From contig LBRL01000001.1 of the NCBI GenBank assembly GCA_000991405.1, forward strand, positions 625,841 to 689,840: DNA of 64,000 nucleotides, given 5' to 3'. A model generated the notes under the pieces. It was not told where the DNA came from and made no database searches. It worked only from the letters and a program-made list of their open reading frames with translations. Shown piece after piece: positions 1 through 64,000 of this stretch. The position numbers were made by a program, and so were the translations under genes. Origin of the DNA: Candidatus Nomurabacteria bacterium GW2011_GWD2_36_14 (lineage in GTDB: Bacteria; Patescibacteriota; Minisyncoccia; Phycocordibacterales; UBA9973). Numbering within the stretch: the stretch's first letter is position 1; every line of letters starts with the position of its first letter.

Positions 1-2
1 TG

Positions 3-158
3 ATTTTACGAGTACCAACAGAATTAAATGAGGAACAAATCAAAGAATTTCAACAGCTATATTTTGAGCGATTTGGAGAAGAAATTTCTAGAGATGAAGC
101 AATCGAAGAAGGATTGAGCTTAATTCGATTAGTAGCTATTGTTATTGATAAAAGTATA
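3..158 (+). CDS. C-terminal fragment of an unidentified protein, truncated by the window edge
   Basis: Frame 3 reads ...ELNEEQIKEFQQLYFERFGEEISRDEAIEEGLSLIRLVAIVIDKSI and stops at 156-158, with no start inside the window. It lies immediately upstream of the serine recombinase. Confidence 0.3.
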
Positions 159-279
159 TGAAGTATGATAAAATAACAACGGCACACAAGATTTATAATT
201 TAAGCCCAGAAAGGGGTAACAGAAAATTTTGTGTGCCAAAACGCTTAAATTATTCTGTTATCCCTTTCTGGTTTCTGCC

Positions 280-1878
280 ATGAGAAATATTGATTTCAAA
301 TATTTTCTCTATGCAAGAAAATCTAGTGAGTCGGAGGATCGCCAAATGGCCTCCATCGAGGATCAGATTGCAGAAGCTAAGAAATTAGCTGAAAAATATA
401 ACATCAATGTAGTTGATGTTATAGAAGAATCAAAATCTGCAAAAGAGCCAGGTCGAGTTGGATTTAATTCGATGCTTAAACGAATTCATAAAGGAGAAGC
501 CCAAGGAATACTTACTTGGAAGCTCAATCGTTTAGCCAGAAATCCAATAGATGGAGGACAAATAAGTTGGATGCTCCAACAGAATATCATCAAACATATT
601 CAGACCTTTGAAAGAGATTATAATCCTACAGACAATGTCTTGCTCATGCAAGTTGAATTTGGTATGGCTAATCAATACGTCAAAGATTTAAGCCTTGATG
701 TTAAAAGAGGAATGCGTCAAAAAGCTGAAAGAGGTTGGTATCCGATACCTCAATTGCCAATTGGATACATGCATAATCCTCTATTCACTCCCGGGGTTGA
801 AAAAGAAATAATTCCAGATGAAGAAAGATTTTTCATTCTTAAAAAGCTATGGAAATTACTTTTAACTGGTAATTATACTGTTGCTGATTTGAGAAGAAAA
901 GGAAATGCTTTGGGGTTGAAAACTAAAGGGAATAAACAATGTCCTCAATCAACTTATTACTACATATTCACTAATGAATTTTATTCCGGTTATTTTTACT
1001 GGCCAAATAAAGATGGTGGGTTAATTTGCCACAGAGGAAAGCATTTGACTATGATTAGCCCTATAGAGTTTCAAAAGGCTCAAATTATACTTAAAGGAGC
1101 AATTCACTCAATAGGGAAAGAGAGAAAATATGATTTTCCATATAGAGGAATTATTAAATGTGGTGAATGTGGATGTATGGTCACACCAGATCATAAATTG
1201 CAGGCTATTTGTACAAATTGCAAGTTCAAATATTCAGTAAAAAATATGGGGAATTGCCCAAGATGTGATACCCCATTCTCGGAAATGAAAAATCCAAGTA
1301 TAATCGACATCCTTTATTATCACTGTTCTAAAAGCAAGGGAAAATGCTCTCAGGGGTCAATTACAAGAGATGAGATTGACTCTGTAATTGAAAAATCAAT
1401 AGGAGAGATATCAATCTCTAAGGATTACTATCAGTGGTCAATGAATAGATTGAAGGATGGTAATAATAAGGTTGATATACAGGAGGATGAAAAGATAATA
1501 AAGGGACTACTGAAAAAGAAAACTGAACTTGGTAATCGTCTTTTTGAATTAGTAAATCTTCTGGCTGATTGTAAAATCAATTCCGAACAATTCAATTTAT
1601 CTACCTCAAAAACTCAAAAGGAAATATTCTCTATTGAATATGAGATTGAGGAAATTAGTAATAGAAATATCAGGTGGTTCGAGGAAACTAAAAAGGATTA
1701 TAATCTTATGTTGAACGTTCTTGAAAAATTCAAAAATGGTGGAGATCTGGTTAAAACTGAGATAGCTAGGGAGCTATCTTCGAACCTAATTTTAATGGAC
1801 AAAAAGCTTTATTTCACAATGAAAAAATCGTTTTTTGATATTAAGAAGAACCTTACTCTTTGCACCGCAAAAAATTAA
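280..1878 (+). CDS. Large serine recombinase (resolvase catalytic domain, recombinase domain and Cys-rich zinc ribbon)
   Basis: The ORF is given as 229..1878. The likely start is MRNIDFKYFLYARKSSESEDRQ, which carries the resolvase YxRxSxxxQ nucleophile motif. It also has C-terminal CGECGC...CTNCKFKY...CPRCD ribbons and is about 530 aa long. It is adjacent to tRNA-Lys. Confidence 0.8.
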   Translation: MRNIDFKYFLYARKSSESEDRQMASIEDQIAEAKKLAEKYNINVVDVIEESKSAKEPGRVGFNSMLKRIHKGEAQGILTWKLNRLARNPIDGGQISWMLQQNIIKHIQTFERDYNPTDNVLLMQVEFGMANQYVKDLSLDVKRGMRQKAERGWYPIPQLPIGYMHNPLFTPGVEKEIIPDEERFFILKKLWKLLLTGNYTVADLRRKGNALGLKTKGNKQCPQSTYYYIFTNEFYSGYFYWPNKDGGLICHRGKHLTMISPIEFQKAQIILKGAIHSIGKERKYDFPYRGIIKCGECGCMVTPDHKLQAICTNCKFKYSVKNMGNCPRCDTPFSEMKNPSIIDILYYHCSKSKGKCSQGSITRDEIDSVIEKSIGEISISKDYYQWSMNRLKDGNNKVDIQEDEKIIKGLLKKKTELGNRLFELVNLLADCKINSEQFNLSTSKTQKEIFSIEYEIEEISNRNIRWFEETKKDYNLMLNVLEKFKNGGDLVKTEIARELSSNLILMDKKLYFTMKKSFFDIKKNLTLCTAKN

Positions 1879-1948
1879 CCTTCGAACCTACTTTTACCAT
1901 TAAAAAATAAGGGTAAAATGTAGTTTCTGGGCGAATATTCTAATCGTG

Positions 1949-2021
1949 TCCTCTCGGTAGGAATCGAACCTACGACCATCTCCTTAAAAGGGAGCTGCTC
2001 TACCAACTGAGCTACGAGAGG
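1949..2021 (-). tRNA. tRNA-Lys, anticodon TTT
   Basis: The reverse complement folds as a cloverleaf with acceptor CCTCTCG/CGAGAGG, D-arm GCTCAGTTGGTAGAGC, anticodon loop CTTTTAA, T-arm GTAGGTTCGATTCCTAC and discriminator A. Confidence 0.85.
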
Positions 2022-2116
2022 GGGGGGTTAAAAGGATACTTAACAAAAAGTACCATATTTAAGGGATAAAATCAATAGAATTCTAATGAGGACTATGACT
2101 ATGATATAATCAAAAT

Positions 2117-2989
2117 ATGAGTAACATACCAACAAAAAAATTAAATAATGGTTTTGAAATGCCAGTTTTAGGTTTTGGAACTTGGGAGATGGGAGGTAGA
2201 TTTGAAAGAGAGGATAATTACGATGAAAGTAATGACATACAAGCCATTAAGAAAACCATTGAACTAGGTGGTTCTCGTTTTGATACGGCTGAAATGTATG
2301 CCAAAGGTTACAGTGAAGAAATATTAGGCAAGGCACTTAATGAATATGATAGATCTAAGCTATTTATAACATCAAAAGTTACTGCTACTAATTTGGGATA
2401 TGATAGTGTTATATCATCTTGTAAGGCAAGTTTAGCTCGTCTCCAGATGGATTATTTAGATTTATATCTTATCCATGCACCAAATCCAGATATACCAATT
2501 GAAGAAACAATGCGAGCTTTTGATTATCTCAAAGATCAAGGACTGATTAAAAACATAGGTGTTTGCAACTTTAATGTTGAACGACTAATGGAAGCTCAAA
2601 ATCAAACTAAAAATAAAATTGTTTTGAACCAAGTTCATTATAATTTAATATTTAGAGAACCTATTAAAAAGGGAGTTGTTGAATATTGTCAAAATAATGA
2701 TATTTTTATTGAAGCATGGAGACCAGTTCAACAAGGAAGTTTGGCTAAAAAGGGGATTGATATTGTCGATAAATTGTGTGAGAAATATAATAAAACACCA
2801 GCCCAGATTGCCATTAACTGGCTTGTATCACAGAAGAATGTTATTACTCTGGTTAAAGCTAGTAATATAAAACACTTAGAAGAAGATATTGGTGCTGTTG
2901 GTTGGAGTATGTCCGACGAAGATGTTCTATTATTAACAAATAATTATCCTATACAGCTTGATAGGAGTAACGCTGTTCAACTTAAATAA
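2117..2989 (+). CDS. Aldo/keto reductase family oxidoreductase
   Basis: AKR signature segments are present: GFGTWEMGG, LDLYLIHAP and IGVCNF. Length is 290 aa. Confidence 0.8.
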   Translation: MSNIPTKKLNNGFEMPVLGFGTWEMGGRFEREDNYDESNDIQAIKKTIELGGSRFDTAEMYAKGYSEEILGKALNEYDRSKLFITSKVTATNLGYDSVISSCKASLARLQMDYLDLYLIHAPNPDIPIEETMRAFDYLKDQGLIKNIGVCNFNVERLMEAQNQTKNKIVLNQVHYNLIFREPIKKGVVEYCQNNDIFIEAWRPVQQGSLAKKGIDIVDKLCEKYNKTPAQIAINWLVSQKNVITLVKASNIKHLEEDIGAVGWSMSDEDVLLLTNNYPIQLDRSNAVQLK

Positions 2990-2990
2990 C

Positions 2991-3686
2991 ATGAACCCAA
3001 CTGAAATTAAAAGATTTTTTACTTCAGCTATTTTTGAATATAGTATTGCTTTTCTATTTCTCATTTATTTACTAACCTATAATTTACTAGGACTACCTCC
3101 GGTAGAAGATTTATTTAAATTAATGGAAGTAGCATTTCAACAATATGGTTTGGCTTTGTTATTTTTTGGTTTAATTATTGAGGGTTTATTTATGGTTGGT
3201 TTTTATTTTCCAGGGTCAGTTGTAGCTTTCGGTGCTGTTATTTTTCTCGGGAAAACATATATTGATATTCTTCTTATTATTTTAATAGGGAGTATAGCCT
3301 TAATTTTAGTGAACATTTTAAATTATATGCTTGGAAAGCATGGATATTATAAATTATTAGAGAAGTTTGGGGCTAAGGGTACTATTGAACGAATGAAAAT
3401 AAGATTTGATAAAAATAAGAATGGAACAATATTATTGTTTTCTTCTTCACCTAATTTTCTTGCTATCATAAGTATCTATGCAGGTATTGTTAAAACAAAT
3501 TTGAAAGAATATCTAAGATTTATTTCTCTTTGTATTTTATTTTGGGTATCATTAGTAAGTGCAATTATATTTATTTTCTTCCATAATATTAATTTTAAAG
3601 ATTCAAAATTTGGCTGGATTTCTTTCTTTATTATATTAGCTTGGGCTATATGGGAAAGTATTTTTTCTTTTATAAAAGAAAAATAG
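2991..3686 (+). CDS. DedA/VTT-family membrane protein
   Basis: Multi-pass membrane protein with a DedA-like core (GLIIEGLFMVGFYFPGSVVAFGAVIFLGK...MLGKHGYYKLLEKFG). The ORF track starts at 2958; I chose the internal Met so it does not overlap the previous gene. Confidence 0.6.
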   Translation: MNPTEIKRFFTSAIFEYSIAFLFLIYLLTYNLLGLPPVEDLFKLMEVAFQQYGLALLFFGLIIEGLFMVGFYFPGSVVAFGAVIFLGKTYIDILLIILIGSIALILVNILNYMLGKHGYYKLLEKFGAKGTIERMKIRFDKNKNGTILLFSSSPNFLAIISIYAGIVKTNLKEYLRFISLCILFWVSLVSAIIFIFFHNINFKDSKFGWISFFIILAWAIWESIFSFIKEK

Positions 3687-3741
3687 ACTAAAATTGATAT
3701 TTTGTTTCAGGGGGCTGGTTTATCCATGTTATAATTCCAAT

Positions 3742-4488
3742 ATGAAACTAATTCACGAAATTCGGGCGGTAAAAAGTAAAAAGGAGTTAGAAAATATAAC
3801 AAAAGCTCAGAGGATAAGCGAGAGGGTTTTAGGGGATGTTCTTGGAGTCTTGAAAGAAGGAATTACTGAAATAAAAGTTCGAGACTTTATTGTAAAATCT
3901 TTTATCAAGTATAAAGCACCTATACTTTCTTTTGAACCCATTGTGGCTTTTGGTAAAAATACGGCAAATATTCATCATCAAAATCCTACACGAAATAAAT
4001 TAAAAAAAGGAGACATGATAATGTTTGATTTTGGATGCACTGTGAACCACTATTGCTCAGATATGTCGCGCACGTATTTTTTTGATAAGCCAAACCAGAA
4101 ACAAGAGAAAATATATAAAGCTGTTTTGGAAGTTCAAGAATTGGTGATAAGTAGAATTGCAAAAGGGGAGCGAAGGGCAAAAGTCTTAGATAAACTGGCT
4201 CGTAACTTTCTAAATAAGAGATTTAAAATTAAAGAAAAAGACAAATTAACCGATGGGTTTGTCCATGGGCTGGGGCATGGAGTAGGTACTGTAATTCACG
4301 AATGGCCAAACTTAAAACCAAAAAGCGAAGATTTCCTCCCTGTCGGTTGTGTGGTAACGGTGGAACCGGGACTTTATTTTAAGGGTTTTGGGGGAGTGAG
4401 AATCGAAGATATGGTCTTAATAACCCAAAAAGGTTGCAAGAATTTAACAAAAGCTCCTAAAGATATTGAAAGTATGATTTTAAGATAA
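3742..4488 (+). CDS. M24-family metallopeptidase (Xaa-Pro/methionine aminopeptidase-like pita-bread domain)
   Basis: Metal-ligand motifs FDFGC..YCSDMSRTY, HGLGHGVG and VEPGLY...GVRIEDMV are present. Likely start is MKLIHEIRAV. Confidence 0.75.
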   Translation: MKLIHEIRAVKSKKELENITKAQRISERVLGDVLGVLKEGITEIKVRDFIVKSFIKYKAPILSFEPIVAFGKNTANIHHQNPTRNKLKKGDMIMFDFGCTVNHYCSDMSRTYFFDKPNQKQEKIYKAVLEVQELVISRIAKGERRAKVLDKLARNFLNKRFKIKEKDKLTDGFVHGLGHGVGTVIHEWPNLKPKSEDFLPVGCVVTVEPGLYFKGFGGVRIEDMVLITQKGCKNLTKAPKDIESMILR

Positions 4489-4515
4489 ATCAGAAATTTT
4501 TGGTATAATCATTAT

Positions 4516-5511
4516 ATGAAACATATAATACCACCAAAATTAAAAAAGGGAGACGAAGTAAGAGTTATCGCTCCTTCACGAAGTTTAGCTTTGGTGACAG
4601 AAGAAAACATAAAATTGGCAAAAGAAAATCTTGAAAAACAAGGATATAAAGTAACCTTTTCTAAAAACTGCAGAGAAAGTGATATGTTTATGTCTTCCCC
4701 TATAAAATCTAGGGTAGAAGATTTACATCAAGCTTTTAAGGATAAAAAAGTTAAAGCCATTTTAACTGTAATTGGAGGTTTTAATTCAAATGAATTATTA
4801 CCATATTTAGATTACAAGTTAATTAAAGATAATCCAAAGATTTTGTGTGGCTATTCTGATATAACCGCTTTGGCAAATGCAATTACAGCTAAAACTGGAT
4901 TGGTTACTTACTCAGGATTGCACTTCTCGACTTGGGCTATGAAGAAAGGATTTGAATATAATCTAGAATATTTTAACAAGTGTTTAGTTGAAGATAAAAA
5001 GTACCTAGTTGAAGCTTCTAAACTATGGTCAGACGATCCTTGGTATAGAGATCAAGAGAATAGAAAATTTGAAAAAAATGAAGGATATGTAGTTATAAAT
5101 AAAGGAGAAGCAGAGGGTACCATATTAGGTGGTAATTTATGTACTCTAAACTTATTACAAGGAACAGAATTTATGCCAGAAATATCAAATGCAATTCTTT
5201 TTCTTGAAGATGACGATATGACAGGAAGTTTCTTTGGAGTAGAGTTTAATAGAAATTTACAATCATTAATTCATCAACCTAATTTCAAGAAAGTTAAAGG
5301 TATTGTTGTTGGAAGATTTCAAAAGAAAGCAGAAATGACCATAGAGAAGTTAAAATTTATAATTCAGACTAAAAAAGAATTAAAATCTATACCAATTATT
5401 GCAAATGCTGATTTTGGCCACTCAAACCCCTTTATTACATTTCCTATAGGAGGAATAATAAAAATATCAGCATTAAAAGGGAAGGCTAAAATTGAAATAT
5501 TAAAACACTAA
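4516..5511 (+). CDS. LD-carboxypeptidase (peptidase S66, LdcA-like)
   Basis: VRVIAPS near the N-terminus, the CGYSDITAL catalytic-serine motif, and C-terminal GRF...ADFGH. Length is 331 aa. Confidence 0.8.
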   Translation: MKHIIPPKLKKGDEVRVIAPSRSLALVTEENIKLAKENLEKQGYKVTFSKNCRESDMFMSSPIKSRVEDLHQAFKDKKVKAILTVIGGFNSNELLPYLDYKLIKDNPKILCGYSDITALANAITAKTGLVTYSGLHFSTWAMKKGFEYNLEYFNKCLVEDKKYLVEASKLWSDDPWYRDQENRKFEKNEGYVVINKGEAEGTILGGNLCTLNLLQGTEFMPEISNAILFLEDDDMTGSFFGVEFNRNLQSLIHQPNFKKVKGIVVGRFQKKAEMTIEKLKFIIQTKKELKSIPIIANADFGHSNPFITFPIGGIIKISALKGKAKIEILKH

Positions 5512-5517
5512 AATAGA

Positions 5518-6084
5518 ATGAAGAAACAAGATAAAAAGTTAATAATGTTTATTGGGAAAACTCATTCTGGTAAAACTACTTTTGCTAAAGAGTTAGAGGG
5601 AATAAAAAAAGATATATTGGTTTTAGAAGCTGATCCAGTAGCCTTATTTATGAGGGAAAATTTTCCTAAATTAAGAGAATTGGACGATAAGGAGCATTCT
5701 GGTATATTTAAAAATGTATCATTAAAATATAGATTATTTCTATTACTCATAGAGTTTTCTATGTCTTTTGGTAGAACAATTATTTTATCTAACTCAAATA
5801 TGTATGAGAGAGGTAGGAAATTGGTCTTTAGGTTGGTTAAAAAATATGACTATAAAATAATTGGAGTTTATTTTAATTTTCCTGAAGAATTTCTTATTAA
5901 TAGAATTAAAAAATCTAAAAGAACAACGAAAATTTTAAGAGTTTCAAAAGATTTTAATGAATTAATTATTAATCAAAGGACAAGAATGCAAGCTCCAAAT
6001 TCTAAGAATTTTGATGAATTCTACATAATAAAATCTGAAGATGATTTGATTAAGGTTAAAAATAATTTAATTAAAATATTATGA
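5518..6084 (+). CDS. P-loop NTPase/kinase-like protein (AAA_33 / zeta-toxin-like fold)
   Basis: Walker A motif FIGKTHSGKTTFAKEL. Its stop codon overlaps the start of the downstream Cys-rich paralog (ATGA). Confidence 0.55.
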   Translation: MKKQDKKLIMFIGKTHSGKTTFAKELEGIKKDILVLEADPVALFMRENFPKLRELDDKEHSGIFKNVSLKYRLFLLLIEFSMSFGRTIILSNSNMYERGRKLVFRLVKKYDYKIIGVYFNFPEEFLINRIKKSKRTTKILRVSKDFNELIINQRTRMQAPNSKNFDEFYIIKSEDDLIKVKNNLIKIL

Positions 6085-7826
6085 ACCCAGAAACAAGGAA
6101 TTGTCAGAATTGTAAGCTTAATTTCACCATAGAGCCCGATGATTTCTCTTTCTATGAGAAAATGAAAGTTCCATCACCCACCTTTTGTCCAGAGTGTAGG
6201 TTAATTCGCCGTATGGCGACCTTCAATGTTCGTAATATTTATAATCGAAAGTGTGATAATTGTGGGGGAAACACTGTTTCCATCTTTAATCCAAAAGCCC
6301 CATACAAAAATTGGTGTTTTGGGTGTTACTTCTCTGATGAATTTGATCCATCTTTGTATGGGACAGATTATGACTTTTCCACTAACTTTTTTACTCAATA
6401 TGAGAAGTTAAGAAGGAATGTTCCTCTACTCTGCTTGGAACAATCAGGCAATAATAGTGGCGGATGTGAATACGCTAACTATACTTATAGTAGTAAGAAT
6501 ATTTATCTGTCTCATAATGTCGCTAGCTCAGAAGATGTCTACTATTCAGTATTTGTAAACAAGAAGAATAGAATGTGCTTCGACTCACTTTCTTTTAGAG
6601 AAGATGAGCTTTGTTATGAAGTTGTGGATTCAAATCATTCTTATGATTGTTCATATCTAACACGATCAGATTCATGCATAAGTTCTTCCTTCCTTTTTAA
6701 TTGTTCAAATTGCCAGAATTGCTTTATGTCGTCGAATCAGCAGAAGCAGAATTACATTTTTAGAAATAAGAAGCTTTCAAAGAGTGAATACGAAGAAGCT
6801 ATTTCAAAAGAAAACCTGCACTCTTATGATTCATGGAAAAAGCTAGTTGAGGAATATAATAAATTAATGAAGGATTCAATAGTTTGCTTCTCTAAACAGA
6901 CAAATGCAGTTGATTGCACTGGGGATATTATTGAAAATTCTAAAAATTGCCGATCTTCTTTTTATATTTGGAAATCAGAGAATATTAAATTTGTTACTTA
7001 TTCAGTTAATTCTGTAATGGATTCATACGATATTCTTGATTCAGGAAGAGGGGAAAGAATGTATGAATCAATATGTAGTGGGAGAGGGAATTATGAGATT
7101 GCCTTCTCTTCTCGTGTTTTTGGTTCGACGTATACATATTATAGTGAAGGGTGCATTGATTGTAAAAATATATTTGGATGTGTTGGATTAAGAAAAAAAG
7201 AATATTGTATTTTAAATAAACAATACACAAAGGAGGAATACGAGGAAATATTGCCTAAAATAATTAAACATATGGACGATATGCCTTATGTTGATAAAAA
7301 TAATTGCACATATAGTTTTGGAGAATTTTTTCCAATAGAGATTTCTCCTTTCGCTTACAACGAAACAATGGCTTATGAACAGTTCCCGCTATCAAAAGAG
7401 CAAGCCATAGAGAAAAATTATAAATGGTTTGATGATGTAGGAAGAAACCATGAAGCTACATTAGAGTATACAAATATTCCAGATGATATTTTAGAGGTAA
7501 ATGATTCTATATTAAAAGAAACTATCAGCTGTGAACACGGAGGAGAATGTAGTCACCAATGTACAAAAGCATTTCGGATTCTTCCAGAAGAATTACAATT
7601 CTATAAGCGCATGAATTTACCTCTTCCAAGAATTTGCCCAAACTGTCGTTATTTTATAAGATTAGAAAGGGCTCTGCCTTGGAAATTGTGGTCTAGGGTT
7701 TGTATGTGCAGTAAAGACAATCATGACCACACAGGATTATGTGAGGTTCAATTTGAAACTCCATATTCTCCTGATAGACCGGAAGTTATTTATTGTAAAA
7801 AGTGCTTTCAAAAAGAGGTTTATTAA
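6081..7826 (+). CDS. Cysteine-rich multi-zinc-ribbon protein, paralog 1 of 5 (uncharacterised family)
   Basis: 581 aa. N-terminal CQNCK..F.IEPDDFSFYEKMKVPSPTFCPECR. Central CX2CX2C repeats. C-terminal FYKRMNLPLPRICPNCR...PDRPEVIYCKKCFQKEVY. Co-linear with the ORFs at 39153, 40887, 49679 and 59787. Confidence 0.8.
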   Translation: MNPETRNCQNCKLNFTIEPDDFSFYEKMKVPSPTFCPECRLIRRMATFNVRNIYNRKCDNCGGNTVSIFNPKAPYKNWCFGCYFSDEFDPSLYGTDYDFSTNFFTQYEKLRRNVPLLCLEQSGNNSGGCEYANYTYSSKNIYLSHNVASSEDVYYSVFVNKKNRMCFDSLSFREDELCYEVVDSNHSYDCSYLTRSDSCISSSFLFNCSNCQNCFMSSNQQKQNYIFRNKKLSKSEYEEAISKENLHSYDSWKKLVEEYNKLMKDSIVCFSKQTNAVDCTGDIIENSKNCRSSFYIWKSENIKFVTYSVNSVMDSYDILDSGRGERMYESICSGRGNYEIAFSSRVFGSTYTYYSEGCIDCKNIFGCVGLRKKEYCILNKQYTKEEYEEILPKIIKHMDDMPYVDKNNCTYSFGEFFPIEISPFAYNETMAYEQFPLSKEQAIEKNYKWFDDVGRNHEATLEYTNIPDDILEVNDSILKETISCEHGGECSHQCTKAFRILPEELQFYKRMNLPLPRICPNCRYFIRLERALPWKLWSRVCMCSKDNHDHTGLCEVQFETPYSPDRPEVIYCKKCFQKEVY

Positions 7827-7842
7827 ATTATTATAAAATAAT

Positions 7843-8415
7843 ATGAAACTAGAAACAAAAAGATTAATATTGAGAAAGCATAAAATGAGTGACTGGGAAG
7901 ATCTCGTTGAGGGGATAGGGAATTATGATGTAGCTAAGATGATAACGAAAGTACCATATCCATATACAAAGAAGGATGCTGAATATTATATTAAAAAAAG
8001 ATTAAAAATATGGAAGAAAAAGGTAATAGATGATTATGTTTTTGTAATGGAATTAAAATCAGAGAAAAAGGTTATAGGGGCTATAGGTTTGCACAAGGTA
8101 AATTTCTTTCATGGAGTTGGTACTACTTCCTCATGGGTAAATAAAAAATATTGGAGAAAAGGATATGCGACAGAAGCAAAGATTGCTATTAATGATTTTG
8201 CCTTTAATGAATTAAAACTACGTAGAATTGAATCGGGTTCCTTTTCCAACAATATAGCTTCGAACGCTCTTCAATTGAAGATGGGTTTCAAATTTGAGGG
8301 AACCAAAAGAAAAAATGTTAGATGCATGACCACAGGTAAAATACATGATGAAAATATATATGGCTTAATGAAGGAGGAATGGAAGAAAGCACGATCTAAG
8401 CTTATTAAGAAATAA
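7843..8415 (+). CDS. GNAT-family N-acetyltransferase (RimJ/RimL-like)
   Basis: LETKRLILRKHKMSDWEDL N-terminus and GNAT core IGAIGLHKV...RKGYATEA. Confidence 0.8.
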   Translation: MKLETKRLILRKHKMSDWEDLVEGIGNYDVAKMITKVPYPYTKKDAEYYIKKRLKIWKKKVIDDYVFVMELKSEKKVIGAIGLHKVNFFHGVGTTSSWVNKKYWRKGYATEAKIAINDFAFNELKLRRIESGSFSNNIASNALQLKMGFKFEGTKRKNVRCMTTGKIHDENIYGLMKEEWKKARSKLIKK

Positions 8416-8421
8416 AGTGAT

Positions 8422-9453
8422 ATGAAATACTATACACAACATGAAGGAAAAGTTATTGAGATGGATGACAGGTTTAAGCATGTCATGGCGATAACTCTTA
8501 ATCCTAGAAAGGATTACAAAGAAGGCATAGTAAGATGTATAACAAGTCGTGAGGGTGATGTGCACATAAAAGGGTATACAGATAGAAGCGAATTATTTAA
8601 AATAAGTGGTGATTCTCTTGAACAATTTAAAATTGGTGAGCGTTTAAATATAAAAAATGAAAAGGAAATTATAAGCCAGCTTGTAGAACCTGATTGGGAA
8701 TTTATTGGATTAGAAGACCCTGATATTTATATAGATGAAAAAACTGATTTGATGCATGTATACTTTACAATTCCTATTAAATACAAAGATAAAAGTAAAA
8801 AAATTAAAATTCATTTGGGACATGCCGTAGGGAAAGATTTAGATTCATTAGAAATGACTATGCCTGTTTTACTTGATATTGGAAATATGAGTGCAAAAGA
8901 AGTTTCTATTGCACCAATAAATAAAAATGGATTTCGTTACAATCTCATTGAATCAAGAGATAAACAAAAAGAGGCAACTTATTCTGTTGTTCAGGTTGCT
9001 ATTGCAAAAGATATGGAGAAAGATTGGCAGTATGGAGATATTGTCTTTCATCCAAGAGAACACAACATACTTTGGGTTGGTGGGCATGCTTCACCTGGGC
9101 CACTTTTGCCAAAAAGCTTTATAGATATAGGAGAAGGGAAGAGGCTTGGTATTATGAATGGTCGTGAAGAGAATATAAATATGCCAGATGGGGTAGTAAA
9201 GTATGGGATGTTCTCTGTGGGGCTCTTTGTGTATGATTATGAAAATGGTGTGATAGAATGGGTATCACCTTTACCATTTATTCAAGATAGTGAAGCTACT
9301 ACTATTACCTTTGCTAGCCAATTTGTAGAAACAAGTAAAGGTGAAGGTGTGTTGTATGCCCATGTAGATGATTCATTTGTGAGGGCGTATGATTTAAAAG
9401 TAGATGAAGTTAAACAATTTTTGAAATATAACAATTATGAAATTAAAAATTAG
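8422..9453 (+). CDS. Hypothetical protein, possibly a distant GH130/GH43-like beta-propeller glycosidase
   Basis: 343 aa with no TM segment. The C-terminal pattern ...GVLYAHVDDSFVRAYDLKVDEV resembles the terminal strand of the GH130 genes at 32748 and 34187. This is a weak similarity judged by eye. Confidence 0.4.
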   Translation: MKYYTQHEGKVIEMDDRFKHVMAITLNPRKDYKEGIVRCITSREGDVHIKGYTDRSELFKISGDSLEQFKIGERLNIKNEKEIISQLVEPDWEFIGLEDPDIYIDEKTDLMHVYFTIPIKYKDKSKKIKIHLGHAVGKDLDSLEMTMPVLLDIGNMSAKEVSIAPINKNGFRYNLIESRDKQKEATYSVVQVAIAKDMEKDWQYGDIVFHPREHNILWVGGHASPGPLLPKSFIDIGEGKRLGIMNGREENINMPDGVVKYGMFSVGLFVYDYENGVIEWVSPLPFIQDSEATTITFASQFVETSKGEGVLYAHVDDSFVRAYDLKVDEVKQFLKYNNYEIKN

Positions 9454-9922
9454 TGAACCTAAAAATATTCTTATCTTGCCTGATATTCGTTCGGCGATAA
9501 ATGTGGGGGCGATATTTAGGACAGCGGATGCGGTGGGGATAGACATGATATATCTAGTAGGGTGTACCCCAAGACCTAACGACCAGTACGGTCGTATACA
9601 GAAGGATATAGCTAAGTCGGCGCTTGGAGCAGAGACGTGGATAAAGTGGGAGTATAAGGAAAAGCTAGTGCCTTTAATAAAAAAGCTAAAGAAAGAAGGA
9701 TATGAAATAGTGGCACTAGAGCAAAGTGAAAAGTCTATTGATTATAGGAAATATAAAAAGCCACTAAAGATGGCCTTCATACTCGGTCCCGAAGTGATAG
9801 GCTTGGATAAAAAAGTATTGAAAATTTGCGACAAAGTAGTAGAAATACCGATGCATGGGAAGAAGGAGTCTCTCAATGTATCTGTAGCTACTGGAGTGGC
9901 ACTATTTAGGATATTGAGGTAG
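9437..9922 (+). CDS. SpoU/TrmH-family RNA 2'-O-methyltransferase (SPOUT)
   Basis: LPDIRSAINVGAIFRTADAVG ... ILGPEVIGL ... EIPMHGKKESLNVSVATGVALF. Confidence 0.8.
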   Translation: MKLKISEPKNILILPDIRSAINVGAIFRTADAVGIDMIYLVGCTPRPNDQYGRIQKDIAKSALGAETWIKWEYKEKLVPLIKKLKKEGYEIVALEQSEKSIDYRKYKKPLKMAFILGPEVIGLDKKVLKICDKVVEIPMHGKKESLNVSVATGVALFRILR

Positions 9923-9955
9923 AAAAAAGTAATTTAGAAAAAATAAAACACTTCA

Positions 9956-10052
9956 TAAAAATATTCTCGGACTCACCACGCATATTTCCCTGCTAGGAAA
10001 TTGCTCTTCTCGCCCCGTCGGTCTGCGAAAGGGTTCGCTCGAGAACATTTAT
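9956..10052. repeat. Conserved ~95-nt intergenic element, copy 1 of 2 (R element)
   Basis: The block aaaaa.ATTCTCGGACTCACCAC...CTGCT..GAA.TT..GCTC...CCGTCG..CTGCG..AGGGTTCGCTCGAGAACATTT is about 80% identical to 38007..38105. Both copies lie in convergent-gene gaps. Confidence 0.5.
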
Positions 10053-10077
10053 TATTACATGTTTTATTTTCTCTAAT

Positions 10078-10275
10078 TTATTGAGTTATTGTTGTACTCT
10101 GTCCTTTTATGAAAGGCTTGTCGGTGTTCTCTGATCTAGGCTTACCAACTAATATCCAAATTACAAAGATAGCTACTAGGAACAATATTAGCTCCATTCC
10201 GAAACTCATTTCACCACCGCTATGATGTGCGGGCTTCTTCTTGATGTCTTTTTTATCTTTTGGTTTTTCTGCCAT
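10078..10275 (-). CDS. Small single-pass membrane protein (hypothetical)
   Basis: 65 aa with a Lys-rich N-terminus and one TM helix (LILFLVAIFVIWILVG). No homolog recognised. Confidence 0.35.
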   Translation of the reverse strand: MAEKPKDKKDIKKKPAHHSGGEMSFGMELILFLVAIFVIWILVGKPRSENTDKPFIKGQSTTITQ

Positions 10276-10298
10276 TTGTTTGTTAAATTTTTCTACCC

Positions 10299-10350
10299 AA
10301 GGAATTGCCTTGGGCTCTCTAAAGGCAAAACCTTCGTCCGAAAAATTTTA
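10299..10350. repeat. Palindromic ~50-nt intergenic element, copy 1 of 2 (X/Y element)
   Basis: AAGGaaTTGCCTTGGGctctCTAAAGGCAAaaCCTTcgtCCGAAAAAT matches 18579..18629 with a stem-preserving substitution. Confidence 0.45.
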
Positions 10351-11280
10351 TTAATTAAATAATTTTTGATGCTTGTTGCAAAAGTGAGCACTTCGCCCAT
10401 CTAACACTTTTCTCATTATAACACCATTGCACCCTTTTCTGCCACACCCTTCTTTGTTCTTCCGGTACACATTGTGATGATTCTGAAAGTTACCCCTTTT
10501 GCCATCTATGTCTCGATAGTCTGACATGGAGTCTCCACCGAAGTCTATGCCCTTGTTCAATACTTGTTGCATGGATATGAAGAGCAACTTTAAACTTTTG
10601 TTTGGAATACTTTTGGGCTTGGACTCTGGGTGGATGCTTGAGAGCCAAAGCATTTCATCTGAATAAATGTTGCCAATACCTGCTACAAGAGACTGATCCA
10701 TGAGAACGGTCTTGATATTCTTGCTGGGTTTCAGTAATAACCTTTCTTTAAACTTTTCAAAAGTGAAACTTTTGTCCAGAGGTTCATGACCAATGTCTTT
10801 CAGATGAATGGAATCATGAATAGTATTAGTATCTAGCATTGTTATCTTCCCGAATTTGCGAGAGTCACAAAAGACCATAGACTTACCGTTGGAAAGAGAG
10901 AAGACAGCATGAATGAATCTGTTGTAAGGGTCGTGGAGCGCCTTACGCTCATTCTCATCTGGGAACCACTTACCACTTTTCTTCTCATAATTATAAAGAC
11001 CTACTATTATGTGGCCGGTCATTTTCAAATGAATTAGAATGGTTTGTCCGTTTGATAAATTGATTAGAATATTCTTGGCACGTCTTTCAACGCTTATAAC
11101 TTTCTGATTCTTTATTTGCTTTCTAAATTGAATGAAGAAGGTTTTGTCTTTGATAGTATTCTTGAACTGCTTGATGGGATTGTCCTTACTTAAGTCTGTC
11201 CAGACATCTAAAAATGAAAGATCCTTCAAGGCCTTCTTCAAACCATTTACTGTAGTTGTAACCTCGGGTAATTCGGGCAT
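10351..11280 (-). CDS. mutM: Formamidopyrimidine-DNA glycosylase (Fpg/Nei family)
   Basis: Canonical MPELPEV N-terminus (catalytic Pro2/Glu3), H2TH region and a C-terminal zinc finger CGRKGCNGVIMRKVLDGRSAHFCNKHQ. Confidence 0.85.
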   Translation of the reverse strand: MPELPEVTTTVNGLKKALKDLSFLDVWTDLSKDNPIKQFKNTIKDKTFFIQFRKQIKNQKVISVERRAKNILINLSNGQTILIHLKMTGHIIVGLYNYEKKSGKWFPDENERKALHDPYNRFIHAVFSLSNGKSMVFCDSRKFGKITMLDTNTIHDSIHLKDIGHEPLDKSFTFEKFKERLLLKPSKNIKTVLMDQSLVAGIGNIYSDEMLWLSSIHPESKPKSIPNKSLKLLFISMQQVLNKGIDFGGDSMSDYRDIDGKRGNFQNHHNVYRKNKEGCGRKGCNGVIMRKVLDGRSAHFCNKHQKLFN

Positions 11281-11387
11281 CCCATTAGAAGTAATTTATA
11301 ATTATTTTTTGAAATAAATATAGTTACTATGTTAATTTATAAAATTTATTATTTTTTGCGTACCTCTACTTCTAACGGGACAAGTTT

Positions 11388-12026
11388 TTATCTGATACTT
11401 AGGATGCGGAGGGCTTCCTTGATACGAGAGTTGGTACTGTCAAAAGTAGGGGAGACTTGCTTCAGAGCATCACGAGCTTCGTTCTGAGAGTAGCCGAGAG
11501 ACTTGAGAGCTTCGAGGATATCGCCTTCTTCTCGAAGAGCGCTGGGAGTGTCGGCACTTTCTTTGTAATTCACTAGCTTGTCGCGAAGCTCTAGGATAAT
11601 CTTCTCGGCAGTCTTCTTGCCAATACCAGAGACTTTGTTCAAGTAGCTGACATCTCCTGTAGCTATTGCCCGCTTGATGGTTTCAATAGGAGCGAGGGCG
11701 ATAATACCAAGAGCTGAACGTGGTCCAATACCTGAGACGTCTAAAAGAAGTTCAAAGAAAGATAATTCATCCACACTTTTGAATCCAAATAGATCAATAG
11801 AATTCTCTCGGACGGCTGTATATATGAATAACGAGGTATCCACTCCCTCTTTGCATGTCAGAATAGTGTCTGGAGTAAGAGATACTTTATAACCAACATT
11901 ACCAGTATTGAGAATGATGAATTTGTCGGTGGAATATATAACTTTGCCTTCTAAATAAGCGATCATATACAAATAATAGCAAATATTGCTCTTTTCGGCT
12001 ATTTCTGGTATTGTTACTATATTCAA
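11388..12026 (-). CDS. ruvA: Holliday junction DNA helicase subunit RuvA
   Basis: MIAYLEGKV N-terminus with OB domain, HhH motifs VSGIGPRSALGII...VSGIGKKTAEKI, and a C-terminal RuvB-binding domain. Confidence 0.85.
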   Translation of the reverse strand: MNIVTIPEIAEKSNICYYLYMIAYLEGKVIYSTDKFIILNTGNVGYKVSLTPDTILTCKEGVDTSLFIYTAVRENSIDLFGFKSVDELSFFELLLDVSGIGPRSALGIIALAPIETIKRAIATGDVSYLNKVSGIGKKTAEKIILELRDKLVNYKESADTPSALREEGDILEALKSLGYSQNEARDALKQVSPTFDSTNSRIKEALRILSIR

Positions 12027-12127
12027 TTTATCCCCCGGATGGGGATTCCTCTATGGAGGCTGGTGTCTCAGCTTAATTTGAATCAAAATTCTTAATTCGT
12101 AATTATTAATTCTTAATTATTTTATAT

Positions 12128-12382
12128 ATGCCAATTACAAAATCAGCAAAGAAAGCATTAAGAGGTTCTCTAGTTAAAAAAGCTGCCAATGATCGCAGTA
12201 AGAAAGCTATCAAGGAAGCCGTAAAGAGTATAGAGAAGCTTTTGAAGGAAAAGAAAAAAGATGAAGCAAAGAAACTTCTACCAAGTGCTTACTCTGTTAT
12301 AGACAAAGCCTCAAAGAAAGGAGTTCTAAAGAAGAATACTGCATCTCGCAAAAAAGCTCAGCTTTCAAGGATCACAAAATAA
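12128..12382 (+). CDS. rpsT: 30S ribosomal protein S20
   Basis: 84 aa, basic. MPITKSAKKALRGSLVKKAANDRSKKAIKEAVK ... ASRKKAQLSRITK. Confidence 0.85.
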   Translation: MPITKSAKKALRGSLVKKAANDRSKKAIKEAVKSIEKLLKEKKKDEAKKLLPSAYSVIDKASKKGVLKKNTASRKKAQLSRITK

Positions 12383-12391
12383 ATACAAAAT

Positions 12392-12425
12392 CAGCCACAA
12401 GTCGGACTTGTGGCTGATTTTAATT
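12392..12425. terminator. Bidirectional rho-independent terminator
   Basis: Perfect hairpin CAGCCACAAGTC-GGA-CTTGTGGCTG followed by a T-tract. It lies between convergent rpsT and the 12440..12775(-) gene. Its core recurs at 53245..53285. Confidence 0.7.
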
Positions 12426-12439
12426 TGTATTATCTGAAT

Positions 12440-12775
12440 TTATTGTTGTGCAGGTGTTGCTGGAGTCTTGGTAACATCTACTGTGACTGTACCTGTTGCA
12501 TTCTGAGCAGGAGCGACTTGGTCGTAGTATCTATTGTCCCATCCCCAGTTCATCATACCACCTCTATAGAAACGACCACCATCTCGATAGTCTCCGTTGA
12601 ATTCTCCCCATCGTGCACCTAAACAAAAAGCGATAATGATAACAGCGATGATAACTATCCACTTTACTGCATGGCATCTCTTCCAGTTACTGCAACAATG
12701 AGACATACCATGATGACAACAAACCATACCTTCTTTACCTTCACAACAACCTACTTTCTTTTCTTCATTTTCCAT
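12440..12775 (-). CDS. Cys/His-rich small membrane protein (hypothetical metal-binding)
   Basis: 111 aa. N-terminal GCCEGKEGMVCCHHGMSHCCSNWKRCH, one TM helix, and a Gly/Tyr/Trp-rich tail. I chose this over the antisense ORF 12410..12622 because of its TM helix and Cys-cluster organisation. Confidence 0.45.
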   Translation of the reverse strand: MENEEKKVGCCEGKEGMVCCHHGMSHCCSNWKRCHAVKWIVIIAVIIIAFCLGARWGEFNGDYRDGGRFYRGGMMNWGWDNRYYDQVAPAQNATGTVTVDVTKTPATPAQQ

Positions 12776-12896
12776 AATTTAAAAAAATAATTTATTTATA
12801 ATATAACCGACTCTGAGGGTATTATACTCCGTAGTTAAATTTATACAAAACTAAGCTTGTATTTATAGTGATAATGGTGTAAATTGGTAACGTATT

Positions 12897-12968
12897 GGTC
12901 CCGTCGTTCAATGGATAGGACGTAACTTTGCGGAAGTTATGATGCAGGTTCGATTCCTGCCGGGACCA
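12897..12968 (+). tRNA. tRNA-Arg; anticodon reads as GCG, which is unusual
   Basis: Cloverleaf with acceptor GGTCCCG/CGGGACC, D-arm GTTCAATGGATAGGAC, anticodon stem TAACT/AGTTA, loop TTGCGGA and T-arm GCAGGTTCGATTCCTGC. The fold is solid; the anticodon assignment should be confirmed. Confidence 0.75.
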
Positions 12969-12969
12969 C

Positions 12970-13008
12970 AATAATAAAAGCCAGATTTATCTGGCTTTTA
13001 TTATTGTT
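12970..13008. terminator. Terminator hairpin downstream of tRNA-Arg (bidirectional)
   Basis: AATAATAAAAGCCAGA-TTTAT-CTGGCTTTTATTATT. It lies between the tRNA and the convergent gene ending at 13010. Confidence 0.6.
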
Positions 13009-13009
13009 T

Positions 13010-13480
13010 CTAAAATCCAATCTTCTCCATGAACTTCATGGATTTATTTTCTTCAAGCTCTATGTTGGGAATTACTTTTAGGAGAGATTCTTTTACGGAT
13101 TGAACTTGATCTAAAGGTAGGGGAATAGTGTAAATAGGGAGTAAGTACTTGTTGAGCTCTATTAGAAGGAGGGCGTAATCATCTTCCTTCTTGATATGGA
13201 AACCTTTCACATTTTTCCATACATATTTTTCTTTGCCTAAAGTGATACCATTTGTATCTATGACGAAGTGGACTTCTTGTGGATGGCGGACAGAGAAGAG
13301 AATAAGTGAGGCACCTCCGACAAGGATAAATACAGCAAACAAATAATTGGCAAGCCAGAGGGCAATACCACATATTACTATAGTGCCAAGTCCGATAGCC
13401 CAAAGAAAGTCTATACTTTTCTCTTTGTGATTATACTCAGGTGCTGACCACTCTATTTTGTCTATAATTATTTCTTCCAT
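13010..13480 (-). CDS. Hypothetical membrane protein
   Basis: 156 aa with two adjacent TM helices after a short N-terminus. No family recognised. Confidence 0.5.
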   Translation of the reverse strand: MEEIIIDKIEWSAPEYNHKEKSIDFLWAIGLGTIVICGIALWLANYLFAVFILVGGASLILFSVRHPQEVHFVIDTNGITLGKEKYVWKNVKGFHIKKEDDYALLLIELNKYLLPIYTIPLPLDQVQSVKESLLKVIPNIELEENKSMKFMEKIGF

Positions 13481-13572
13481 GATTTCATTATACCCTGTAG
13501 TGAAGTTTTTCTCAAACTCTACTACGGGGTTATACTACTTTCCAGCCTTTTCGGCTGCCGCCCTCGAGGCGA

Positions 13573-14727
13573 CTATCTTTTTGATAAAGAAACTACTGCT
13601 TTATACACAGCCTTGCCCGCATTCTTGTCAAACATGCTTGGAATTATGTTTTCCCTCGTTGGTTTCCTGACAGCATTGGCTAAAGCAATAGCAATCTTCA
13701 CAAATATCTTATTTTCAAATTGAGGAATTTTTTTATCTAGCATTGCCTTGAAAGCATTAGGGAATACAAGTGAATTGTTGATCTGATTTGGATAGTCTGA
13801 TCGGCCGGTGGCTACTATGAAAGCACCAGCTTTGTGGGCCTCTTCGGGCATGATCTCCGGGGTAGGGTTGGCAAGAGTGAAGATTATAGGCTTACTTGCC
13901 ATACTCTCTATCATTTCTCTCGTAAGAGTCTTAGGCTCTGAAAGACCTATGAATACATCTACATCTATAAGAGCGTCGGCTAGAGTGCCAGACCTCTCTT
14001 TGATAGTACTTCCTTTTAGTAATTCCTCCTTCTCTTTATTTAAATCTGTTCGTTTCCTATTGATGATACCTTTGCTATCACAGAAGATTGTATTGGTAAT
14101 ACCATAAGTGTGTAGAAGTCTACCAGTTGCAACGCCTGCCGACCCAACTCCAGCAATAACGACTTTCGCATTTTCTTTTTTAATTTTTACTAATTTAAGA
14201 GCATTGATAAGAGCAGAGAGAGTGACAGTAGCGGCACCCCACTGGTCGTCGTGCATGACGGGGATGTTTAATTCTTTCCTCATCCTCTCCTCAATTTCGA
14301 AACATCGTGGAGCGGAAATATCTTCTAGGTTGATTCCTCCAAAGACTGGAGCAATCTGCTTCACAGCTTTGATAATTTCTTCTGTGTCTTGTGTATCTAG
14401 ACAAATAGGGAAGGCATCTACTCCTCCGAAATTTTTAAAAATAGCAGCTTTGCCTTCCATGACAGGAATTGCAGATAGAGGACCTAGATTACCAAGTCCA
14501 AGTATGGCTGAACCGTCGGTAACTATAGCCACGGTATTCTTCTTCAAGGTATAGATTCTTGCAAGCTTTGGATTCTCTGCAATAGCAAGGCTGACACCAG
14601 CAACGCCGGGGGTATAGGCAAGTGAAAGATCCTTTTTATTCTTCAGCGAAACTTTACTTACTATTTCTATCTTTCCACCATGTTTTTTGTGTAATTTTAT
14701 GGATTCTTTGTATGTTTTGTTGATCAT
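13573..14727 (-). CDS. NAD(P)-dependent malic enzyme (malate dehydrogenase, decarboxylating)
   Basis: LSLAYTPGVAGVSLAI N-terminal malic-enzyme motif and the Rossmann motif VIAGVGSAGVATGRLL. 384 aa, typical of small prokaryotic malic enzymes. Confidence 0.85.
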   Translation of the reverse strand: MINKTYKESIKLHKKHGGKIEIVSKVSLKNKKDLSLAYTPGVAGVSLAIAENPKLARIYTLKKNTVAIVTDGSAILGLGNLGPLSAIPVMEGKAAIFKNFGGVDAFPICLDTQDTEEIIKAVKQIAPVFGGINLEDISAPRCFEIEERMRKELNIPVMHDDQWGAATVTLSALINALKLVKIKKENAKVVIAGVGSAGVATGRLLHTYGITNTIFCDSKGIINRKRTDLNKEKEELLKGSTIKERSGTLADALIDVDVFIGLSEPKTLTREMIESMASKPIIFTLANPTPEIMPEEAHKAGAFIVATGRSDYPNQINNSLVFPNAFKAMLDKKIPQFENKIFVKIAIALANAVRKPTRENIIPSMFDKNAGKAVYKAVVSLSKR

Positions 14728-14773
14728 AGGTGTATTATAACAAATTTATATACTGTTCGCTTTTTTAAGATTT

Positions 14774-15193
14774 ATGCATTATAATTTATCTATGGACTGC
14801 ATATTTTGTAAAATAGTAAATAAAGAGATACCTTGTTATAAAGTTTGGGAAAATGAAAATTTCCTTGTATTTTTAGACATTATACCTATCAATGCAGGAC
14901 ATATACTGATAATTCCTAAAAAACACAATGAGGAAGTTTTTAAATTAGAAGATGATTTGTATAATGAAATATTCCAAATCGCCAAGAAATTATCTGAACA
15001 TCTTAGAAAAGCGACTGAAGCTAAAAAAATTGGGATGCTGATAATAGGTTTTGATATTAATCATGCCCATCTTCACCTAGTTCCTCTCAATAAAGGTAAA
15101 GAGCTTAATCCAGAAAGAGCAAAGAAAGCATCGACAGATGAATTGAAACAAATGCAAATAAAATTAGTGGAGGCTTTTAAGGATATTTATTGA
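14774..15193 (+). CDS. HIT-family (histidine triad) nucleotide hydrolase
   Basis: CIFCKIV...NAGHILIIPKKH and the histidine triad HAHLHLVP. Confidence 0.85.
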   Translation: MHYNLSMDCIFCKIVNKEIPCYKVWENENFLVFLDIIPINAGHILIIPKKHNEEVFKLEDDLYNEIFQIAKKLSEHLRKATEAKKIGMLIIGFDINHAHLHLVPLNKGKELNPERAKKASTDELKQMQIKLVEAFKDIY

Positions 15194-15213
15194 ATTAGAG
15201 AGAATCATTTTTG

Positions 15214-15933
15214 CTAGTGTTTAGTAATTCTGTTGAAAAATTTTCTCATAGCATTACCATTTTTATGATTAACCCTATTTCTCAGCATTGATTTGATTAT
15301 TGATGTTTCTTTGGAATAAGCTGTGACGTAGGTATTGTTTGTAATTTCTAAATTACCTTTTTTATTCATAAATAAAGCTAGCCAATAATCTTCCGCTATT
15401 CTACCCATTGGAAATTTTAATTCCTTAGCAGGATTTATACTTTTTTCAAAAACATCTAATACAAAACTTTTATCTTTATTCCAAAAGGCAAAACTTGCAC
15501 CCCAGAGCCACCTTGTAGCTCTTGGGCCATTAGAAACGCAAAAATATTTGTTAAAAGTATTTGATAAAGTATCAAATATTGTCCCATTTATTTCTATATA
15601 TGAGCCAACTAAAATATTATTATTTTTTTCTAACGTTTTAGTCATAATTTCTATCCAATTATTCTCTGCAACAGAGTCTCCATCGATACACAATATTATG
15701 TCCTTTGTTGTATTTCTGATGCCTTCTATTCTGGCGTAGACTGGGCCACTCTCTCCATTGAGTCTGATTATCTTGATAGGGTAGGGTTGTGCTATTTCGA
15801 AAGTTTTATCTGTAGAATTATGGACTACTAGAATAACCTCGTCTGGTTTTTGTGTCTGATTTAAAACAGATTCGATACATTTTGCGATATATTTTTCTTC
15901 ATTATGAGAAATGATTACAACAGATGTTTGCAT
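15214..15933 (-). CDS. Family 2 glycosyltransferase
   Basis: VVIISHNEEKYIAKCIESVLNQT N-terminus and DGDSV (DxD) motif. Confidence 0.8.
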   Translation of the reverse strand: MQTSVVIISHNEEKYIAKCIESVLNQTQKPDEVILVVHNSTDKTFEIAQPYPIKIIRLNGESGPVYARIEGIRNTTKDIILCIDGDSVAENNWIEIMTKTLEKNNNILVGSYIEINGTIFDTLSNTFNKYFCVSNGPRATRWLWGASFAFWNKDKSFVLDVFEKSINPAKELKFPMGRIAEDYWLALFMNKKGNLEITNNTYVTAYSKETSIIKSMLRNRVNHKNGNAMRKFFNRITKH

Positions 15934-15989
15934 TGGTATATTTTAACATAAATAAGGTGAGAACATGAGTATATGTTTCGAACCTTACA

Positions 15990-16128
15990 TTAATGCGGTG
16001 AGACCGTGATTACACTTTTCGAATCTTACAGATTCTGTACACCTTTCGCGTAATTTTAAATATTAATTTAAAATTACAAGCTCAAGGTTTTCTCATCTCA
16101 CACATGAGCAAAGCAGTTTGCTCACTCG
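15990..16128 (-). repeat. tRNA-linked ~150-nt conserved element, copy A (downstream of tRNA-Ser on the minus strand)
   Basis: Its reverse complement aligns with 23634..23780. A 30-nt stretch (CGCGAAAGGTGTACAGAATCTGTAAGATTC) is identical. The 8-bp hairpin TGAGCAAA/TTTGCTCA corresponds to GTGAGACA/TGTCTCAC in copy B, with compensatory changes. Confidence 0.5.
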
Positions 16129-16170
16129 CCCGCAAAAAGAAAAACCCTATTTGGGTTTTCTTTTTTTTGC

Positions 16171-16256
16171 GGAAGCGGTGAGATTCGAACTCACGAGGAG
16201 CTTTCACCCCTAACAGTTTTCAAGACTGTCTCGTTAGACCACTCCGACACGCTTCC
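16171..16256 (-). tRNA. tRNA-Ser, anticodon TGA (type II with long variable arm)
   Basis: The reverse complement gives acceptor GGAAGCG, anticodon stem ACAGT/ACTGT with loop CTTGAAA, a long variable arm, T-arm GTGAGTTCGAATCTCAC and discriminator G. Confidence 0.85.
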
Positions 16257-16266
16257 GAGTATTACA

Positions 16267-16782
16267 CTACCTTATTTTCATTTTTTTTTCAAGTATTGTT
16301 TTCATCCAACTTTTTTCTAAAAGATGCTCTTCGTAATGGCAATTTGGACAAATTATTTCCAAGTTTTCAGTGCTATTATCTGACCTCTTTCTGTTTTTAT
16401 GATGAACTTGTAATATTTCATATTTATTGTAACCACAGCGTTCACAATTTTTTCCTCTTTCTTCTAATAATCTTAATTTTAGAATTCTCAATGTTCTCGC
16501 TTTATCTTTAGGTCTTCCGATTTTATATTTTATTCCCGTTCTATATTTATTTGAACAACTTCTGCTACAAGTTTTTTTATTTAAACCAGCCAAAATTAAT
16601 TTACCACAAACAACACAAGGACTTTCTTTTCTACAAGAGAGTCCATAACAATTCATACTACAAAAGACCTTTCCTTTGCTCTTATCTATTTCAAAAGGTC
16701 TTCTATAAATAGGGGATTTGCAGATTGTACATTTGGTATTAGGATTTCTTTTATACTCAGCCACTAATCCAGTATACCACAA
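16267..16782 (-). CDS. HNH endonuclease (stand-alone, Cys-rich)
   Basis: CERCGY...LQVHHKNR...NLEIICPNCH HNH motif plus several N-terminal CxxC pairs. It lies immediately upstream of tRNA-Ser on the same strand. Confidence 0.7.
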   Translation of the reverse strand: MWYTGLVAEYKRNPNTKCTICKSPIYRRPFEIDKSKGKVFCSMNCYGLSCRKESPCVVCGKLILAGLNKKTCSRSCSNKYRTGIKYKIGRPKDKARTLRILKLRLLEERGKNCERCGYNKYEILQVHHKNRKRSDNSTENLEIICPNCHYEEHLLEKSWMKTILEKKMKIR

Positions 16783-16790
16783 TAAATTCT

Positions 16791-16816
16791 AAAAACAGAC
16801 CACTTGGTCTGTTTTT
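16791..16816. terminator. Bidirectional terminator hairpin
   Basis: AAAAACAGACCA-CTTG-GTCTGTTTTT between convergent minus-strand genes. Confidence 0.6.
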
Positions 16817-16820
16817 AGAA

Positions 16821-17048
16821 TTATATCTTAGTCTTAAATACTCTGAAGAAATCTTTGGGTGTTCTTTTGGCGATGTAGAAGATATAGAATATATCTAGTA
16901 TTGCAAAAGTGTTTAATACCAAGAGAGCTATGAACCAACGTTTGTGTCCATTGTGTGATGCTGTCCACAAAGAATAGCCTTTCCATGGCAATACCCATAA
17001 AACTGCTAATACTATTAACTTGGGATCCATTTGTAAGAATTGTTCCAT
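16821..17048 (-). CDS. Small membrane protein (PLDc_N-like two-TM domain, hypothetical)
   Basis: 75 aa, two TM helices, W/K/Y-rich pattern LWVLPWKGYSLW...IFYIFYIAKR. Confidence 0.4.
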   Translation of the reverse strand: MEQFLQMDPKLIVLAVLWVLPWKGYSLWTASHNGHKRWFIALLVLNTFAILDIFYIFYIAKRTPKDFFRVFKTKI

Positions 17049-17101
17049 GAGTATATTTTATCAAGAATACCATTTTACTGCAATTGTGGTAATCTATATG
17101 T

Positions 17102-17524
17102 ATGAGACATTTAGGTATTGATTATGGTTCAAAGAGGGTTGGAGTAGCTATCTCTGACGATGAGGGGAATATTGCCTTCCCTTATAAAATTGTCCCAAAC
17201 AATATGGAACTTCTGGATACTATCCACAATATTTGTGGGACCGAGGAAGTTGGGGCTATTGTACTAGGAGAGTCACATGATTTGAGTGGCAAGCCCAACA
17301 AGATAATGGGAAGTATAGAAGAATTTAAGAGAAATATTGAAGCTGAGCTCGAACTACCAGTTTACTTCCAGAAAGAATTCATGACGACAGTAGAGGCAAG
17401 AGGAAGGGGAGGTAAGGAAATAAATAATGCAAAGAAAGTAGGTATGGGTAAACAAGTCGGAGCTGATGCCTCTGCCGCAGCACTAATACTGCAGAGGTAT
17501 TTAGACAAGAAGAACCAGAAATAA
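17102..17524 (+). CDS. ruvX: Holliday junction resolvase-like RNase RuvX/YqgF
   Basis: MRHLGIDYGSKRVGVAISD N-terminus (catalytic Asp) and RNase H-like fold length. The trailing region carries an AACGGCCGTT palindrome. Confidence 0.85.
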   Translation: MRHLGIDYGSKRVGVAISDDEGNIAFPYKIVPNNMELLDTIHNICGTEEVGAIVLGESHDLSGKPNKIMGSIEEFKRNIEAELELPVYFQKEFMTTVEARGRGGKEINNAKKVGMGKQVGADASAAALILQRYLDKKNQK

Positions 17525-17614
17525 TTAATAAAATTCACATGCAACACTTAGTAACGGCCGTTTGTATCTGTTACAAATAAAAACAACATCTTTCCTTTTG
17601 AGATTGATGCTGTT

Positions 17615-18118
17615 TCAGAAGATATTCTTCAAAAATCCCCATAATGAGAATCCAGTTAATACGATAATATTCCAATAAATACTTTTTACAATTATATTTA
17701 GTAAAAAATAATAAATTACATTTTTTCCACTAAATCCATTGTACATATGGAATCCATCTCTCATGTAAAGGACACCTAATCCTGGGTTTTTAAAAGAAAG
17801 TAAAAAAATCAATTTCTTCCTATTGTTTTCTGATTTCTTTACTATAAACTTTATAAGCTTATTCCACTCCTCAATCTTATGGTGATTGAATTGAGCTTCT
17901 TTTAGAGATTCCATCATTATGCAGTCAGTTTTATATTTATCATATAATCTTACTGTTATAACGCCTTTGATAATATAAATTGCAGTAATTATTATAATAC
18001 TTTTTATGAATCCCAATTCAAATATTATAATAGGGGTCAAAATATCATCTATAGATTCCTTAATACTTAAATTAATAAGGAAAATAGAGCTAAATCTAAG
18101 GACTTTTCTTTTTTCCAT
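17615..18118 (-). CDS. Hypothetical membrane protein
   Basis: 167 aa, several TM segments, no recognised motif. Confidence 0.4.
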   Translation of the reverse strand: MEKRKVLRFSSIFLINLSIKESIDDILTPIIIFELGFIKSIIIITAIYIIKGVITVRLYDKYKTDCIMMESLKEAQFNHHKIEEWNKLIKFIVKKSENNRKKLIFLLSFKNPGLGVLYMRDGFHMYNGFSGKNVIYYFLLNIIVKSIYWNIIVLTGFSLWGFLKNIF

Positions 18119-18202
18119 TATTAAGGTTTTAGAGTTTCGGTTTTAGTCTAGCACAAATAGAATATTTTGCATCAACAGGTTTTTGAAGTATAGTGTATAT
18201 AT

Positions 18203-18556
18203 ATGGAATATGTATCATACGAAGAATTTAAGAAAATGGATATAAGATTAGGGACTATACGCGAAGTAGAGCCTGTGCCAGAGACGGACAAGCTTTTGAA
18301 ATGCCTTATTGATTTTAATGAACAAGATGAAGAGGGGAATAAGAAGTTAAGGCAGATTATTTCTGGAATTCATGAATTTTACCCTGAGTATGAAAAATTA
18401 ATTGGTAAGCAAGTACTGTATATAGTGAACTTAGAGCCAAGAAAGATAAAAGGATTTGAGAGTAATGGAATGCTAATGGCTGTGGATGGGCTCGATGGCA
18501 AGCCAGTGTTCCTAGTGCCAGAAGTACCTGTGGGAGTAGGAAGTAAGGTTCGATAA
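18203..18556 (+). CDS. tRNA-binding domain protein (CsaA/Trbp111/EMAP-II-like OB fold)
   Basis: DIRLGTIREVEPVPETDKLLKCLIDFNE...GKQVLYIVNLEPRKIKGFESNGMLMAV. Confidence 0.75.
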   Translation: MEYVSYEEFKKMDIRLGTIREVEPVPETDKLLKCLIDFNEQDEEGNKKLRQIISGIHEFYPEYEKLIGKQVLYIVNLEPRKIKGFESNGMLMAVDGLDGKPVFLVPEVPVGVGSKVR

Positions 18557-18578
18557 TTATTAGAATATTTTTCTCCTT

Positions 18579-18629
18579 AAGGCCTTGCCTTGGGAGCACT
18601 AAAGGCAAGGCCTTTCCCCGAAAAATATG
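18579..18629. repeat. Palindromic ~50-nt intergenic element, copy 2 of 2 (X/Y element)
   Basis: AAGGccTTGCCTTGGGagcaCTAAAGGCAAggCCTTtcCCCGAAAAAT. The stem is 13 bp, and the gcc/ggc to aa/aa change relative to copy 1 preserves the stem. It abuts the ATG of the dedA-like gene at 18627. Confidence 0.45.
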
Positions 18630-19223
18630 CTTGATCCAATATTTTTAATAGAGACGGTAGGACTTATAGGAATTGTATTTATAATCTTTGCTGAGACGGG
18701 GCTCTTCTTTGGATTCTTTTTCCCCGGAGATTCCCTGCTGTTTACTGCGGGACTTCTAGCATCTCAAGGAATTTTCGATATTTACTCTCTTATAATCCTT
18801 TGCATACTTGGAGCGATACTAGGGGATAGTGTAGGATACTGGTCAGGAAAAAAGTATGGAAGAAAGCTCTTTGAGCGAGATGCGGGCTTCTTCTTCAAAA
18901 AGAAAAGAATATATGACGCAGAAGAATTCTATAAGAAGCATGGAAAGTATACAATTATCATTGCACGCTTCGTACCTATCATTCGTACTTTTGCTCCTAT
19001 TGTGGCAGGCATTGGGAAAATGCATTACTCTACTTTCATATCTTACAATATTATCGGCGGAATATTCTGGGTACTGTCTATAACCCTCTTGGGATATATT
19101 TTCGGTGGGATGATTACGAATCCGGATACATACATAATACCTATTGCCCTCCTCATAATCTTCATTTCTGTCATACCAATAATAATAAAAATTATTAAAA
19201 ATAAACTTGCAACTAAGAAATAA
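18627..19223 (+). CDS. DedA-family membrane protein
   Basis: FFPGDSLLFTAGLLASQG...GYWSGKKYGRKLFER...ARFVPIIRTFAPIVAGIGKMHY, the canonical DedA/VTT core. Confidence 0.85.
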   Translation: MLDPIFLIETVGLIGIVFIIFAETGLFFGFFFPGDSLLFTAGLLASQGIFDIYSLIILCILGAILGDSVGYWSGKKYGRKLFERDAGFFFKKKRIYDAEEFYKKHGKYTIIIARFVPIIRTFAPIVAGIGKMHYSTFISYNIIGGIFWVLSITLLGYIFGGMITNPDTYIIPIALLIIFISVIPIIIKIIKNKLATKK

Positions 19224-19248
19224 TTTTTTCTCATAAACTGTTTACTAC

Positions 19249-20901
19249 ATGAGAAATCGGGAGTATACTAGTAAAATAATGAAGCAATTATACAATCGTA
19301 ACTTTCCAACTCCTTCATACTTGGCGATGAATTCCTTTGCGATTGATATTTCTGATCAGTCTATAAAATACGGAGAACTACTGGCGACGCCACTGGGTCT
19401 TCGACTTGGGCGTTTCGGTAAAGAGAAGATACCTGCTGGGGTCGTAGTGTCAGGCAAGATTGAAAACGAAGAAAGTCTTGTCGGTATATTAAAAGATTTG
19501 AAAAAGAAAGAGAATCTCAAATTTGTCCGTGTATCGCTTCCTGAAGAGCAGATGTACTTGTTTACACTTTCCTTGCCTAAGGCCAACGACAAAGACTTGC
19601 GAGATATGATTCTACTTCAGATAGAAGAGCACATACCACTGAAGGCGATGGATACTATATTTGAATATGACACTATTTCAACTTCACCTACTAATATCTT
19701 GGTAGAAGTTTCTGCTATTGCCAGCTCGACAGCCGAAGGGTACTTGTCGGCTTTTGATAAGGCAGGGCTATCAGTACTATCCTTTGAACTTGAGGCACAA
19801 GCTATAGCTAGAGCTGTGATACCGACAGATGACAAAGAACCTACAATGATAGTAGACTTCGGAGATACAAGGACAGGAGTTTCTATAGTGCATGATGGCA
19901 AAGTATTCTTCACCACGACGCTTGATATGGGAGGAATTAATCTGACCAACATGATAGCCAAGAACTTCTCTCTATCTTTCGATAAAGCTGAAGAAATGAA
20001 GCGTTCGTATGGACTAGATGGGATTTCAAATATTGAAGACATCTTCCCAGTTATCCTAAATGGAATTTCAGTCTTGAGAGATGAGTTGAACAAGCAGTAC
20101 CAATACTGGAAGAATCACGACAACTACGGCATATCTCATGATGAGATAACCAAGATAATTCTCTGCGGAGGAGACTCGAACCTAACTGGACTATCTGACT
20201 ACTTAGAAGCTAGTATGAAAATAAAAGTAGAGCATGCCAATGCTTGGGTAAATATTTCTGATATGAAGACGTCGGTTCCTAGTATGTCCTTCCAAGAGTC
20301 CTTGGGGTATGCGACAGTCTTGGGGCTTGCTTTGGGAGGGTTCTCTTATGTATCGAATCCTGTTGTCAACGTATTGCCAGAGGATTACAAGATCGCACTA
20401 AAAAAAGAATATTGGAAAAGATTTGTAATTACTGTCCTACTTTTCTGTTCGGCCTTATTTATAATATTTACACTTTTGTTGCTACCATCTTACCTACTAT
20501 CTGCTTCCAAGCAACAAATATCTGAAAGTAAGCTCGTAGAATTCAACGAAATTAACAAAGACATAACCAGCTTTGATATGGATACAACTATCTCTGATAT
20601 TAATACTAAATTAGAAATATTGTCATCGGCAAATGGAGGTCACTCTGTATATGAAGATATCCTCACCGCGATACTTGCTAGTAGACCCAAAGGGGTTACT
20701 TTCAATCAGATAGTATTTAACCAGAAGAAGGACAAAAAATTGTCAGTCGATATCCACGGTAAAGCTCTCGATCGAGCTACACTACGTAACTTCAAAGCAG
20801 TTCTAGATAGTAATCCTAAAATCGCGACGGTGACTCTACCCATATCTGACTTCTTAGAAAAGACGAATTTGAACTTTACCATTTCACTTATCATGAAATA
20901 A
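19249..20901 (+). CDS. Type IV pilus assembly PilM (actin-like ATPase) fused to a PilN-like transmembrane C-terminal domain
   Basis: PilM-like N-terminal region (SFAIDISDQSIKYGEL ... CGGDSNLTGLSDYL) followed by a TM helix (VITVLLFCSALFIIFTLLLL) and a periplasmic PilN-like tail. The true start may be an internal Met at 19279 or 19327. Confidence 0.65.
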   Translation: MRNREYTSKIMKQLYNRNFPTPSYLAMNSFAIDISDQSIKYGELLATPLGLRLGRFGKEKIPAGVVVSGKIENEESLVGILKDLKKKENLKFVRVSLPEEQMYLFTLSLPKANDKDLRDMILLQIEEHIPLKAMDTIFEYDTISTSPTNILVEVSAIASSTAEGYLSAFDKAGLSVLSFELEAQAIARAVIPTDDKEPTMIVDFGDTRTGVSIVHDGKVFFTTTLDMGGINLTNMIAKNFSLSFDKAEEMKRSYGLDGISNIEDIFPVILNGISVLRDELNKQYQYWKNHDNYGISHDEITKIILCGGDSNLTGLSDYLEASMKIKVEHANAWVNISDMKTSVPSMSFQESLGYATVLGLALGGFSYVSNPVVNVLPEDYKIALKKEYWKRFVITVLLFCSALFIIFTLLLLPSYLLSASKQQISESKLVEFNEINKDITSFDMDTTISDINTKLEILSSANGGHSVYEDILTAILASRPKGVTFNQIVFNQKKDKKLSVDIHGKALDRATLRNFKAVLDSNPKIATVTLPISDFLEKTNLNFTISLIMK

Positions 20902-20910
20902 ATTTAATAT

Positions 20911-21492
20911 ATGAAAAAAAGTAATACAAACTTAATACTTATCATATCCGTCCTGCTCTTTATAATCTCTGTGGGGTTGTTTGTATACATATATAGAGTT
21001 ATCGAAAACAAGAACAGGCATACCTCGGCTGTCATGGCGACTCTCAATAATAAAATAGCAGAGAAAGAAAATATAAATGTTCTAAATAAAAAGATGGCGG
21101 AGCTAGGAGATGTGCAGAAAAGGATAGGAAGCTATCTGGTGGATACTTCGCAGATTGATACATTTGTAGGATATCTAGAGGAGATGGGGGCAGACAACAA
21201 TATAGACTTATCGGTCAAAAGTGTAGAAGTTCCTAAAAATGAAAAGAATAAAATCTCCTTATCTATAGACATAAGAGGAAGCTTTGAAAATATTCTGAAA
21301 GGGATATCCTTGCTAGAAAATGCTCCATACAATATAAGCGTAACATCTTTGTTCTTAAATAAAGATATGACAGAGAATGAATCTGACCAGAACATTTTCT
21401 TAGAGACTACTCCAGCTAAAACGAAAGAAGTCTTTACTCCTGCGAAGTCTGTATGGCAAGCCAACTTATCATTTAATGTGTTAAGTTTATAA
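20911..21492 (+). CDS. PilO-like pilus assembly protein (single TM, coiled coil)
   Basis: N-terminal TM helix, a coiled-coil segment and a periplasmic domain. It sits directly downstream of the pilM/N gene. Confidence 0.45.
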   Translation: MKKSNTNLILIISVLLFIISVGLFVYIYRVIENKNRHTSAVMATLNNKIAEKENINVLNKKMAELGDVQKRIGSYLVDTSQIDTFVGYLEEMGADNNIDLSVKSVEVPKNEKNKISLSIDIRGSFENILKGISLLENAPYNISVTSLFLNKDMTENESDQNIFLETTPAKTKEVFTPAKSVWQANLSFNVLSL

Positions 21493-21499
21493 AATCCAT

Positions 21500-21817
21500 A
21501 TGAAAACTTTTTTAACAAAAATTAAAGACATGGGAAAATCTTTCCATAACTTCTGCAAGATTAATCCTTATAAGCAATGGATGACACTTCTGTATACATT
21601 CTTCGTAATAGTATTTATCTGCATTTTGTCCAGTTTTTACCTTCTGTATGAAATAAAAAATGATAAGATCTTTCAAGTGAAAGTGGAGCAGGTAGAGAAA
21701 AAGAGCTTGCTAAAAGAAGATCTTCTAAAAAAGACGATAAACTTGTACGACACGAAGTTCAAGAAAGAAACCGATTTAATAAGCAACCCCCCAGTATTTA
21801 AAGACCCGAGTTTATAG
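21500..21817 (+). CDS. Hypothetical small membrane protein, possibly PilP-like
   Basis: 105 aa with one TM helix. Third gene of the pilM/N/O-like cluster. Confidence 0.35.
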   Translation: MKTFLTKIKDMGKSFHNFCKINPYKQWMTLLYTFFVIVFICILSSFYLLYEIKNDKIFQVKVEQVEKKSLLKEDLLKKTINLYDTKFKKETDLISNPPVFKDPSL

Positions 21818-21887
21818 GAAACTTGAATTTTAATGGAATTATGCTAGTATAAAAGCGTGTAAAGATTTCACGATCGTTGAAGAATAT

Positions 21888-21960
21888 GCGCGCTTAGCTC
21901 AGTTGGTAGAGCAACTCATTTACACTGAGAAGGTCGGGGGTTCAAGTCCCTCAGCGCGCA
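21888..21960 (+). tRNA. tRNA-Val, anticodon TAC
   Basis: Acceptor GCGCGCT/AGCGCGC, D-arm GCTCAGTTGGTAGAGC, anticodon loop TTTACAC, T-arm GGGGGTTCAAGTCCCTC. Confidence 0.85.
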
Positions 21961-21982
21961 CAAAGCTCATAAGGCCCCTTCT

Positions 21983-22053
21983 GCCCCTGTAGTTCAATGG
22001 ATAGAACTGCGGACTTCTAAGCCGTCGATGTAGGTTCGATTCCTGCCAGGGGC
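21983..22053 (+). tRNA. tRNA-Arg, anticodon TCT
   Basis: Acceptor GCCCCTG/CAGGGGC, D-arm GTTCAATGGATAGAAC, anticodon loop CTTCTAA (one A-G mismatch closes the stem), T-arm GTAGGTTCGATTCCTGC. Confidence 0.8.
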
Positions 22054-22055
22054 AC

Positions 22056-22844
22056 ATGAAATTAAAAATCCTTTTCGAAGACAAGAATATCTTGGTTATA
22101 GACAAACCGGCGGGTATTGCTGTGCATGCAGATGCTCGAACTAAGAAAAATGAAAAAACTATTGCTGATCTAATACTTGATTACGATAAATCTATTGCCA
22201 AAGTAGGGGAGCCTATGACCATAGAGTACAAGGGTGAGGAGATTAAAATAAAACGCCCCGGCATAGTGCATCGTCTAGATAGAGAGACTTCCGGAGTCTT
22301 GCTTGTGGCCAAGAATCAGAAAACATTTCTGTTCCTCAAGGAACAATTCCAGAATCATACTATCGAGAAAGTATATAGAGCATTTGTATATGGGCATGTG
22401 TCAGATCCAAAGGCTTCGCTTGCTACTGGCAAGAAGGGAATTATAGATGTTCCAATAGGACGCTCGCCGATAGATATACGTATGTGGACAGCTGGACGGG
22501 GAGCTCGCCCACCTCTACGAGACGCAGTGACAGGATACAAAGTTCTAGAAAGATTTTCGGATAATGATACAAAGGGTCTTAATCAAGACAATAAATTCTC
22601 GTATATAGAAGCATATCCAAAGACTGGCAGAACTCACCAGATCCGAGTACATATGAGGTACATCAACCACCCTGTCGTTTCAGATCCACTTTATAGAGGT
22701 AATCAAGAACTAGCCCTTGGAATGAAGAGATTGGCTCTGCATTCCTACTCTATAACTTTCCGAATGCCAAATGGTGATAAGAAAACCATAGAGTCTCCAC
22801 TACCAGCCGACTTTACAAAGGTAATAAAAGAGTATTTACAATAA
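22056..22844 (+). CDS. RluA-family pseudouridine synthase
   Basis: HRLDRETSGVLLVAKN catalytic-Asp motif and downstream RluA core. No N-terminal S4 domain. The ORF begins immediately after tRNA-Arg. Confidence 0.8.
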   Translation: MKLKILFEDKNILVIDKPAGIAVHADARTKKNEKTIADLILDYDKSIAKVGEPMTIEYKGEEIKIKRPGIVHRLDRETSGVLLVAKNQKTFLFLKEQFQNHTIEKVYRAFVYGHVSDPKASLATGKKGIIDVPIGRSPIDIRMWTAGRGARPPLRDAVTGYKVLERFSDNDTKGLNQDNKFSYIEAYPKTGRTHQIRVHMRYINHPVVSDPLYRGNQELALGMKRLALHSYSITFRMPNGDKKTIESPLPADFTKVIKEYLQ

Positions 22845-22848
22845 TCTT

Positions 22849-22986
22849 GTCCCCACACCTACTTTTTAATTATTGTGCTTTTGTGACTTTTTCTCTCAAA
22901 ATGGTGTTTCTTATATATAAAAATATACAATATTATCATTAAAGTAATGGCACAATTTAAAAGCCATAAAAAAGTAGGTGTGGGGG
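22849..22986. repeat. Long nested inverted repeat flanking a ~75-nt AT-rich core
   Basis: GTCCCCACACCTACTTTTTAATTATTGTGC ... GCACAATTTAAAAGCCATAAAAAAGTAGGTGTGGGGGC. The outer arm is 19 bp and perfect; the inner arm is 7 bp. It lies between the RluA gene and rplS. Confidence 0.45.
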
Positions 22987-23023
22987 CTTGCTCTAAATAG
23001 GTATATATGATAAAGTAGAACCC

Positions 23024-23431
23024 ATGGAAATAACGAAAAAACAATTTACTCCTGTTGAGCAGAACGACCGAAAAAACCTTGATTTTAAGGCTGGTGACAC
23101 TGTCCGCGTCTGGAATAAAATAATGGAAAAAGGAAAAGTTCGTCTTCAGGCTTTTGAAGGACTAGTTCTCTCACGTAAGCATGGTACTGAAAGTGGAGCC
23201 ACATTTACAATACGAAAAGTAGCTAGTGGAGTTGGAGTAGAACGTATCTTTCCTTTATATTCTCCAAATATTGATAAGATTGAAATCCTAAGAAAGTCTA
23301 AAACTCGCCGTAACAAGCTTTACTACATCCGAACAAAGGCGGTTAAGGAAGTGAAGAAGAGATTAAAGAGTATTACAATATCAAGAGAAGACAAGGCAGA
23401 AGATGTTGTAGAAGAAAAATCAGCAGAATAA
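23024..23431 (+). CDS. rplS: 50S ribosomal protein L19
   Basis: DFKAGDTVRVWNKIMEKGKVRLQAFEGLVLSRKHGTESGATFTIRKVASGVGVERIFPLYSP. C-terminal extension. Confidence 0.85.
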   Translation: MEITKKQFTPVEQNDRKNLDFKAGDTVRVWNKIMEKGKVRLQAFEGLVLSRKHGTESGATFTIRKVASGVGVERIFPLYSPNIDKIEILRKSKTRRNKLYYIRTKAVKEVKKRLKSITISREDKAEDVVEEKSAE

Positions 23432-23458
23432 AAACAGCCCTGAGGGCTGTTTTTTTGA
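23431..23458 (+). terminator. Rho-independent terminator of rplS
   Basis: AAAACAGCCC-TGA-GGGCTGTTTTTTT. Confidence 0.7.
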
Positions 23459-23508
23459 TTGAAAAAATCTTAATAATTCGTTATACTCGAGATGTTTGAA
23501 GTATTAAT

Positions 23509-23592
23509 GCACGGGTGGCGAAACTGGTAGACGCACTACCTTGAGGTGGTAGCGCCCGCAAGGGCATGGAAGTTCAAATCTTCTCTCGTGCA
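23509..23592 (+). tRNA. tRNA-Leu, anticodon GAG (type II)
   Basis: Acceptor GCACGGG/CTCGTGC, anticodon stem CTACC/GGTAG with loop TTGAGGT, long variable arm, T-arm GGAAGTTCAAATCTTCT. Confidence 0.85.
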
Positions 23593-23641
23593 CAATAATA
23601 AAAACCTTCTTTCTGAAGGTTTTTATTATTGTGCACGAGAG
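23583..23641 (+). terminator. Extended 27-bp hairpin formed by the tRNA-Leu 3' acceptor strand and its downstream inverted copy
   Basis: CTCTCGTGCACAATAATAAAAACCTTC-TTTC-TGAAGGTTTTTATTATTGTGCACGAGAG. The first 11 nt are the 3' end of the tRNA. Confidence 0.6.
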
Positions 23642-23780
23642 TGAGACAACTGCTTGTCTCACGTAGAGGAGTTGAAGACCTTGAGCTTGGATTTTGAAAT
23701 GTTAATTTCAAAATACGCGAAAGGTGTACAGAATCTGTAAGATTCAAGAAGCGTACTCGCGGTCATCTCTGTTGCGCAAA
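23634..23780 (+). repeat. tRNA-linked ~150-nt conserved element, copy B (downstream of tRNA-Leu)
   Basis: Aligns with the reverse complement of 15990..16128 and partially with 28059..28076. It contains the hairpins GTGAGACA-actgct-TGTCTCAC and GAATCT-GTA-AGATTC. Confidence 0.5.
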
Positions 23781-23868
23781 CTAAAAATTATGAGGCAAGA
23801 CTATTTTATAATTTACTTGCTTATCCAAATGCTTCCGTAACTAAAATTAATTGGATAAAATAAAGTTT

Positions 23869-24729
23869 TTATCCAATTTTTAAAAGAACAATACCAACAA
23901 AACTCAAAAATGCGAGTAAGATTTTCTTTTTTGTTAATTTTTCTTTGAAGAAAATTAAACCAAAAATTCCAGCGATAAAAGTATACGCGGGGTGGATTGC
24001 ATAAACTCCCGAAAGTGGACCAAAAGAAAGGGCTTTGAAAATTGCGTAACCGCCCGCGACAGAAAACAAACCTATAAGAACCGAACCTTTCCAGTATTTG
24101 TCTAAATGAGTTATATTTACAAATTTTTCCTTTTCAAAAATGTATGCAATTAAAAGACCAAAAAGTGCGGCACCTAGATATTGCCAGAGCATAAAGTGAG
24201 AAACAGAATCATTAACTGCACCCAACTTCTGAATATATTTTGACGCAGTCGATGAAACTATAATTCCCAGAGAAAGTAAAATAGTTTTTTGATCGAGTGG
24301 GAATGAGCCAGTTTTTCTTGTGAAAAGAAAAACTGAAAGTAAAATAATTGCAATACCAGCTGTCTGTATAATAGAAACATGTTCAGAGAGAACAGTTATG
24401 CCGATTAAAACAGTAACAACACTTCCAATTGATGATGTAACTGGATACGCTGAATTTGTCTCAACATTTTGAAGTAAAATCTTTTGTAAAACCATATTAA
24501 TAGCAAAGAATCCACCCCAAACTATTGCATACCAAGATATGGTTGATAATCCTGATAAATAACTTTGACCAAACAATACAAGAGCTATTAACACAAAAAA
24601 TGCTGAAAAAAGATTTGTCCAAAACGTAGAAAAGAAACTACTATAACCCTTGAATGAGGGCATTTTGTACAAAGACATTGATATACCCAGCAATATTGTT
24701 GAGGCAATTGAATATGAAAGCCAGTTCAT
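23869..24729 (-). CDS. DMT-superfamily (EamA-like) transporter
   Basis: 286 aa, about 10 TM helices in two repeated halves. Assignment is from topology only. Confidence 0.5.
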   Translation of the reverse strand: MNWLSYSIASTILLGISMSLYKMPSFKGYSSFFSTFWTNLFSAFFVLIALVLFGQSYLSGLSTISWYAIVWGGFFAINMVLQKILLQNVETNSAYPVTSSIGSVVTVLIGITVLSEHVSIIQTAGIAIILLSVFLFTRKTGSFPLDQKTILLSLGIIVSSTASKYIQKLGAVNDSVSHFMLWQYLGAALFGLLIAYIFEKEKFVNITHLDKYWKGSVLIGLFSVAGGYAIFKALSFGPLSGVYAIHPAYTFIAGIFGLIFFKEKLTKKKILLAFLSFVGIVLLKIG

Positions 24730-24885
24730 AATATTTACTTTAACATAAATTCGTTTTTCATTCTATTCTTTAGGGAGCAAAATTTATGTGTGAAATGGAG
24801 AGTAGGTTGAGCACAATAATAAGATATGTATCTAGATCTTGCCTCACGATTTTTAAATATCAGCTTTTAATATATAATAGATGAT

Positions 24886-25458
24886 ATGATAACATTTTTA
24901 TTTAGTTTATTTACGTGGATTGCTTTCTTGGTTCTTTTGATAGTATTTTTTTTATTACTTTTATGGATGTGGAGCAGTATAAAAGCAAAAGTTCCATTTA
25001 TAGGAGTTCCTACTAAAACTTTAAAAGATATAGAGAAAGCTCTTAATATAAACGAAGATAGTGTTGTCTACGATTTAGGTTGTGGGGATGGAAGAGTTCT
25101 TTTTTATTTATACAAGAATAATCCTAAGGCTAAATATATAGGAATTGAAAATAGCCAATTCCCCCTCCTTGTTTTCAATGTTAGGAATTGGTTTTTCAAG
25201 AGAAAAAACAAATCGAATATTTCAATCATTGGAAAAGACTTTTTTGATGTAAACTTGTCAGATGCTACTCATATATTTACTTATCTTTACCCAAATGTAA
25301 TGGATGACTTACTTGCAAAGTTTGATAAAGAACTTAAGAGGGGAACTCGCCTTGTATCAGCATCCTTCCACTTTACAACAAAACGTGAAGTAGAAGTCCT
25401 TGATCTAAAAAGAGGTAAATGGGAGCTTGCAAGGGAGATTTATGTGTATGAATTCTAA
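24886..25458 (+). CDS. Class I SAM-dependent methyltransferase with N-terminal TM anchor
   Basis: VVYDLGCGDGRVLFYL SAM-binding motif I. TM helix at residues 5-30. Confidence 0.65.
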   Translation: MITFLFSLFTWIAFLVLLIVFFLLLLWMWSSIKAKVPFIGVPTKTLKDIEKALNINEDSVVYDLGCGDGRVLFYLYKNNPKAKYIGIENSQFPLLVFNVRNWFFKRKNKSNISIIGKDFFDVNLSDATHIFTYLYPNVMDDLLAKFDKELKRGTRLVSASFHFTTKREVEVLDLKRGKWELAREIYVYEF

Positions 25459-25523
25459 ATAAGTTAACATTTTCTGAGATTTTATTTTACTAAAACTTCT
25501 CTAAGAGGTATAATAAACCTAGT

Positions 25524-27656
25524 ATGACTACTGGCGAACTAATAGACTACATAAAGTCACAGCTTAATAAAAATATTCCTAAATATTTAATTATTTCTCG
25601 CCTCATAGAAGTTGGGTGGAGGATGGAAGATATAGAGGAAGGCTTTTCAAATATAGAACCCAAAGTAGCTCTGCCAGTTGCAGAACCTATAAAACCAGTA
25701 GAACCACAAGTCTTCGAGCCAGTAATTCAGCCAGTAGAACTTGAAAAACCAACAGTGGAGCCAGTAGTAGAACCTTTAAAGCAAGAAGAGCCCAAAAAGA
25801 TTTGGACTCCTATTGTAGTAGAACCCAAGACCGTAGATGTAAGTAAGCCATCGGCTATAGAACTATACAATCTAGAAATCGAACAAGCAGAAAAGCCAGT
25901 AGTAGAAGTAGCTTCTATGGAAGAAGCACCAAAAACAATTACCCACAAATTTGAAGTATCGAATATAGAGATCCCTAAAGAAGAAGCGCCTGTAGAAGCA
26001 CTTGTAGAAATGCCAGCAGAAGAACTTATACCTACAATCAACAAGGAAGTTAAACCTTCATCGGAATATTTAGACTTACAGAGAGATAGTCAGGCGATAC
26101 TAGATCCATATATTGACAATGCTCCTGTTGTAAAGGCCAACATGTCAGATGTTGTACCTAGGACGGCGATGATATCTTCGTATTCTCAAGATATTTTGTC
26201 TGCAAATACCACAGAAGAAAGCCCAAAGCCTGTAATACAGAAGAAGTCTATTATAAAAATATTGATTGTTATTCTCATCTGTTCGTTCGTTGGAGGAATG
26301 GTCTTTGCTTTTGTAAGTGGTAGCATCAAATTACCTGGATTCAAGAAAAGCTTTTCTATTGTGAAGAAAGATCCTAGAAGTATAATTCTAAATACTCCAA
26401 ACAATATCTCAAAATTAAAATCATATAAAATAGAAAGTGAAGTGACCGTGTCCTCTCCATCGTTTTCAAGTATTACGACAGGACTTGCTAGTGGGGAAGC
26501 CGTTACTTCAAAAGACAAAGAATCCATTGCTATTATCGTTAAAGGAATGGCCAATCATGTAAACAACAAACTAGTCTTTGATAATCTTGTAACACTTAAA
26601 AGTTCTATATTAGAAAATGATATTGTAAGTGATTGGAAGTACGACGGATCTACTTTCTACGTGTCGGTTCCTGACTTAAACTTAGTAATAGGCAAGGATG
26701 CACCTGCCCCTGCCCTAGTACAACTAACTCCAGATCAGCTTGGAACTATGGTGCCACAATTCTCTCCAGAGATTGCAGATATGATAAAGAAAGTAGACAT
26801 ATACAACGTTATGTCGGAAGGAGTGCCCTTATATGTGAGGACGGAAGCCACTTCTATAGTTAAAGAATTTATCAATAGTACAGAGTATACAGGTAAAGGG
26901 AAGGAAGATATCCATGGCGTTAGCACCTACCATTATGAACTGACCGCAGACCGTCCTTCTACTAAAAAGCTTGTGGGCTCCTTGGTAGATCTTCTGACAA
27001 TGAAGTTGCCAGCAGACCAGAGACAGAATCTAGATGAGGCTATCGGGGCCTCTTCTATAACTGCTTTCGAGGTATGGATTGGAGAGAATGATGATAATTT
27101 GTACCAGATCAAATTTACTTTGAACATGCCTCTATCAAGAGTCTTGGGATTAAATGATAGTGGTATAGGAGATAATGAAGTTAAACTAGAATGGAGAACT
27201 ACTTACTTTGACATAGATGTGGAGAACAAGATTGATATGCCGAGTGATGCAATAGATATGAAAACTTTTATAAATAATGTAAAAGATACAAAAATAAAAA
27301 GCATGGCTTCTGCCTTCCTTGCACAAGCGACAGTCTTTAAAAATGCAGTAGGCTCGTATGGATCTAGGTCTAATCCAACAGGAAGTTGTACGAACCCAAA
27401 TCCTAGCTCACTCTTCTCTCCAAAGGGGCATAAAAAGAGTGCCGATACAGCCATTGCTTCTATCTCGGCTTCGATGAACTCACTACTGAGTGATACCAAT
27501 GGACTAGGGTCTTGCTACTCTACTTCTACTGCTTGGGCGATAGCTCTACCTTTGTTCAGCAATCCGGATCCAGCAAATCCAAGTTACTATTGTACTGATA
27601 GCAGTGGCAATACGACTACTCTTACAAACGCTATAACAGGTCCAATCTGTAAATAA
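25524..27656 (+). CDS. Large membrane-anchored surface protein with Pro/Glu/Val-rich repeat linker (hypothetical)
   Basis: 710 aa. N-terminal cytoplasmic domain, (PVEP/EPVV)n linker, one TM helix (ILIVILICSFVGGMVFAFV), a large extracytoplasmic domain and a Cys-containing C-terminus. Confidence 0.55.
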   Translation: MTTGELIDYIKSQLNKNIPKYLIISRLIEVGWRMEDIEEGFSNIEPKVALPVAEPIKPVEPQVFEPVIQPVELEKPTVEPVVEPLKQEEPKKIWTPIVVEPKTVDVSKPSAIELYNLEIEQAEKPVVEVASMEEAPKTITHKFEVSNIEIPKEEAPVEALVEMPAEELIPTINKEVKPSSEYLDLQRDSQAILDPYIDNAPVVKANMSDVVPRTAMISSYSQDILSANTTEESPKPVIQKKSIIKILIVILICSFVGGMVFAFVSGSIKLPGFKKSFSIVKKDPRSIILNTPNNISKLKSYKIESEVTVSSPSFSSITTGLASGEAVTSKDKESIAIIVKGMANHVNNKLVFDNLVTLKSSILENDIVSDWKYDGSTFYVSVPDLNLVIGKDAPAPALVQLTPDQLGTMVPQFSPEIADMIKKVDIYNVMSEGVPLYVRTEATSIVKEFINSTEYTGKGKEDIHGVSTYHYELTADRPSTKKLVGSLVDLLTMKLPADQRQNLDEAIGASSITAFEVWIGENDDNLYQIKFTLNMPLSRVLGLNDSGIGDNEVKLEWRTTYFDIDVENKIDMPSDAIDMKTFINNVKDTKIKSMASAFLAQATVFKNAVGSYGSRSNPTGSCTNPNPSSLFSPKGHKKSADTAIASISASMNSLLSDTNGLGSCYSTSTAWAIALPLFSNPDPANPSYYCTDSSGNTTTLTNAITGPICK

Positions 27657-27772
27657 CATAAATAATCTCCACATTCACCTCCCGCCTAGATTTTTTAGGC
27701 ATTTTCTGGTATAACTGGGTAGTTACCACAGTATTTCATGGTGGTAAATAATAGTGTTTGTGTATATGACAT

Positions 27773-27846
27773 GGTGCCTATAGTGTAATGGTTAGCACTA
27801 GAGTTTGTGGAACTCTCAGTCTGGGTTCAAATCCCAGTAGGCACCC
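27773..27846 (+). tRNA. tRNA-His, anticodon GTG
   Basis: Acceptor GGTGCCT/AGGCACC, D-arm AGTGTAATGGTTAGCACT, anticodon stem AGAGT/ACTCT with loop TTGTGGA, T-arm CTGGGTTCAAATCCCAG, discriminator C. G-1 is not encoded. Confidence 0.85.
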
Positions 27847-28058
27847 CAAAAATAAAGAAGTAAATATATTAATATTTACGGATTATATTTTGGCGTGCCT
27901 ACTGGGATTTGTAAACCGCAGGCGGTATACAAGCAAGTTACTACTTGGCTTGTCGCCGAGGTGGGGTCGAGAGTACTTAGTCTACGGAAGGTGTAATCAT
28001 CTGAGTAGACTTAGTAACTCGTGACAATTCCCAGTAGTGTTATATTATGTAATAGTCA

Positions 28059-28089
28059 AAAAGCGTACTCGCGGTCCCAGTAGTACCCC
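28059..28089 (+). repeat. Partial copy C of the tRNA-linked element, overlapping a direct repeat of the tRNA-His 3' end
   Basis: AAAAGCGTACTCGCGGTC matches 23743..23760. GTCCCAGTAGTACCCC resembles the tRNA-His 3' end ATCCCAGTAGGCACCCC. Confidence 0.4.
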
Positions 28090-28132
28090 GTATTTAGTGT
28101 TCTCGTTTAGACATGTTATACTTTTATAATCT

Positions 28133-29047
28133 ATGAATTTCGAATTAAAAAATACAAATTTAGGATTAAAAAATAATGTAGAAAAACATAAGGATTTTTC
28201 AGTGACACAAGAGCTCTTTTTAAATAAAGAGCTAGAAAAAATGAATAATGATGCTCTTTTAGAAGAAGACTTTCGGGGTAAAATTGACGACGCCATTATA
28301 GATAAATGCTTGTTAGAGGTTGAAAAATATAAAAAAATTTTTATACAAAATAATAAAATACAAGAATTAAAAGATAAAGTAGAAGGTAGAGATGATAGAT
28401 CTCCTGAACACAATAAAGTATCAGGATACTTAGAAGCACTGTTCTATAATAAATTAGGGGGAGAAAAAGGTTGGATTCCCGGAGCCGTAGTCTGGAAATC
28501 AGCCCTGTCTGATGATATTAGGGGTATTGATTTTATTGTTGAAAATAAAAAAAGAGAATTTTCTTTAAATATAGATGTAACTTTTTCGCATAACAAGGGA
28601 CTAATAGATAAATTAAATAATCTTAAATATAAAATTGAAAGAGGAGAAATTACTCAGCCAATTTTCTATGAATCTGAAAACGAAGATGAGAGTGAAAAAA
28701 TTATTCCACAAGTTATTATTGCTGTTGAAAGAGAAAAAATTATTAAAGCTCTTAAGCTATGGGCTGATGGCCAAGGGGATCTCTTAAATGAACACCCAAT
28801 TATGATAAAAACAATGTTGGAGATTGAGGCTCAACTCGAAGCTTTTGCCTTTTTTGCAAAAGCAAATAATAAAAGAATTATAGCGGCATCCTGTAATGAC
28901 ATGTTGGCACAGATTCAAAGATTAATCATTAGTCATAACGATATTAAGGAAAAATATAGGGATATTATTGAGGAAGATGAAGCTTATAAAACAATAATGT
29001 CTTTTTGTTATTCTTTAAAAATAGAAGCCGATAAAATGATTAAATAA
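28133..29047 (+). CDS. Hypothetical protein (no recognisable domain)
   Basis: 304 aa, soluble, acidic. It lies immediately downstream of the tRNA-His repeat cluster. Confidence 0.5.
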   Translation: MNFELKNTNLGLKNNVEKHKDFSVTQELFLNKELEKMNNDALLEEDFRGKIDDAIIDKCLLEVEKYKKIFIQNNKIQELKDKVEGRDDRSPEHNKVSGYLEALFYNKLGGEKGWIPGAVVWKSALSDDIRGIDFIVENKKREFSLNIDVTFSHNKGLIDKLNNLKYKIERGEITQPIFYESENEDESEKIIPQVIIAVEREKIIKALKLWADGQGDLLNEHPIMIKTMLEIEAQLEAFAFFAKANNKRIIAASCNDMLAQIQRLIISHNDIKEKYRDIIEEDEAYKTIMSFCYSLKIEADKMIK

Positions 29048-29134
29048 AGGTCTTTAAACATTTTTTAAGCATAAAAATCGAAATTTTGCGAGTATATCCA
29101 CCCGCTTTTAATCTATGTGATATAATCACAAGAT

Positions 29135-29374
29135 ATGAAAATAGAAGTAATTGGTTCAGGGTGTAAGAAATGTAAGTCGCTATTTGAACTTACAGAAGTT
29201 GTATCTAGGGAATTAGGCATAAATGATACGGTTTTATATAGTACAGATGTAAACAAAATTGTAGCCATGGGGCTTATGAGTAGCCCGGTCTTAACTGTGA
29301 ACGACAAGCCTGTTCTAGTCGGTATATTGCCCGACAAAGAAAGATTAAAGGAAATTATTTCTAAAAATATTTAA
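29135..29374 (+). CDS. Thioredoxin-fold 'redox-active disulfide protein 2'-like small protein
   Basis: MKIEVIGSGCKKCKSL with an N-terminal CxxC, 79 aa. Classic partner of the downstream permease. Confidence 0.75.
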   Translation: MKIEVIGSGCKKCKSLFELTEVVSRELGINDTVLYSTDVNKIVAMGLMSSPVLTVNDKPVLVGILPDKERLKEIISKNI

Positions 29375-29375
29375 T

Positions 29376-30338
29376 ATGTTTTATCCCATACAATTATTAG
29401 CTGATTGGTTAACTTATACAGTCTTTGGAATTATCCCAAATACCTTACTAGCTTCGGCAGTAAACTTTTTCATATTTGATACTATTAAAATCTTTATTCT
29501 CCTTGCTGTTATTGTCTTTGTTGTTTCTATCATTCGTTCATATCTACCACCAGAGAAAATACGAGTAATACTTTCACGAAAGAATAAATATGTAGGAAAT
29601 GTCCTAGCCTCACTACTAGGAATTATTACTCCGTTTTGTTCTTGCTCAGCTATTCCGCTCTTCCTTGGTTTTGTCCAAGCGGGGATACCACTTGGAACTA
29701 CATTTTCCTTCCTAATCGCTTCACCAATGATTAACGAAGTAGCCCTTGTATTACTCTTGGGATTATTTGGGTGGAAGATAGCTCTTATATATATAGTTAG
29801 CGGACTTATAATTGCTATTTTTTCAGGAATAATAATAGAACACTTGAAAGTAGAAAATCTTGTTGAATCATCTGTTTATGAAAATTCTGTAAATGGAGAC
29901 AATTTTGATCTGCCTAGTTTATCTCATAAAGAAAGAATTAATTATGCACTAGATTACACAAAAGATATTCTTAAAAAAGTCTGGCCATATATATTGATAG
30001 GAATAGGTCTTGGAGCTTGGATACATGGTTATTTGCCTGCGGACTTCTTGGCAGAATATGCTGGGTCTGGTAAATGGTATGCAGTACCGCTTGCTGTATT
30101 AATAGGTATTCCTCTATATTCAAACGCCGCTGGAGTCATACCCCTTGTATCTGCATTAACAGAGAAAGGTGTATCTATGGGGACTACGCTCGCATTTATG
30201 ATGTCTGTCACAGCATTGTCTCTTCCAGAATTTATGATTCTTAAAAAAGTTATGAAAATAAAACTTATTTTTATTTTTGCAGGAATTGTAAGTGTAGGGA
30301 TAGTATTTACAGGGTATTTATTTAATATTATTTTGTAA
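29376..30338 (+). CDS. Permease of the DUF318/ArsP family (TPFCSCS motif)
   Basis: TPFCSCSAIPLF signature, two homologous halves, about 8 TM helices. Confidence 0.75.
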   Translation: MFYPIQLLADWLTYTVFGIIPNTLLASAVNFFIFDTIKIFILLAVIVFVVSIIRSYLPPEKIRVILSRKNKYVGNVLASLLGIITPFCSCSAIPLFLGFVQAGIPLGTTFSFLIASPMINEVALVLLLGLFGWKIALIYIVSGLIIAIFSGIIIEHLKVENLVESSVYENSVNGDNFDLPSLSHKERINYALDYTKDILKKVWPYILIGIGLGAWIHGYLPADFLAEYAGSGKWYAVPLAVLIGIPLYSNAAGVIPLVSALTEKGVSMGTTLAFMMSVTALSLPEFMILKKVMKIKLIFIFAGIVSVGIVFTGYLFNIIL

Positions 30339-30357
30339 TAATTTTACTTTTCAATAA

Positions 30358-31155
30358 ATGCAAGATTATAAAATCGAAACAATTTATGGATCTGATAATA
30401 GTGAAGCCTCCTTCTGTAGAGAGAGAGGTGGAATGGTAACTTTACTTAAGCTACAAGGGAAAGAAGTTTTGTATTTTGATAAAGCAACATTTTTAAATAA
30501 AAACGAAAGTGTACGAGGAGGAATACCTATCCTTTTCCCTAATGCAGGTGAATTGGATAAAAATGACACTTTCCCTAATTTAAAAAGACATGGCTTCGCC
30601 AGAGAGATGGATTGGAAGAGGGAAGAATCCGAAGTAGGATTTAAAGAAAGCTTAGATTCATCTATAGAGATGAAAGAAGTTTTCCCTTTTGATTTCAAAC
30701 TTACGGTATTGGGCAAATTTGAAAATGATGGTTCCTTCACTTTGAGCCAAGAAGTAGAGAATATGGAAAAAGAAAAAGAGATGCCCATAGCCATGGGACT
30801 ACATCCATACTTTAAAGTTCCCAATACAGAAAAAGGATATATTAAATTTAATTGTGATAAAGGGAGGGAAGTAGAAGACAATATAGAGATATGGTCAAAT
30901 GGAGGGACAGTCTACATGGACAATCCGAATATTAACGATGAATATAATCTAATAAAGGTAGAAATACCTTCACTTGGAACTCTGGTTATAAACTCATCGA
31001 TTGAATACGAAAAAGTTTGGGTTTGGTCTATGGCTGGCAAGGACTTTGTATGTATTGAGCCTATGATGAGGGGAGTGAATGGGCTGATAGACGAGCCCCT
31101 ACTTATAAAGCCGGGGAGTAGATTTAAAGTTAGTGTTAATTTTAAGCTTATTTAG
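30358..31155 (+). CDS. Aldose 1-epimerase family protein (glucose-6-phosphate 1-epimerase-like)
   Basis: GGIPILFPNAG and HGFAR motifs, with a beta-sandwich mutarotase-like length. Confidence 0.7.
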   Translation: MQDYKIETIYGSDNSEASFCRERGGMVTLLKLQGKEVLYFDKATFLNKNESVRGGIPILFPNAGELDKNDTFPNLKRHGFAREMDWKREESEVGFKESLDSSIEMKEVFPFDFKLTVLGKFENDGSFTLSQEVENMEKEKEMPIAMGLHPYFKVPNTEKGYIKFNCDKGREVEDNIEIWSNGGTVYMDNPNINDEYNLIKVEIPSLGTLVINSSIEYEKVWVWSMAGKDFVCIEPMMRGVNGLIDEPLLIKPGSRFKVSVNFKLI

Positions 31156-31177
31156 GTGTATGATATAGTATATAAAT

Positions 31178-31678
31178 ATGACCAAGACAGTTAAAAAAAG
31201 TTTAAAGAAAAATAAAAAAGCAAAAAAGATTGTGATGGTAAGTGGGGGGTTTGATCCTATACACATAGGACATGTTCGTTATATACAGGAAGCGAGAAAG
31301 CTTGGAGACTATCTGATCGTTGTTTTAAATAATGACAACTGGCTTAGATTTAAAAAAGGGAAAGAATTTATGGGAGAATTGGAAAGGAAAGAAATTCTTG
31401 AAGCAATCACCGGTGTTGATAAGGTTGTCATATCTGGTCATACAAAAAATACAAAAGATATAAGTGTGTGTGAAGAAATACGAAAGATTAAGCCACATAT
31501 TTTTGCCAATGGTGGAGATCGAAAGCCCGACTGGTATCCAATACCTGAGGTAGCCCTATGTGAAGAATTTGGAATTAAAATGATTTACAATGTAGGGCGT
31601 GGAGGAAAAGTCAGGAGCTCTTCTGAATTAGTTAAAAAGTACTCCAAGCATTTAGAAAAATATGCTAAAAAAAATTAA
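31178..31678 (+). CDS. Cytidylyl/adenylyltransferase (nucleotidyltransferase with HxGH motif)
   Basis: VSGGFDPIHIGHVRYI (HxGH) and LIVVLNND, 166 aa. Resembles RfaE domain II / glycerol-3-phosphate cytidylyltransferase. Confidence 0.75.
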   Translation: MTKTVKKSLKKNKKAKKIVMVSGGFDPIHIGHVRYIQEARKLGDYLIVVLNNDNWLRFKKGKEFMGELERKEILEAITGVDKVVISGHTKNTKDISVCEEIRKIKPHIFANGGDRKPDWYPIPEVALCEEFGIKMIYNVGRGGKVRSSSELVKKYSKHLEKYAKKN

Positions 31679-32330
31679 AATTCCAAAGCAGATAGCCATC
31701 TTGCTTGCACTAGCTATCGCTTTAAATATTGTCAGGATTTTCTTGTTCCATACAACTTCGTCATTGTATATGTTTTGGAATATATTACTGGCCTTTGTAC
31801 CGTTCTTTATAAGTTCCGTTCTACTTTTGTATACCAGTAACGGCTCGGAAGGGCAAAAAGGGAAGGACAAAATTACACAGCCATTCTTTATTGTTGGCTT
31901 CATTCTCTGGTTCTTATTCTTGCCGAATGCTCCTTATGTGATGACGGACTTTATTCACTTGGGAAGGATGCACGTTGTGCCTGTTATGTACGACATATTC
32001 TTCTTCTTTAGCTCGGCTTATGTATCGCTACTACTAGGGCTATACTCAATACAGCATATAGAAAAGATACTTCTCTTGAGGTTTACAAAAAGGGTTGTAA
32101 GTATTGCAATACCTGTCATCATACTCTTTGCCAGCTTTGGTATATATTTGGGGCGATTCTTGCGATTCAATAGTTGGGACTTGTTCACAAGTCACGTCCC
32201 TCTACTTAAGGCTATCTGGGATGTATTTACAAAAAGTAATGATTATATCAATGTTTATTCTTATACCATACTCTTTTTCTTCTTTATTTATATATCTTAT
32301 ATTTCTTTCAAAAGTACAAATGCAAAATAA
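31662..32330 (+). CDS. Hypothetical polytopic membrane protein (DUF1361-like)
   Basis: 222 aa, 5-6 TM helices. NAPYVMTDFIHL motif. Confidence 0.45.
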   Translation: MLKKIKIPKQIAILLALAIALNIVRIFLFHTTSSLYMFWNILLAFVPFFISSVLLLYTSNGSEGQKGKDKITQPFFIVGFILWFLFLPNAPYVMTDFIHLGRMHVVPVMYDIFFFFSSAYVSLLLGLYSIQHIEKILLLRFTKRVVSIAIPVIILFASFGIYLGRFLRFNSWDLFTSHVPLLKAIWDVFTKSNDYINVYSYTILFFFFIYISYISFKSTNAK

Positions 32331-32373
32331 TCTAGAAATTAGTTCATAAGTATGTAAACAAAAGAACTATCAT

Positions 32374-32742
32374 GTGGTACAATGTTCCCATATGATTAAG
32401 TCTAATATCTTTCAAATAGAACGACCATGGGGCAACTTCCGACAATTTACAAAAAACGAGAATACAACAATAAAAATTGTTACCGTTAAACCGAATGAAA
32501 TACTTAGCTTGCAAAGTCATACTCATCGTGCAGAATTCTGGCATGTGATAACTGGTAGTGGAACAGTGGAGATAGGTGAAGTGAAGACAGAAACTACTGT
32601 AGGAGACGAACATGAAATTGCCATAGGACAAAAGCATCGACTCGGCGCAGGGCCCAATGGTATACAAGTCTTAGAGATTGCGATAGGCGACTTTGACGAA
32701 GAAGATATTGTTCATTATGAGGATAAGTATGGAAGGGTTTAA
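32374..32742 (+). CDS. Cupin-domain protein (mannose-6-phosphate isomerase type II C-terminal-like)
   Basis: ERPWGNF...LSLQSHTHRAEFWHVITGSGTVEIG cupin motifs. Confidence 0.7.
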   Translation: MVQCSHMIKSNIFQIERPWGNFRQFTKNENTTIKIVTVKPNEILSLQSHTHRAEFWHVITGSGTVEIGEVKTETTVGDEHEIAIGQKHRLGAGPNGIQVLEIAIGDFDEEDIVHYEDKYGRV

Positions 32743-32747
32743 TATAT

Positions 32748-34184
32748 ATGGCTCAAGAAAAAGAAAAAAAGAATAACTCATTTGGGTCAATATTTAAAAG
32801 AGCTTTTTCTATAGGGGGCCATAAAGATGGGGGAGATACAGCGAAAGATAAACCCACAAAAAAGATTATCCAAGATGTGAGACAAGATCATATGAAAAAG
32901 GTTTTAGTTCGCAAAACTACCAAGAAGATCAAGCACGTCATTTCGTCAAAGAAACTTACTGCAACGAAAAAGAAAAAGACGACTCCTGTAAAAGCCTCCT
33001 CCGCTAAAGCTACGGCGAGCCGAAGTAAAAAAGTTTTAAAGAAAACTAAGAAGATAGTAAAAAAGTCAAAAGTTTTATTAAAGAAGAAGGGTGTTATAAA
33101 AAAAAGAGATACTGGATTTAAACTGGTCAAATCTCCTAAAAATCCAATCCTAGAGCCACGGGCTTATTCATGGGAATCACAAGCATCCTTCAATCCAGCG
33201 GCTATATCACTTGGAGGGAAGATTCATCTTTTCTATAGAGCTCTTGGTGAAGATGGAGTATCTAGGATAGGATATGCCTCAAGTTATGATGGCGTAAACT
33301 TTAACGAAAGACTTTCTTACCCAGTTTATTCTTTAAAAGATACAGAAGTTACAAAGGATCACCATTCCTTCACTTCCCCTGTAATACCTAGCTATAATAG
33401 AAATCTTTATGCGTCAGGAGGTGGCTGGGGCGGATGTGAAGACCCCAGAGCAGTACTTATAGATGGAATTATATATATAACATTTAACATTTTTAATGTG
33501 TTAAATGGATGGAAGTGGGATTCAATGAGTGTGGCAGTGGTTTCGATTACAGAAGAAAACTTATTAAAGAAAAAATGGATTTGGGATAACTTCTCATATC
33601 TTTCCCATCCGGGGGATAGACAGAAGAACTGGGTTCTATTCCCAGAGAAAATAAACGGCAAATTTGCTATCTTTTGTAATCTAGATAAGGGGGATCCTAA
33701 CAGAGTTTTTATTACCTATGTAAATAAGCTAGATACATCTGAAACTCCAACAGTAAAAGATGCTCCTGATCCTCAAGTATTGCCGGATCATATAGTAGCT
33801 TGGCATAAGCGTACTCGTAGTGCGGCTTGCCCTCCAATAAAGACAAAAGATGGTTGGCTACTTCTTTATCATGCAATGGACAAAGATAATGATAATAAGT
33901 ATAAGCTTGGTGCAATGCTTCTGGATTTGAAAGACCCAAGTAAAGTTCTCTATAGAGCAAAGCATCCAATACTTGAACCAGAGGAATGGTATGAAAATGA
34001 TTGGAAGCCGGGAATTATTTACGCAAATGGTGCAGTTGTCAAAGATGGGAAACTTTTTGTTTATTATGGGGGAGGAGATAAATATATTGGAGTTGCATCT
34101 GTCAAACTTTCGGACTTACTGGATAGTATTAAGGGACACGGTGAAGTAAAATTACAAAAAAACAAGCAAATAAATATTAAATAA
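32748..34184 (+). CDS. GH130-family glycoside phosphorylase/hydrolase with ~120-aa lysine-rich N-terminal extension
   Basis: N-terminal KKK-rich tail (KKIKHVISSKKLTATKKKKTTPVKASSAKATASRSKKVLKKTKKIVKKSKVLLKKKG). It continues into a GH130 core (NPILEP...FNPAAI...YRALGEDGVSRIGYASSYDG...GGWLLLYHAMD...GGGDKYIGVASVKL). Confidence 0.75.
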   Translation: MAQEKEKKNNSFGSIFKRAFSIGGHKDGGDTAKDKPTKKIIQDVRQDHMKKVLVRKTTKKIKHVISSKKLTATKKKKTTPVKASSAKATASRSKKVLKKTKKIVKKSKVLLKKKGVIKKRDTGFKLVKSPKNPILEPRAYSWESQASFNPAAISLGGKIHLFYRALGEDGVSRIGYASSYDGVNFNERLSYPVYSLKDTEVTKDHHSFTSPVIPSYNRNLYASGGGWGGCEDPRAVLIDGIIYITFNIFNVLNGWKWDSMSVAVVSITEENLLKKKWIWDNFSYLSHPGDRQKNWVLFPEKINGKFAIFCNLDKGDPNRVFITYVNKLDTSETPTVKDAPDPQVLPDHIVAWHKRTRSAACPPIKTKDGWLLLYHAMDKDNDNKYKLGAMLLDLKDPSKVLYRAKHPILEPEEWYENDWKPGIIYANGAVVKDGKLFVYYGGGDKYIGVASVKLSDLLDSIKGHGEVKLQKNKQINIK

Positions 34185-34186
34185 AT

Positions 34187-36118
34187 ATGTACGTAGTCAA
34201 AAGATCAGAAGAGAATCCAATAATAACACCTAACAGAGATCATTATTGGGAAGAGTTTGCTACTTTCAATATGAGTCCAGTTCGACATGGTAAGAATATC
34301 TACGGTCTTTATCGTGCTATTTCTGCCGTGGACAACATAAAGCCTCAGAAGCAGACTTCAATAATAGGAATAGGGAAGAGTAAAGACGGAGTTCACTTTG
34401 AAGATAGAGAGCCATTTATAAAGCCAGAAGAAAAATGGGAGAAATATGGATGTGAGGACCCAAGGGTGACCTTCTTTGAAGGGAAGTATTATATATTCTA
34501 TACGGCACTTTCAAGCTTTCCCTTTACCGCTGAGAGTATAAAGGTGGCAGTTGCCATATCAAAAGATTTGAAGAAGGTAGAAAGTCGCCATCTAGTGACT
34601 CCCTTCAATGCCAAGGCTATGACGCTCTTTCCTGAGAGGATAGATGGCAAGATAGTGGTCATATTCTCCTTTCATACTGATCAGCCTCCAGCAAAAGTTT
34701 GCATGGCCAAGCTCGACAACATAGAGCAACTTTGGGATAAAACTTTTTGGGGAAAATGGATTGAAGAAATTGATACTCATACAGTAGACTTTCGTCGTAA
34801 TAATTATGATCACTTGGAGATAGGAGCGACACCAATCAAAACTAAAAAGGGTTGGCTTCTAATATACTCTCATATTCAGAATTATTTCCCTGACCCAGAG
34901 AGGCTTGATAGAATCTTTGGGATAGAAGCACTACTTCTCGACCTGAAAGATCCGACAAAGATAGTTGGAAGAACAGGAGGTCCTATACTTGTACCAGAAG
35001 AGAATTATGAAATGGCGGGATATATAGACAACGTCATCTTCCCTACGGGGGCACTTGTAGATGAAGATAAACTCTCGATATACTACGGAGCTGCTGACAC
35101 AACTGTATGTATGGCGCATGTGTCGCTTCATGATCTCCTAAAGACAATGGATCCAAATAAAGATAATGACTGGAATTTCAAACGTTATCCATTGAATCCA
35201 ATAATAATTCCTAAAGCGGAGAATAAGTGGGAGGCAAAAGCTACATTTAATCCAGCAGCTATATACCTAGAAGGCAAGACACACATCCTTTATAGAACTC
35301 TATCCGAAGACAATACTTCTTTCATAGGATATGCTTCCAGTAAAGATGGCTTCCATATAGACGAAAGATTAGAAATGCCGGTCTATCTACCTAGAGAAGA
35401 CTTTGAGATGAAGAAGGTTCCAAATGGAAACTCTGGATGTGAAGATCCACGCCTTACCAAAATAGGCAAGAATATATATCTTTGTTATACGGCTTATGAT
35501 AGTGTAAATCCACCCAAGGTTGCAGTCTCTTCTATAAGTGAGAAGGACTTCCTTGCTCATAAGTGGAATTGGAGTAAACCATTCCTAATAACTCCACCAG
35601 GGCTCGATGACAAGGATACTTGTATCTTCCCTGAGAAATTTAAAGAAGGTTACTTTATCTTGCATCGTATGAACAATGAAATGTGTGGAGACTATCTGAC
35701 CCTGCTTGACTTCAATGCGGGACAAGTGAACAAATGTATCCGAGTGATAGGTCCTAGGAGAAACAATTGGGATAGTGCCAAAGTAGGTATCACTGCTCCA
35801 CCGATAAAGACCAAGCATGGATGGCTACTTCTCTATCACGGCGTATCGAAGAGTCACTTTACTTATAGAGTCGGGGCTCTACTCCTTGATCTAAAAGATC
35901 CAGCAATAGTTCTGGCTAGAACTTCAGACCCGATCTTTGCTCCGGAAGAAGATTATGAAAAGTTTGGTGTAGTGAATGGAGTTGTATTCCCTTGTGGAAT
36001 GACACTCCGAGGGAAAGAACTATTCATATACTATGGAGGAGGGGACAAGGTAGTAGGAGTAGCAACTATAAAGCTTTCGAATATTCTAGATACTCTTGTG
36101 AGAGGGGCAAAATTATAG
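34187..36118 (+). CDS. Tandem double GH130-domain protein
   Basis: Two complete GH130 repeats at residues ~1-315 and ~325-643. Each has NPIIxP...ATFN...YRxxS...GYASSKDG...GWLLxYH...GGxDxxVxxAxxxL motifs. Confidence 0.75.
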   Translation: MYVVKRSEENPIITPNRDHYWEEFATFNMSPVRHGKNIYGLYRAISAVDNIKPQKQTSIIGIGKSKDGVHFEDREPFIKPEEKWEKYGCEDPRVTFFEGKYYIFYTALSSFPFTAESIKVAVAISKDLKKVESRHLVTPFNAKAMTLFPERIDGKIVVIFSFHTDQPPAKVCMAKLDNIEQLWDKTFWGKWIEEIDTHTVDFRRNNYDHLEIGATPIKTKKGWLLIYSHIQNYFPDPERLDRIFGIEALLLDLKDPTKIVGRTGGPILVPEENYEMAGYIDNVIFPTGALVDEDKLSIYYGAADTTVCMAHVSLHDLLKTMDPNKDNDWNFKRYPLNPIIIPKAENKWEAKATFNPAAIYLEGKTHILYRTLSEDNTSFIGYASSKDGFHIDERLEMPVYLPREDFEMKKVPNGNSGCEDPRLTKIGKNIYLCYTAYDSVNPPKVAVSSISEKDFLAHKWNWSKPFLITPPGLDDKDTCIFPEKFKEGYFILHRMNNEMCGDYLTLLDFNAGQVNKCIRVIGPRRNNWDSAKVGITAPPIKTKHGWLLLYHGVSKSHFTYRVGALLLDLKDPAIVLARTSDPIFAPEEDYEKFGVVNGVVFPCGMTLRGKELFIYYGGGDKVVGVATIKLSNILDTLVRGAKL

Positions 36119-36189
36119 GAATTTAGGGATTTTGAATTTTAGTGTTTTTATGGCATTATGATAATAAGGGCTGAAAAGCCTTTTGTTTC

Positions 36190-37980
36190 GTGGTTTATAT
36201 GGATAAAGAAAAAGATTATAATAATTTACACATAGCATTAGTCCTGAAATATTTCTGGAGGGTTGTTCGACGATTTAAAAAATCGTTCTTTTCTGCTGTT
36301 ATTGGAACATTTATTGCTACCGCTCTTGATCTATATATACCTTTTCAGTTTCTTAAACTCTGGAATATTTTAAGCACAAATAATTTTGTTGTTTCAAATC
36401 AAGCGTATCATATAGTAGCTACTATACTTATTTTAGGTATCATTCGTGTATTTATTGCTAGGGGTGTCAACTTCTTATCTGCTTATCTTGAGGCGAATGT
36501 AATAGCAGGACTACGAGAACAGGCCTTCTCTTATCTGATGGGACATTCCCATTCTTTCTTCTCAGATAATTTTGGTGGATCTCTTACTCAAAAAATAAAC
36601 AAACACGCAAAAGCATTTGAGAGATTAATGGATATGATGATTGATAATGGTCTCCCTCTTTTACTAAGAACAGTAGGAACGGTTTTTGCTATTTATACAC
36701 TTGCTCCTAAATATTCATTTATATTACTGACCTTCTCTGTTGTTTTTATTTTGACTGCATTAATTTACGTTCGACTTAAACTTAAATACGACATAATATC
36801 AGCACAAGCAGATACCAAGACTACAGGAGCACTAGCAGACTCAATAGGTAATTATTCGTCAGTTCAACTTTTTGCAGGTCGTGAGTATGAGGACAAAAGA
36901 GTTGGAGAAGTAATACAAAAACAGAAGAGGGCTACAGTAACAAACTGGTATTTGTGGAGTGGTTTATTTTTTATGCAGAGCCTTTATACAACAATCATTG
37001 AGTTCGTTATTTTCTGGATAGCTATAGGTGATTGGAAATTAGGTATTATAGGAGTTCCAGTCATTATTTTAATACAAACTTATCTGTCACGCCTCACTAG
37101 TTATCTCTGGACATTCCACTCTATAGTTCGTACATTTTATGATGGGTTTGCTGATGCACAAGAGATGGCACTGGTCATGGAGAAGCCTTATGATATAAAA
37201 GATGAAGTGACAAATGAATTAAAAAATGTAAAAGGCGAAGTGGTGTTTGACAACGTCACTTATATTTACGACAAGAATAATACAAAAGTGTTTGATAACT
37301 TCTCTCTTACCATACCTGCAGGGCAAAAGCTTGCGATAGTTGGGACTTCGGGGGCAGGGAAGTCGACTTTCGTAAATCTTCTTATGAGGTTGTTCAACTT
37401 AACTTCAGGGAAGATATTGATAGATGGGGTAGATATCAGTACTATCTCTCAGAAGAATCTGCGAGAAGAGATAGGCTTCGTGCCTCAAGATCCAGCCCTA
37501 TTCCACCGAACACTTCTAGAAAATATTCGCTATGGAAGACGTGACGCGACAGATGAAGAAGTCAAAGAAGCAAGTCGTTTGGCTAACTGTGATAAATTTA
37601 TAGACAGATTGCCACTTGGTTATGAAACTTATGTAGGAGAGAGAGGTATAAAGCTCTCAGGTGGGGAGCGTCAACGTGTGGCTATTGCCAGAGCAATACT
37701 TAAGGATGCACCTATACTAGTACTAGATGAAGCGACTTCGGCTCTCGATTCAGAATCCGAGATGCTTATCCAAGAAGCTTTGCAAAACTTGATAAAGAAC
37801 AAGACGACGATAGTTATAGCTCACAGACTCTCGACTGTTCGTGCGATGGATAGAATAATTGTGATAGAAGACGGAAAGATAGTAGAAGACGACAATCACG
37901 ATGAACTCTTGAATAATAAAGATGGTATATATAAAAAGCTCTGGGATATACAGTCTGGGGGGTTTGATACTATTGAATAA
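36190..37980 (+). CDS. ABC exporter, fused permease-ATPase (MsbA/Lipid A exporter-like)
   Basis: Six-TM N-terminal domain. Walker A GTSGAGKST, signature LSGGERQRVAIARA, Walker B ILVLDEATSALD. Confidence 0.85.
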   Translation: MVYMDKEKDYNNLHIALVLKYFWRVVRRFKKSFFSAVIGTFIATALDLYIPFQFLKLWNILSTNNFVVSNQAYHIVATILILGIIRVFIARGVNFLSAYLEANVIAGLREQAFSYLMGHSHSFFSDNFGGSLTQKINKHAKAFERLMDMMIDNGLPLLLRTVGTVFAIYTLAPKYSFILLTFSVVFILTALIYVRLKLKYDIISAQADTKTTGALADSIGNYSSVQLFAGREYEDKRVGEVIQKQKRATVTNWYLWSGLFFMQSLYTTIIEFVIFWIAIGDWKLGIIGVPVIILIQTYLSRLTSYLWTFHSIVRTFYDGFADAQEMALVMEKPYDIKDEVTNELKNVKGEVVFDNVTYIYDKNNTKVFDNFSLTIPAGQKLAIVGTSGAGKSTFVNLLMRLFNLTSGKILIDGVDISTISQKNLREEIGFVPQDPALFHRTLLENIRYGRRDATDEEVKEASRLANCDKFIDRLPLGYETYVGERGIKLSGGERQRVAIARAILKDAPILVLDEATSALDSESEMLIQEALQNLIKNKTTIVIAHRLSTVRAMDRIIVIEDGKIVEDDNHDELLNNKDGIYKKLWDIQSGGFDTIE

Positions 37981-38006
37981 AGTTTATTGGTTTTGAATTA
38001 ACTCCA

Positions 38007-38105
38007 TAAAAAAATTCTCGGACTCACCACACAATAAAATTCTGCTGAATTTTTTGCTCGCACTCGGTCCGTCGACCTGCGTGAGGGTTCGCTCGAGAAC
38101 ATTTT
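38007..38105. repeat. Conserved ~95-nt intergenic element, copy 2 of 2 (R element)
   Basis: Same conserved blocks as 9956..10052. It lies in the convergent gap between the ABC exporter and the TerC-like gene. Confidence 0.5.
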
Positions 38106-38112
38106 TACTCCG

Positions 38113-39039
38113 TTAATTCAACTTTAATTGTTTGTTTAATTTAACGGATTTGAAAACGAAGTATCCGATTATAGCGAAAGTTAGGAGAGGGGAAACATAT
38201 GAAGGGATATGAACTCCAAATGCGTCTGCCATCATAACTATACCTAGAACGAAGATAGAATACATGGCTCCGTTCTTCAAGAAGGCGTACTTTTTAATTC
38301 GATCTATATTACTGATAGTTAATTTCCTCAATACAAAAGCACCAAGTCCGTTGCCCAGTATGATGAGTGGTACAGAAAGTGTAAAGGCAAAAGCTCCAAG
38401 TACTCCATCTATAGAGAAGGTCATATCTATAATTTCAAGATAAAGTATTTTACTAATATCTGACATCTTGTTGTCGCTTGAGAGAAGTGCTTGCTCTCCT
38501 TTTTCGGCATTCTCTTTGAATCCATGAGTTATGAAAAAGGCTGTTGATCCGACAACTGCTGCAAAAGCTAGCATTGGATTTATCTTAATTGAATGCCATA
38601 CAACTACAGCTAGAATGATAGACACAACAGCAAAGAACCAGACTCCATTCTTCTGGAAAAATCTTTCATGACGTAGTCCGAAGTTCTTTGTTTCAAGGAA
38701 TAGCCAGTGGAAGAAAAGAAAGACAAGGAAAATACCTCCACCTAACAATAGGATAGGGGCAGATTCTTCAATAGCAGTATGAATACTAGGGTCATTGGAA
38801 AAGGTAGCAGTTAATGCCCCGATAGGTCCCAATTCTGGGACAGTTGCCCAAATAATTATCCAAGGAAGAAGTCCTCTTACTACAAATACTGCAAAAAAGA
38901 AACCATAAACAAGAAACCATCTTCTTGCTTTTTTCCCCATAGTACCTAAAACTTCTGCATTAATAACGGCGTTATCGATACTTGAAATAACTTCAAATAA
39001 ACATAATCCTAAAACTGTAAGAATCATTGTGAAAATCAT
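38113..39039 (-). CDS. TerC/DUF475-family integral membrane protein
   Basis: N-terminal EVISSIDNAVINA motif and about 8 TM helices. Confidence 0.55.
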   Translation of the reverse strand: MIFTMILTVLGLCLFEVISSIDNAVINAEVLGTMGKKARRWFLVYGFFFAVFVVRGLLPWIIIWATVPELGPIGALTATFSNDPSIHTAIEESAPILLLGGGIFLVFLFFHWLFLETKNFGLRHERFFQKNGVWFFAVVSIILAVVVWHSIKINPMLAFAAVVGSTAFFITHGFKENAEKGEQALLSSDNKMSDISKILYLEIIDMTFSIDGVLGAFAFTLSVPLIILGNGLGAFVLRKLTISNIDRIKKYAFLKNGAMYSIFVLGIVMMADAFGVHIPSYVSPLLTFAIIGYFVFKSVKLNKQLKLN

Positions 39040-39152
39040 TCTACTATTATATATTAAAAATTGTTATAATAAAAATATATGAATCCGGAGACGAAAATAT
39101 GTCATCCCGAAGGAAAGAGTACTTTCAATGGGACAGGAAACTGTAAAAATAT

Positions 39153-40883
39153 ATGAGTGATATGTCTGAAAGTAGAATATGTCAAAATTGTAAGCAAAAT
39201 TTCGTTATCGAGCCTGATGACTTCTCTTTCTATGAGAAGATTAAGGTCCCTCCACCAACCTTTTGTCCAGAGTGTAGAACTATAAGAAGATTATGTTGGC
39301 GTAATGAGATGTCTTTATTTAGAAGGAAATGTGACGTGCCTGGTCATAAAGAAATGCTCATTTCTTTTTATCCACCTGAGGAAAAATTAGTTATTTATGA
39401 TTCTAAATCATGGTGGGGAGATGGTTGGGATGCCCTTTCTTATGGTAGGGAATACGACTTTTCTAAATCATTTTTTGAACAATGGAAGGAATTAAGGGAT
39501 GTTTTCCCGCTTCAACACCTATCAAATTCTAATGCCACCAATAGTGATTACTGTAACATTGCGGAAGATAGTAAGAATAGTTATATGTCATCTGGATCTT
39601 GGAAAATTGAACAAACTCACTATTCTAATAGAATATTTTTTACCAAAGATTCTTCTGATCTATACATAGTTCAAAATTCTGAACTATGTTATGACGATGT
39701 AATGTGTTCGGACTGCTATCATTTAATGTATTCTCTTAATTGTAAGAATTGTGTTGATTCGTATTTCTTGTACGACTGTATAGGGTGCACTGACTGCTTT
39801 GGTTGCAGTAATCTCCGTAATAAATCATACTGTATTTGGAACGAACAATTTTCTAGAGAAGAATATAAGAGTCGTTTGGAAGAGATGAATTTAATGGATT
39901 TTAATGTGATTGAAAAATTTAAATTACATTTCAAAGAAATTTATTTAAAATCAATTCATCGTTTTGCCACTCAGATAAAATGTGTTAATTCGACAGGAGA
40001 GAATCTTAATGGGGTAAAAAATTGTAAATCATGTTTCGATTCTAGTGGTCAAATAGAAGATTCAAAATATGTTCATTGGTCTAAAATGAACTTAAAAGAT
40101 ACTTACGATTCAGGTCCAGGGGTAGGAATGGGGGAGTTGATGTATGAAACATTTGATACAGGAATAGGTAATTTTAGGAATCTTTTCACTAGTGTTGTTT
40201 ATAGTTCGAATGATATTGAGTATTGTTTTAATTGTCATGGAAGTTCTAATCTATTTGGTTGTATTGGTTTAAGAAATAAAAAATATTGTATTTTAAATAA
40301 ACAATATACAAAAGAAGAATATGAAGAATTGGTGATATCGATTAAAAAACAAATGATGGAAGTTCCTTATGTAGATAAAAAGGGGATTGTATACAAATAT
40401 GGTGAGTTCTTTCCAAGTGAACTTTCCCCTTTTTGTTACAATGAAACTCAAGCCCAAGATTATTTTCCAACAACAAGAGAAAAAGCTTTAGAGAATGGGT
40501 ATAGATGGCGAGACAGAAAAAATACTGAATACCAAATAACAATAAAAGCAAAAGATTTGCCTGATAATTTCGATGATAATAAAATTGATATCACTAAAGA
40601 AGTTATAGGTTGTTTGCATGAAGAAAATTGTCAGGATAGATGTAAGGGGGCATATAAAATAATAGAAGATGAACTTAATTTATATAAACGCCTTGGGGTT
40701 CCTCTGCCTAGACTATGCTTCTTTTGTAGGCATGAAAGTAGATTAAGAATGCGAACCCCCATGAAACTTTGGCATAGATCCTGTATGAAAGAAGGCTGTA
40801 CTAATGAATTTGAGACCTCGTATGCTCCAGAGAGGCCAGAGATCGTGTATTGCGAGAAGTGTTATCAACAGGAAGTATATTAA
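39153..40883 (+). CDS. Cysteine-rich multi-zinc-ribbon protein, paralog 2 of 5
   Basis: 576 aa. RICQNCKQNFVIEPDDFSFYEKIKVPPPTFCPECR ... CKNCVDSYFLYDCIGCTDCFGCSNLRNKSYCIWNEQ ... NLFGCIGLRNKKYCILNKQYTKEEYEEL ... KLWHRSCMKEGCTNEFETSYAPERPEIVYCEKCYQQEVY. Confidence 0.8.
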   Translation: MSDMSESRICQNCKQNFVIEPDDFSFYEKIKVPPPTFCPECRTIRRLCWRNEMSLFRRKCDVPGHKEMLISFYPPEEKLVIYDSKSWWGDGWDALSYGREYDFSKSFFEQWKELRDVFPLQHLSNSNATNSDYCNIAEDSKNSYMSSGSWKIEQTHYSNRIFFTKDSSDLYIVQNSELCYDDVMCSDCYHLMYSLNCKNCVDSYFLYDCIGCTDCFGCSNLRNKSYCIWNEQFSREEYKSRLEEMNLMDFNVIEKFKLHFKEIYLKSIHRFATQIKCVNSTGENLNGVKNCKSCFDSSGQIEDSKYVHWSKMNLKDTYDSGPGVGMGELMYETFDTGIGNFRNLFTSVVYSSNDIEYCFNCHGSSNLFGCIGLRNKKYCILNKQYTKEEYEELVISIKKQMMEVPYVDKKGIVYKYGEFFPSELSPFCYNETQAQDYFPTTREKALENGYRWRDRKNTEYQITIKAKDLPDNFDDNKIDITKEVIGCLHEENCQDRCKGAYKIIEDELNLYKRLGVPLPRLCFFCRHESRLRMRTPMKLWHRSCMKEGCTNEFETSYAPERPEIVYCEKCYQQEVY

Positions 40884-40886
40884 AAC

Positions 40887-42599
40887 ATGGAATATCAATC
40901 AGAAAATAAAATATGCCAAAACTGCAAGAAAGACTTCACTATCGAGATGGACGACTTTTCTTTCTATGAGAAGATAAAAGTTCCTCCACCAACATTTTGT
41001 CCGGAGTGTAGAATGCAGAGAAGATTTAGTGTTAGAAATGAGAGAAATTTATACAGAAGAGAATGTGGGCTATGTGGAAACAAAATAATTTCTATGTATT
41101 CTCCTGATAAACAATTTCCTGTGTTTTGTACTAGTTGCTGGTGGGGTGATAAATGGGATCCTACAGTAGATGGACAACAGTATGATTTTACAAAGCCGTT
41201 TTTTAAGCAGTTTCGTGAATTATTAAACAAAATACCCCGTCCTTCTCTTATCGTGCCAGATACAAAAAATTGTGACTTTTGTAATCATATGGCTGGTGGA
41301 AAAGACTCATATTTGTGTTTTGGATCTATAAACATAGAAAATTGTTTTTATGGTTCTCCTTATGAATCAAAATATTGTGTTGATACGTATGTATCTAGAG
41401 AATGCGAATATTGTTATGAATCTATAGATTCTGAAAAATTATCACGATGCAAATATTGTCATAATTGTTCTAATTCATTTGATTTAACATATTGTTTTGA
41501 TTGTAAAAATTGCAATGATTGCATAGGTTGTGCTGGTTTAAGAAATAAAAGTTATTTTATTTTTAATAAACAGTACACCAAAGAAGGATATTTAAAAGAA
41601 AAAAGTAAAATATTAGATGGAAGTTATAAAAAGTTAAATGCAATAAAAGAAGAGTTTGAAAATATAAAAATAAAATTACCACGCAAGTTTAGTACCATAT
41701 TATATTCAGATAATGTAAAAGGTGATCATATAGTCCAATCAAAAAATGCTACTTATTGTTTTGATGTTAAGAAAAGCAAGGATATTAAATATTGTAAACA
41801 AGTTATTGAAGCCATAGACGTTCATGATGCAAACTATTGTGAATTTATGGAACTATGTTATGACTACATAGGTTATTGGAAGATTAATAGAGTTCTTTTT
41901 TCTAATATAATTGGAGATTCAAATAATATTAAGTATTCAGATTTTTGTTCTGCTTCTTCAAATTTATTTGGGTGTATAGCACTCCGCTCCAAACAATACT
42001 GCATCCTAAACCGCCAATACACCAAATCCGAATACGAAGAGTTGGTTCCCAAAATCATAAAGCACATGTCCGACATGCCCTACATAGACTCTAAGGGAAG
42101 AGTATACAAATACGGTGAATTCTTCCCATCTGAACTCTCTCCCTTTGCCTACAACGAAACCATAGCTCAAGAATACTATCCATTAACTAAAGAACAAGCC
42201 CTAGAACAAGGATACAAGTGGAAAGACAAGGAAGAACGTAACTATACTATAGATATCCACACAGATGACATCCCTGACTCTATAAATGATACAGAAGACC
42301 AAGATATCCTAAACAAAGTCATTGAATGTTTCCATAAGGGAACCTGTAATCAACAATGCACAGAAGCCTTCAAGATTATCCCCGAAGAACTATCCTTCTA
42401 CCGACGTATGAACCTACCCTTACCTCGTCTCTGTCCTAACTGTCGACACTATGAACGTCTAGCTCAAAGAAACCCTATGAAATTATGGCATCGTTCCTGT
42501 ATGAAAGAGGGATGCACAAATACCTTTGAGACGAGTTATGCTCCTGAGAGACCGGAGATAGTGTATTGTGAGAAGTGTTATCAGGGGGAGGTGTATTAA
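40887..42599 (+). CDS. Cysteine-rich multi-zinc-ribbon protein, paralog 3 of 5 (tandem with paralog 2)
   Basis: 570 aa. The start is 3 nt after the stop of paralog 2. Same conserved termini and a divergent centre. Confidence 0.8.
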   Translation: MEYQSENKICQNCKKDFTIEMDDFSFYEKIKVPPPTFCPECRMQRRFSVRNERNLYRRECGLCGNKIISMYSPDKQFPVFCTSCWWGDKWDPTVDGQQYDFTKPFFKQFRELLNKIPRPSLIVPDTKNCDFCNHMAGGKDSYLCFGSINIENCFYGSPYESKYCVDTYVSRECEYCYESIDSEKLSRCKYCHNCSNSFDLTYCFDCKNCNDCIGCAGLRNKSYFIFNKQYTKEGYLKEKSKILDGSYKKLNAIKEEFENIKIKLPRKFSTILYSDNVKGDHIVQSKNATYCFDVKKSKDIKYCKQVIEAIDVHDANYCEFMELCYDYIGYWKINRVLFSNIIGDSNNIKYSDFCSASSNLFGCIALRSKQYCILNRQYTKSEYEELVPKIIKHMSDMPYIDSKGRVYKYGEFFPSELSPFAYNETIAQEYYPLTKEQALEQGYKWKDKEERNYTIDIHTDDIPDSINDTEDQDILNKVIECFHKGTCNQQCTEAFKIIPEELSFYRRMNLPLPRLCPNCRHYERLAQRNPMKLWHRSCMKEGCTNTFETSYAPERPEIVYCEKCYQGEVY

Positions 42600-42959
42600 T
42601 TCTCCTCTTGAGGAGTACCCGAAGGGGGAGGTGGAGGATTTAAATTCATCCACCCCGTCTTTTGAGTACAAAATCCACCCCTCAAGAGGGGAATGAATGC
42701 AATAAAATGCAATTTTCGGGGGCTTGTTTAGTTTTAAAAAAGGAAGAATTTTTGTTATGAAAATATCCTTTAATAGTAGTACTCTAAGGGCGACTTTTGG
42801 AGAAAATTTGGAGAACTATTGACTCATTCCCAATATTTTTTTGTAGTGTTTATTTTCTCCCAATACCTCTTGTTATGATACTAAAAGTAAGAGTATAATA
42901 TAAACCCAAAAGCAAAAGTGGGAGACAGGTGAGACATTATTAATTAAAATAAAAAAATT

Positions 42960-45305
42960 ATGGTTGCAAAAAAGAAGGTGCTAAGTCTCAAAAAAAAGAG
43001 TACAAAGGTCGCCCTAAAGAGTGAGGAAGTTTCTGTTGAAAAAAAGTCAGACAAGAATATTTTTATTAAAAGCGTTCTTAAGAGAGATGGAACTACTGTT
43101 CCTTTTGATCTTAATAAGATAACGAATGCTATTAATAAAGCTATGCTTGCAAGCGGGGAAGGTTCTATCAAAGATGCCAATATTGTGGCTGATAAGGTTT
43201 TCAACGAAATAGTCAAAATAGCCAAGAAATATAAGAACTTTATGCCAACTGTGGAGGGCGTTCAGGACACTGTCGAGCAGGAACTTATGCTATCTGACTT
43301 CGTCAAAACTTCTAAGAACTATATTCTTTATCGTGAAGAGCGAGCACGTCTACGATCCCATAGTATAACTGTGCCAGAGCGTGTGAAGAAGCTAAATGAT
43401 GAAAGTAAAAAATATTTTAGAAATCCACTTTCTGAATTCGTTTACTATCGTTCATATGCGAAGTGGATTGAAGAAGAAGGAAGAAGAGAAACATGGATAG
43501 AGACTATCAGCAGATATGTTGAATTCATGAAAGGTAAGCTTGGAGACAAGCTGAAAGAAAGTGAATATGAAGAAGTACGTGAAGCAATCCTCAAGCAAGA
43601 AGCTATGCCTTCCATGAGACTCTTGCAATTTGCTGGTCCTGCTGCCGAGAAGACAAATGTCTGTGCTTACAACTGTTCATTCATAGCCCCATCTAAGTTT
43701 CAAGACTTTGGAGAGATTATTTACATCTCTATGTGTGGAACAGGAGTAGGATTCTCTGTAGAAAGTAAAAATATTCAAGCACTTCCTCAAATAAAAAATC
43801 AATCAGGCAAGAAGCTTCCTACTTTCGTTGTACCAGACACTAAAGAAGGCTGGGCAGATGCATTTGTCCTTGGTATGAAGACTTGGTTTGATGGTAATGA
43901 TATAGAGTTTGACTTCTCACTTTTGCGTCCAGCTGGGGCTCGTCTTAAAATAATGGGAGGTAAGAGTTCTGGCCCTAAACCCTTGATAGATCTACTTGGA
44001 TTTACACGAGACCGCATATTAAGACGCCAAGGTAGACACTTGAGGAATATAGATGCTCACGACATTATCTGTAAGATTGGTGAATGTGTAGTATCTGGTG
44101 GAGTTCGCCGAAGTGCCCTTATATCACTCTCTGACTTAGATGATTCTGAAATGCGTGATGCAAAAAACGGACAATTCTGGCTCAATGAAGGACAACGTAT
44201 GCTTGCGAACAATTCTGCCGTTTACAACGTTAAACCAACAGAAACAGAATTCTTGAAAGAATGGATTGCTCTTATGGAATCAGGAAGTGGAGAGAGAGGC
44301 ATCTTCAACCGCGGATCTCTTTATAAATCTCTTCCAAAGAGAAGAATCGAAAAGTCTGCTGATTTTATAGGGGAGATGGGTACAAATCCTTGTGGAGAGA
44401 TAATTCTAAGATCAAAGCAATTCTGTAACTTATCTGAAGTAGTGGCTAGAGCAGAAGACACTGAAGAATCTCTACTGAGAAAGATTCGCATCGCTACTAT
44501 TATTGGTACATACCAGTCGACGCTTACAAAGTTTGGATACTTATCAAAAGAATGGAAAGATAATTGTGATGCAGAGAAATTACTCGGAGTTTCTGTTACT
44601 GGGCAGTGGGATTCGAAGATTGCTCGCGACCCTGCCATGCTCACTAAACTTCGTCTTGAAGCTATTCGTGTAAACAAGGTATATGCAAAAAGATTTGGTA
44701 TCAATGAGTCTACTTGTATTACCGCTGTGAAGCCTTCTGGGACTGTCTCTCAGACTGTAGACTGTGCTTCAGGAATGCATCCTCGTCATGCGCCTTATTA
44801 TATACGTCGTATTCGTATTTCAGCGACAGACTCACTATTCAAAATGATGAAAGATCAAGGAGTTCCTTACCATCCAGAAGTTGGTCAGACTCTTGATGAG
44901 GCCAATACTTTCGTTCTTGAATTCCCAATGAAAGCTCCAGAGGATGCCATCTGTAAAGACGACATTACTGCTATCGATCAACTAGAACACTGGAAGGTTG
45001 TGAAGGTGAACTATACTGAACACAATCCTTCTGTAACTGTGTCAGTGGGGGAGAATGAATGGATACAAGTGGCACACTGGCTCTACCAGAACTGGGATAT
45101 TGTAGGAGGGCTTTCGTTCCTACCACGAAGCAACCATGTATACCAGCTTGCTCCTTATGAAGCCATAGACGAGAAGACTTACAAGGATCTTGTATCTAAA
45201 ATGCCAGACTTTGACTTCTCAAAGATTGTGACTTATGAGATGAGAGATGAAACCGAAGTAAAGAGAGAGCTGGCTTGCGTTTCTGGTGTTTGTGATATAG
45301 TGTAA
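42960..45305 (+). CDS. nrdJ: Ribonucleotide reductase large chain with N-terminal ATP-cone; active-site NPCGE motif suggests class II (adenosylcobalamin-dependent)
   Basis: ATP-cone (VLKRDGTTVPFDLNKITNAINKA), finger-loop TNPCGEI and a C-terminal CVSGVC redox tail. No nrdB is nearby. A B12-uptake locus lies immediately downstream. Confidence 0.8.
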   Translation: MVAKKKVLSLKKKSTKVALKSEEVSVEKKSDKNIFIKSVLKRDGTTVPFDLNKITNAINKAMLASGEGSIKDANIVADKVFNEIVKIAKKYKNFMPTVEGVQDTVEQELMLSDFVKTSKNYILYREERARLRSHSITVPERVKKLNDESKKYFRNPLSEFVYYRSYAKWIEEEGRRETWIETISRYVEFMKGKLGDKLKESEYEEVREAILKQEAMPSMRLLQFAGPAAEKTNVCAYNCSFIAPSKFQDFGEIIYISMCGTGVGFSVESKNIQALPQIKNQSGKKLPTFVVPDTKEGWADAFVLGMKTWFDGNDIEFDFSLLRPAGARLKIMGGKSSGPKPLIDLLGFTRDRILRRQGRHLRNIDAHDIICKIGECVVSGGVRRSALISLSDLDDSEMRDAKNGQFWLNEGQRMLANNSAVYNVKPTETEFLKEWIALMESGSGERGIFNRGSLYKSLPKRRIEKSADFIGEMGTNPCGEIILRSKQFCNLSEVVARAEDTEESLLRKIRIATIIGTYQSTLTKFGYLSKEWKDNCDAEKLLGVSVTGQWDSKIARDPAMLTKLRLEAIRVNKVYAKRFGINESTCITAVKPSGTVSQTVDCASGMHPRHAPYYIRRIRISATDSLFKMMKDQGVPYHPEVGQTLDEANTFVLEFPMKAPEDAICKDDITAIDQLEHWKVVKVNYTEHNPSVTVSVGENEWIQVAHWLYQNWDIVGGLSFLPRSNHVYQLAPYEAIDEKTYKDLVSKMPDFDFSKIVTYEMRDETEVKRELACVSGVCDIV

Positions 45306-45320
45306 ATTAAGTTTGAGTTT

Positions 45321-45394
45321 CGCAAGTATATGTAAAATTATTTTCGCTTTACCCTAAAGGGCTCCGACGCGACAAATAATTTTACATATACTTG
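45321..45394. terminator. 21-bp perfect inverted repeat with 32-nt spacer (probable nrdJ terminator / structured element)
   Basis: GCAAGTATATGTAAAATTATT ... AATAATTTTACATATACTTGC. The spacer contains the CCCTAAAGGG mini-hairpin. Confidence 0.5.
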
Positions 45395-45410
45395 CTTCAC
45401 TATCAATAAT

Positions 45411-45941
45411 ATGAAAAAAAGTATTAAATACATAACTGCATTTTTGGCTGTCTTTGCTATCAGGCTCATGCCCTTTCGGGCACCAAACGTAGAGCCACTA
45501 ATGACAGTCATAATGCCATTTGGGAAAGTTTATGGTGGTCTGTATGCATTTGCCTTTGGATTCTTTAGTATTGTATTGTTTGATGCTGTGACTTCAGGGC
45601 TTGGTATTTGGACTCTTGTAACAGCTTTGGCATATGGAGCTTTAGGTCTTGGAGCACAGTACTACTTCAAGAATCGTTCTGGCTGGAAGAATTATGCTAC
45701 ATATGCAGTTATAGCTACGATAGTTTATGACGCTGTTACAGGTCTTACTATTGGACCACTCTTCTTCCGTCAATCATTTATGGTGTCCCTCGTAGGGCAG
45801 ATTCCTTTCACCGCTCTACACTTGCTAGGGAATGTATCTTTTGCTATAGTACTAGCACCTTTGATTGAAAGATGGGTAGTGACCGCCTCTGTTAAAACTA
45901 CGGCGAGTCAAAGAATGAAAGCAAAAGAAGTTTTAGTGTAG
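45411..45941 (+). CDS. Small polytopic membrane protein, possibly an ECF-transporter S-component-like vitamin carrier
   Basis: 176 aa, 5-6 TM helices. Located between nrdJ and the cobalamin riboswitch locus. The family assignment is tentative. Confidence 0.35.
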   Translation: MKKSIKYITAFLAVFAIRLMPFRAPNVEPLMTVIMPFGKVYGGLYAFAFGFFSIVLFDAVTSGLGIWTLVTALAYGALGLGAQYYFKNRSGWKNYATYAVIATIVYDAVTGLTIGPLFFRQSFMVSLVGQIPFTALHLLGNVSFAIVLAPLIERWVVTASVKTTASQRMKAKEVLV

Positions 45942-45984
45942 AAAAAATTGTTTTGGTTAGTTAGTTTTTTAAAATTTAAACCTA

Positions 45985-46100
45985 TGTATTTGGAAGTGAG
46001 GTGTGATTCCTCTACTGTGCCGCAACGGTAATGCTCGTAAGAGATAAGTCCGATCTTAATACAACGGTGTTTCCCGAGCAGGAGAAATCTACTATTATTT
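45985..46100 (+). promoter_or_regulatory. Putative cobalamin (B12) riboswitch
   Basis: tGGAAgtgaGGTGTGATTCCtctaCTGtGCCGCAACGGTAATG parallels the E. coli btuB and Rfam cobalamin core (GGGAA..GGUG.AA.UCC..CUG..CGCAGCGGUAAGG). A downstream GAGCAGGAGA is B12-box-like. It is followed by an intrinsic terminator. Confidence 0.55.
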
Positions 46101-46106
46101 TAGAGA

Positions 46107-46136
46107 AAAGCCCCTGCGACAGCAGGGGCTTTTCTT
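46107..46136 (+). terminator. Intrinsic terminator (expression platform of the putative riboswitch)
   Basis: AAAGCCCCTGC-GACA-GCAGGGGCTTTTCTT. Confidence 0.6.
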
Positions 46137-46163
46137 GTAATATTTATAAATTTATCAAATCAT

Positions 46164-46664
46164 ATGAAAACAAAAGAACGAAAAATTTTAATAGGAGGCT
46201 TTGTTTTACTTATAATCGTTTTGGTTTTTCTGTTTCTTAATAGGAAGAAAGAAATACCTATCATTGTCCCCTTAGAACAGAATTATACAGAAGAAAAAAT
46301 TGAAACAATAGTTTCAATAAAAAATCAGAAAAACAAAGGTTTAAAAACAGTACAAACTGAAAATAGTATAAAAATTAAGTTTAGTGTTCTAGATAAAAAA
46401 TACGAAGTAGAGACAAGAGAAGGGGCATCGGTATTCGAAATGATGAAAACGCTGGAAGAGAAGAGTACTCCCCCTGATACATTTAGCTTCAAATATAAAG
46501 AAGTTTCAGGGTTGGGAAGTTTTATTACAGAGATAAATGGAGTAAAGGGAGCTCCCGGGGAGTACTGGATGTATTATGTGAACGACAAGCTCGCTTCCAT
46601 CGGAGTCTCACAATATATACTGAAAGAAGGGGATATTATTAGTTGGAAAAATGAAGGGATATAA
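46164..46664 (+). CDS. DUF4430-like secreted B12-binding protein (transcobalamin beta-domain-like)
   Basis: Signal/TM anchor then a ~120-aa domain (FEMMKTLEEK...GEYWMYYVNDKLASIGVSQYILKEGDIISWK). This is a typical DUF4430 C-terminus and is commonly riboswitch-controlled. Confidence 0.55.
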   Translation: MKTKERKILIGGFVLLIIVLVFLFLNRKKEIPIIVPLEQNYTEEKIETIVSIKNQKNKGLKTVQTENSIKIKFSVLDKKYEVETREGASVFEMMKTLEEKSTPPDTFSFKYKEVSGLGSFITEINGVKGAPGEYWMYYVNDKLASIGVSQYILKEGDIISWKNEGI

Positions 46665-46667
46665 TTT

Positions 46668-48668
46668 ATGATAAAAAATATTTTAAAAAAGTTTATAGTT
46701 TTGCTCGGATTGAGTTTTGTTTTAATAGGATTTAATTTTACAAAAGTAACCGCCGAAGATGCTCCTGTTCCTGCACCCATAGAATGTGTAGCGCCACAGA
46801 TTCTAAATGAAGCAAAAGATGCTTGTGTAGATGTGGTTGTAGTACCAGAAAAATTAAAAGAGCAAGTTGTCATTAGAAATGGAGATGTTATTTTATATGA
46901 TGGATTTTATGAGTTACCAGAATCTGGAATAATTTCAATTCCAGATAAAGATGGTGTTGCCCACGATATAAATGCACGTAGTGCTCTTGCTATACTTTAC
47001 GGTATTGATAGTACTAGTGATAACTTTTCAATTTCTACATTGGAATATAGTGGTGTTTATGATTCTCTATACATGAAATGCTTAACTCCAAGTGGGGGAG
47101 AGATCCTTTGTGATAACTGGCAGTATGTTGTAAACGATTCTTATCCATACGTTGGGATGGACAAAAATATTTTAAGTGGAAATGAAAAAATTTACATATA
47201 CTTTGGACAACAGAATAGAGTTCTCTTAAATAAAAATTTAATAAAAGATAACGAAGAATTAAATGTTACTGCTGAAAAGTATGACTATGAGCATAATCTT
47301 TGGCTTTCTCGTAGTGGAGTTACTGTAGGAGTTACCAAACCAGACCCAGCAAATCCATGGACTCCAAATGATGAGATCCAAAAAAAGGTTGATGATGTAA
47401 CTGGCATTGCAATATTCTCATCTGTACCAGAGGGTGAGTATAATGTAGGAATTAAAGAGGATTATTACTGGCCGACTGAAAAACTTGTAGTCACTAAATT
47501 TGTTCCAGAGAATAATGGTGGTGGGGGAGGTTCTAATACTCCTTTACCTCCTAAAACTTTTTCTACTTCCAAAGCTTTCGAATTTCTGTCTTTCAACCAG
47601 AAGAGTGATGGCTCATTTGGAGCTCCAATGTATACAGACTGGGTGGCGATAGCCTCTAAGGCAGGGGACAATGCTGACTTGAAATTGAAACTTACGAATT
47701 ATCTGAAGTCGAATCCTATAGATGGTGGAGTGGTTACTGACTATGAAAGGCGAGCGATGGCACTAATGGCTCTAGGTATAAATCCATACAATGGGACAGA
47801 GGTGAATTATATAAAGAAAATTACAGATAGCTTTGATGGAGTGCAGTTTGGTGATGCGAGCTTGGTAAACGATGATATCTTTGCTTTGATAGTTTTGAAA
47901 AATGCCGGATATACTGGAAGTGATGAAATGATAAATAAAGATGTAAACTATATTGTATCCAAGCAATCTGGTGGATCATGGGGAAGTATAGATATGACAG
48001 GGGCCGGCATCCAGGCCTTGAGAGGATTTGGAAATATTTCTGGTGTGTCTTCTTCAATTTCTTCAGCGGAAAATTATTTAGTTTCGAGTCAGGGAACAGA
48101 TGGAGGATTTGAAAATAATTCCTCGACTTCTTGGGCATTGCAAGCTCTCATAGATGCTAACAGTGTTTCAAAAGCGACTGATTACTTGGCTTCTGGCCAA
48201 CAGTCAGATGGTGGGTTAGAAAATACGATAGACGAGACAGACGTCCGCGTGTGGTCTACGGCTTATGCTATACCCGCAGTGCTACACAAAACATGGAGTA
48301 GTATCTTGGATAATTTCTCTAAACAAGAAGTGGCTCCTGCTCCAGCTTCTTCACCTTCTTTAATACAAGAAATTAAATCAGAAATTGTCGCTCCTGCTAT
48401 AGTAGAAGAAGAAAAGAAAGATCTAGAAGTGCTTCCAAAAGTAGAAGATAAAAAAATAATCAAGCCAATAGTCAGACAGACAACAAAACCGATAATAAAA
48501 ACAAGTGCAACAACAAATACGAAAATAGAGAAGCCTATAGGGAGTCCTCTTTCTGCTAGTGCTATAGGAGTGAGTGAGTCAAACAATAACTTCTTGTCTA
48601 TAGTTCACAATGTGATATCTAAAATAAAGGCACCATTTGTATGGCTTTTGGTTAAGCTCGGGTTCTGA
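46668..48668 (+). CDS. Surface protein with prenyltransferase/squalene-cyclase-like alpha-alpha toroid repeats (transcobalamin alpha-domain-like), C-terminal membrane anchor
   Basis: Signal peptide. Repeated QxxDGSF/GGF motifs (QKSDGSFGAP, SKQSGGSWGS, SQGTDGGFEN, GQQSDGGLEN). Gly-rich linker GGGGGSNTP. C-terminal hydrophobic FVWLLVKLGF. Confidence 0.65.
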   Translation: MIKNILKKFIVLLGLSFVLIGFNFTKVTAEDAPVPAPIECVAPQILNEAKDACVDVVVVPEKLKEQVVIRNGDVILYDGFYELPESGIISIPDKDGVAHDINARSALAILYGIDSTSDNFSISTLEYSGVYDSLYMKCLTPSGGEILCDNWQYVVNDSYPYVGMDKNILSGNEKIYIYFGQQNRVLLNKNLIKDNEELNVTAEKYDYEHNLWLSRSGVTVGVTKPDPANPWTPNDEIQKKVDDVTGIAIFSSVPEGEYNVGIKEDYYWPTEKLVVTKFVPENNGGGGGSNTPLPPKTFSTSKAFEFLSFNQKSDGSFGAPMYTDWVAIASKAGDNADLKLKLTNYLKSNPIDGGVVTDYERRAMALMALGINPYNGTEVNYIKKITDSFDGVQFGDASLVNDDIFALIVLKNAGYTGSDEMINKDVNYIVSKQSGGSWGSIDMTGAGIQALRGFGNISGVSSSISSAENYLVSSQGTDGGFENNSSTSWALQALIDANSVSKATDYLASGQQSDGGLENTIDETDVRVWSTAYAIPAVLHKTWSSILDNFSKQEVAPAPASSPSLIQEIKSEIVAPAIVEEEKKDLEVLPKVEDKKIIKPIVRQTTKPIIKTSATTNTKIEKPIGSPLSASAIGVSESNNNFLSIVHNVISKIKAPFVWLLVKLGF

Positions 48669-48680
48669 TATAATAGTGGA

Positions 48681-49067
48681 ATGAATAAAACAAAATTTTT
48701 TATTATATTTACAGTTATTATAGTGTTACTAGTTGGGGGATTTGGGGTTTATATGACTAAAGCAAATATTAAGCAATCAACAAAACTTGATGGTTTTGCT
48801 CAGTGTTTGAAAAGTAGTGGAGTGGAGTTTTATGGAACGTTTTGGTGTTCTCATTGTCAAAATCAAAAGAAACTTTTTGGATCTTCTAAACAATATCTTC
48901 CTTATATAGAATGTTCTACTCCCGATGGAACAGGTCAACTCCAAGTTTGTAAAGATAAAGGAATAGAAGGTTATCCAACTTGGATATTTAAAGACGGGTC
49001 CCGTCTCTCTGGAGAATTATCACTTCAAACATTAGCAGAGAAGACAAATTGTATCTTGCCAGAATAG
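48681..49067 (+). CDS. Membrane-anchored thioredoxin-like protein (DsbA/BdbD-type partner)
   Basis: N-terminal TM helix, then FYGTFWCSHCQNQKKLFG (CxxC) in a Trx fold. Confidence 0.7.
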   Translation: MNKTKFFIIFTVIIVLLVGGFGVYMTKANIKQSTKLDGFAQCLKSSGVEFYGTFWCSHCQNQKKLFGSSKQYLPYIECSTPDGTGQLQVCKDKGIEGYPTWIFKDGSRLSGELSLQTLAEKTNCILPE

Positions 49068-49080
49068 AGTATTAAAATAT

Positions 49081-49629
49081 ATGCCAGCATATCTAGACAC
49101 AGTGAATAAGATTTTAGCCTTGGGGACGATCTTTCTCCAAGTAGTTATTCTAAGTGTCCTAATAATTTTAATTTTCTTTAGAAGTAGGAATAATCCTCTA
49201 TTACTCTTCTTCAAGAAATATACTTTCATCCTTGGATTCTTGGGAGCATTGGGGGCATTTAGTTTATCTCTCTTTTATTCTGAAATAATTGGCTTCCCAC
49301 CTTGTGAGCTTTGCTGGATTCAGAGAATATTCTTGTACCCTCAACTAATACTATTTGGAATGGAACTCTACAAGAGAGATAAATCAATCGTGGATTTCAG
49401 CTTGGTCTTTGCTATTATCGGTTCAATAGTCTCTATCTATCATATATTTGTAGAAACTGGATTAACTTCTGGTCCTTCGTGTGCAGATCCATCTCGTGGG
49501 GGAGTCTCTTGCGCAATTCGATATATCTATGAATTCGGCTACGTTACTATGCCAGTCATGGCTCTAACATTATCACTATTTATAATTGTACTTCTGGTCA
49601 ATTATAAATACATGGCAAGAGTGAAATAA
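49081..49629 (+). CDS. Disulfide bond formation protein B-like (DsbB/BdbC family)
   Basis: Four TM helices. First-loop PCELCWIQR (compare DsbB PCVLCIYER, BdbC CWYQR). Second-loop cysteine pair SCADPSRGGVSC. Confidence 0.7.
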   Translation: MPAYLDTVNKILALGTIFLQVVILSVLIILIFFRSRNNPLLLFFKKYTFILGFLGALGAFSLSLFYSEIIGFPPCELCWIQRIFLYPQLILFGMELYKRDKSIVDFSLVFAIIGSIVSIYHIFVETGLTSGPSCADPSRGGVSCAIRYIYEFGYVTMPVMALTLSLFIIVLLVNYKYMARVK

Positions 49630-49678
49630 ACGTCATTTGGCATATTTCAGCCATGGCGTAAATATGCCAAATAGAAAT

Positions 49679-51382
49679 ATGGAACAAAAATTAGAAAAAA
49701 GGATATGTCAGAATTGTAGGCTTCAATTTACAATAGAGCCAGATGACTTTTCTTTTTATGAGAAAATAAAGGTTCCAGCGCCGACTTTCTGTCCGGAGTG
49801 TCGGATGCAAAGAAGATTTACTTTTAGAAATGAAAGAGTATTGCATAGAAATAAATGTGCTAAAACTGGTAAAAGTGTAATCAGCTGTTTCTCTAGCGAA
49901 TCCCCATTTATTATTTATGACAGAGATATATGGTGGAGTGATAAATGGGACCCGACAGAATATGGTATGGATTATGACTTTTCAAGACCATTTTTTAAAC
50001 AATTTAGGGAACTATTGGAAAAGGTTCCACAGCCCAATCTTTTTATAGGTAAATGTACTGATACTTTATATGGCAATCACATTGGAGAATTTAAAAATTC
50101 TTACTTAGTCTCGGCTTCTTGGTTGGGGGAAAATATAAATTATGCTTCTCGTTGTAATGAAAGCAAGGATTCTATGGATATGTTTACAACAGTAAATTGT
50201 GAGTTTTGTTATGATGATGTTTCTTGTGTTAAGTGTTACGAAACTTTCTATTCACAGAATGCTGTATCTTGTGTCAGTTCCTATTTTCTTTATGATTGTA
50301 AAAATTGTACGAACTGTTTTGGCTGTACAAATTTAAGAAACAAATCTTATTGTATTTGGAATGAACAGTTGACTAAAGAAGAATACTTTAAAAAATTAAG
50401 TGAATTAAATATAGGAAATTATAATAATTTTAAAAAAATTAAAGAAGAATTTAATAAGTTTAAACTTTCAGCATTGAGAAGATTTTCTAATATAGTAAAT
50501 TCAAGTAATGTTAGCGGTGATGACATAACCAATGCGAGTAATTCTCATGATTGTTTCTATGTAGCCAATAATATAAAAGATTGTAGGTTTCTAATAAATG
50601 CGATTGATCGTTTAAATGATTCATATGATGGATATGGAGTAGGAGCCAATACACAGCTTCTTTATGAAGGAATTGACTCAGGTGTAAATGGTTCTATGCA
50701 ACTTTTTACAGCAACTTCTTGGGAGTGTTTAAATACAGAATATTCTTATAATTGTCATGGTTGTAACAATCTTTTTGCTTGTGTGGGTTTGAGGGAAAAT
50801 AGTTATTGTATTTTTAATAAACAGTATTCAAAAGGAGAATATATTGAACTTAAGAAAAAAATCATAGAACATATGAATAATATTCCTTATACAGATAAGA
50901 AGGGGAATGTATATAAATATGGAGAGTTTTTCCCTGCGGAGATTTCTCCATTTGGGTATAACGAAACTGTTGCAGAGGATTATTTTCCACTTTCTGAAGA
51001 TGATATAAAAAGTAATGGATATAATTTTCTTAATCCTGACAAATCAGGATATACAATTACGCATACAAGTAAAGACATACCAGATGATATCAAAGATATT
51101 AAAGAAACAATCCTTGATTATATTATAGAATGTGAATCTTGTAATAAAGGGTATAAAATAATCCAATCAGAATATGAATTTCTGAAGAGATTTAACTTAC
51201 CTATACCAAGAAAATGTTTTGAATGTAGGCATAAAGATCGTTTTAATCAAGTGAATCCTCCAAAGCTCTGGCATAGATCCTGCATGAAAGAAGGCTGTAC
51301 GAATACCTTTGAGACGAGTTATGTTCCTGAGAGGCCGGAGATTATATACTGTGAGAAGTGCTACCAGAATGAGGTGTATTAG
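49679..51382 (+). CDS. Cysteine-rich multi-zinc-ribbon protein, paralog 4 of 5
   Basis: The ORF track gives 49637. By alignment with the other paralogs the likely start is MEQKLEKRICQNCRLQF. Conserved termini; centre contains DCKNCTNCFGCTNLRNKSYCIWNEQ. Confidence 0.8.
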   Translation: MEQKLEKRICQNCRLQFTIEPDDFSFYEKIKVPAPTFCPECRMQRRFTFRNERVLHRNKCAKTGKSVISCFSSESPFIIYDRDIWWSDKWDPTEYGMDYDFSRPFFKQFRELLEKVPQPNLFIGKCTDTLYGNHIGEFKNSYLVSASWLGENINYASRCNESKDSMDMFTTVNCEFCYDDVSCVKCYETFYSQNAVSCVSSYFLYDCKNCTNCFGCTNLRNKSYCIWNEQLTKEEYFKKLSELNIGNYNNFKKIKEEFNKFKLSALRRFSNIVNSSNVSGDDITNASNSHDCFYVANNIKDCRFLINAIDRLNDSYDGYGVGANTQLLYEGIDSGVNGSMQLFTATSWECLNTEYSYNCHGCNNLFACVGLRENSYCIFNKQYSKGEYIELKKKIIEHMNNIPYTDKKGNVYKYGEFFPAEISPFGYNETVAEDYFPLSEDDIKSNGYNFLNPDKSGYTITHTSKDIPDDIKDIKETILDYIIECESCNKGYKIIQSEYEFLKRFNLPIPRKCFECRHKDRFNQVNPPKLWHRSCMKEGCTNTFETSYVPERPEIIYCEKCYQNEVY

Positions 51383-51475
51383 AAAATTAACCCAGTAGGT
51401 GGTTTTACTGAATCAGAATTAAAAAATTCCAGTCTAAACTGGGATTTTTTGTTTTTTATTTGGTATAATGTTTAC

Positions 51476-53239
51476 ATGCATATCGATGAAACTACGATTA
51501 TAAATCTTTTAAATACTTCGGGGCTAGTCAGTAAGACGGACGTGGCGATGGCGGTCAAGAAAGCGAAAGAAACCAATCAGACACTTGGGGCGGTTCTGAT
51601 GAGTGATGGCAAACTTACTGAGAAGGACTGGAATAGTATGCAGGCGGTGTCGCTTGGAATCCCATTTGTTAGCTTGAAAGGGGAGAAGATTGCTCCTGAA
51701 GTTTTGAATCTTATCCCTGAGCCTATTGCTCGCAACAATAATATAATTGCATATAAGAAGTCAGCCTCTGGACTTGAAGTTGCAATGCTAGATGTAGACA
51801 ACTTGCCAGTTATCGACTTTATCAAAAAGAAAGTGGGACTTCGAATCCTACCACGTATGACTTCCTCTGACTCTATCAAGGAAGCACTTTCTCTATACAA
51901 GAAAAGTCTACAAGCAGACTTTGAAGATATTATAAAGAAAGAGACTGGGACTTTGGGATCTATAGTGGATAATGCTTTCGCAGGAGAGAAGACAGACAAC
52001 AGCCAAAAGACAGAAAAGGAACTTGCTGAAGATCTACCTATCGTGAAAATTGTCGATACACTTATCTCCCATGCTATCCTTCAGGGATCTTCTGACATAC
52101 ATATTGAACCTGGGGAAGAGTCGCTCATAGTTCGCTATCGTATTGATGGAATTCTACATGACGCCATGGTACTTCCGAAAGATACTGCTCCCGGAATTGT
52201 GGCACGTATCAAAGTACTTTCTAACTTGAAACTTGACGAGAAGCGATTGCCTCAAGACGGACGTTTTAAAATTATAAATGATTCTGGGAGAGTTTCCTTC
52301 CGTGTTTCTACTTTACCTACATACTTTGGAGAGAAGACAGTCATACGTATTTTGCGAGAAAATGCTAAAGGTTTCTCGCTTGAGGGCTTGGGCTTCCACG
52401 GGGAAGCACTTGAGAGAATTCATAGAGGAATGAAGAAAAGAAATGGAATGTTGCTCGCTGCTGGACCAACTGGATCTGGTAAGACCACGACTCTATATAC
52501 AATGCTTGATATATTGAACACTCCAGATGTAAATATTTCGACGGTTGAAGACCCTATCGAATATCAAATGGCAAGAATAAACCAAACTCAGACCAAATCC
52601 GAAATAGGGCTAACCTTTGCCAATGGACTTCGTACTCTTCTTCGTCAGGACCCTGACATCATCATGGTGGGAGAGATTCGTGATGGAGAGACTGCCTCTC
52701 TAGCGGTGAATGCATCGCTAACAGGGCACTTGGTGCTTTCAACTATACACACCAACTCAGCGGCAGGAGCTATACCACGTATGATAGATATGGGAGTGGA
52801 ACCATTCCTCATCGTATCGACAGTCAAGACAGTAATCGCTCAGCGTTTAGTTCGTAAACTTTCAGAAGAGAAAGAAAAGTACAACTTGAGTAAAGTAGAG
52901 CTCACCGCTTTAAGTAAGGTTGTAAACTTGGATGTAGTTCTCGATACACTGAAGAAGGAAAAGATTGTGAAGGACGATGCTACATGGGAAGAGATACCAT
53001 TCTATAAACCAAAGCCCAACAAAGACTCACCGGATGGCTACAAGGGGCGCGTCGGGATTCATGAAGTACTAGAAGTTAGTAGTACTATCAAGGAAATGAT
53101 TCTAAAGAATTCTTCGGCTGACGACTTAGAAAAAATAGCCAAGAAAGAAGGTATGATGACAATGCTTGAAGATGGAATCTTCCTAGTGGCATCAGGAGTT
53201 ACTTCTACCGAAGAAGTTCTTCGTGTGGTGTCGGAATAA
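51476..53239 (+). CDS. pilB: Type IV pilus assembly ATPase PilB (GspE family)
   Basis: N-terminal GSPII_E_N-like domain. Walker A GPTGSGKTT, Asp box, His box, Walker B. The ORF track starts at 51449. Confidence 0.85.
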   Translation: MHIDETTIINLLNTSGLVSKTDVAMAVKKAKETNQTLGAVLMSDGKLTEKDWNSMQAVSLGIPFVSLKGEKIAPEVLNLIPEPIARNNNIIAYKKSASGLEVAMLDVDNLPVIDFIKKKVGLRILPRMTSSDSIKEALSLYKKSLQADFEDIIKKETGTLGSIVDNAFAGEKTDNSQKTEKELAEDLPIVKIVDTLISHAILQGSSDIHIEPGEESLIVRYRIDGILHDAMVLPKDTAPGIVARIKVLSNLKLDEKRLPQDGRFKIINDSGRVSFRVSTLPTYFGEKTVIRILRENAKGFSLEGLGFHGEALERIHRGMKKRNGMLLAAGPTGSGKTTTLYTMLDILNTPDVNISTVEDPIEYQMARINQTQTKSEIGLTFANGLRTLLRQDPDIIMVGEIRDGETASLAVNASLTGHLVLSTIHTNSAAGAIPRMIDMGVEPFLIVSTVKTVIAQRLVRKLSEEKEKYNLSKVELTALSKVVNLDVVLDTLKKEKIVKDDATWEEIPFYKPKPNKDSPDGYKGRVGIHEVLEVSSTIKEMILKNSSADDLEKIAKKEGMMTMLEDGIFLVASGVTSTEEVLRVVSE

Positions 53240-53244
53240 TATGG

Positions 53245-53285
53245 CCACATGTCGGACTTGTGGAATCCACAAGTCCGACATGTGG
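53245..53285. repeat. Perfect 41-bp palindrome between pilB and pilC
   Basis: CCACATGTCGGACTTGTGG-AAT-CCACAAGTCCGACATGTGG. Each half is itself hairpin-like and shares its core with the rpsT terminator (12392..12416). Confidence 0.6.
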
Positions 53286-53295
53286 ACGAATAGAT

Positions 53296-54510
53296 ATGAA
53301 ATTTAAATACAAAGAACAAAATAAAGAAGGATCTATAGTAGAAGGGCTTGCAGAAGCCCCGGATACATTTGCCCTAGCAAGGGAGATTAGAGAGAGGGGG
53401 TCTGTCCCTCTCTCAGTAAAGGAATATAATGAAAAAGAATTTAAATTCTCTTTTAATCTTGAAATTTTCGGAGGTGTTTCTCTGTCTGAGAAGATAATGT
53501 TTACTAATAATCTGAGTGGAATGCTCTCAGCCGGTCTATCTCTCACTCGAGCTCTCTCTGTCCTAGAAAAGCAGACTACCAATAAATTCTTCAACAACAT
53601 CTTAAAGAGCTTGATAGACGATATAAACAAGGGAGGCACACTTTCCTCTGGTATGAAAAAGTTCCCGAAAGTCTTCTCGGGAGTTTTCGTTTCCATGGTT
53701 CACTCTGGAGAAGAGTCAGGCGGTCTACCTAAGACACTCTCCGAGGTAGGTATGACCCTGAAGAAGACTTATGATTTAAATAGGAAAATAAAAGGAGCTC
53801 TTATCTATCCTAGTATCATTGTAGCGGCGATATTCATCATTGGAATTCTAATGATGATATACGTGGTGCCAACTTTGACTAAAACTTTCACCGATACAGG
53901 AGTAGAACTACCAGCACCTACAAAAGTCATAATCTTTATTTCCAATATGCTCTCTCAACACTTCTTACTATTTGCCTTAGTTATAGGATTGGTTATAGGT
54001 TCGGGGTTCTTGTTTGCTAAGTTGAAATTTACCCAAAGGTATTTTGACATATTTATCCTTAAGCTACCAATGTTAGGCACTCTTATAAAAGAGATGAATA
54101 CAGCTAGAACTGCCCGAACTCTTTCCTCGCTATTGGCCTCTGGAGTAGATGTATCAAGGGCATTAGAGATCACAGAAGAAGTCTTACAGAACGTTCACTA
54201 TAAAGAGCTAATTCACAATGCTATAGGTTCTATAGAAAAAGGAGTAGCTCTCTCTGAATCTTTCAAGGCCAACACGCATCTCTATCCTATCATGGTGGGG
54301 GAAATGATTGAGGTAGGAGAAGAAACCGGTAAGCTCTCTCAAATGCTTATAGATATAGCCGTATTCTATGAGACAGAAGTCGACAATAAAACCAAGAATC
54401 TCTCGACTATCATAGAGCCAGTGCTGATGATATTCATAGGAGTAGCCGTTGGCTTCTTTGCTATTGCGATGATTAAGCCTATGTATACAGTAATGGATAA
54501 TATTAATTAA
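53296..54510 (+). CDS. pilC: Type IV pilus platform protein PilC (GspF family)
   Basis: Two GspF repeats, three TM helices, ..GEETGKLSQML.. motif. The ATG at MKFKYKEQ is preferred over the GTG start at 53260 used by the ORF track. Confidence 0.85.
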   Translation: MKFKYKEQNKEGSIVEGLAEAPDTFALAREIRERGSVPLSVKEYNEKEFKFSFNLEIFGGVSLSEKIMFTNNLSGMLSAGLSLTRALSVLEKQTTNKFFNNILKSLIDDINKGGTLSSGMKKFPKVFSGVFVSMVHSGEESGGLPKTLSEVGMTLKKTYDLNRKIKGALIYPSIIVAAIFIIGILMMIYVVPTLTKTFTDTGVELPAPTKVIIFISNMLSQHFLLFALVIGLVIGSGFLFAKLKFTQRYFDIFILKLPMLGTLIKEMNTARTARTLSSLLASGVDVSRALEITEEVLQNVHYKELIHNAIGSIEKGVALSESFKANTHLYPIMVGEMIEVGEETGKLSQMLIDIAVFYETEVDNKTKNLSTIIEPVLMIFIGVAVGFFAIAMIKPMYTVMDNIN

Positions 54511-54515
54511 TAATT

Positions 54516-55001
54516 ATGAAAAATAAATACAACAAAGGGTTCACCATGTTAGAATTATTGATAGTAATTGTCATTATAGGAATAATTTCTTCTATTGTTT
54601 TAGTAAATCTGTCTTCCTTTCGCAACGAGCAAGCATTACGTAATACAGCGGTTGATATTGTTGCTCTACTAAATAAAGCTCGGCAAAACACTATTTCCTC
54701 TGTGAATTCAAGCAACTATAGCGTCCATTTTGAATCTGGTAGAGCTGTGCTATTTACTGGCAGTACGTATTCTTCGTCAAATAGTACCAATGAACCTATT
54801 GATTTTAGTCCAGTTGTTGCTATTCCTGCCACTGGGGGAATAAATATATCGGGTGGAGGGAGCGATATCACCTTTGAACGTTTAACAGGGGGAGTTATCA
54901 ATGGTACAATTGATAGTACTGTGGTGTTAGAATTAGTTTCTGATTCCACGAAACAAAAAACGATTACAATTAGCAAGATGGGAGTTGTAAGCTTAAATTA
55001 A
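54516..55001 (+). CDS. Type IV pilin (prepilin N-terminal cleavage/methylation domain)
   Basis: KGFTMLELLIVIVIIGIISSI, the class III signal peptide (G/FTxxE) with a hydrophobic helix. Confidence 0.8.
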   Translation: MKNKYNKGFTMLELLIVIVIIGIISSIVLVNLSSFRNEQALRNTAVDIVALLNKARQNTISSVNSSNYSVHFESGRAVLFTGSTYSSSNSTNEPIDFSPVVAIPATGGINISGGGSDITFERLTGGVINGTIDSTVVLELVSDSTKQKTITISKMGVVSLN

Positions 55002-55529
55002 ATGATTAACTTAAATAAAAATAAAAAGAAGTTATTATCTGGATTTACAATAATTGAGGTTCTTGTAGCTTGCGCTATTATCTCGATCTCTATGTTTGCT
55101 CTAATGCAGACAGCACAAAAGGGGATACAACTCTCAGGTGTAGCCTTGAAGAAATCTCAAGCCAGCTTTCTCTTGGAAGAGGGGGCGGAAGCCGTGAAGT
55201 CTATTCGTGACAACAACTGGACAACTATATCTAATTTAAGTTTAAGTCCTACACAATATCATTTATTCTTCAATAATAGTTCGTCTGCTTGGGTTCTAGA
55301 CACTAGTAGTACTAGCTTGGTGGGGAGTACGACCGTATATCCACTAAATGGTTTCGATCGCAAGGTTACCATTTACTCTGTAGGTAGAGATGACAGTGAT
55401 GATATCCTAGAGTCAGGTGGAACTATAGACCCACGTACGAAGAAAGTGACAGTCGAAGTGAGCTGGAACTCTTCTGGTGTAGCTAACACCAAGAGTTTGT
55501 CATTTTATATTACTGATATTTTTAATTAA
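55002..55529 (+). CDS. Minor pilin / pseudopilin
   Basis: SGFTIIEVLVACAIISISMFAL prepilin motif. Confidence 0.75.
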   Translation: MINLNKNKKKLLSGFTIIEVLVACAIISISMFALMQTAQKGIQLSGVALKKSQASFLLEEGAEAVKSIRDNNWTTISNLSLSPTQYHLFFNNSSSAWVLDTSSTSLVGSTTVYPLNGFDRKVTIYSVGRDDSDDILESGGTIDPRTKKVTVEVSWNSSGVANTKSLSFYITDIFN

Positions 55530-55534
55530 TAACA

Positions 55535-56047
55535 ATGAATATATTTAGAATAAATTTAAATAAAGGGATCGGTATTATAGAGATAATTATCTATCTATCG
55601 ATATTCACTATAGTATCTGTCGTCGTCGTGAATTCATTTATTGTAATACTGGCATCATTCTCAAATACTAGAAGTAATCAAGATTTGTTAAACTCCGGAT
55701 CTGTTTCGATGGATAGAATTTCTCACGAAATACGACAAGCCAAGAATATAGATATGATAAACAGTGTTTTCAATTCTAATTCTGGTGTTTTGCGTCTGAA
55801 TAATGTGGATGGAACAAGCTATATTCAAATTGAAAAGAATGGGAATGCCCTAGAGTTATATAGCAACGGCGTACTTGTGGGGAACCTATTGTCACAAAAT
55901 ATTTATCTAAACAAGTTGATATTTAATCGTATTTCAACTCCAAATAGTGAAGCAGTAAAGATAGAAATGGAATTACAAGACTCTCGTAGTAAAACTGGTA
56001 AAACAGAAACTTTATACAATACGATAATTTTAAGAGGAGGGTATTAA
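55535..56047 (+). CDS. Minor pilin-like protein (degenerate prepilin N-terminus)
   Basis: KGIGIIEIIIYLSIFTIVSVVVV. It resembles the prepilin G-x-x-x-E pattern with Glu at +5. Confidence 0.55.
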   Translation: MNIFRINLNKGIGIIEIIIYLSIFTIVSVVVVNSFIVILASFSNTRSNQDLLNSGSVSMDRISHEIRQAKNIDMINSVFNSNSGVLRLNNVDGTSYIQIEKNGNALELYSNGVLVGNLLSQNIYLNKLIFNRISTPNSEAVKIEMELQDSRSKTGKTETLYNTIILRGGY

Positions 56048-56081
56048 ATAATTAATAATGAAGAATTACTAATTAATAATT

Positions 56082-57812
56082 ATGAAGAATAAAAATACAA
56101 TAAAATACAATAGAGGTGCGGCGATGATAATTCTTGTCTTGTTCTTTGTATTTATAAGTTCAACAATTATAATTGGTATAGTAGTTCCAACTGTGCGTGA
56201 ATATAAAATTGCCACAGATAATTTCCATTCAAAACAAACTTACTTCTTGGCCGAATCAGGTGTTGAAGATGTTCTGTACAGATTAAAGAATAACAAACAG
56301 ACAAATGGTACCGAAACTATTGTATTAGGAAATTCAGAAGCAGTAACTACTGTTACTGATATTTCAAGTAGTCAAAAAGAAATTACTTCATTGGGTAATA
56401 CAGACTTAGTGCAAAGAAAAGTTAAATTGACCGTTGATACTGGAGTAGGGGTTTCTTTTAGTTATGGTGTTCAGGTTGGATCAGGAGGATTTATTATGAA
56501 TAATGGGTCAAGGATAGTTGGTAGTATTTATTCAAATGGTAATATAACAGGTTCTGGTACCATTACTGGTAGTGCAACCTCAGCTAATTCACCAGCATTA
56601 GCTTCAGATCAAACAAATGGTACAGGAGTACCTCCAATCGATATAACATTTGGAAATTCAAATGCCACACAAGATTTTGCACAAAGTTTTCAAGTTAGTG
56701 AAACAGGGGTATTAAATAAAGTATCTTTATATTTAAAAAAAGTTAGTACACCTTCAAACATTACAGCACGTATAGTGTCTGATTCTAACGGAAGTCCAAG
56801 TGGAACTACTTTAGCATCTGCTACGATATCAACATCAACAGTATCAACTAATTATGGCTGGATTGATGTTCCTTTTTCTAGCCACATACAACTTTCTTCT
56901 AGTACAACGTATTGGTTAGTTTTAGATGTTACAACCTCCTCAACAAAGTATTACAAAATAGGAGCAAACAATAATGGATATGCAAATGGGATTAGTAAAA
57001 CAGGTGGGTTTGGTGGTACTTGGAACAACATAACACCAGCAGGATCAGACGGTTTCTTCAATGTTTATTTGGGTGGCTTGACTGGGTTGATAAGTGGAAT
57101 AACAATTGGAACTAATTCGAATGATGGGGCATATGCTCATACAATCAATAATTCAAATGTTACAGGTCCTATTTATTGTCAAACAGGAAGTGGTAACAAT
57201 AAAGCTTGTAATACATCTAGACCAGATCCTGTACAGATAGCTATGCCAATATCAGAACAAAATATTTTAGATTGGAAAGAAGCTGCTGCCCTAGGAGGTA
57301 CTTATAATGGTAATTATGTCGTTTCTTCAAATACCACATTAGGACCTAAGAAAATCACCGGTAATTTAGTAGTGTCAAACGAAGTGACTCTAACATTAAC
57401 TGGGACAGTCTGGGTTCAAGGTTCTTTAACTGTCAGTAACAATGCTATTGTAAAACTCGCCTCTAATTATGGTAGCTCAGAGGGTTTGATTATTGCTGAT
57501 GGCAACATTACCATTAGTAATAATTCGGTTTTTCAAGGATCAGGAGCTTCTGGTAGTTATATAATGGCTCTCAGTACTTCTTCTTCGACATCTGCGATTA
57601 CATTAGCAAATAATGGTGGGGCAGTTGTACTTTATGCAGCAAATGGAACTATAAATATAGCAAATAATGCAACAGCCAAGTCTCTAACAGGTTATTATAT
57701 AAATCTAAGCAATAATGCTGTTATTACTTATGATGATGGACTTATGAATTCTAACTTTTCAAGTGGCCCGTCGGGTACATGGAATGTAGATAGCTGGCAA
57801 GAGGTAGAATAA
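56082..57812 (+). CDS. Large PilX-N-domain protein with C-terminal beta-helix-like repeats (putative pilus tip/adhesin)
   Basis: N-terminal RGAAMIILVLFFVFISSTII (PilX_N-like). The C-terminal ~250 aa contain repeated xNxxI/VxxxN motifs (GSLTVSNNAIVKL, GNITISNNSVFQG, NGTINIANNATAK). Confidence 0.55.
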   Translation: MKNKNTIKYNRGAAMIILVLFFVFISSTIIIGIVVPTVREYKIATDNFHSKQTYFLAESGVEDVLYRLKNNKQTNGTETIVLGNSEAVTTVTDISSSQKEITSLGNTDLVQRKVKLTVDTGVGVSFSYGVQVGSGGFIMNNGSRIVGSIYSNGNITGSGTITGSATSANSPALASDQTNGTGVPPIDITFGNSNATQDFAQSFQVSETGVLNKVSLYLKKVSTPSNITARIVSDSNGSPSGTTLASATISTSTVSTNYGWIDVPFSSHIQLSSSTTYWLVLDVTTSSTKYYKIGANNNGYANGISKTGGFGGTWNNITPAGSDGFFNVYLGGLTGLISGITIGTNSNDGAYAHTINNSNVTGPIYCQTGSGNNKACNTSRPDPVQIAMPISEQNILDWKEAAALGGTYNGNYVVSSNTTLGPKKITGNLVVSNEVTLTLTGTVWVQGSLTVSNNAIVKLASNYGSSEGLIIADGNITISNNSVFQGSGASGSYIMALSTSSSTSAITLANNGGAVVLYAANGTINIANNATAKSLTGYYINLSNNAVITYDDGLMNSNFSSGPSGTWNVDSWQEVE

Positions 57813-57845
57813 CGGTTTTTGGCAGTTTTGTGGTAAAATAGAGGA

Positions 57846-58607
57846 ATGAAGGTAATAAACAAACTTGTCATTGCTAATTGGAAGATGAATCCGCAATCTA
57901 AAAAGGAGGCGGAAATTATTTTTAAAAACATTTTCAATAATTTAAAAAATATAAAAAAGACAGAGGTAATAATCTGTCCACCTTTTCCGTTCCTTTTTGT
58001 GAAGGGAAAAGTGAAGACTAAGAATATAAAACTAGGAAGCCAAGACGTCTTTTATGAGAAAGAGGGTTCATATACTGGAGAAGTGTCAGCTTCGATGCTC
58101 AGAGACTTCAGTGTGGAATACGTCTTGGTAGGACATTCTGAGAGAAGAGCCATAGGCGATACAAATGAGATTGTAAATAAAAAGATTCTAGCCATTTTAA
58201 AATCGAAAATGAATCCCATCTTTTGTGTTGGAGAAAGTGTTCGAGATACCAATGGCTTCTATTTGTCATTTATTAAACAACAAATAATAGAAGGATTAGT
58301 GAATGTAAACAAACCTCAGGTGAAAAATATGGTGATTGCTTATGAGCCCATATGGGCGATAGGGAGTAGCGCTGATAGAGAGGCGACACCTGCTGAATTT
58401 ACCGAGATAAGAATATTTATTAAAAAGATAATTACTGACTTGTACGATGTGAAAACTGCAAATGAAGTAAGAATCATATATGGAGGGTCAGTTAATCCTC
58501 TAAATGCGGAATCATTTATAAAAGAAGGTAGAGCTGATGGATTACTCGTAGGACGTGACAGCTTGAATCCTAAGAAATTCAGTGCGATTATTAATTTGGT
58601 TAAATAA
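57846..58607 (+). CDS. tpiA: Triosephosphate isomerase
   Basis: ANWKMN, GHSERR, AYEPIWAIG, YGGSV motifs. Confidence 0.9.
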   Translation: MKVINKLVIANWKMNPQSKKEAEIIFKNIFNNLKNIKKTEVIICPPFPFLFVKGKVKTKNIKLGSQDVFYEKEGSYTGEVSASMLRDFSVEYVLVGHSERRAIGDTNEIVNKKILAILKSKMNPIFCVGESVRDTNGFYLSFIKQQIIEGLVNVNKPQVKNMVIAYEPIWAIGSSADREATPAEFTEIRIFIKKIITDLYDVKTANEVRIIYGGSVNPLNAESFIKEGRADGLLVGRDSLNPKKFSAIINLVK

Positions 58608-58618
58608 TGTAAATAAAT

Positions 58619-59743
58619 ATGAAATCAATAAAAGACATAGAAAATTTGAAAGGGAAGCGTGTCATAGTCCGTGTAGACTTCAATGTACCACAAGATCCGT
58701 CTGGGAAAATTGTGGATGATTTCCGTATTAAGTCTGCACTTCCTACCATACAGTATTTACATAAAAAAGGGGCAATAGTGATCCTTGTAGCCCATATAGG
58801 GGATGACGGCACGAAGAGTTTAAAGCCTGTAGCTATAAGGCTTAAAAAGTATTTGCCAGATGTTAAATTTATAGAATCTTCAATCTTTTCAGATGAAACC
58901 AAGAAGATCACAGGAACACTCAAGAATGGCGACGTAGCTTTGTTTGAGAATCTACGCAAAGAGCCAGGAGAGAAGACGAACTCTCCATCTTTTGCTAGAG
59001 GGCTTTCTCGTTTTGGTGATATATATGTGAATGATGCTTTCTCTGTCTCACATCGGGTACACGCTTCTATTGTTGGTATTACAAAATACTTACCAAGTTA
59101 TGCAGGGCTTCAACTCATAGATGAGATAAATAATCTATCGAAAGCTTTTAGCCCTAAAAAACCTTTTTTGTTTATTTTAGGTGGAGCGAAATTTGAAACC
59201 AAGATTCCTTTAATAAAAAAGTTCTTACGAGATGCCGACCATGTATTTATCGGAGGAGCTATTGCCAACGACTTCTTCAAAGGCAAGGGGTATGAAGTAG
59301 GTACCTCTCTGGTAAGTGAGGGTATGGTGCAAGTGAAATCATTTTTCAAGAATAAGAATTTAGTTATACCGACAGATGTCATAGCAACTCGTGGAAGTAC
59401 TAGTCGTGACATAAGGCCAAATGAAGTGACGCACGATGAGTGCATAGTAGATATAGGCAAGGACTCAGTAAACGTATTGAAAGACCTGATCGACAAAGCA
59501 CAATTCGTACTTTGGAATGGACCTCTTGGTAAATATGAAAGTGGATTTGGAAGTGCTACAGAAAATGTTCTTAAAATTCTTTCTAAGAGTAAGGCTGTCA
59601 GTATCGTCGGAGGAGGGGATACTGTGGCTCTTATAACCAAATTAAAATTGGGCGACAAGCTTGGCTTCGTTTCCACCGGCGGTGGTGCCACTCTCGACTT
59701 CCTAGCCAAAGGCACTCTACCGGGGATAAAAGCATTGAAATAA
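58619..59743 (+). CDS. pgk: Phosphoglycerate kinase
   Basis: VRVDFNVP, AHIG, GGA...K...FLAKG..LPG motifs. 374 aa. Confidence 0.9.
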   Translation: MKSIKDIENLKGKRVIVRVDFNVPQDPSGKIVDDFRIKSALPTIQYLHKKGAIVILVAHIGDDGTKSLKPVAIRLKKYLPDVKFIESSIFSDETKKITGTLKNGDVALFENLRKEPGEKTNSPSFARGLSRFGDIYVNDAFSVSHRVHASIVGITKYLPSYAGLQLIDEINNLSKAFSPKKPFLFILGGAKFETKIPLIKKFLRDADHVFIGGAIANDFFKGKGYEVGTSLVSEGMVQVKSFFKNKNLVIPTDVIATRGSTSRDIRPNEVTHDECIVDIGKDSVNVLKDLIDKAQFVLWNGPLGKYESGFGSATENVLKILSKSKAVSIVGGGDTVALITKLKLGDKLGFVSTGGGATLDFLAKGTLPGIKALK

Positions 59744-59786
59744 GTTTACCGAAGCAAGGCTTCGGTAAGTTGTATTTTAAAAATAT

Positions 59787-61490
59787 ATGAGTAATGTGTC
59801 TGAAAATAAGATATGCCAGAATTGTAAAAAAGACTTCACTATCGAGTCAGATGATTTTCTGTTTTATGAGAAAATGAAAGTTCCAGCACCTACCTTTTGT
59901 CCACATTGTCGGTTTGTCCGTCGTATGATATGGAGAAATGAAAGATCTTTGTATAAAAGGAAGTGCGATATGTGTCAGAAGAATATAATTGCTATGTATG
60001 ATGACAAAGTACCTTTTCCTGTATATTGCCCAGAATGCTGGAGAAGTGATAAATGGGAAGCAGGTGAATATACAAAAGATTATGATTTTAGTAAACCATT
60101 CTTTGAACAATGGGAAGAATTATTTAATAAAGTTCCTAGGCAAGGGATAAGACATTTGGGTGAATGTATTGATTCAGAGTATGCTAACTTTGCCGATAAT
60201 TCAAAAAATGTATATTTATCATATTCTGTTTTATGGAATAGTGAAGGGATTTATTATTCTAATAATATAGAAAAATCAAAAGAAATTATTGATTCATTTA
60301 ACGCTACTGATAGTGAATTAATATATCAAAGTATAAATGTTTTAAAAAATTATAGTTGCCAGTACTCATATTGGTCATTGAATTGCATAAATTGTAATTT
60401 TATCTTAGATTGCAATAATTGCCAAGATTGTTTTGGTTGTGTAAATTTGCAGAACAAAAGATATTGTATTTATAATGAACAGTATTCAAAAGAAGAATAT
60501 GAAGAGAAAATAAAATCATTTAATACAGGTAGTCGTTCTTTTATTATTGAATTTTCAAAAGAATTTTGGAGTTTTTCTTTGAATTTTCCAAGAAGATATG
60601 TAAGATCTGTAAATTGCAATAACTCAACAGGTGATGTTATTAGAGATTCAAGTAATTCAAAAAGTATTTTCAATAGTTATGGTTGTGAAAATATTAAATA
60701 TGGATATAGAGTTGTTAAATCTAAAGATGGAATGGATGTATGTTATATGGGAGCTGAATTAGCATATGAACATGGTTATGGTGGTTCAGAGAACAGTCAA
60801 AATATTAAATTTACTATAGAAGGTCAACCAGCTTGTAGTTTGTTAGAATATTCAGATGCTTGCAAATCCTCCTCAAATCTCTTCGGTTGCATAGGCCTTA
60901 AAAACAAACAATATTGTATCTTAAACAAACAATATGAGAAAGAAGAATATTTTAAAATGGTAGAGAAGATAAAGAAACACATGGATGATATGCCATATAT
61001 AGATAGCAAGAGTAGGGTATACAAATATGGAGAATTCTTCCCTTATGAACTATGTCCATTTGGGTATAATGAAGCTGTTATCAATGATCACTTCCCACTC
61101 ACCAAAGAAGAAATATTAGAAAGAGGATATCCATATAAAGAAAAACAAGACAATAAATATACTATTACATTAAAAGCCAAGGATATACCAGACGATATTA
61201 AAGATGTAGATGATAGTATCTTAAATGAAGTTATAGAATGTGAAGTTTCTGGCAAAGCATTCAAGATTACTCCATTTGAATTTCAATTCTATAGAAGAAT
61301 GAATATACCTATACCAAGACTTCATCCAAATGAAAGATACAAGAAGCGCTTAGCGTTAAGAAATCCTATGATTCTATATACTCGTGCCTGTATGCACGAA
61401 GGTTGTACTAATACATTTGAAACTACATATGCCCCAAATAGGCCTGAGATAATTTATTGTAAAGAATGCTATCAAAGAGAGGTGTATTAA
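59787..61490 (+). CDS. Cysteine-rich multi-zinc-ribbon protein, paralog 5 of 5 (terminal ribbon partly degenerate)
   Basis: 567 aa with conserved termini, but the C-terminal ribbon reads RLHPNERYKKRL where the other paralogs have RLCPNCRHxERL. Confidence 0.8.
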   Translation: MSNVSENKICQNCKKDFTIESDDFLFYEKMKVPAPTFCPHCRFVRRMIWRNERSLYKRKCDMCQKNIIAMYDDKVPFPVYCPECWRSDKWEAGEYTKDYDFSKPFFEQWEELFNKVPRQGIRHLGECIDSEYANFADNSKNVYLSYSVLWNSEGIYYSNNIEKSKEIIDSFNATDSELIYQSINVLKNYSCQYSYWSLNCINCNFILDCNNCQDCFGCVNLQNKRYCIYNEQYSKEEYEEKIKSFNTGSRSFIIEFSKEFWSFSLNFPRRYVRSVNCNNSTGDVIRDSSNSKSIFNSYGCENIKYGYRVVKSKDGMDVCYMGAELAYEHGYGGSENSQNIKFTIEGQPACSLLEYSDACKSSSNLFGCIGLKNKQYCILNKQYEKEEYFKMVEKIKKHMDDMPYIDSKSRVYKYGEFFPYELCPFGYNEAVINDHFPLTKEEILERGYPYKEKQDNKYTITLKAKDIPDDIKDVDDSILNEVIECEVSGKAFKITPFEFQFYRRMNIPIPRLHPNERYKKRLALRNPMILYTRACMHEGCTNTFETTYAPNRPEIIYCKECYQREVY

Positions 61491-61527
61491 TTTACAATTA
61501 AGAAACGGCCGTTTCTTAATTGTAAAT
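61491..61527 (+). terminator. Terminator hairpin (14-bp stem around the AACGGCCGTT palindrome)
   Basis: TTTACAATTAAGAAACGGCCGTTTCTTAATTGTAAA. Confidence 0.6.
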
Positions 61528-61581
61528 TGTACTTGGAACAACTTTTCTTAATATTAAAAATTTTATGTTACAATCTTTATT

Positions 61582-63252
61582 ATGCCCAATGAAATTGAAC
61601 TTTTAGATTTACTGCTGAAAAATAGAGGAATAAAGGAAGAAGATAAAGAGAAATTCTTGAACCCTTCATATGAAGAGGGAATTTATGATCCATACCTAAT
61701 GAAAGATATGGAAAAGACGGTAGTAAGGATATTTGAGGCCGTAGAAGCGAAAGAGAAGATAGTCATATATAGTGACTATGACTGCGATGGGATTCCAGCC
61801 TCTGTCATGATGCATGACTTCTTCACAAAGATTGGATATACAAATTTTACTATTTATATTCCCGATAGACATGATGAAGGGTATGGTCTTCATATGGATG
61901 CGATTAAGAATTTTATAAATGAAAAAGTGAATCTCCTTATAACTTTTGACTTAGGAATCACCGCTGTGGATGAAGTGGTAGAAGCAACAGCAGGGGGGAT
62001 AGATGTGATAATTACCGACCATCACTTGCCTCACGCACAAATTCCTCGTGCTTATGCAATACTTAATCCCAAGCAAGATGGATGTGCTTATCCAGACAAG
62101 ATGCTGTGCGGAGCGGGGATAGCCTTCAAACTTATTCAAGCACTCATAATAAAATACGGAGAATATTGGAATATAAATAAAGGCTGGGAGAAATGGTTAC
62201 TAGATATGGCAGGCATAGCAACACTTGCTGATCAAGTGCCTCTTCTAGATGAGAATAGGGTACTGGCATACTATGGACTTAAAGTATTGCAGAAAGGGAA
62301 ACGTTTGGGGCTTGTTGAAATTTTCAAAAAAGCTGGTGTAGATATTACCAAACTTTCTGAAGAGGATGTGACCTTTACCTTGGCTCCTCGCATAAATGCA
62401 GCCTCCAGAATGGCTGACCCAATGATGGCCTTTGAAATGCTTTCTGCAACTGATGCAGTAGTAGCCAAAGCCTCTGCTGATAACTTGGCAAAAATAAATG
62501 ATGAGAGGAAGATTATTGTCGCTCACATGATGAAGGATGTTAAGAAAACTTTAAGCAAAAGAGAAGACAAGAAGGTGATAGTGATAGGGAATCCTACTTG
62601 GAGAGTGGGAGTCTTGGGAATTATTGCTTCTAAAATTGCCGAAGAATATAAAAGGCCAGTTTTCGTGTGGGGAACGGATGGAAGTGATGAGCTCAAGGGA
62701 TCTTGTCGTTCGTGGGGGAGTGTTAACTTAGTAGAAATAATGACTGCACTTCCAGAAAATAGCTTACTTGGTTTTGGGGGACATGCGGGGGCTGGTGGGT
62801 TCTCGGTAGCACAAACAGAAATACATTTTCTAGAAGAAAGAATTTTGAAAGTTTATGGAGAGGACAAAGAGGTAGAAGGCGGGAGTGAAGGAGAGGAGAT
62901 AAAAGATAGGATAGAAGCAATTATAAGCATTGATGATATCACACCAGCTAATTATAATGTGATAGATAAACTTGCTCCATACGGAGAGGGGAATCCTAAG
63001 CCTAAATTCCTTTTCAAAGAATTGCCTATATCTGCAATCAAAGAATTTGGTAAAGAGAAAAATCACTTAGAATTAAGTTTCCTAAATAGTAAAGGGAAGG
63101 TGGTTAAAGCGATAGCATTTTTCAAGACCAGAGAGAGTTATAATAATATGCTTAATGTAGGGGAGAGGATAAATATGGTAGCTACTTTTGAGAAGAGTAC
63201 ATTTGGAGGAAGAACAGAATTAAGGCTCCGAATTGTAGATATATTATGTTAG
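61582..63252 (+). CDS. recJ: Single-stranded-DNA-specific exonuclease RecJ
   Basis: DHH motifs (YSDYDCDGI, ITDHH) and a DHHA1 domain (GGHAGAGG). 556 aa. Confidence 0.85.
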   Translation: MPNEIELLDLLLKNRGIKEEDKEKFLNPSYEEGIYDPYLMKDMEKTVVRIFEAVEAKEKIVIYSDYDCDGIPASVMMHDFFTKIGYTNFTIYIPDRHDEGYGLHMDAIKNFINEKVNLLITFDLGITAVDEVVEATAGGIDVIITDHHLPHAQIPRAYAILNPKQDGCAYPDKMLCGAGIAFKLIQALIIKYGEYWNINKGWEKWLLDMAGIATLADQVPLLDENRVLAYYGLKVLQKGKRLGLVEIFKKAGVDITKLSEEDVTFTLAPRINAASRMADPMMAFEMLSATDAVVAKASADNLAKINDERKIIVAHMMKDVKKTLSKREDKKVIVIGNPTWRVGVLGIIASKIAEEYKRPVFVWGTDGSDELKGSCRSWGSVNLVEIMTALPENSLLGFGGHAGAGGFSVAQTEIHFLEERILKVYGEDKEVEGGSEGEEIKDRIEAIISIDDITPANYNVIDKLAPYGEGNPKPKFLFKELPISAIKEFGKEKNHLELSFLNSKGKVVKAIAFFKTRESYNNMLNVGERINMVATFEKSTFGGRTELRLRIVDILC

Positions 63253-63261
63253 AATATTTTT

Positions 63262-63774
63262 ATGAATAAAACTTTGGAAATATATACAGATGGTTCATCG
63301 TTGGGGAATCCAGGACCGGGAGGTTGGGGGGTTGTTATAATTAATAATGAAGAATTAATAATTAATAATGAAAAACCAAACACCAAAAACCAAACACCAA
63401 AAACCAACATAGTAGAGCTTGGTGGAGGTGATAAAAATACGACAAATAACAGGATGGAACTTCAAGCTGTTATAGAAGCACTCAAATATATAAATAAAAA
63501 TTACAAAGAAAATGAGGTAACTATAAATGCAGATTCGGCATATGTATTGGGGGGAGTGACGACTTGGATACATGGTTGGGAGAAGAATGGATGGAAGACT
63601 GCCAACAAAAAACCGGTTTTAAATCAGGAACTTTGGAAAGAATTGATATCACTCGTGAGAGAATTCAAGGGTAAAATAAATTGGCAGAAAGTGAAGGGGC
63701 ATTCAGGACACATATATAACGATAAAGCGGATGAGATAGCAACAAAATATGCATCTAACCAAAAAGGAAATTAG
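63262..63774 (+). CDS. rnhA: Ribonuclease HI with a low-complexity insertion
   Basis: IYTDGSSLGNPGPGGWGVVI ... NNRMELQAVIEAL ... HSGH..N..AD. The insertion NNEELIINNEKPNTKNQTPKTN is encoded by tandem nucleotide repeats. Confidence 0.8.
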   Translation: MNKTLEIYTDGSSLGNPGPGGWGVVIINNEELIINNEKPNTKNQTPKTNIVELGGGDKNTTNNRMELQAVIEALKYINKNYKENEVTINADSAYVLGGVTTWIHGWEKNGWKTANKKPVLNQELWKELISLVREFKGKINWQKVKGHSGHIYNDKADEIATKYASNQKGN

Positions 63775-64000
63775 TTTAATAATCGCACTAATATTAATTG
63801 CATTGGTGCGGTTTTTCTTTTTTATACCGAAGGCACCTCTATACAATAGTGTAGTGGGGAAGACTGTGACTCTAAGTGGGGTGGTGAGTGAAGACCCAGA
63901 TATTAGGCTGAAAAATAAGCATTTAAATGTGAGGCTAGAAGAGCAAGATGTGAATATATTAGTCTTTGTGGGGAGAGAAGTGGAAGTAAATTATGGAGAT
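63761..64000 (+). CDS. 5'-truncated-by-window ORF; N-terminus resembles a ComEC/Rec2-type membrane protein (TM helix then OB-like segment)
   Basis: MHLTKKEISLIIALILIALVRFFFFIPKAPLYNSVVGKTVTLSGVVSEDPDIRLKNKHLNVRL... continues past the window end. It overlaps the rnhA stop by 14 nt. Confidence 0.3.

Follow-up and report, generated by a model that had tools for sequence, protein, structure and literature searches.

Retroviruses, LTR retrotransposons and plant retrozymes carry a primer-binding site (PBS), a stretch of about 17-20 nt complementary to the 3' end of one tRNA. Direct repeats of a tRNA 3' segment starting from the T-loop are reportedly the classical signature of integration into tRNA genes, and attachment sites can also act in folded form, e.g., integron attC and the CTX phage attP hairpin of the XerCD system. 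Small RNAs beside or fused with a tRNA-type helix are exemplified by mascRNA (MALAT1), plant dicistronic tRNA-snoRNA genes, viral tRNA-like structures and the tRNA-like domain of tmRNA. A conserved scaffold between short variable segments matching both target strands characterizes the IS110 bridge RNA and the tigRNA of TIGR systems, while MITEs, REP and BIME sequences are short, non-coding, hairpin-forming, multicopy, intergenic and patchy. TIGR systems are also reported from Patescibacteria (PMC12045711).

The elements analysed here resemble each of these systems in part, and their central module corresponds to no described RNA family or mobile element. In the window, the whole 64,000-nt stretch of Candidatus Nomurabacteria bacterium GW2011_GWD2_36_14 DNA that was analysed, copies A and B belong to a large and so far undescribed family of small, structured, non-coding elements, as does copy C in composite and partly truncated form. 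Members directly follow tRNA genes of Patescibacteria and always share their orientation. Among the matches listed, a genome-collection scan gave at least 115 loci in at least 81 genomes, all of them Patescibacteria. The loci were recovered by a single search pattern fixing 24 core positions, so that the sample is biased, the counts hold among the matches listed, and the invariance seen at those positions is circular in part. The family was found neither in Rfam 15 nor in phage, plasmid or viral collections, and no description of it was found in the literature searched. Covariance model R1, built from 74 relatives, scores 98 bits for A, 97 bits for B and 24 bits for C, where only the 3' part matches (27984-28081).

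The linkage to tRNA genes, claimed in the sequence-only reading from three loci, proved real and general. Among the matches listed, a same-strand tRNA ends 67-333 nt upstream in 97/123 core matches, with a modal tRNA-to-core distance of about 105-135 nt, and an opposite-strand tRNA lies just upstream in 0/123; in several apparently unlinked cases, a group I intron interrupts the tRNA or the locus ends within it. The host tRNAs span at least 26 anticodons among these matches, each with matching arms, and an antisense 12-mer (at most 2 mismatches) occurs downstream of 91/185 tRNAs vs upstream of 4/181.

The order of tRNA, AT-flanked hairpin and element, described earlier, is true at all three loci of the window. 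In the full layout, the tRNA is followed by a terminator-like hairpin, an antisense copy of the last ~20 nt of the tRNA, a four-helix module, and finally a repeat of the tRNA 3' end in sense orientation. The antisense (left) arm is a Watson-Crick copy of tRNA nt 54-73 and the trailer, interrupted at 65/66 by a hairpin, hp, of 22 or 25 nt. One sense copy, of nt 54-59, lies inside the module, and a second covers nt 60-65 and reaches variably far towards 73 or CCA. All features of the element given in the earlier description are present, but it had overlooked that the element starts with the reverse complement of its own tRNA 3' end and finishes with a direct copy of it.

Each arm is specific to the tRNA beside it. 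With the element's own tRNA, the longest shared word is 8.7 nt for the right arm and 10.7 nt for the left arm, vs 4.0 nt and 6.3 nt with other tRNAs, and the pair between N' (column 7) and the copy of N59 (column 90) covaries (AU 37, UA 25, CG 5, GC 4). The antisense arm is the best-preserved tRNA-derived part (0.065-0.116 mismatches per nt), and where the right arm deviates from the tRNA, the left arm agrees with the tRNA rather than with the right arm by 20:2. Acceptor-like and T-stem-like strands in tRNA order, together with a T-loop copy, could suggest that the upstream tRNA was duplicated in tandem and the duplicate degenerated into a pseudogene with insertions. This reading is refuted: where a tRNA pair is not Watson-Crick, the left arm follows the complement of the 3' strand at 57/62 informative positions and the 5' strand itself at 2/62, and the element is therefore not a tRNA duplicate. 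Moreover, the T-loop beside the T-stem 5' strand is antisense, and neither ARAGORN nor the Rfam tRNA model matched the elements.

As in a PBS, the arm is the Watson-Crick complement of one specific tRNA 3' end, extending into the T-loop, and where the right arm carries CCA the other strand is exactly complementary to mature tRNA nt 60-76. Unlike a PBS, the left arm complements the gene trailer (CAA…) and not CCA, lies in cis directly 3' of the tRNA gene, and is interrupted by a hairpin; no linked reverse transcriptase, LTR or polypurine tract was found at the elements. We take the PBS resemblance as a lead only.

The module is non-coding, about 95-105 nt long, and consists of helices P2, P3 and P4 with near-invariant junctions. 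The proposal that it is a structured nucleic acid rather than neutral repeat DNA is borne out by the family alignment, in which 92.9% of cells pair vs 76.8% in shuffles and only 27-49% when the partners are slid; 16 pairs are changed on both sides, in 326 cells, and P3 and P4 covary independently of the tRNA. The 30-nt core CGCGAAAGGTGTACAGAATCTGTAAGATTC occurs, as reported, exactly twice, at 16021-16050 (minus strand) and 23716-23745 (plus strand), with 0 matches in 100 shuffles even at 3 or fewer mismatches. Its hairpin GAATCT-GTA-AGATTC is helix P3 of the family. The compensated upstream hairpin, GTGAGACA/TGTCTCAC in B and TGAGCAAA/TTTGCTCA in A, is the family hp, which forms a single hairpin of at least 6 bp in 60/61 distinct sequences. 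MFE folds of copies A and B reproduce the model helices (z -5.6 and -3.25). The 3' box AAAGCGTACTCGCGGTC is matched perfectly at 28060-28076, and copies B and A contain it with 1 and 3 mismatches, respectively (0.04 matches expected). The tRNA-sense strand folds better in 77/84 elements (-55.2 vs -49.6 kcal/mol, p = 2e-14), an energy difference that could be inflated by a G+T-rich strand, and it holds 380 G-U pairs vs 168 on the other strand. Since G-U pairs are rare in P3 and P4, the strand call rests mainly on hp, P2 and the overall folding energy.

Copy A (15994-16133, minus strand) follows tRNA-Ser(tga) (16169-16256, minus strand; ARAGORN; Rfam tRNA model 56.7 bits), whose last ~20 nt, from T-loop to discriminator, are the template of its arms. 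Directly 3' of the tRNA, a terminator-like hairpin of A-tract, GC stem and T-tract (16134-16168, minus strand) is predicted on both strands and forms the tip of the long hairpin H1. It is followed on the same strand by left arm a GCGGGCGAG (16125-16133), an approximate antisense of the acceptor 3' strand and discriminator, and by hp TGAGCAAA-CTGC-TTTGCTCA (16105-16124), which is seen in the fold and lies within the antisense arm opposite the tRNA 65/66 junction. The type-1 module (15997-16101, minus strand; R1 E 5e-23, with covariation and MFE helices) runs from left arm b (16090-16101), made of the T-stem 5' strand and the antisense T-loop, through P2 (16041-16089), GTAC, P3 (16021-16035), the sense T-loop copy and P4 (16006-16015) to GGT and the sense T-stem 3' strand. 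The right arm CTCACCGCA (15994-16002, minus strand) is a sense copy of tRNA-Ser nt 61-69, after which homology ends abruptly. A 5'-truncated second unit, GTAAGGTTCGAAACATATACTCATGTTC plus TCACC (15956-15988, minus strand), recognized by sequence against variant units and not scored by R1, contains the P3 3' strand, a P4-like hairpin and a further T-stem copy.

Copy B (23631-23779, plus strand, as are all its parts) follows tRNA-Leu(gag) (23509-23593, plus strand; ARAGORN and Rfam tRNA model) and an AT-rich palindrome, AATAATAAAAACCTT-CTTTCTG-AAGGTTTTTATTATT (23594-23630), whose design recurs after tRNA-Arg(gcg) at 12970-13006, where there is no element. Left arm a, GTGCACGAGAG (23631-23641), matches the reverse complement of the 11 3'-terminal nt of tRNA-Leu exactly, and hp TGAGACAA-CTGC-TTGTCTCA (23642-23661) is seen in the fold. 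The type-1 module (23665-23769; R1 97.4 bits, E 7e-23, and fold) comprises left arm b (23665-23676), P2 (23677-23725), P3 (23731-23745) and P4 (23751-23760), then GGT and the T-stem copy. The right arm CATCTCTGTTGCGCAA (23764-23779) is a diverged sense copy of tRNA-Leu nt 61-73 and the trailer CAA.

Copy C, on the plus strand after tRNA-His(gtg) (27774-27848, CCA encoded; ARAGORN and Rfam tRNA model), had been read as a simply partial third copy. A truncated type-1 3' end is indeed there, but most of the copy belongs to a second module family. An AT-rich hairpin spacer (27849-27893) leads to the left arm CGTGCCTACTGGGATTTG (27894-27911), a 17-nt exact reverse complement of tRNA-His from T-loop to acceptor that is contiguous, without the hp insertion. 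The type-2 module (27912-28029; …ACCGCAGGCGG…GCCGAGGTGGGGTCGAGAG…GTAACTCGTGACAATT) represents this distinct family with the same flank logic, and homologues with the same flanks occur after tRNA-His in locus L098, after tRNA-Val in L123, and in L116 after a tRNA-His-like 3' end where ARAGORN called no tRNA. A first right arm, CCCAGTAGTG (28030-28039, sense copy of tRNA-His nt 61-68), precedes a 5'-truncated type-1 unit (28040-28075) of a degenerate P3 and AAAAGCGTACTCGCGGT, i.e., P4 and the 3' box; it scores 24.4 bits with R1 (E 4e-4), matches well only from P3 onward, and has a full-length type-1 counterpart at this place in L116. The second right arm CCCAGTAGTACCCCG (28076-28090) is a diverged sense copy of tRNA-His nt 61-76.

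Expression is most simply modelled as co-transcription with the tRNA, as proposed before: the sole promoter-like site near B, a predicted sigma70-like site at 23459-23487, is upstream of tRNA-Leu, and the better folding strand is the tRNA-sense one. The tRNA acceptor 3' strand and left arm a can form a single hairpin in 68/68 loci (median 24 bp, at least 20 bp in 46/68), which dominates the predicted fold of the read-through transcript and unwinds the acceptor stem there. Such a hairpin would be expected of a cis-acting device for tRNA processing or regulation, in which the antisense arm holds the final 20 nt of the newly made tRNA in read-through transcripts and either offers a long duplex to RNase III or takes part in a module-governed switch between tRNA-bound and self-closed states, controlling tRNA maturation or yield. 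The superior preservation of the antisense arm, which tracks the real tRNA, and its two mutually exclusive partners, as in riboswitch expression platforms, also favour this view. However, the effect would be dispensable, since in sister genomes this tRNA functions with no element behind it; second and third array units have no tRNA of their own to regulate; and by the time the antisense arm is transcribed, the tRNA has already folded. We know of no ligand or protein for such a device and regard it as improbable.

The dynamics of the elements were compared among genomes with 89-93% identical L19. Among these relatives, only the window lineage has an element at tRNA-Leu(gag); between tRNA-Val and tRNA-Arg, five loci have a spacer of 12-21 nt and two bear a module; and tRNA-Arg(tct) abuts the ATG of the next gene in four loci, while L120 has a 195-nt insert and L121 an element there. 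Empty sites could in principle be losses. At tRNA-Arg(tct) loss is unlikely, because the tRNA would not survive a deletion between the short repeats in L120. Similarity in the variable tip of P2 is higher for copies at different tRNAs of one genome (0.71) than for same-anticodon copies from different genomes (0.59), although this within-genome similarity, from 26 pairs only, could reflect gene conversion and not transposition. Tandem, mixed-type and truncated units occur.

No recurrent gene family was found near the element among the matches listed, the commonest occurring in 8/81 genomes, and no linked integrase or other protein gene was found beside it in these 81 genomes. The large serine recombinase gene next to tRNA-Lys and the HNH gene next to tRNA-Ser, noted before, do exist, but no recurrent family links them to the element. 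The earlier suggestion of att-like sites is partly upheld by flanks that come from the tRNA 3' end, beginning at the T-loop, and by the polymorphic occupancy. If ordinary integrative elements that target tRNA genes (tyrosine- or serine-integrase prophages or ICEs) had left the copies as scars or att sites, such direct repeats would be expected, and a large serine recombinase gene adjoins tRNA-Lys in the window and another overlaps tRNA-Leu in L121. This explanation is largely refuted and retains a minimal probability: the insert measures only 150-250 nt with a conserved structured core, lacks a linked integrase or other gene family, serves at least 26 anticodons with arms matching each and always includes an inverted copy, and the recombinase-adjoining tRNA-Lys in the window is without an element. 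The comparison with att sites, folded ones included, extends to tandem arrays beside one anchor site and to a hairpin stem reproducing a double-stranded target with strict Watson-Crick pairing; unlike these systems, the element has no linked recombinase and no cargo except the terminator hairpin, and its arms vary with the target around a conserved centre, the reverse of attC. Unlike in guide RNAs, the two variable segments are mutually complementary and cover the same target positions, no adjacent Tas, IS110 or other protein gene was found at the elements, and the unit of about 150 nt contrasts with the 36 nt of tigRNA.

The element is not a classical MITE, an earlier candidate, since there are neither constant terminal inverted repeats nor, when the copies were checked, target duplications of fixed length. 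Small size, multiple copies, intergenic position, hairpins and variable presence would suit a generic MITE, repeat or plain long intrinsic terminator whose structure has no particular role, and co-oriented ORFs follow about 45-60 nt after A and C, as expected if the element were the 5' leader or riboswitch of a downstream gene. All these are very unlikely. The flanks are target-derived, and position and orientation relative to tRNAs are strict; covariation, conserved over many genera, affects helices unrelated to termination; and the gene downstream of B is convergent, with no recurrent downstream gene family.

A host non-coding RNA gene on a tRNA-like chassis is a more serious contender, though we consider it rather unlikely. 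The module would be a cellular small RNA, e.g., a ribozyme, a sensor or a scaffold that binds protein, made from tRNA promoters and released by the enzymes of tRNA processing; its acceptor/T-stem minihelix ends could serve RNase P, RNase Z and the CCA-adding enzyme, gene conversion would keep copies alike, and copy number and location would be free to vary. Deep conservation and compensatory changes fit a host-selected RNA gene as well: covariation is strong and junctions near-invariant over at least 81 genomes, and compensatory changes separate the probably orthologous tRNA-Arg(tct) copies of L120 and L121 as well as L012 and L025, the two tRNA-Glu copies of a single genome. The closing T-stem copy is identical to the tRNA in 67/84 loci, CCA follows the discriminator in 8/40 complete right arms where the tRNA gene has none (p = 3e-8 vs composition; 0.002 with a conservative null), folding is more favourable for the tRNA-sense strand, and several unrelated module types share the chassis. 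Against this, the full minihelix is often absent, the right-arm acceptor half being missing or abruptly truncated in 32/84 copies (about 38%). The left arm tracks the tRNA and not its supposed partner, the right arm, its strict Watson-Crick copying exceeds the needs of RNA pairing, and it merges seamlessly with the terminator stem, so that RNase P would find no single-stranded leader. Close relatives differ in whether a particular tRNA is occupied, and truncated copies such as C occur. Unlike known tRNA-like RNAs, with which it shares the minihelix and the occasional 3' CCA, the element is multi-copy and polymorphic, its helix is copied from the neighbouring tRNA and often incomplete, and its T-loop is paired, not free, the module taking the place of the T-loop.

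We tentatively favour, with slightly less than even confidence, the view that tRNA trailers carry a structured RNA element that is mobile but non-autonomous. No single producing mechanism could be derived for the four tRNA-derived segments interleaved with conserved parts, and no enzyme, excised form or insertion intermediate was found for the element. Such an element would be transcribed by read-through from the tRNA promoter, with or without benefit to the host. Its antisense arm may pair with the 3' strand of the tRNA itself and extend the terminator to a hairpin of ~24 bp, or alternatively with the element's sense copies, closing the module by a helix that would mimic the tRNA T-stem and, if complete, the acceptor stem. 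The tRNA 3' end would be both the landing site and the template for the arms, and a trans-acting machinery recognizing the conserved module would have to mobilize the element.

The conserved element that a sequence-only reading had noticed behind three tRNA genes of the window is confirmed, and we regard it as firmly established that it belongs to a widespread structured family, tied to tRNA 3' ends, carrying arms of antisense polarity templated on the host tRNA, and polymorphic among relatives. The window itself is cellular DNA of 35% GC, with genes including those of ribosomal protein L19 and a pseudouridine synthase. ARAGORN placed tRNA-Ser(tga), tRNA-Leu(gag) and tRNA-His(gtg), which precede copies A, B and C, at the positions reported before. 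The 30-mer CGCGAAAGGTGTACAGAATCTGTAAGATTC has exactly two exact matches in the window, 16021-16050 on the minus strand (copy A) and 23716-23745 on the plus strand (copy B), and none in 100 shuffles; A and B are collinear over ~140 nt in a three-way alignment. The box AAAGCGTACTCGCGGTC occupies 28060-28076 in copy C and is found with one mismatch in B and three in A. The description of C as a third, partial copy holds for its 3' end, which is common with A and B, but most of C belongs to a second module family (type 2), distinct from the folded core of A and B (type 1, helices P2, P3 and P4).

On the plus strand of copy C, tRNA-His and an AT-rich hairpin are followed by a contiguous antisense arm (27894-27911, 17 nt exact) and the type-2 module (27912-28029), homologues of which have the same flank logic in L098, L116 and L123 (L handles denote loci from Patescibacteria genomes). 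Then come a first right arm, a 5'-truncated type-1 unit (28040-28075; 24 bits with R1, our covariance model of the type-1 module) and a second right arm. In L116 a full type-1 unit stands where C has the truncated one, and a 3' fragment behind copy A (15956-15988) is similar to the truncated unit of C. We considered 5' truncation as a retroelement signature and rejected it; the truncated units are anecdotal (window C, 15956-15988, L106 and L116), and a count of 3' boxes without the middle box is unusable because these are mostly a variant sub-family with AAAGTACC for AAGGTGTAC.

The pattern AAGGTGTA-N15-45-AAGYGTAMTCRCGGTC was scanned in a genome collection with one genome per species and gave at least 115 loci in at least 81 genomes including the source genome, all of them Patescibacteria among the matches listed. 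This sample of loci is biased by the search pattern, which fixes 24 positions, so the invariance of core positions is partly circular; covariance-model E-values are rough, and the MAG taxonomy labels of the loci are unreliable, one pipeline calling many of them 'Saccharibacteria'. The same core pattern had no match in 2.9 million viral contigs, and element B had no BLAST match in phage or plasmid collections. At gathering thresholds, Rfam 15 returned over the whole window only tRNAs and an AdoCbl (B12) riboswitch aptamer (45965-46096, plus strand, 54.4 bits against a gathering score of 50), with no family for the elements, and an E-value search of the three loci gave only sub-threshold chance matches, mostly on the long hairpin. 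A LOOT RNA (RF03000, 73.9 bits) was seen on a Nomurabacteria contig (L102, 6973-7094, minus strand).

The tie to tRNA genes extends beyond the window: among the matches listed, a same-strand tRNA ends 67-333 nt upstream, mostly 105-135 nt, of 97 of the 123 core matches, an opposite-strand tRNA takes the upstream position in none of the 123, and the linked tRNAs carry 26 different anticodons. A 12-mer of the reverse-complemented T-loop and T-stem (up to two mismatches) follows 91 of 185 tRNAs and precedes 4 of 181. The apparent exceptions are partly tRNAs missed by ARAGORN, either containing a group I intron (L035, L097) or cut by the locus end (L028, L104), while a few solo copies without a tRNA remain, e.g., L079. 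The two group I introns lie inside tRNA genes (L035 4491-4730, minus strand; L097 2021-2291, plus strand), and the elements behind them have arms CTACCCGCGGAGCA; the same arms occur in L006, L033 and L071, probably behind the same intron-containing tRNA. In four genomes (L010, L016, L041 and L111) a conserved GGTTCGYGCAAAGGWTA..AAT.CATCAC, with no recognisable tRNA, precedes the hairpin and the element, and is either an RNA 3' end of another kind or a tRNA with a T-loop insertion.

Read in the direction of the tRNA, the type-1 arrangement comprises (i) the tRNA, mostly without encoded CCA; (ii) a hairpin of A-tract, stem and T-tract; (iii) left arm a, reverse-complementary to the discriminator and the acceptor 3' strand; (iv) 'AG', a hairpin of 22 or 25 nt (hp) and 'GT'; (v) left arm b, reverse-complementary to the T-stem 3' strand and to all of the T-loop; (vi) P2, opened by RACCTT, with a variable tip and closed by AAGGT; (vii) GTAC between P2 and P3; (viii) the 6-bp helix P3, looped by GTA; (ix) (TT)CGAN, which repeats T-loop nt 54-59 in sense; (x) AAG, P4 (GYG-TAMT-CRC) and GG; and (xi) T60, the sense T-stem 3' strand and the acceptor 3' strand over a variable length. 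What the element takes from the tRNA therefore amounts to a full antisense copy of nt 54-73, which hp interrupts at 65/66, and a sense copy, which P4 interrupts at 59/60. Encoded CCA is absent from most element-adjacent tRNA genes of loci L004-L118, and in 53 of 84 such genes the discriminator is followed by CAA running into the terminator A-tract. Type-1 units with a conserved 25-nt hairpin in the P3 loop (…CTGCGATTCATCTAAATCGCCTACGGGGTAAG…) were seen in L086, L101 and L116, as 69-nt core matches. Behind the type-1 right arm of L079-L083, L106 and L120, a recurrent (TAA)CTYGTGRYCAC…ATGAATGCGAAGCATAC follows the T-stem copy and may be a further module family or a type-2 fragment.

The arms follow the tRNA beside which they lie. 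In a permutation test, the mean exact word shared with the own tRNA was 8.7 nt for the right arm and 10.7 nt for the left arm, against 4.0 and 6.3 nt with other tRNAs, and left arm b tracks the T-loop (CCGGGAATCGAA for TTCGATT, ATTCGAA for TTCGAAT, ATTTGAA for TTCAAAT). Non-Watson-Crick pairs of the tRNA offer 62 informative positions; at 57 of these the left arm carries the base complementary to the 3' strand and at two the tRNA's own 5' base, thus the left arm is an antisense copy and not a duplicated tRNA 5' half. The same count led us to reject a tRNA gene, pseudogene or tandem duplicate, and neither ARAGORN nor the Rfam tRNA model detected a tRNA over the elements. Mismatches per nt were 0.065-0.116 in the left arm and 0.071 in the T-stem part of the right arm, and where the latter differs from the tRNA, the left arm sides with the tRNA 20:2. 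Of 84 copies, 34 have a perfect acceptor part in the right arm, and 32 have at least four mismatches in 8 nt of it; most of these 32 lose homology abruptly after 0-4 nt, and a few show 1-nt indels. Gradual decay of the right arm was rejected on this mismatch distribution. The direct repeat begins at tRNA position 60 and runs for about 6 to >22 nt, and the element ends differ at every locus, tracking the adjacent tRNA.

As had been argued from A and B, the element is no neutral repeat: covariation in the helices bears out a structured nucleic acid. The share of cells that pair in the proposed structure is 92.9% over 74 distinct units, compared with 76.8% in shuffles and 27-49% with partners slid, and 16 pairs are changed on both sides (326 cells). 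P3 (e.g., pair 76-84: CG 34, UA 18, AU 13, GC 7) and P4 (pair 94-101: CG 58, UA 13) covary independently of the tRNA, hp is formed by 60 of 61 distinct hp sequences, and the variant sub-family found by the model (AAAGTACC…CATG-TACT-CATG) keeps the same helices with a different sequence. Minimum free energy folds of A and B alone give all helices (z -5.6 and -3.25). In 68 of 68 loci, a single hairpin with a median of 24 bp runs from the tRNA acceptor 3' strand over the trailer and its hairpin to left arm a; in a predicted read-through transcript of tRNA-Leu and B, a 26-bp helix would take the place of the acceptor stem. An acceptor/T-stem minihelix is also predicted in A and B, the acceptor half of the right arm being absent in about 38% of copies. 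A device acting in cis on the tRNA might be envisaged here, but we hold it to be quite improbable.

The tRNA-sense strand is better folded than its complement in 77 of 84 elements (-55.2 vs -49.6 kcal/mol, p = 2e-14) and has 380 predicted G-U pairs against 168. This comparison of folding energies replaced a count of G-U vs A-C in P2, P3, P4 and the arms, which gave no strand signal and is uninformative because nearly all these pairs are Watson-Crick. Near B the sole sigma70-like site lies upstream of tRNA-Leu. A convergent gene model, in which a tRNA-like gene of the opposite strand would use the same bidirectional terminator, is disfavoured by the strand folding energies and by the absence of a promoter-like site downstream of B. 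In 9 of the 44 right arms intact that far, CCA follows the discriminator, and in 8 of 40 the right arm has CCA where the tRNA gene has none (p = 3e-8 against trinucleotide composition, 0.002 under a conservative null). This fits a tRNA-like RNA 3' end; CCA alone does not settle the strand, because on the other strand it would make the arm fully complementary to nt 60-76 of the mature tRNA. A terminator scan made a call after tRNA-Ser (A) and none after tRNA-Leu (B) or tRNA-His (C); the terminator-like part is only the first ~35 nt, outside the module. A plain terminator is an unlikely reading of the whole element.

Comparison of synteny among relatives with L19 89-93% identical shows that occupancy differs between them, gains and losses at six loci being judged by parsimony without a tree. 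Behind tRNA-Leu(gag), the element is present only in the window lineage and absent from L120, L122, L123 and L124. The spacer between tRNA-Val and tRNA-Arg measures 12-21 nt in five loci; in L120 and L123 it holds a type-2 module whose arms match. In four loci tRNA-Arg(tct) directly adjoins the ATG of the gene behind it; L120 has a 195-nt insert after this tRNA, and L121 has an element, at both bounds of which stands a 22-nt direct repeat (TCCTGCCGGGGGCACAATTATA). In the window, tRNA-Arg(tct) ends one base ahead of the pseudouridine synthase ATG (22055/22056), a junction kept in L122, L123 and L124. Between element B and a methyltransferase gene, the window lineage has an extra EamA-family transporter gene (23869-24729, minus strand). 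L122, L123 and L124 lack this gene at the corresponding place, and it may therefore have come with element B. About 6 of 22 tRNAs are occupied in the unbiased synteny set. Tandem arrays, mixed-module arrays and truncated units were found, with several units per genome, and the similarity of P2 tips was 0.71 within a genome across different tRNAs (26 pairs only) vs 0.59 between genomes for the same anticodon (n=169).

Some proposals for what the element is fit in part. Multiple copies and presence/absence polymorphism agree with the MITE suggested earlier, but the elements have neither constant terminal inverted repeats nor a fixed-length target-site duplication, and a classical MITE is unlikely. 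An att-like site left as an integrase scar, also suggested, has in its favour that a direct repeat of the tRNA 3' segment flanks the insert; it is likewise unlikely, the inserts being non-coding, of 150-250 nt, without integrase or other element genes, and spread over the 26 anticodons. When all ORFs within 2 kb of 120 units were clustered, no protein family recurred, the top family appearing in 8 of 81 genomes; a partner protein may be encoded elsewhere. The leader or riboswitch of a downstream gene is unlikely for want of a recurrent neighbour class, and the gene downstream of B is convergent. The HNH and serine recombinase genes pointed out earlier beside tRNA genes are local coincidences. 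The former is an ORF of 171 aa that weakly matches an HNH endonuclease (16267-16782, minus strand) directly upstream of tRNA-Ser, and no HNH gene recurs beside elements in other genomes. The latter, a large serine recombinase gene (Resolvase, Recombinase and Zn ribbon; 229-1878, plus strand), has its end 70 nt away from the 3' terminus of tRNA-Lys (1948-2021, minus strand), a tRNA with neither a type-1 nor a type-2 module. The T-arm of tRNA-Lys recurs in part, as sense copies (GTAGGTTCGAAGG, TTAGGTTCGAAGA), downstream of that tRNA, and in L121 a similar recombinase (3648-5279) overlaps tRNA-Leu beside a LAGLIDADG-like ORF; both look like a separate tRNA-targeting mobile element.

We tentatively put at somewhat under an even chance that the family is a mobile, non-autonomous structured RNA element in tRNA trailers, which would be transcribed by read-through from the tRNA, its arms providing a landing site and two alternative pairings. 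No single copying mechanism that we considered gives four tRNA-derived segments interleaved with conserved parts. A hammerhead-like core, an RNase P leader, analogy with integron attC, P-nucleotide palindromes and snap-back priming from the terminator each explain some features, and were set aside because each leaves the interleaving unexplained. The main rival, a host small RNA on a tRNA-like chassis, freed by tRNA-processing enzymes, is possible but rather unlikely, and is compatible with a mobile element. We further hypothesize, as a doubtful proposition, a new class of self-programming, nucleic-acid-guided mobile RNA. Its antisense and sense arms together would match both strands of the 3' end of the tRNA gene or, in an equivalent form, act as a primer-binding site and a mimic of the mature tRNA 3' end with CCA. 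The arms would guide a trans-acting enzyme, which might be a recombinase or reverse transcriptase with its gene elsewhere in the reduced genome, to copy the conserved module to tRNA genes, and each new target would rewrite the guides. We give similar weight to each unit being a tRNA-specific antisense clamp by which the cell might control maturation of single tRNAs.

Among known systems, the element comes closest to the primer-binding site of retroviruses, to att duplications and att sites folded from a single strand, to tRNA-like RNAs that RNase P or Z releases, to dual-guide RNAs and to MITEs. In the three loci, no Rfam model of a self-cleaving ribozyme (hammerhead, twister, twister-sister, hatchet, pistol, HDV-like) matched at E <=10; UCGAAGA in the element resembles CUGANGA by sequence, with two essential first bases different. 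Among ORFs within 2 kb of 120 units, no partner-protein gene of retrons, DGRs, other RT ncRNAs, TIGR-Tas, IS110 bridge RNAs or TnpB/IscB omega RNAs was adjacent. TIGR-Tas is a different system from the tRNA-linked element (PMC12045711). Full-text searches, which covered the literature incompletely, found no description of the element, and a 2026 preprint on intergenic features has no mention of tRNAs. Since each known system shares one or two features and fails others, we rate the element, within this coverage, as outside known kinds.

Patescibacteria (CPR), a large fraction of bacterial diversity, have tiny genomes and have hardly been studied by experiment. In one clade of them, roughly a third of tRNA genes carry an extra conserved folded element with flanks written from the tRNA, and it accounts for many unannotated intergenic regions beside tRNAs in these MAGs. 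If mobile, it would represent a new way of targeting tRNA genes, with reprogrammable arms derived from the target and no linked protein, and would point to copying machinery not yet recognised. If a host RNA, it would be a widespread bacterial mimic and antisense of the tRNA 3' end, which might act in tRNA maturation or quality control. Either reading provides a new covariance model for the annotation of Patescibacteria genomes and a directly testable system.

Follow-up and report, generated by a model that had tools for sequence, protein, structure and literature searches.

A cobalamin riboswitch very probably switching off two membrane-tethered, transcobalamin-like surface proteins in Candidatus Nomurabacteria

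The window analysed here is a stretch of 64,000 nucleotides from the tiny genome of a Candidatus Nomurabacteria bacterium (CPR). Along its plus strand lie, in order, the gene for a class II (AdoCbl-dependent, RTPR-like) RNR of 781 aa with an N-terminal ATP-cone (42960-45305), the gene for a CbrT-like S-component membrane protein of 176 aa (45411-45941), a cobalamin riboswitch of the AdoCbl type (45965-46096) with an intrinsic terminator (46103-46136), the gene for a membrane-anchored, single-pass DUF4430 protein of 166 aa (46164-46664), the gene for a surface protein of 666 aa (46668-48668), genes for a membrane-anchored thioredoxin (48681-49067) and a DsbB/BdbC-like oxidoreductase (49081-49629), and the next strong terminator (51420-51451). 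An earlier note on this DNA had proposed a cobalamin riboswitch controlling a two-gene B12-capture surface module next to a B12-dependent RNR. Its central reading is supported, in that the riboswitch, a repressing-type expression platform, the class II RNR and the two protein folds all passed; its placement of the RNR immediately upstream overlooked the S-component gene, which intervenes. The riboswitch family match, helix covariation, conserved position, terminator, complementarity between a leader motif and the terminator 5′ arm, covariation of the hairpin P13, protein folds and gene linkage were all computed here.

Scanning of the 64-kb window with cmscan against Rfam identified a match to RF01482 (AdoCbl riboswitch, clan CL00101) at 45965-46096 on the plus strand (54.4 bits against a gathering threshold of 50, E-value 3.3e-7), and this element is the sole riboswitch in the 64 kb at the gathering threshold. 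The scan suggested earlier had named RF00174 and RF01689; a riboswitch was found, but its best family is RF01482. The alignment runs end to end over model positions 1-149, and as the 132 nt match the full model, the idea of a compact variant is not upheld. The 5′ strand of P1 begins at about 45978. Two orthologous copies from Nomurabacteria also exceed the RF01482 gathering threshold, with 51.4 and 64.1 bits. The conserved core is complete: the GGAA junction is at 45993-45996, GGTGTGATTCC at 46001-46011 and CTG-T-GCCGCAACGGTAATG at 46015-46035, with the L5 loop UGCCG at 46018-46022, and the B12 box AAGUCCGAUCUU at 46046-46057, which the RF01482 model aligns to AAGUCAGGUCUU and which is kept in the alignment of 68 matches. 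The core motifs quoted previously are thus present in the sequence, with the correction that CTG and GCCGC are separated by 1 nt and not 2. The B12 box, on the other hand, had been assigned to GAGCAGGAGA (46077-46086), which belongs to the P13/L13 hairpin described below, the covariance model placing the box at AAGUCCGAUCUU. The L5 loop is aligned to the model positions uCcCg and is unchanged in 62 of 63 distinct leaders; the consensus of L5 in the class is UCCCG, and the loop acts there as a kissing-loop partner (PMC10327014).

Related loci (n = 82) were picked via similarity to the 666-aa protein; the set contains near-duplicates and holds 64 distinct leaders. A model made from the window riboswitch and two orthologues matches the coding strand in 66 of the 82 loci, and Rfam supplies two further riboswitch loci (L029 and L057). 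Among the 71 related CPR loci with sufficient upstream sequence, 68 carry a cobalamin riboswitch at the equivalent position, even though the proteins are only about 40% identical across loci; at two loci (L069 and L079) the toroid gene lies immediately 3′ of the riboswitch. This survey, which was confined to the CPR, also bears on the earlier statement that such proteins are typically riboswitch-controlled. As judged from these comparisons, the arrangement of riboswitch and surface proteins is conserved in dozens of related uncultured bacteria. In 63 distinct sequences, with the alignment fitted to the model, 92.9% of cells in helices P1-P6 are paired and 22 of 26 base pairs show two-sided changes. 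The covariation score is 0.546, about tenfold above that of slid controls (0.03-0.06), and was reached by none of 500 shuffles.

It might be argued that the element is a decayed or chance riboswitch-like match without function, given that the window score lies just 4.4 bits over gathering, that the outer pairs of P1 are weak (57-84% paired) and that 3 of the 71 informative loci have no detectable copy. We find this scarcely credible in the face of the E-value, which applies to the whole window, the retention of the element beside diverged proteins, and the compensatory changes combined with a matched, conserved expression platform; the comparative data effectively refute it. We therefore regard the RNA at 45965-46096 as confirmed, at the level of comparative sequence analysis, to be a genuine cobalamin riboswitch, for which corrinoid binding and sensing are predicted.

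Downstream of P1 is a mini-hairpin, P13/L13 (UCC-CGAGCA-GGA(G), 46072-46084), followed by a structured spacer (46085-46102) and the intrinsic terminator. The latter, correctly called in the earlier note, has 15 pairs, 8 of them G-C, and a T-run; its core consists of GCCCCUGC (46110-46117), the loop GACA and GCAGGGGC (46122-46129), then UUUUCUU. With a hairpin energy of -20.1 kcal/mol it outranks in strength all other terminators within 42.6-51.6 kb, and a counterpart is seen in 58 of 63 leaders examined. The MFE of the whole leader is -57.2 kcal/mol (z -4.15). Of the 64 distinct leaders, 63 carry the L13 loop CGAGCA. The closing stem of P13 occurs as UCC/GGA (51 leaders), UUC/GAA (three), UCU/AGA (one) and CUU/AAG (one), amounting to three types of double compensatory change. 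L13, as CG(A)GCA, complements the L5 loop with one bulged A; both loops are invariant, leaving nothing to covary. An L5-L13 kissing loop is thereby predicted to connect the aptamer with the expression platform. Aptamers that Rfam puts in three separate families, RF01482, RF01689 and RF00174, share this P13/L13 and terminator design.

The 3′ half of P13 (GCAGG, 46078-46082) is complementary to the 5′ arm of the terminator and can serve as an antiterminator strand. In 47 of 58 leaders the P13/L13 motif is the top 12-mer partner for this arm, with a mean duplex energy of -11.3 kcal/mol compared to -3.25 kcal/mol for other 12-mers, although the window antiterminator is just 5 bp (GCAGG:CCUGC, -9.7 kcal/mol). 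Among 58 transcripts ending before the terminator 3′ arm, 54 have the antiterminator in their MFE, and the MFEs of full-length leaders divide into 36 with the terminator and 22 with the antiterminator. The unconstrained MFE of the full-length window leader breaks up the aptamer. As secondary structures, the aptamer and antiterminator are mutually compatible, so that coupling between them would depend on the proposed tertiary contact of L5 and L13.

The closest counterpart of this layout is the Priestia megaterium metE riboswitch, for which a repressing model has been proven by mutational and genetic means (PMC10327014). Here, as in that system, P13 follows P1 and carries a loop complementary to L5, a structured spacer precedes the terminator, and the 3′ side of P13 complements the terminator 5′ arm (PMC10327014). 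The window version differs in that P13 has shrunk to a stem of 3 bp closing a loop of 6 nt, and in that the P13/L13 sequence (UCC-CGAGCA-GGA) is near-invariant across the entire clade. It also departs from the riboswitch class in carrying L5 UGCCG instead of UCCCG, with a bulged A needed for the kiss; a bulge in the kissing loop has been reported for env8 (PMC10327014). Since the layout equals the repressing architecture of P. megaterium metE, the B12-bound state is expected to be OFF, and the segment 45965-46136 as a whole is read, by this analogy, as an OFF switch acting on transcription. In the corrinoid-bound state, the aptamer would present L5, which would kiss L13 of the 3-bp P13 just past P1; this would keep P13 shut, allowing the terminator to fold and transcription to end before the DUF4430 gene. 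With corrinoid absent, P13 would be too weak to last, and its 3′ half (GAGCAGGA) would form the antiterminator with the terminator 5′ arm, the spacer hairpin acting as a cap, so that read-through would follow.

The opposite polarity has a precedent in the activating corrinoid riboswitch of A. halodurans cobT (PMC10327014), and the element might thus be an ON switch, or might chiefly be a B12-conditional terminator of the RNR and S-component operon whose read-through is regulated. For the latter it can be said that there is no convincing terminator from the S-component stop (45941) to the riboswitch, and that promoter scans are uninformative in such AT-rich DNA. In the activating type, however, P13 and the terminator overlap and are mutually exclusive (PMC10327014), whereas here they are separate and the P13 3′ half complements the 5′ arm, as in the repressing layout. 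Moreover, the upstream RNR and S-component genes are absent from about half of the related loci and the riboswitch is still present before the DUF4430/toroid pair, which indicates that it tracks the module and not the upstream genes. We judge this set of alternatives to be quite improbable; read-through from upstream would in any case fit the OFF-switch explanation too, and would leave the controlled genes unchanged.

The first of these genes encodes a 166-aa protein with a transmembrane helix (residues 2-25), a disordered linker and then a fold like that of the transcobalamin beta domain (approximately 68-161). Its DUF4430 assignment, made in the earlier note, holds (PF14478, 60.4 bits; cut-off 23.8). 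The AF2 model is of only moderate confidence overall (pLDDT 68), with about 80 in the domain. All of the top 11 Foldseek PDB matches of this model are transcobalamin (best E-value 2e-3), and superposition on 5no0, the human TC beta domain in isolation, yields a TM score of 0.64 and an rmsd of 2.5 Å. The matches also include haptocorrin (4kki) and 5np4, a structure of the isolated human domain with cyanocobalamin. On the basis of its model, the 166-aa protein is predicted to be a membrane-anchored homologue of the transcobalamin beta domain.

The 666-aa protein (AF2 pLDDT 82.8) has a signal/anchor helix (3-24), a DUF4430-like domain (64-180), an Ig-like domain (183-276), an alpha/alpha toroid of 12 helices (300-546), the presence of which had been anticipated, a disordered linker (560-640) and a C-terminal transmembrane helix (641-663). 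Confidence in the predicted toroid fold is high. The DUF4430-like domain contains invariant Cys138 and Cys148 and a CDNWQY motif. Homologues clear the Pfam DUF4430 threshold in this N-terminal domain (29-50 bits), while the window copy falls below it. More than 792 homologues of the whole protein were found, nearly all in the CPR. In 64 homologues the toroid is matched by SQHop_cyclase_C (64 of 64), TED (52 of 64) and Cobalamin_bind (45 of 64), with SQHop_cyclase_C and TED E-values equal to or better than those of Cobalamin_bind; the window protein has no Pfam match to Cobalamin_bind (PF01122). Assignment of the toroid as a PF01122-specific alpha domain was accordingly rejected, SQHop_cyclase_C and TED matching as well or better. 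Foldseek matches to complement TED, to terpene cyclases and to transcobalamin all lie in the range of about 1e-5 to 1e-7, and the toroid profile searched against the PDB finds squalene-hopene cyclase at E 1e-14 and transcobalamin at E about 0.5. An NDD motif is invariant, together with other acidic or polar residues at the ends of the inner helices. By its profile matches, the toroid is classed as transcobalamin-like at the superfamily level only. The earlier wording that both folds are known B12-binding surface proteins is consequently too strong, the toroid being no more like the alpha domain of transcobalamin than like squalene-hopene cyclase or complement TED.

The eukaryotic carriers transcobalamin, intrinsic factor and haptocorrin combine an alpha6/alpha6 toroid and a DUF4430 beta domain and are extracellular, as is predicted for the proteins here. 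In the window, however, the domains are split between two membrane-tethered polypeptides, their order is DUF4430, Ig-like, toroid, and the beta-like domain occurs twice, once on a separate protein; the toroid is at least as near to cyclases and TED domains as to TC. The one-chain order of the PF01122 carriers, toroid then beta domain, is not found in the window proteins. Among bacterial systems, BtuG and BtuH of Bacteroides are riboswitch-repressed surface corrinoid binders of high affinity, which deliver to a membrane transporter. The fold of BtuG is a beta-propeller, and both proteins act at the outer membrane with BtuB. The same logic is proposed here with unrelated folds, and with proteins predicted to be anchored in the cytoplasmic membrane.

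Upstream, the RNR carries the Pfam domains ATP-cone, RNR_Alpha, RNR-II_ins_dom (PF21995, 33.2 bits against 27) and barrel, and scores 281.5 bits (E-value 1.3e-83) against TIGR02505 RTPR, under the equivalog cut-off of 340. The NPCGE motif on which class II had been suggested is at residue 476, and CVSGVC is at the C-terminus; with PF21995 also present, we consider assignment to class II confirmed from these signatures. The S-component gene, being upstream of the riboswitch, is outside its control. The encoded protein matches PF07155 marginally (26.9 bits, cut-off 26.7), and 20 of 23 members of its family have a match as well. The one meaningful PDB match of the family profile is 6fnp_A (ECF-CbrT), almost full length at an E-value of 0.074, and hhalign against a CbrT fragment reaches a probability of 91% (E 1e-6, 62 columns), with PNV(E/Q)P common to both. 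Similarity to ECF-CbrT of L. delbrueckii (PDB 6FNP) is weak, and in both cases a small S-component-type gene lies beside a class II RNR; in L. delbrueckii, cbrT adjoins nrdJ in the cluster nrdJ-cbrS-cbrT-pduO (PMC5997447). Of the 82 related loci, 29 have an RNR homologue in the 5 kb preceding the module, and in 27 the S-component gene adjoins the RNR, so that RNR and a putative CbrT-like transporter subunit are often beside the riboswitch module. We therefore name the 176-aa protein a candidate corrinoid membrane transporter subunit. Neither an ECF A/T module nor an adenosyltransferase gene nor any further B12 gene turned up in the surveyed 10 kb upstream and 12 kb downstream; EcfA, EcfA′, EcfT, cbrS and pduO were not seen in the examined parts of the window, where the one ABC ATPase is of the exporter type (about 37.3 kb). 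The S-component might work on its own, as has been proposed for BtuM (PMC6072759), or together with an ECF module encoded elsewhere in the genome.

Together, these features suggest a cobalamin OFF riboswitch joined to a corrinoid-capture module that supplies the S-component and class II RNR, a joint reading that we hold to be quite probable. When B12 is plentiful, the two surface proteins would very probably be switched off; when it is scarce, they would catch corrinoids extracellularly, which is their most likely role, and pass them to the CbrT-like S-component, feeding the AdoCbl-dependent RNR. Corrinoid binding by the 166-aa and 666-aa proteins is suggested by their context and by DUF4430 being homologous to the beta domain of transcobalamin, and the hand-off to the S-component is likewise proposed. 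In the literature searched, the controlled genes do not figure in any B12 regulon; a known kind of riboswitch would govern an uncharacterised, probably corrinoid-capturing module.

Cobalamin riboswitches also repress B12-independent substitutes, as with class I and class III RNR genes. The riboswitch could accordingly be real and the proteins bind no corrinoid, serving instead a process called upon only in the absence of B12, such as scavenging of deoxynucleosides or other host-derived molecules so as to get around a stalled class II RNR, or envelope remodelling with the toroid as enzyme or binder. P. megaterium metE is an example of such a repressed substitute (PMC10327014), and the toroid is nearer to terpene cyclases and TED than to transcobalamin by sequence and fold, with its invariant NDD and acidic or polar inner-helix ends. 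Against this, the module never lacks a DUF4430 domain and usually has two, and the matches of that domain among solved structures are to the beta domain of cobalamin carriers only; both proteins are predicted to lie tethered outside the cytoplasm, unlike cyclases; and linkage to the CbrT-like S-component suits uptake. We consider this explanation rather unlikely, and prefer corrinoid capture.

Downstream of the large gene, the thioredoxin (Pfam Thioredoxin) has a transmembrane helix and a CxxC motif (WCSHC), its neighbour is matched by Pfam DsbB, and NF002849 scores 97.8 bits at the pair (48681-49629). The pair is downstream or convergently close in many related loci, and is a candidate for oxidation of the surface proteins. 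Gaps of 13-14 nt separate the large gene, the thioredoxin gene and the DsbB-like gene, and no terminator was found between the large gene and 51420; the pair, taken to be extracytoplasmic, is possibly co-transcribed with the large gene under riboswitch control. The terminator at 51420-51451 (14 pairs, then a T-run) is a possible 3′ end of the riboswitch-governed transcript.

Scanning of the entire 64-kb window with Rfam cmscan at gathering thresholds identified a single riboswitch, an AdoCbl riboswitch (RF01482) at 45965-46096 on the forward strand, which scores 54.4 bits against a gathering threshold of 50 (E 3.3e-7) and covers model positions 1-149. The earlier note had predicted a cobalamin riboswitch here from a quoted core motif and proposed an Rfam scan; the motif is found in the window sequence, and the scan gives a cobalamin-class match above gathering. 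The RF01482 alignment places the GGAA junction at 45993-45996 (+), the L5 aptamer loop, UGCCG, at 46018-46022 (+), and the B12 box, AAGUCCGAUCUU, at 46046-46057 (+). The sequence previously taken as the B12 box, GAGCAGGAGA (46077-46086), lies 3' of P1 and is ruled out in that role, being part of the P13/L13 mini-hairpin and the antiterminator strand. Nor does the suggestion of a compact variant hold, as the match spans the full model; aptamers in related loci include both shorter (RF01689) and longer (RF00174) forms by Rfam. The window riboswitch belongs to a known class and is an ordinary case that Rfam detects. Our own covariance model, built from three Nomurabacteria aptamers, gave one weak match elsewhere in the window (24.8 bits, 18579-18628, +), a simple G+C-rich hairpin (AAGGCCTTGCCTT...AAGGCAAGGCCTT) in which the aptamer core and almost all model positions are deleted. 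It was taken as a false positive and is most likely an intrinsic terminator.

Both proteins encoded downstream of the riboswitch, a 166-aa DUF4430 protein and a 666-aa protein (the small and large proteins), are 100% identical to A2467_01825 and A2467_01830, hypothetical proteins of Candidatus Nomurabacteria bacterium RIFOXYC2_FULL_36_8. Two orthologous Nomurabacteria loci (L001 and L002) have the same gene order as the window, i.e. ribonucleotide reductase (RNR), S-component, riboswitch, DUF4430 protein, large protein, thioredoxin and DsbB, and Rfam scores for their riboswitches are 51.4 and 64.1 bits. Scanning metagenomes with an alignment of large-protein sequences contributed 80 further loci, giving a total of 82, which are thus selected via the large protein and include near-duplicates (64 distinct leaders). 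The DUF4430 gene is found 5' of the large gene in nearly all of them. Our own covariance model finds a coding-strand match in 66 of the 82, usually 600-1000 nt 5' of the large gene and directly before the DUF4430 gene, or immediately 5' of the large gene in L069 and L079. L029 and L057 were missed by this model, though Rfam finds RF00174 above gathering in both, and Rfam assigns other copies in the related loci to RF01689 or RF00174. Leaving out 11 of the 82 loci, where the sequence is cut too near the gene to inform, a cobalamin riboswitch is present in 68 of 71. The remaining three (L030, L073 and L075) have the DUF4430/toroid gene pair, with adequate sequence 5' of it, yet give no cobalamin riboswitch above threshold; theirs may have been lost or strongly diverged, and L073 retains a sub-threshold 21-bit RF01689 match in the expected place (4165-4252). 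Across 63 distinct aligned sequences, standard pairs occupy 92.9% of pair cells, both sides have changed in 22 of 26 pairs, and the covariation score is 0.546, compared with 0.03-0.06 when partners are slid; none of 500 shuffles reached the observed values. Fitting the alignment to the model favours structure in these figures, though the covariation margin is still large.

The aptamer is followed by an intrinsic terminator at 46103-46136 (+), confirming the one claimed earlier, with 15 pairs, 8 of them G-C, and a T-run, and this is the strongest terminator within 42.6-51.6 kb. The full leader folds with a z-score of -4.15 relative to shuffles. Directly 3' of P1 is the sequence (U)CCCGAGCAGGA, which is almost invariant across leaders in spite of freely diverged aptamer helices and proteins that are only about 40% identical; 3' of it come a variable hairpin and then the intrinsic terminator, present in 58 of 63 leaders. 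The motif mimics the terminator 3' arm, as that arm commonly reads GCAGGA before its U-run. It is the top 12-mer partner of the terminator 5' arm in 47 of the 58 leaders, with a mean duplex energy of -11.3 kcal/mol, as compared with -3.25 when other 12-mers from that leader are used and -5.2 with shuffled arms. Such an antiterminator is in the minimum free energy (MFE) structure of 54 of 58 transcripts truncated 5' of the terminator 3' arm, while the full-length leaders divide between terminator (36) and antiterminator (22), as is expected of a bistable element. The window's own antiterminator is weak, having 5 bp (GCAGG at 46078-46082 with CCUGC at 46113-46117, -9.7 kcal/mol).

Because the aptamer and antiterminator can coexist as secondary structures, and so are not mutually exclusive, ligand coupling must lie elsewhere. 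Pairing of the first hairpin loop (UGUGAUU) with the spacer gave no signal (cognate -0.8, non-cognate -1.13 kcal/mol, with 490 of 500 permutations equally good); this loop is not L5 but L4 in standard numbering, L5 being the UGCCG loop (PMC10327014). Kennedy and colleagues worked out a repressing corrinoid riboswitch, that of P. megaterium metE, by compensatory mutagenesis: its L5 (consensus UCCCG) kisses L13 and thereby stabilises P13, the 3' side of which otherwise pairs with the terminator 5' arm, and a structured region separates P13 from the terminator (PMC10327014). By analogy with that model, the invariant motif is read as a mini-hairpin, UCC-CGAGCA-GGA, at 46072-46084 in the (+) leader. 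With one A bulged, its loop, CG(A)GCA, complements L5. L5 reads UGCCG in 62 of 63 leaders and L13 reads CGAGCA in 63 of 64, and the 3-bp P13 stem covaries (UCC/GGA in 51, UUC/GAA in 3, UCU/AGA in 1 and CUU/AAG in 1). The P13 annotated by Rfam in the window (AGCAGG/UCUACU) is not conserved in L002 and was dropped in favour of this mini-stem. The motif's invariance is explained by a triple constraint, from L5, the P13 stem and the terminator arm. We infer an L5-L13 kissing loop and ligand binding by the RNA, and the metE-type layout together with the evidence on P13 and the terminator therefore indicates a repressing, transcription-terminating switch. The RNA is very probably a functional corrinoid OFF switch, with a platform design that follows the published P. 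megaterium metE model (PMC10327014). The near-invariant P13/L13 and its matching terminator are joined to aptamers of three Rfam families (RF01482, RF01689 and RF00174), and in different lineages of CPR all of these stand 5' of the same gene pair. The aptamer periphery has been remodelled and the regulatory P13/L13 module has remained fixed, making 12 nt of P13/L13 on three aptamer families a compact natural case of how corrinoid riboswitch platforms are built.

The small protein (46164-46664, +) has a PF14478-family DUF4430 match of 60.4 bits, and in its AF2 model a disordered linker joins a TM helix to a beta-rich domain (pLDDT 68 overall, about 80 in the domain). Its best PDB matches are all transcobalamin, with haptocorrin among further matches; E-values are modest (best 2e-3), and superposition on the isolated human transcobalamin beta domain gives a TM-score of 0.64 and an rmsd of 2.5 A. 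The likeness to the transcobalamin beta domain proposed in the earlier note is thus upheld, and the C-terminal domain of TCN proteins is itself DUF4430 (PMC4350170). A DUF4430 profile search for non-CPR relatives returned CPR proteins only.

The large protein (46668-48668, +; AF2 pLDDT 82.8) is modelled as an N-terminal signal or anchor helix, a beta-rich domain (residues 64-180), an Ig-like domain (183-276), a 12-helix alpha/alpha toroid (300-546), a disordered linker of about 80 residues and a C-terminal TM helix. Its N-terminal domain appears from sequence to be a second DUF4430. This assignment rests on Pfam matches of homologues, which exceed the DUF4430 threshold there at 29-50 bits, with 18 of 64 homologues matching it, as hhalign of the DUF4430 family against the window domain aligned the W-Y-VN motif only, with 2.4% probability. 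The earlier note likened the toroid to the transcobalamin alpha domain. The alpha/alpha fold stands; specific homology to transcobalamin is not established, since the toroid belongs to the 6-hairpin superfamily and homologues match SQHop_cyclase_C (64/64) and TED (52/64) as well as Cobalamin_bind (45/64), the family profile prefers squalene-hopene cyclase (1e-14) to transcobalamin (only about 0.5), and Foldseek matches to complement/alpha-2-macroglobulin, to terpene cyclases and to transcobalamin all fall between 1e-7 and 1e-5. The modelled toroid is best described as transcobalamin-like in fold and context, not demonstrably of that family. More than 792 proteins belong to the large-protein family, nearly all of them from Parcubacteria-type CPR. 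Searching PDB sequences with three proteins of the locus by phmmer gave nothing useful.

Upstream, the RNR (42960-45305, +) is of class II as claimed, with an ATP-cone, a class II insertion domain, NPCGE at residue 476, a C-terminal Cys pair and a TIGR02505 match (E 1e-83, under its equivalog cut-off). It had been placed immediately upstream of the riboswitch; it does lie upstream, but a gene that went unmentioned intervenes, encoding a 176-aa S-component-type membrane protein (45411-45941, +). Its own PF07155 match is marginal, and 20 of 23 relatives match that family. With a profile of these 23, the only meaningful PDB match is 6fnp_A (E 0.074, near full length), and hhalign with a CbrT fragment gives 91% probability (E 1e-6), making the protein a candidate distant relative of CbrT, a B12-specific ECF S-component. 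6FNP is ECF-CbrT, the B12 transporter of L. delbrueckii, in which cbrT lies in an nrdJ-cbrS-cbrT-pduO cluster (PMC5997447). RNR homologues accompany the module in 29 of 82 loci and S-component homologues in 27 of 82, in either order; in those 27 the S-component gene goes with the class II RNR. Annotation of the stretches 28.1-40.9 and 53.3-63.8 kb turned up no ECF A/T genes, no adenosyltransferase and no other B12 enzyme. On the 3' side of the large gene are a membrane-anchored thioredoxin (TM helix and WCSHC) and a DsbB/BdbC homologue (48681-49629, +). As the gaps are 13-14 nt and the next strong terminator after the riboswitch region is at 51420-51451, these two genes may be co-transcribed with the module. 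Related loci also have this pair beside the module, either co-directional or convergent; it may form extracytoplasmic disulfides in Cys-containing surface proteins, and could oxidise the invariant Cys138/Cys148 of the large protein.

When corrinoid is scarce, P13 would open, the antiterminator would form and the module would be expressed, its two tethered ectodomains catching extracellular corrinoids and handing them to the CbrT-like S-component, with the imported cofactor then used by the class II RNR. With enough corrinoid, contact between L5 and L13 would keep P13 closed, the terminator would form and transcription would end at about 46136. We consider it fairly probable that the module binds corrinoids. 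More tentative, and in our judgement just short of an even chance, is the joint reading that the two proteins are a membrane-tethered, two-chain bacterial counterpart of transcobalamin/intrinsic factor, clamping corrinoid between the toroid face and the beta domain, and serve Parcubacteria-type CPR as their main means of acquiring B12, which would go to a solitary CbrT-like S-component and on to the class II RNR. In that case the carrier architecture of eukaryotic B12 proteins would have a prokaryotic relative that is widespread, and these reduced organisms would rely on corrinoids from neighbouring cells to make DNA.

Current ideas are not overturned, as the riboswitch is ordinary and uptake genes are expected to be under feedback repression. 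Most CPR/Patescibacteria are uncultured; their metabolism is minimal, and they are believed to rely on other cells. To our knowledge, their acquisition of cofactors is largely unknown. The locus offers a concrete, testable route, comprising a B12-sensing RNA, two repressed surface proteins, a candidate transporter subunit and a B12-dependent DNA-precursor enzyme. Literature searches on DUF4430, prenyltransferase or CPR with cobalamin riboswitches found nothing relevant; the regulated DUF4430 and toroid module, its prevalence in CPR and its linkage to a CbrT-like protein and class II RNR are undescribed in the literature searched. The surface-protein family comprises hundreds of unannotated CPR proteins, to all of which a single binding result would assign a function. 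The same result would show whether bacteria have transcobalamin-like B12 capture, and the importance of the locus would grow if it established a bacterial two-chain transcobalamin counterpart.

The window also encodes five paralogues (6081-7826, 39153-40883, 40887-42599, 49637-51382 and 59787-61490, all +) of roughly 570-580 aa that are 40-49% identical. They carry 30-39 cysteines, their CxxC ends are zinc-ribbon-like, and neither Pfam nor NCBIfam gives a match. The RNR/B12 locus lies between two of these genes, and in many related CPR contigs the corresponding locus is flanked by homologues. Directly 3' of the locus is a type IV pilus/type II secretion-like set (51449-56047, +), with a T2SSE ATPase, a T2SSF platform protein and two N-methyl pilin-like proteins. 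Two adjoining GH130 (beta-1,4-mannooligosaccharide phosphorylase-type) genes at 32748-36118 (+), beside a mannose-6-phosphate isomerase-like cupin and an aldose epimerase, resemble a small cluster for mannoside utilisation in a reduced genome.
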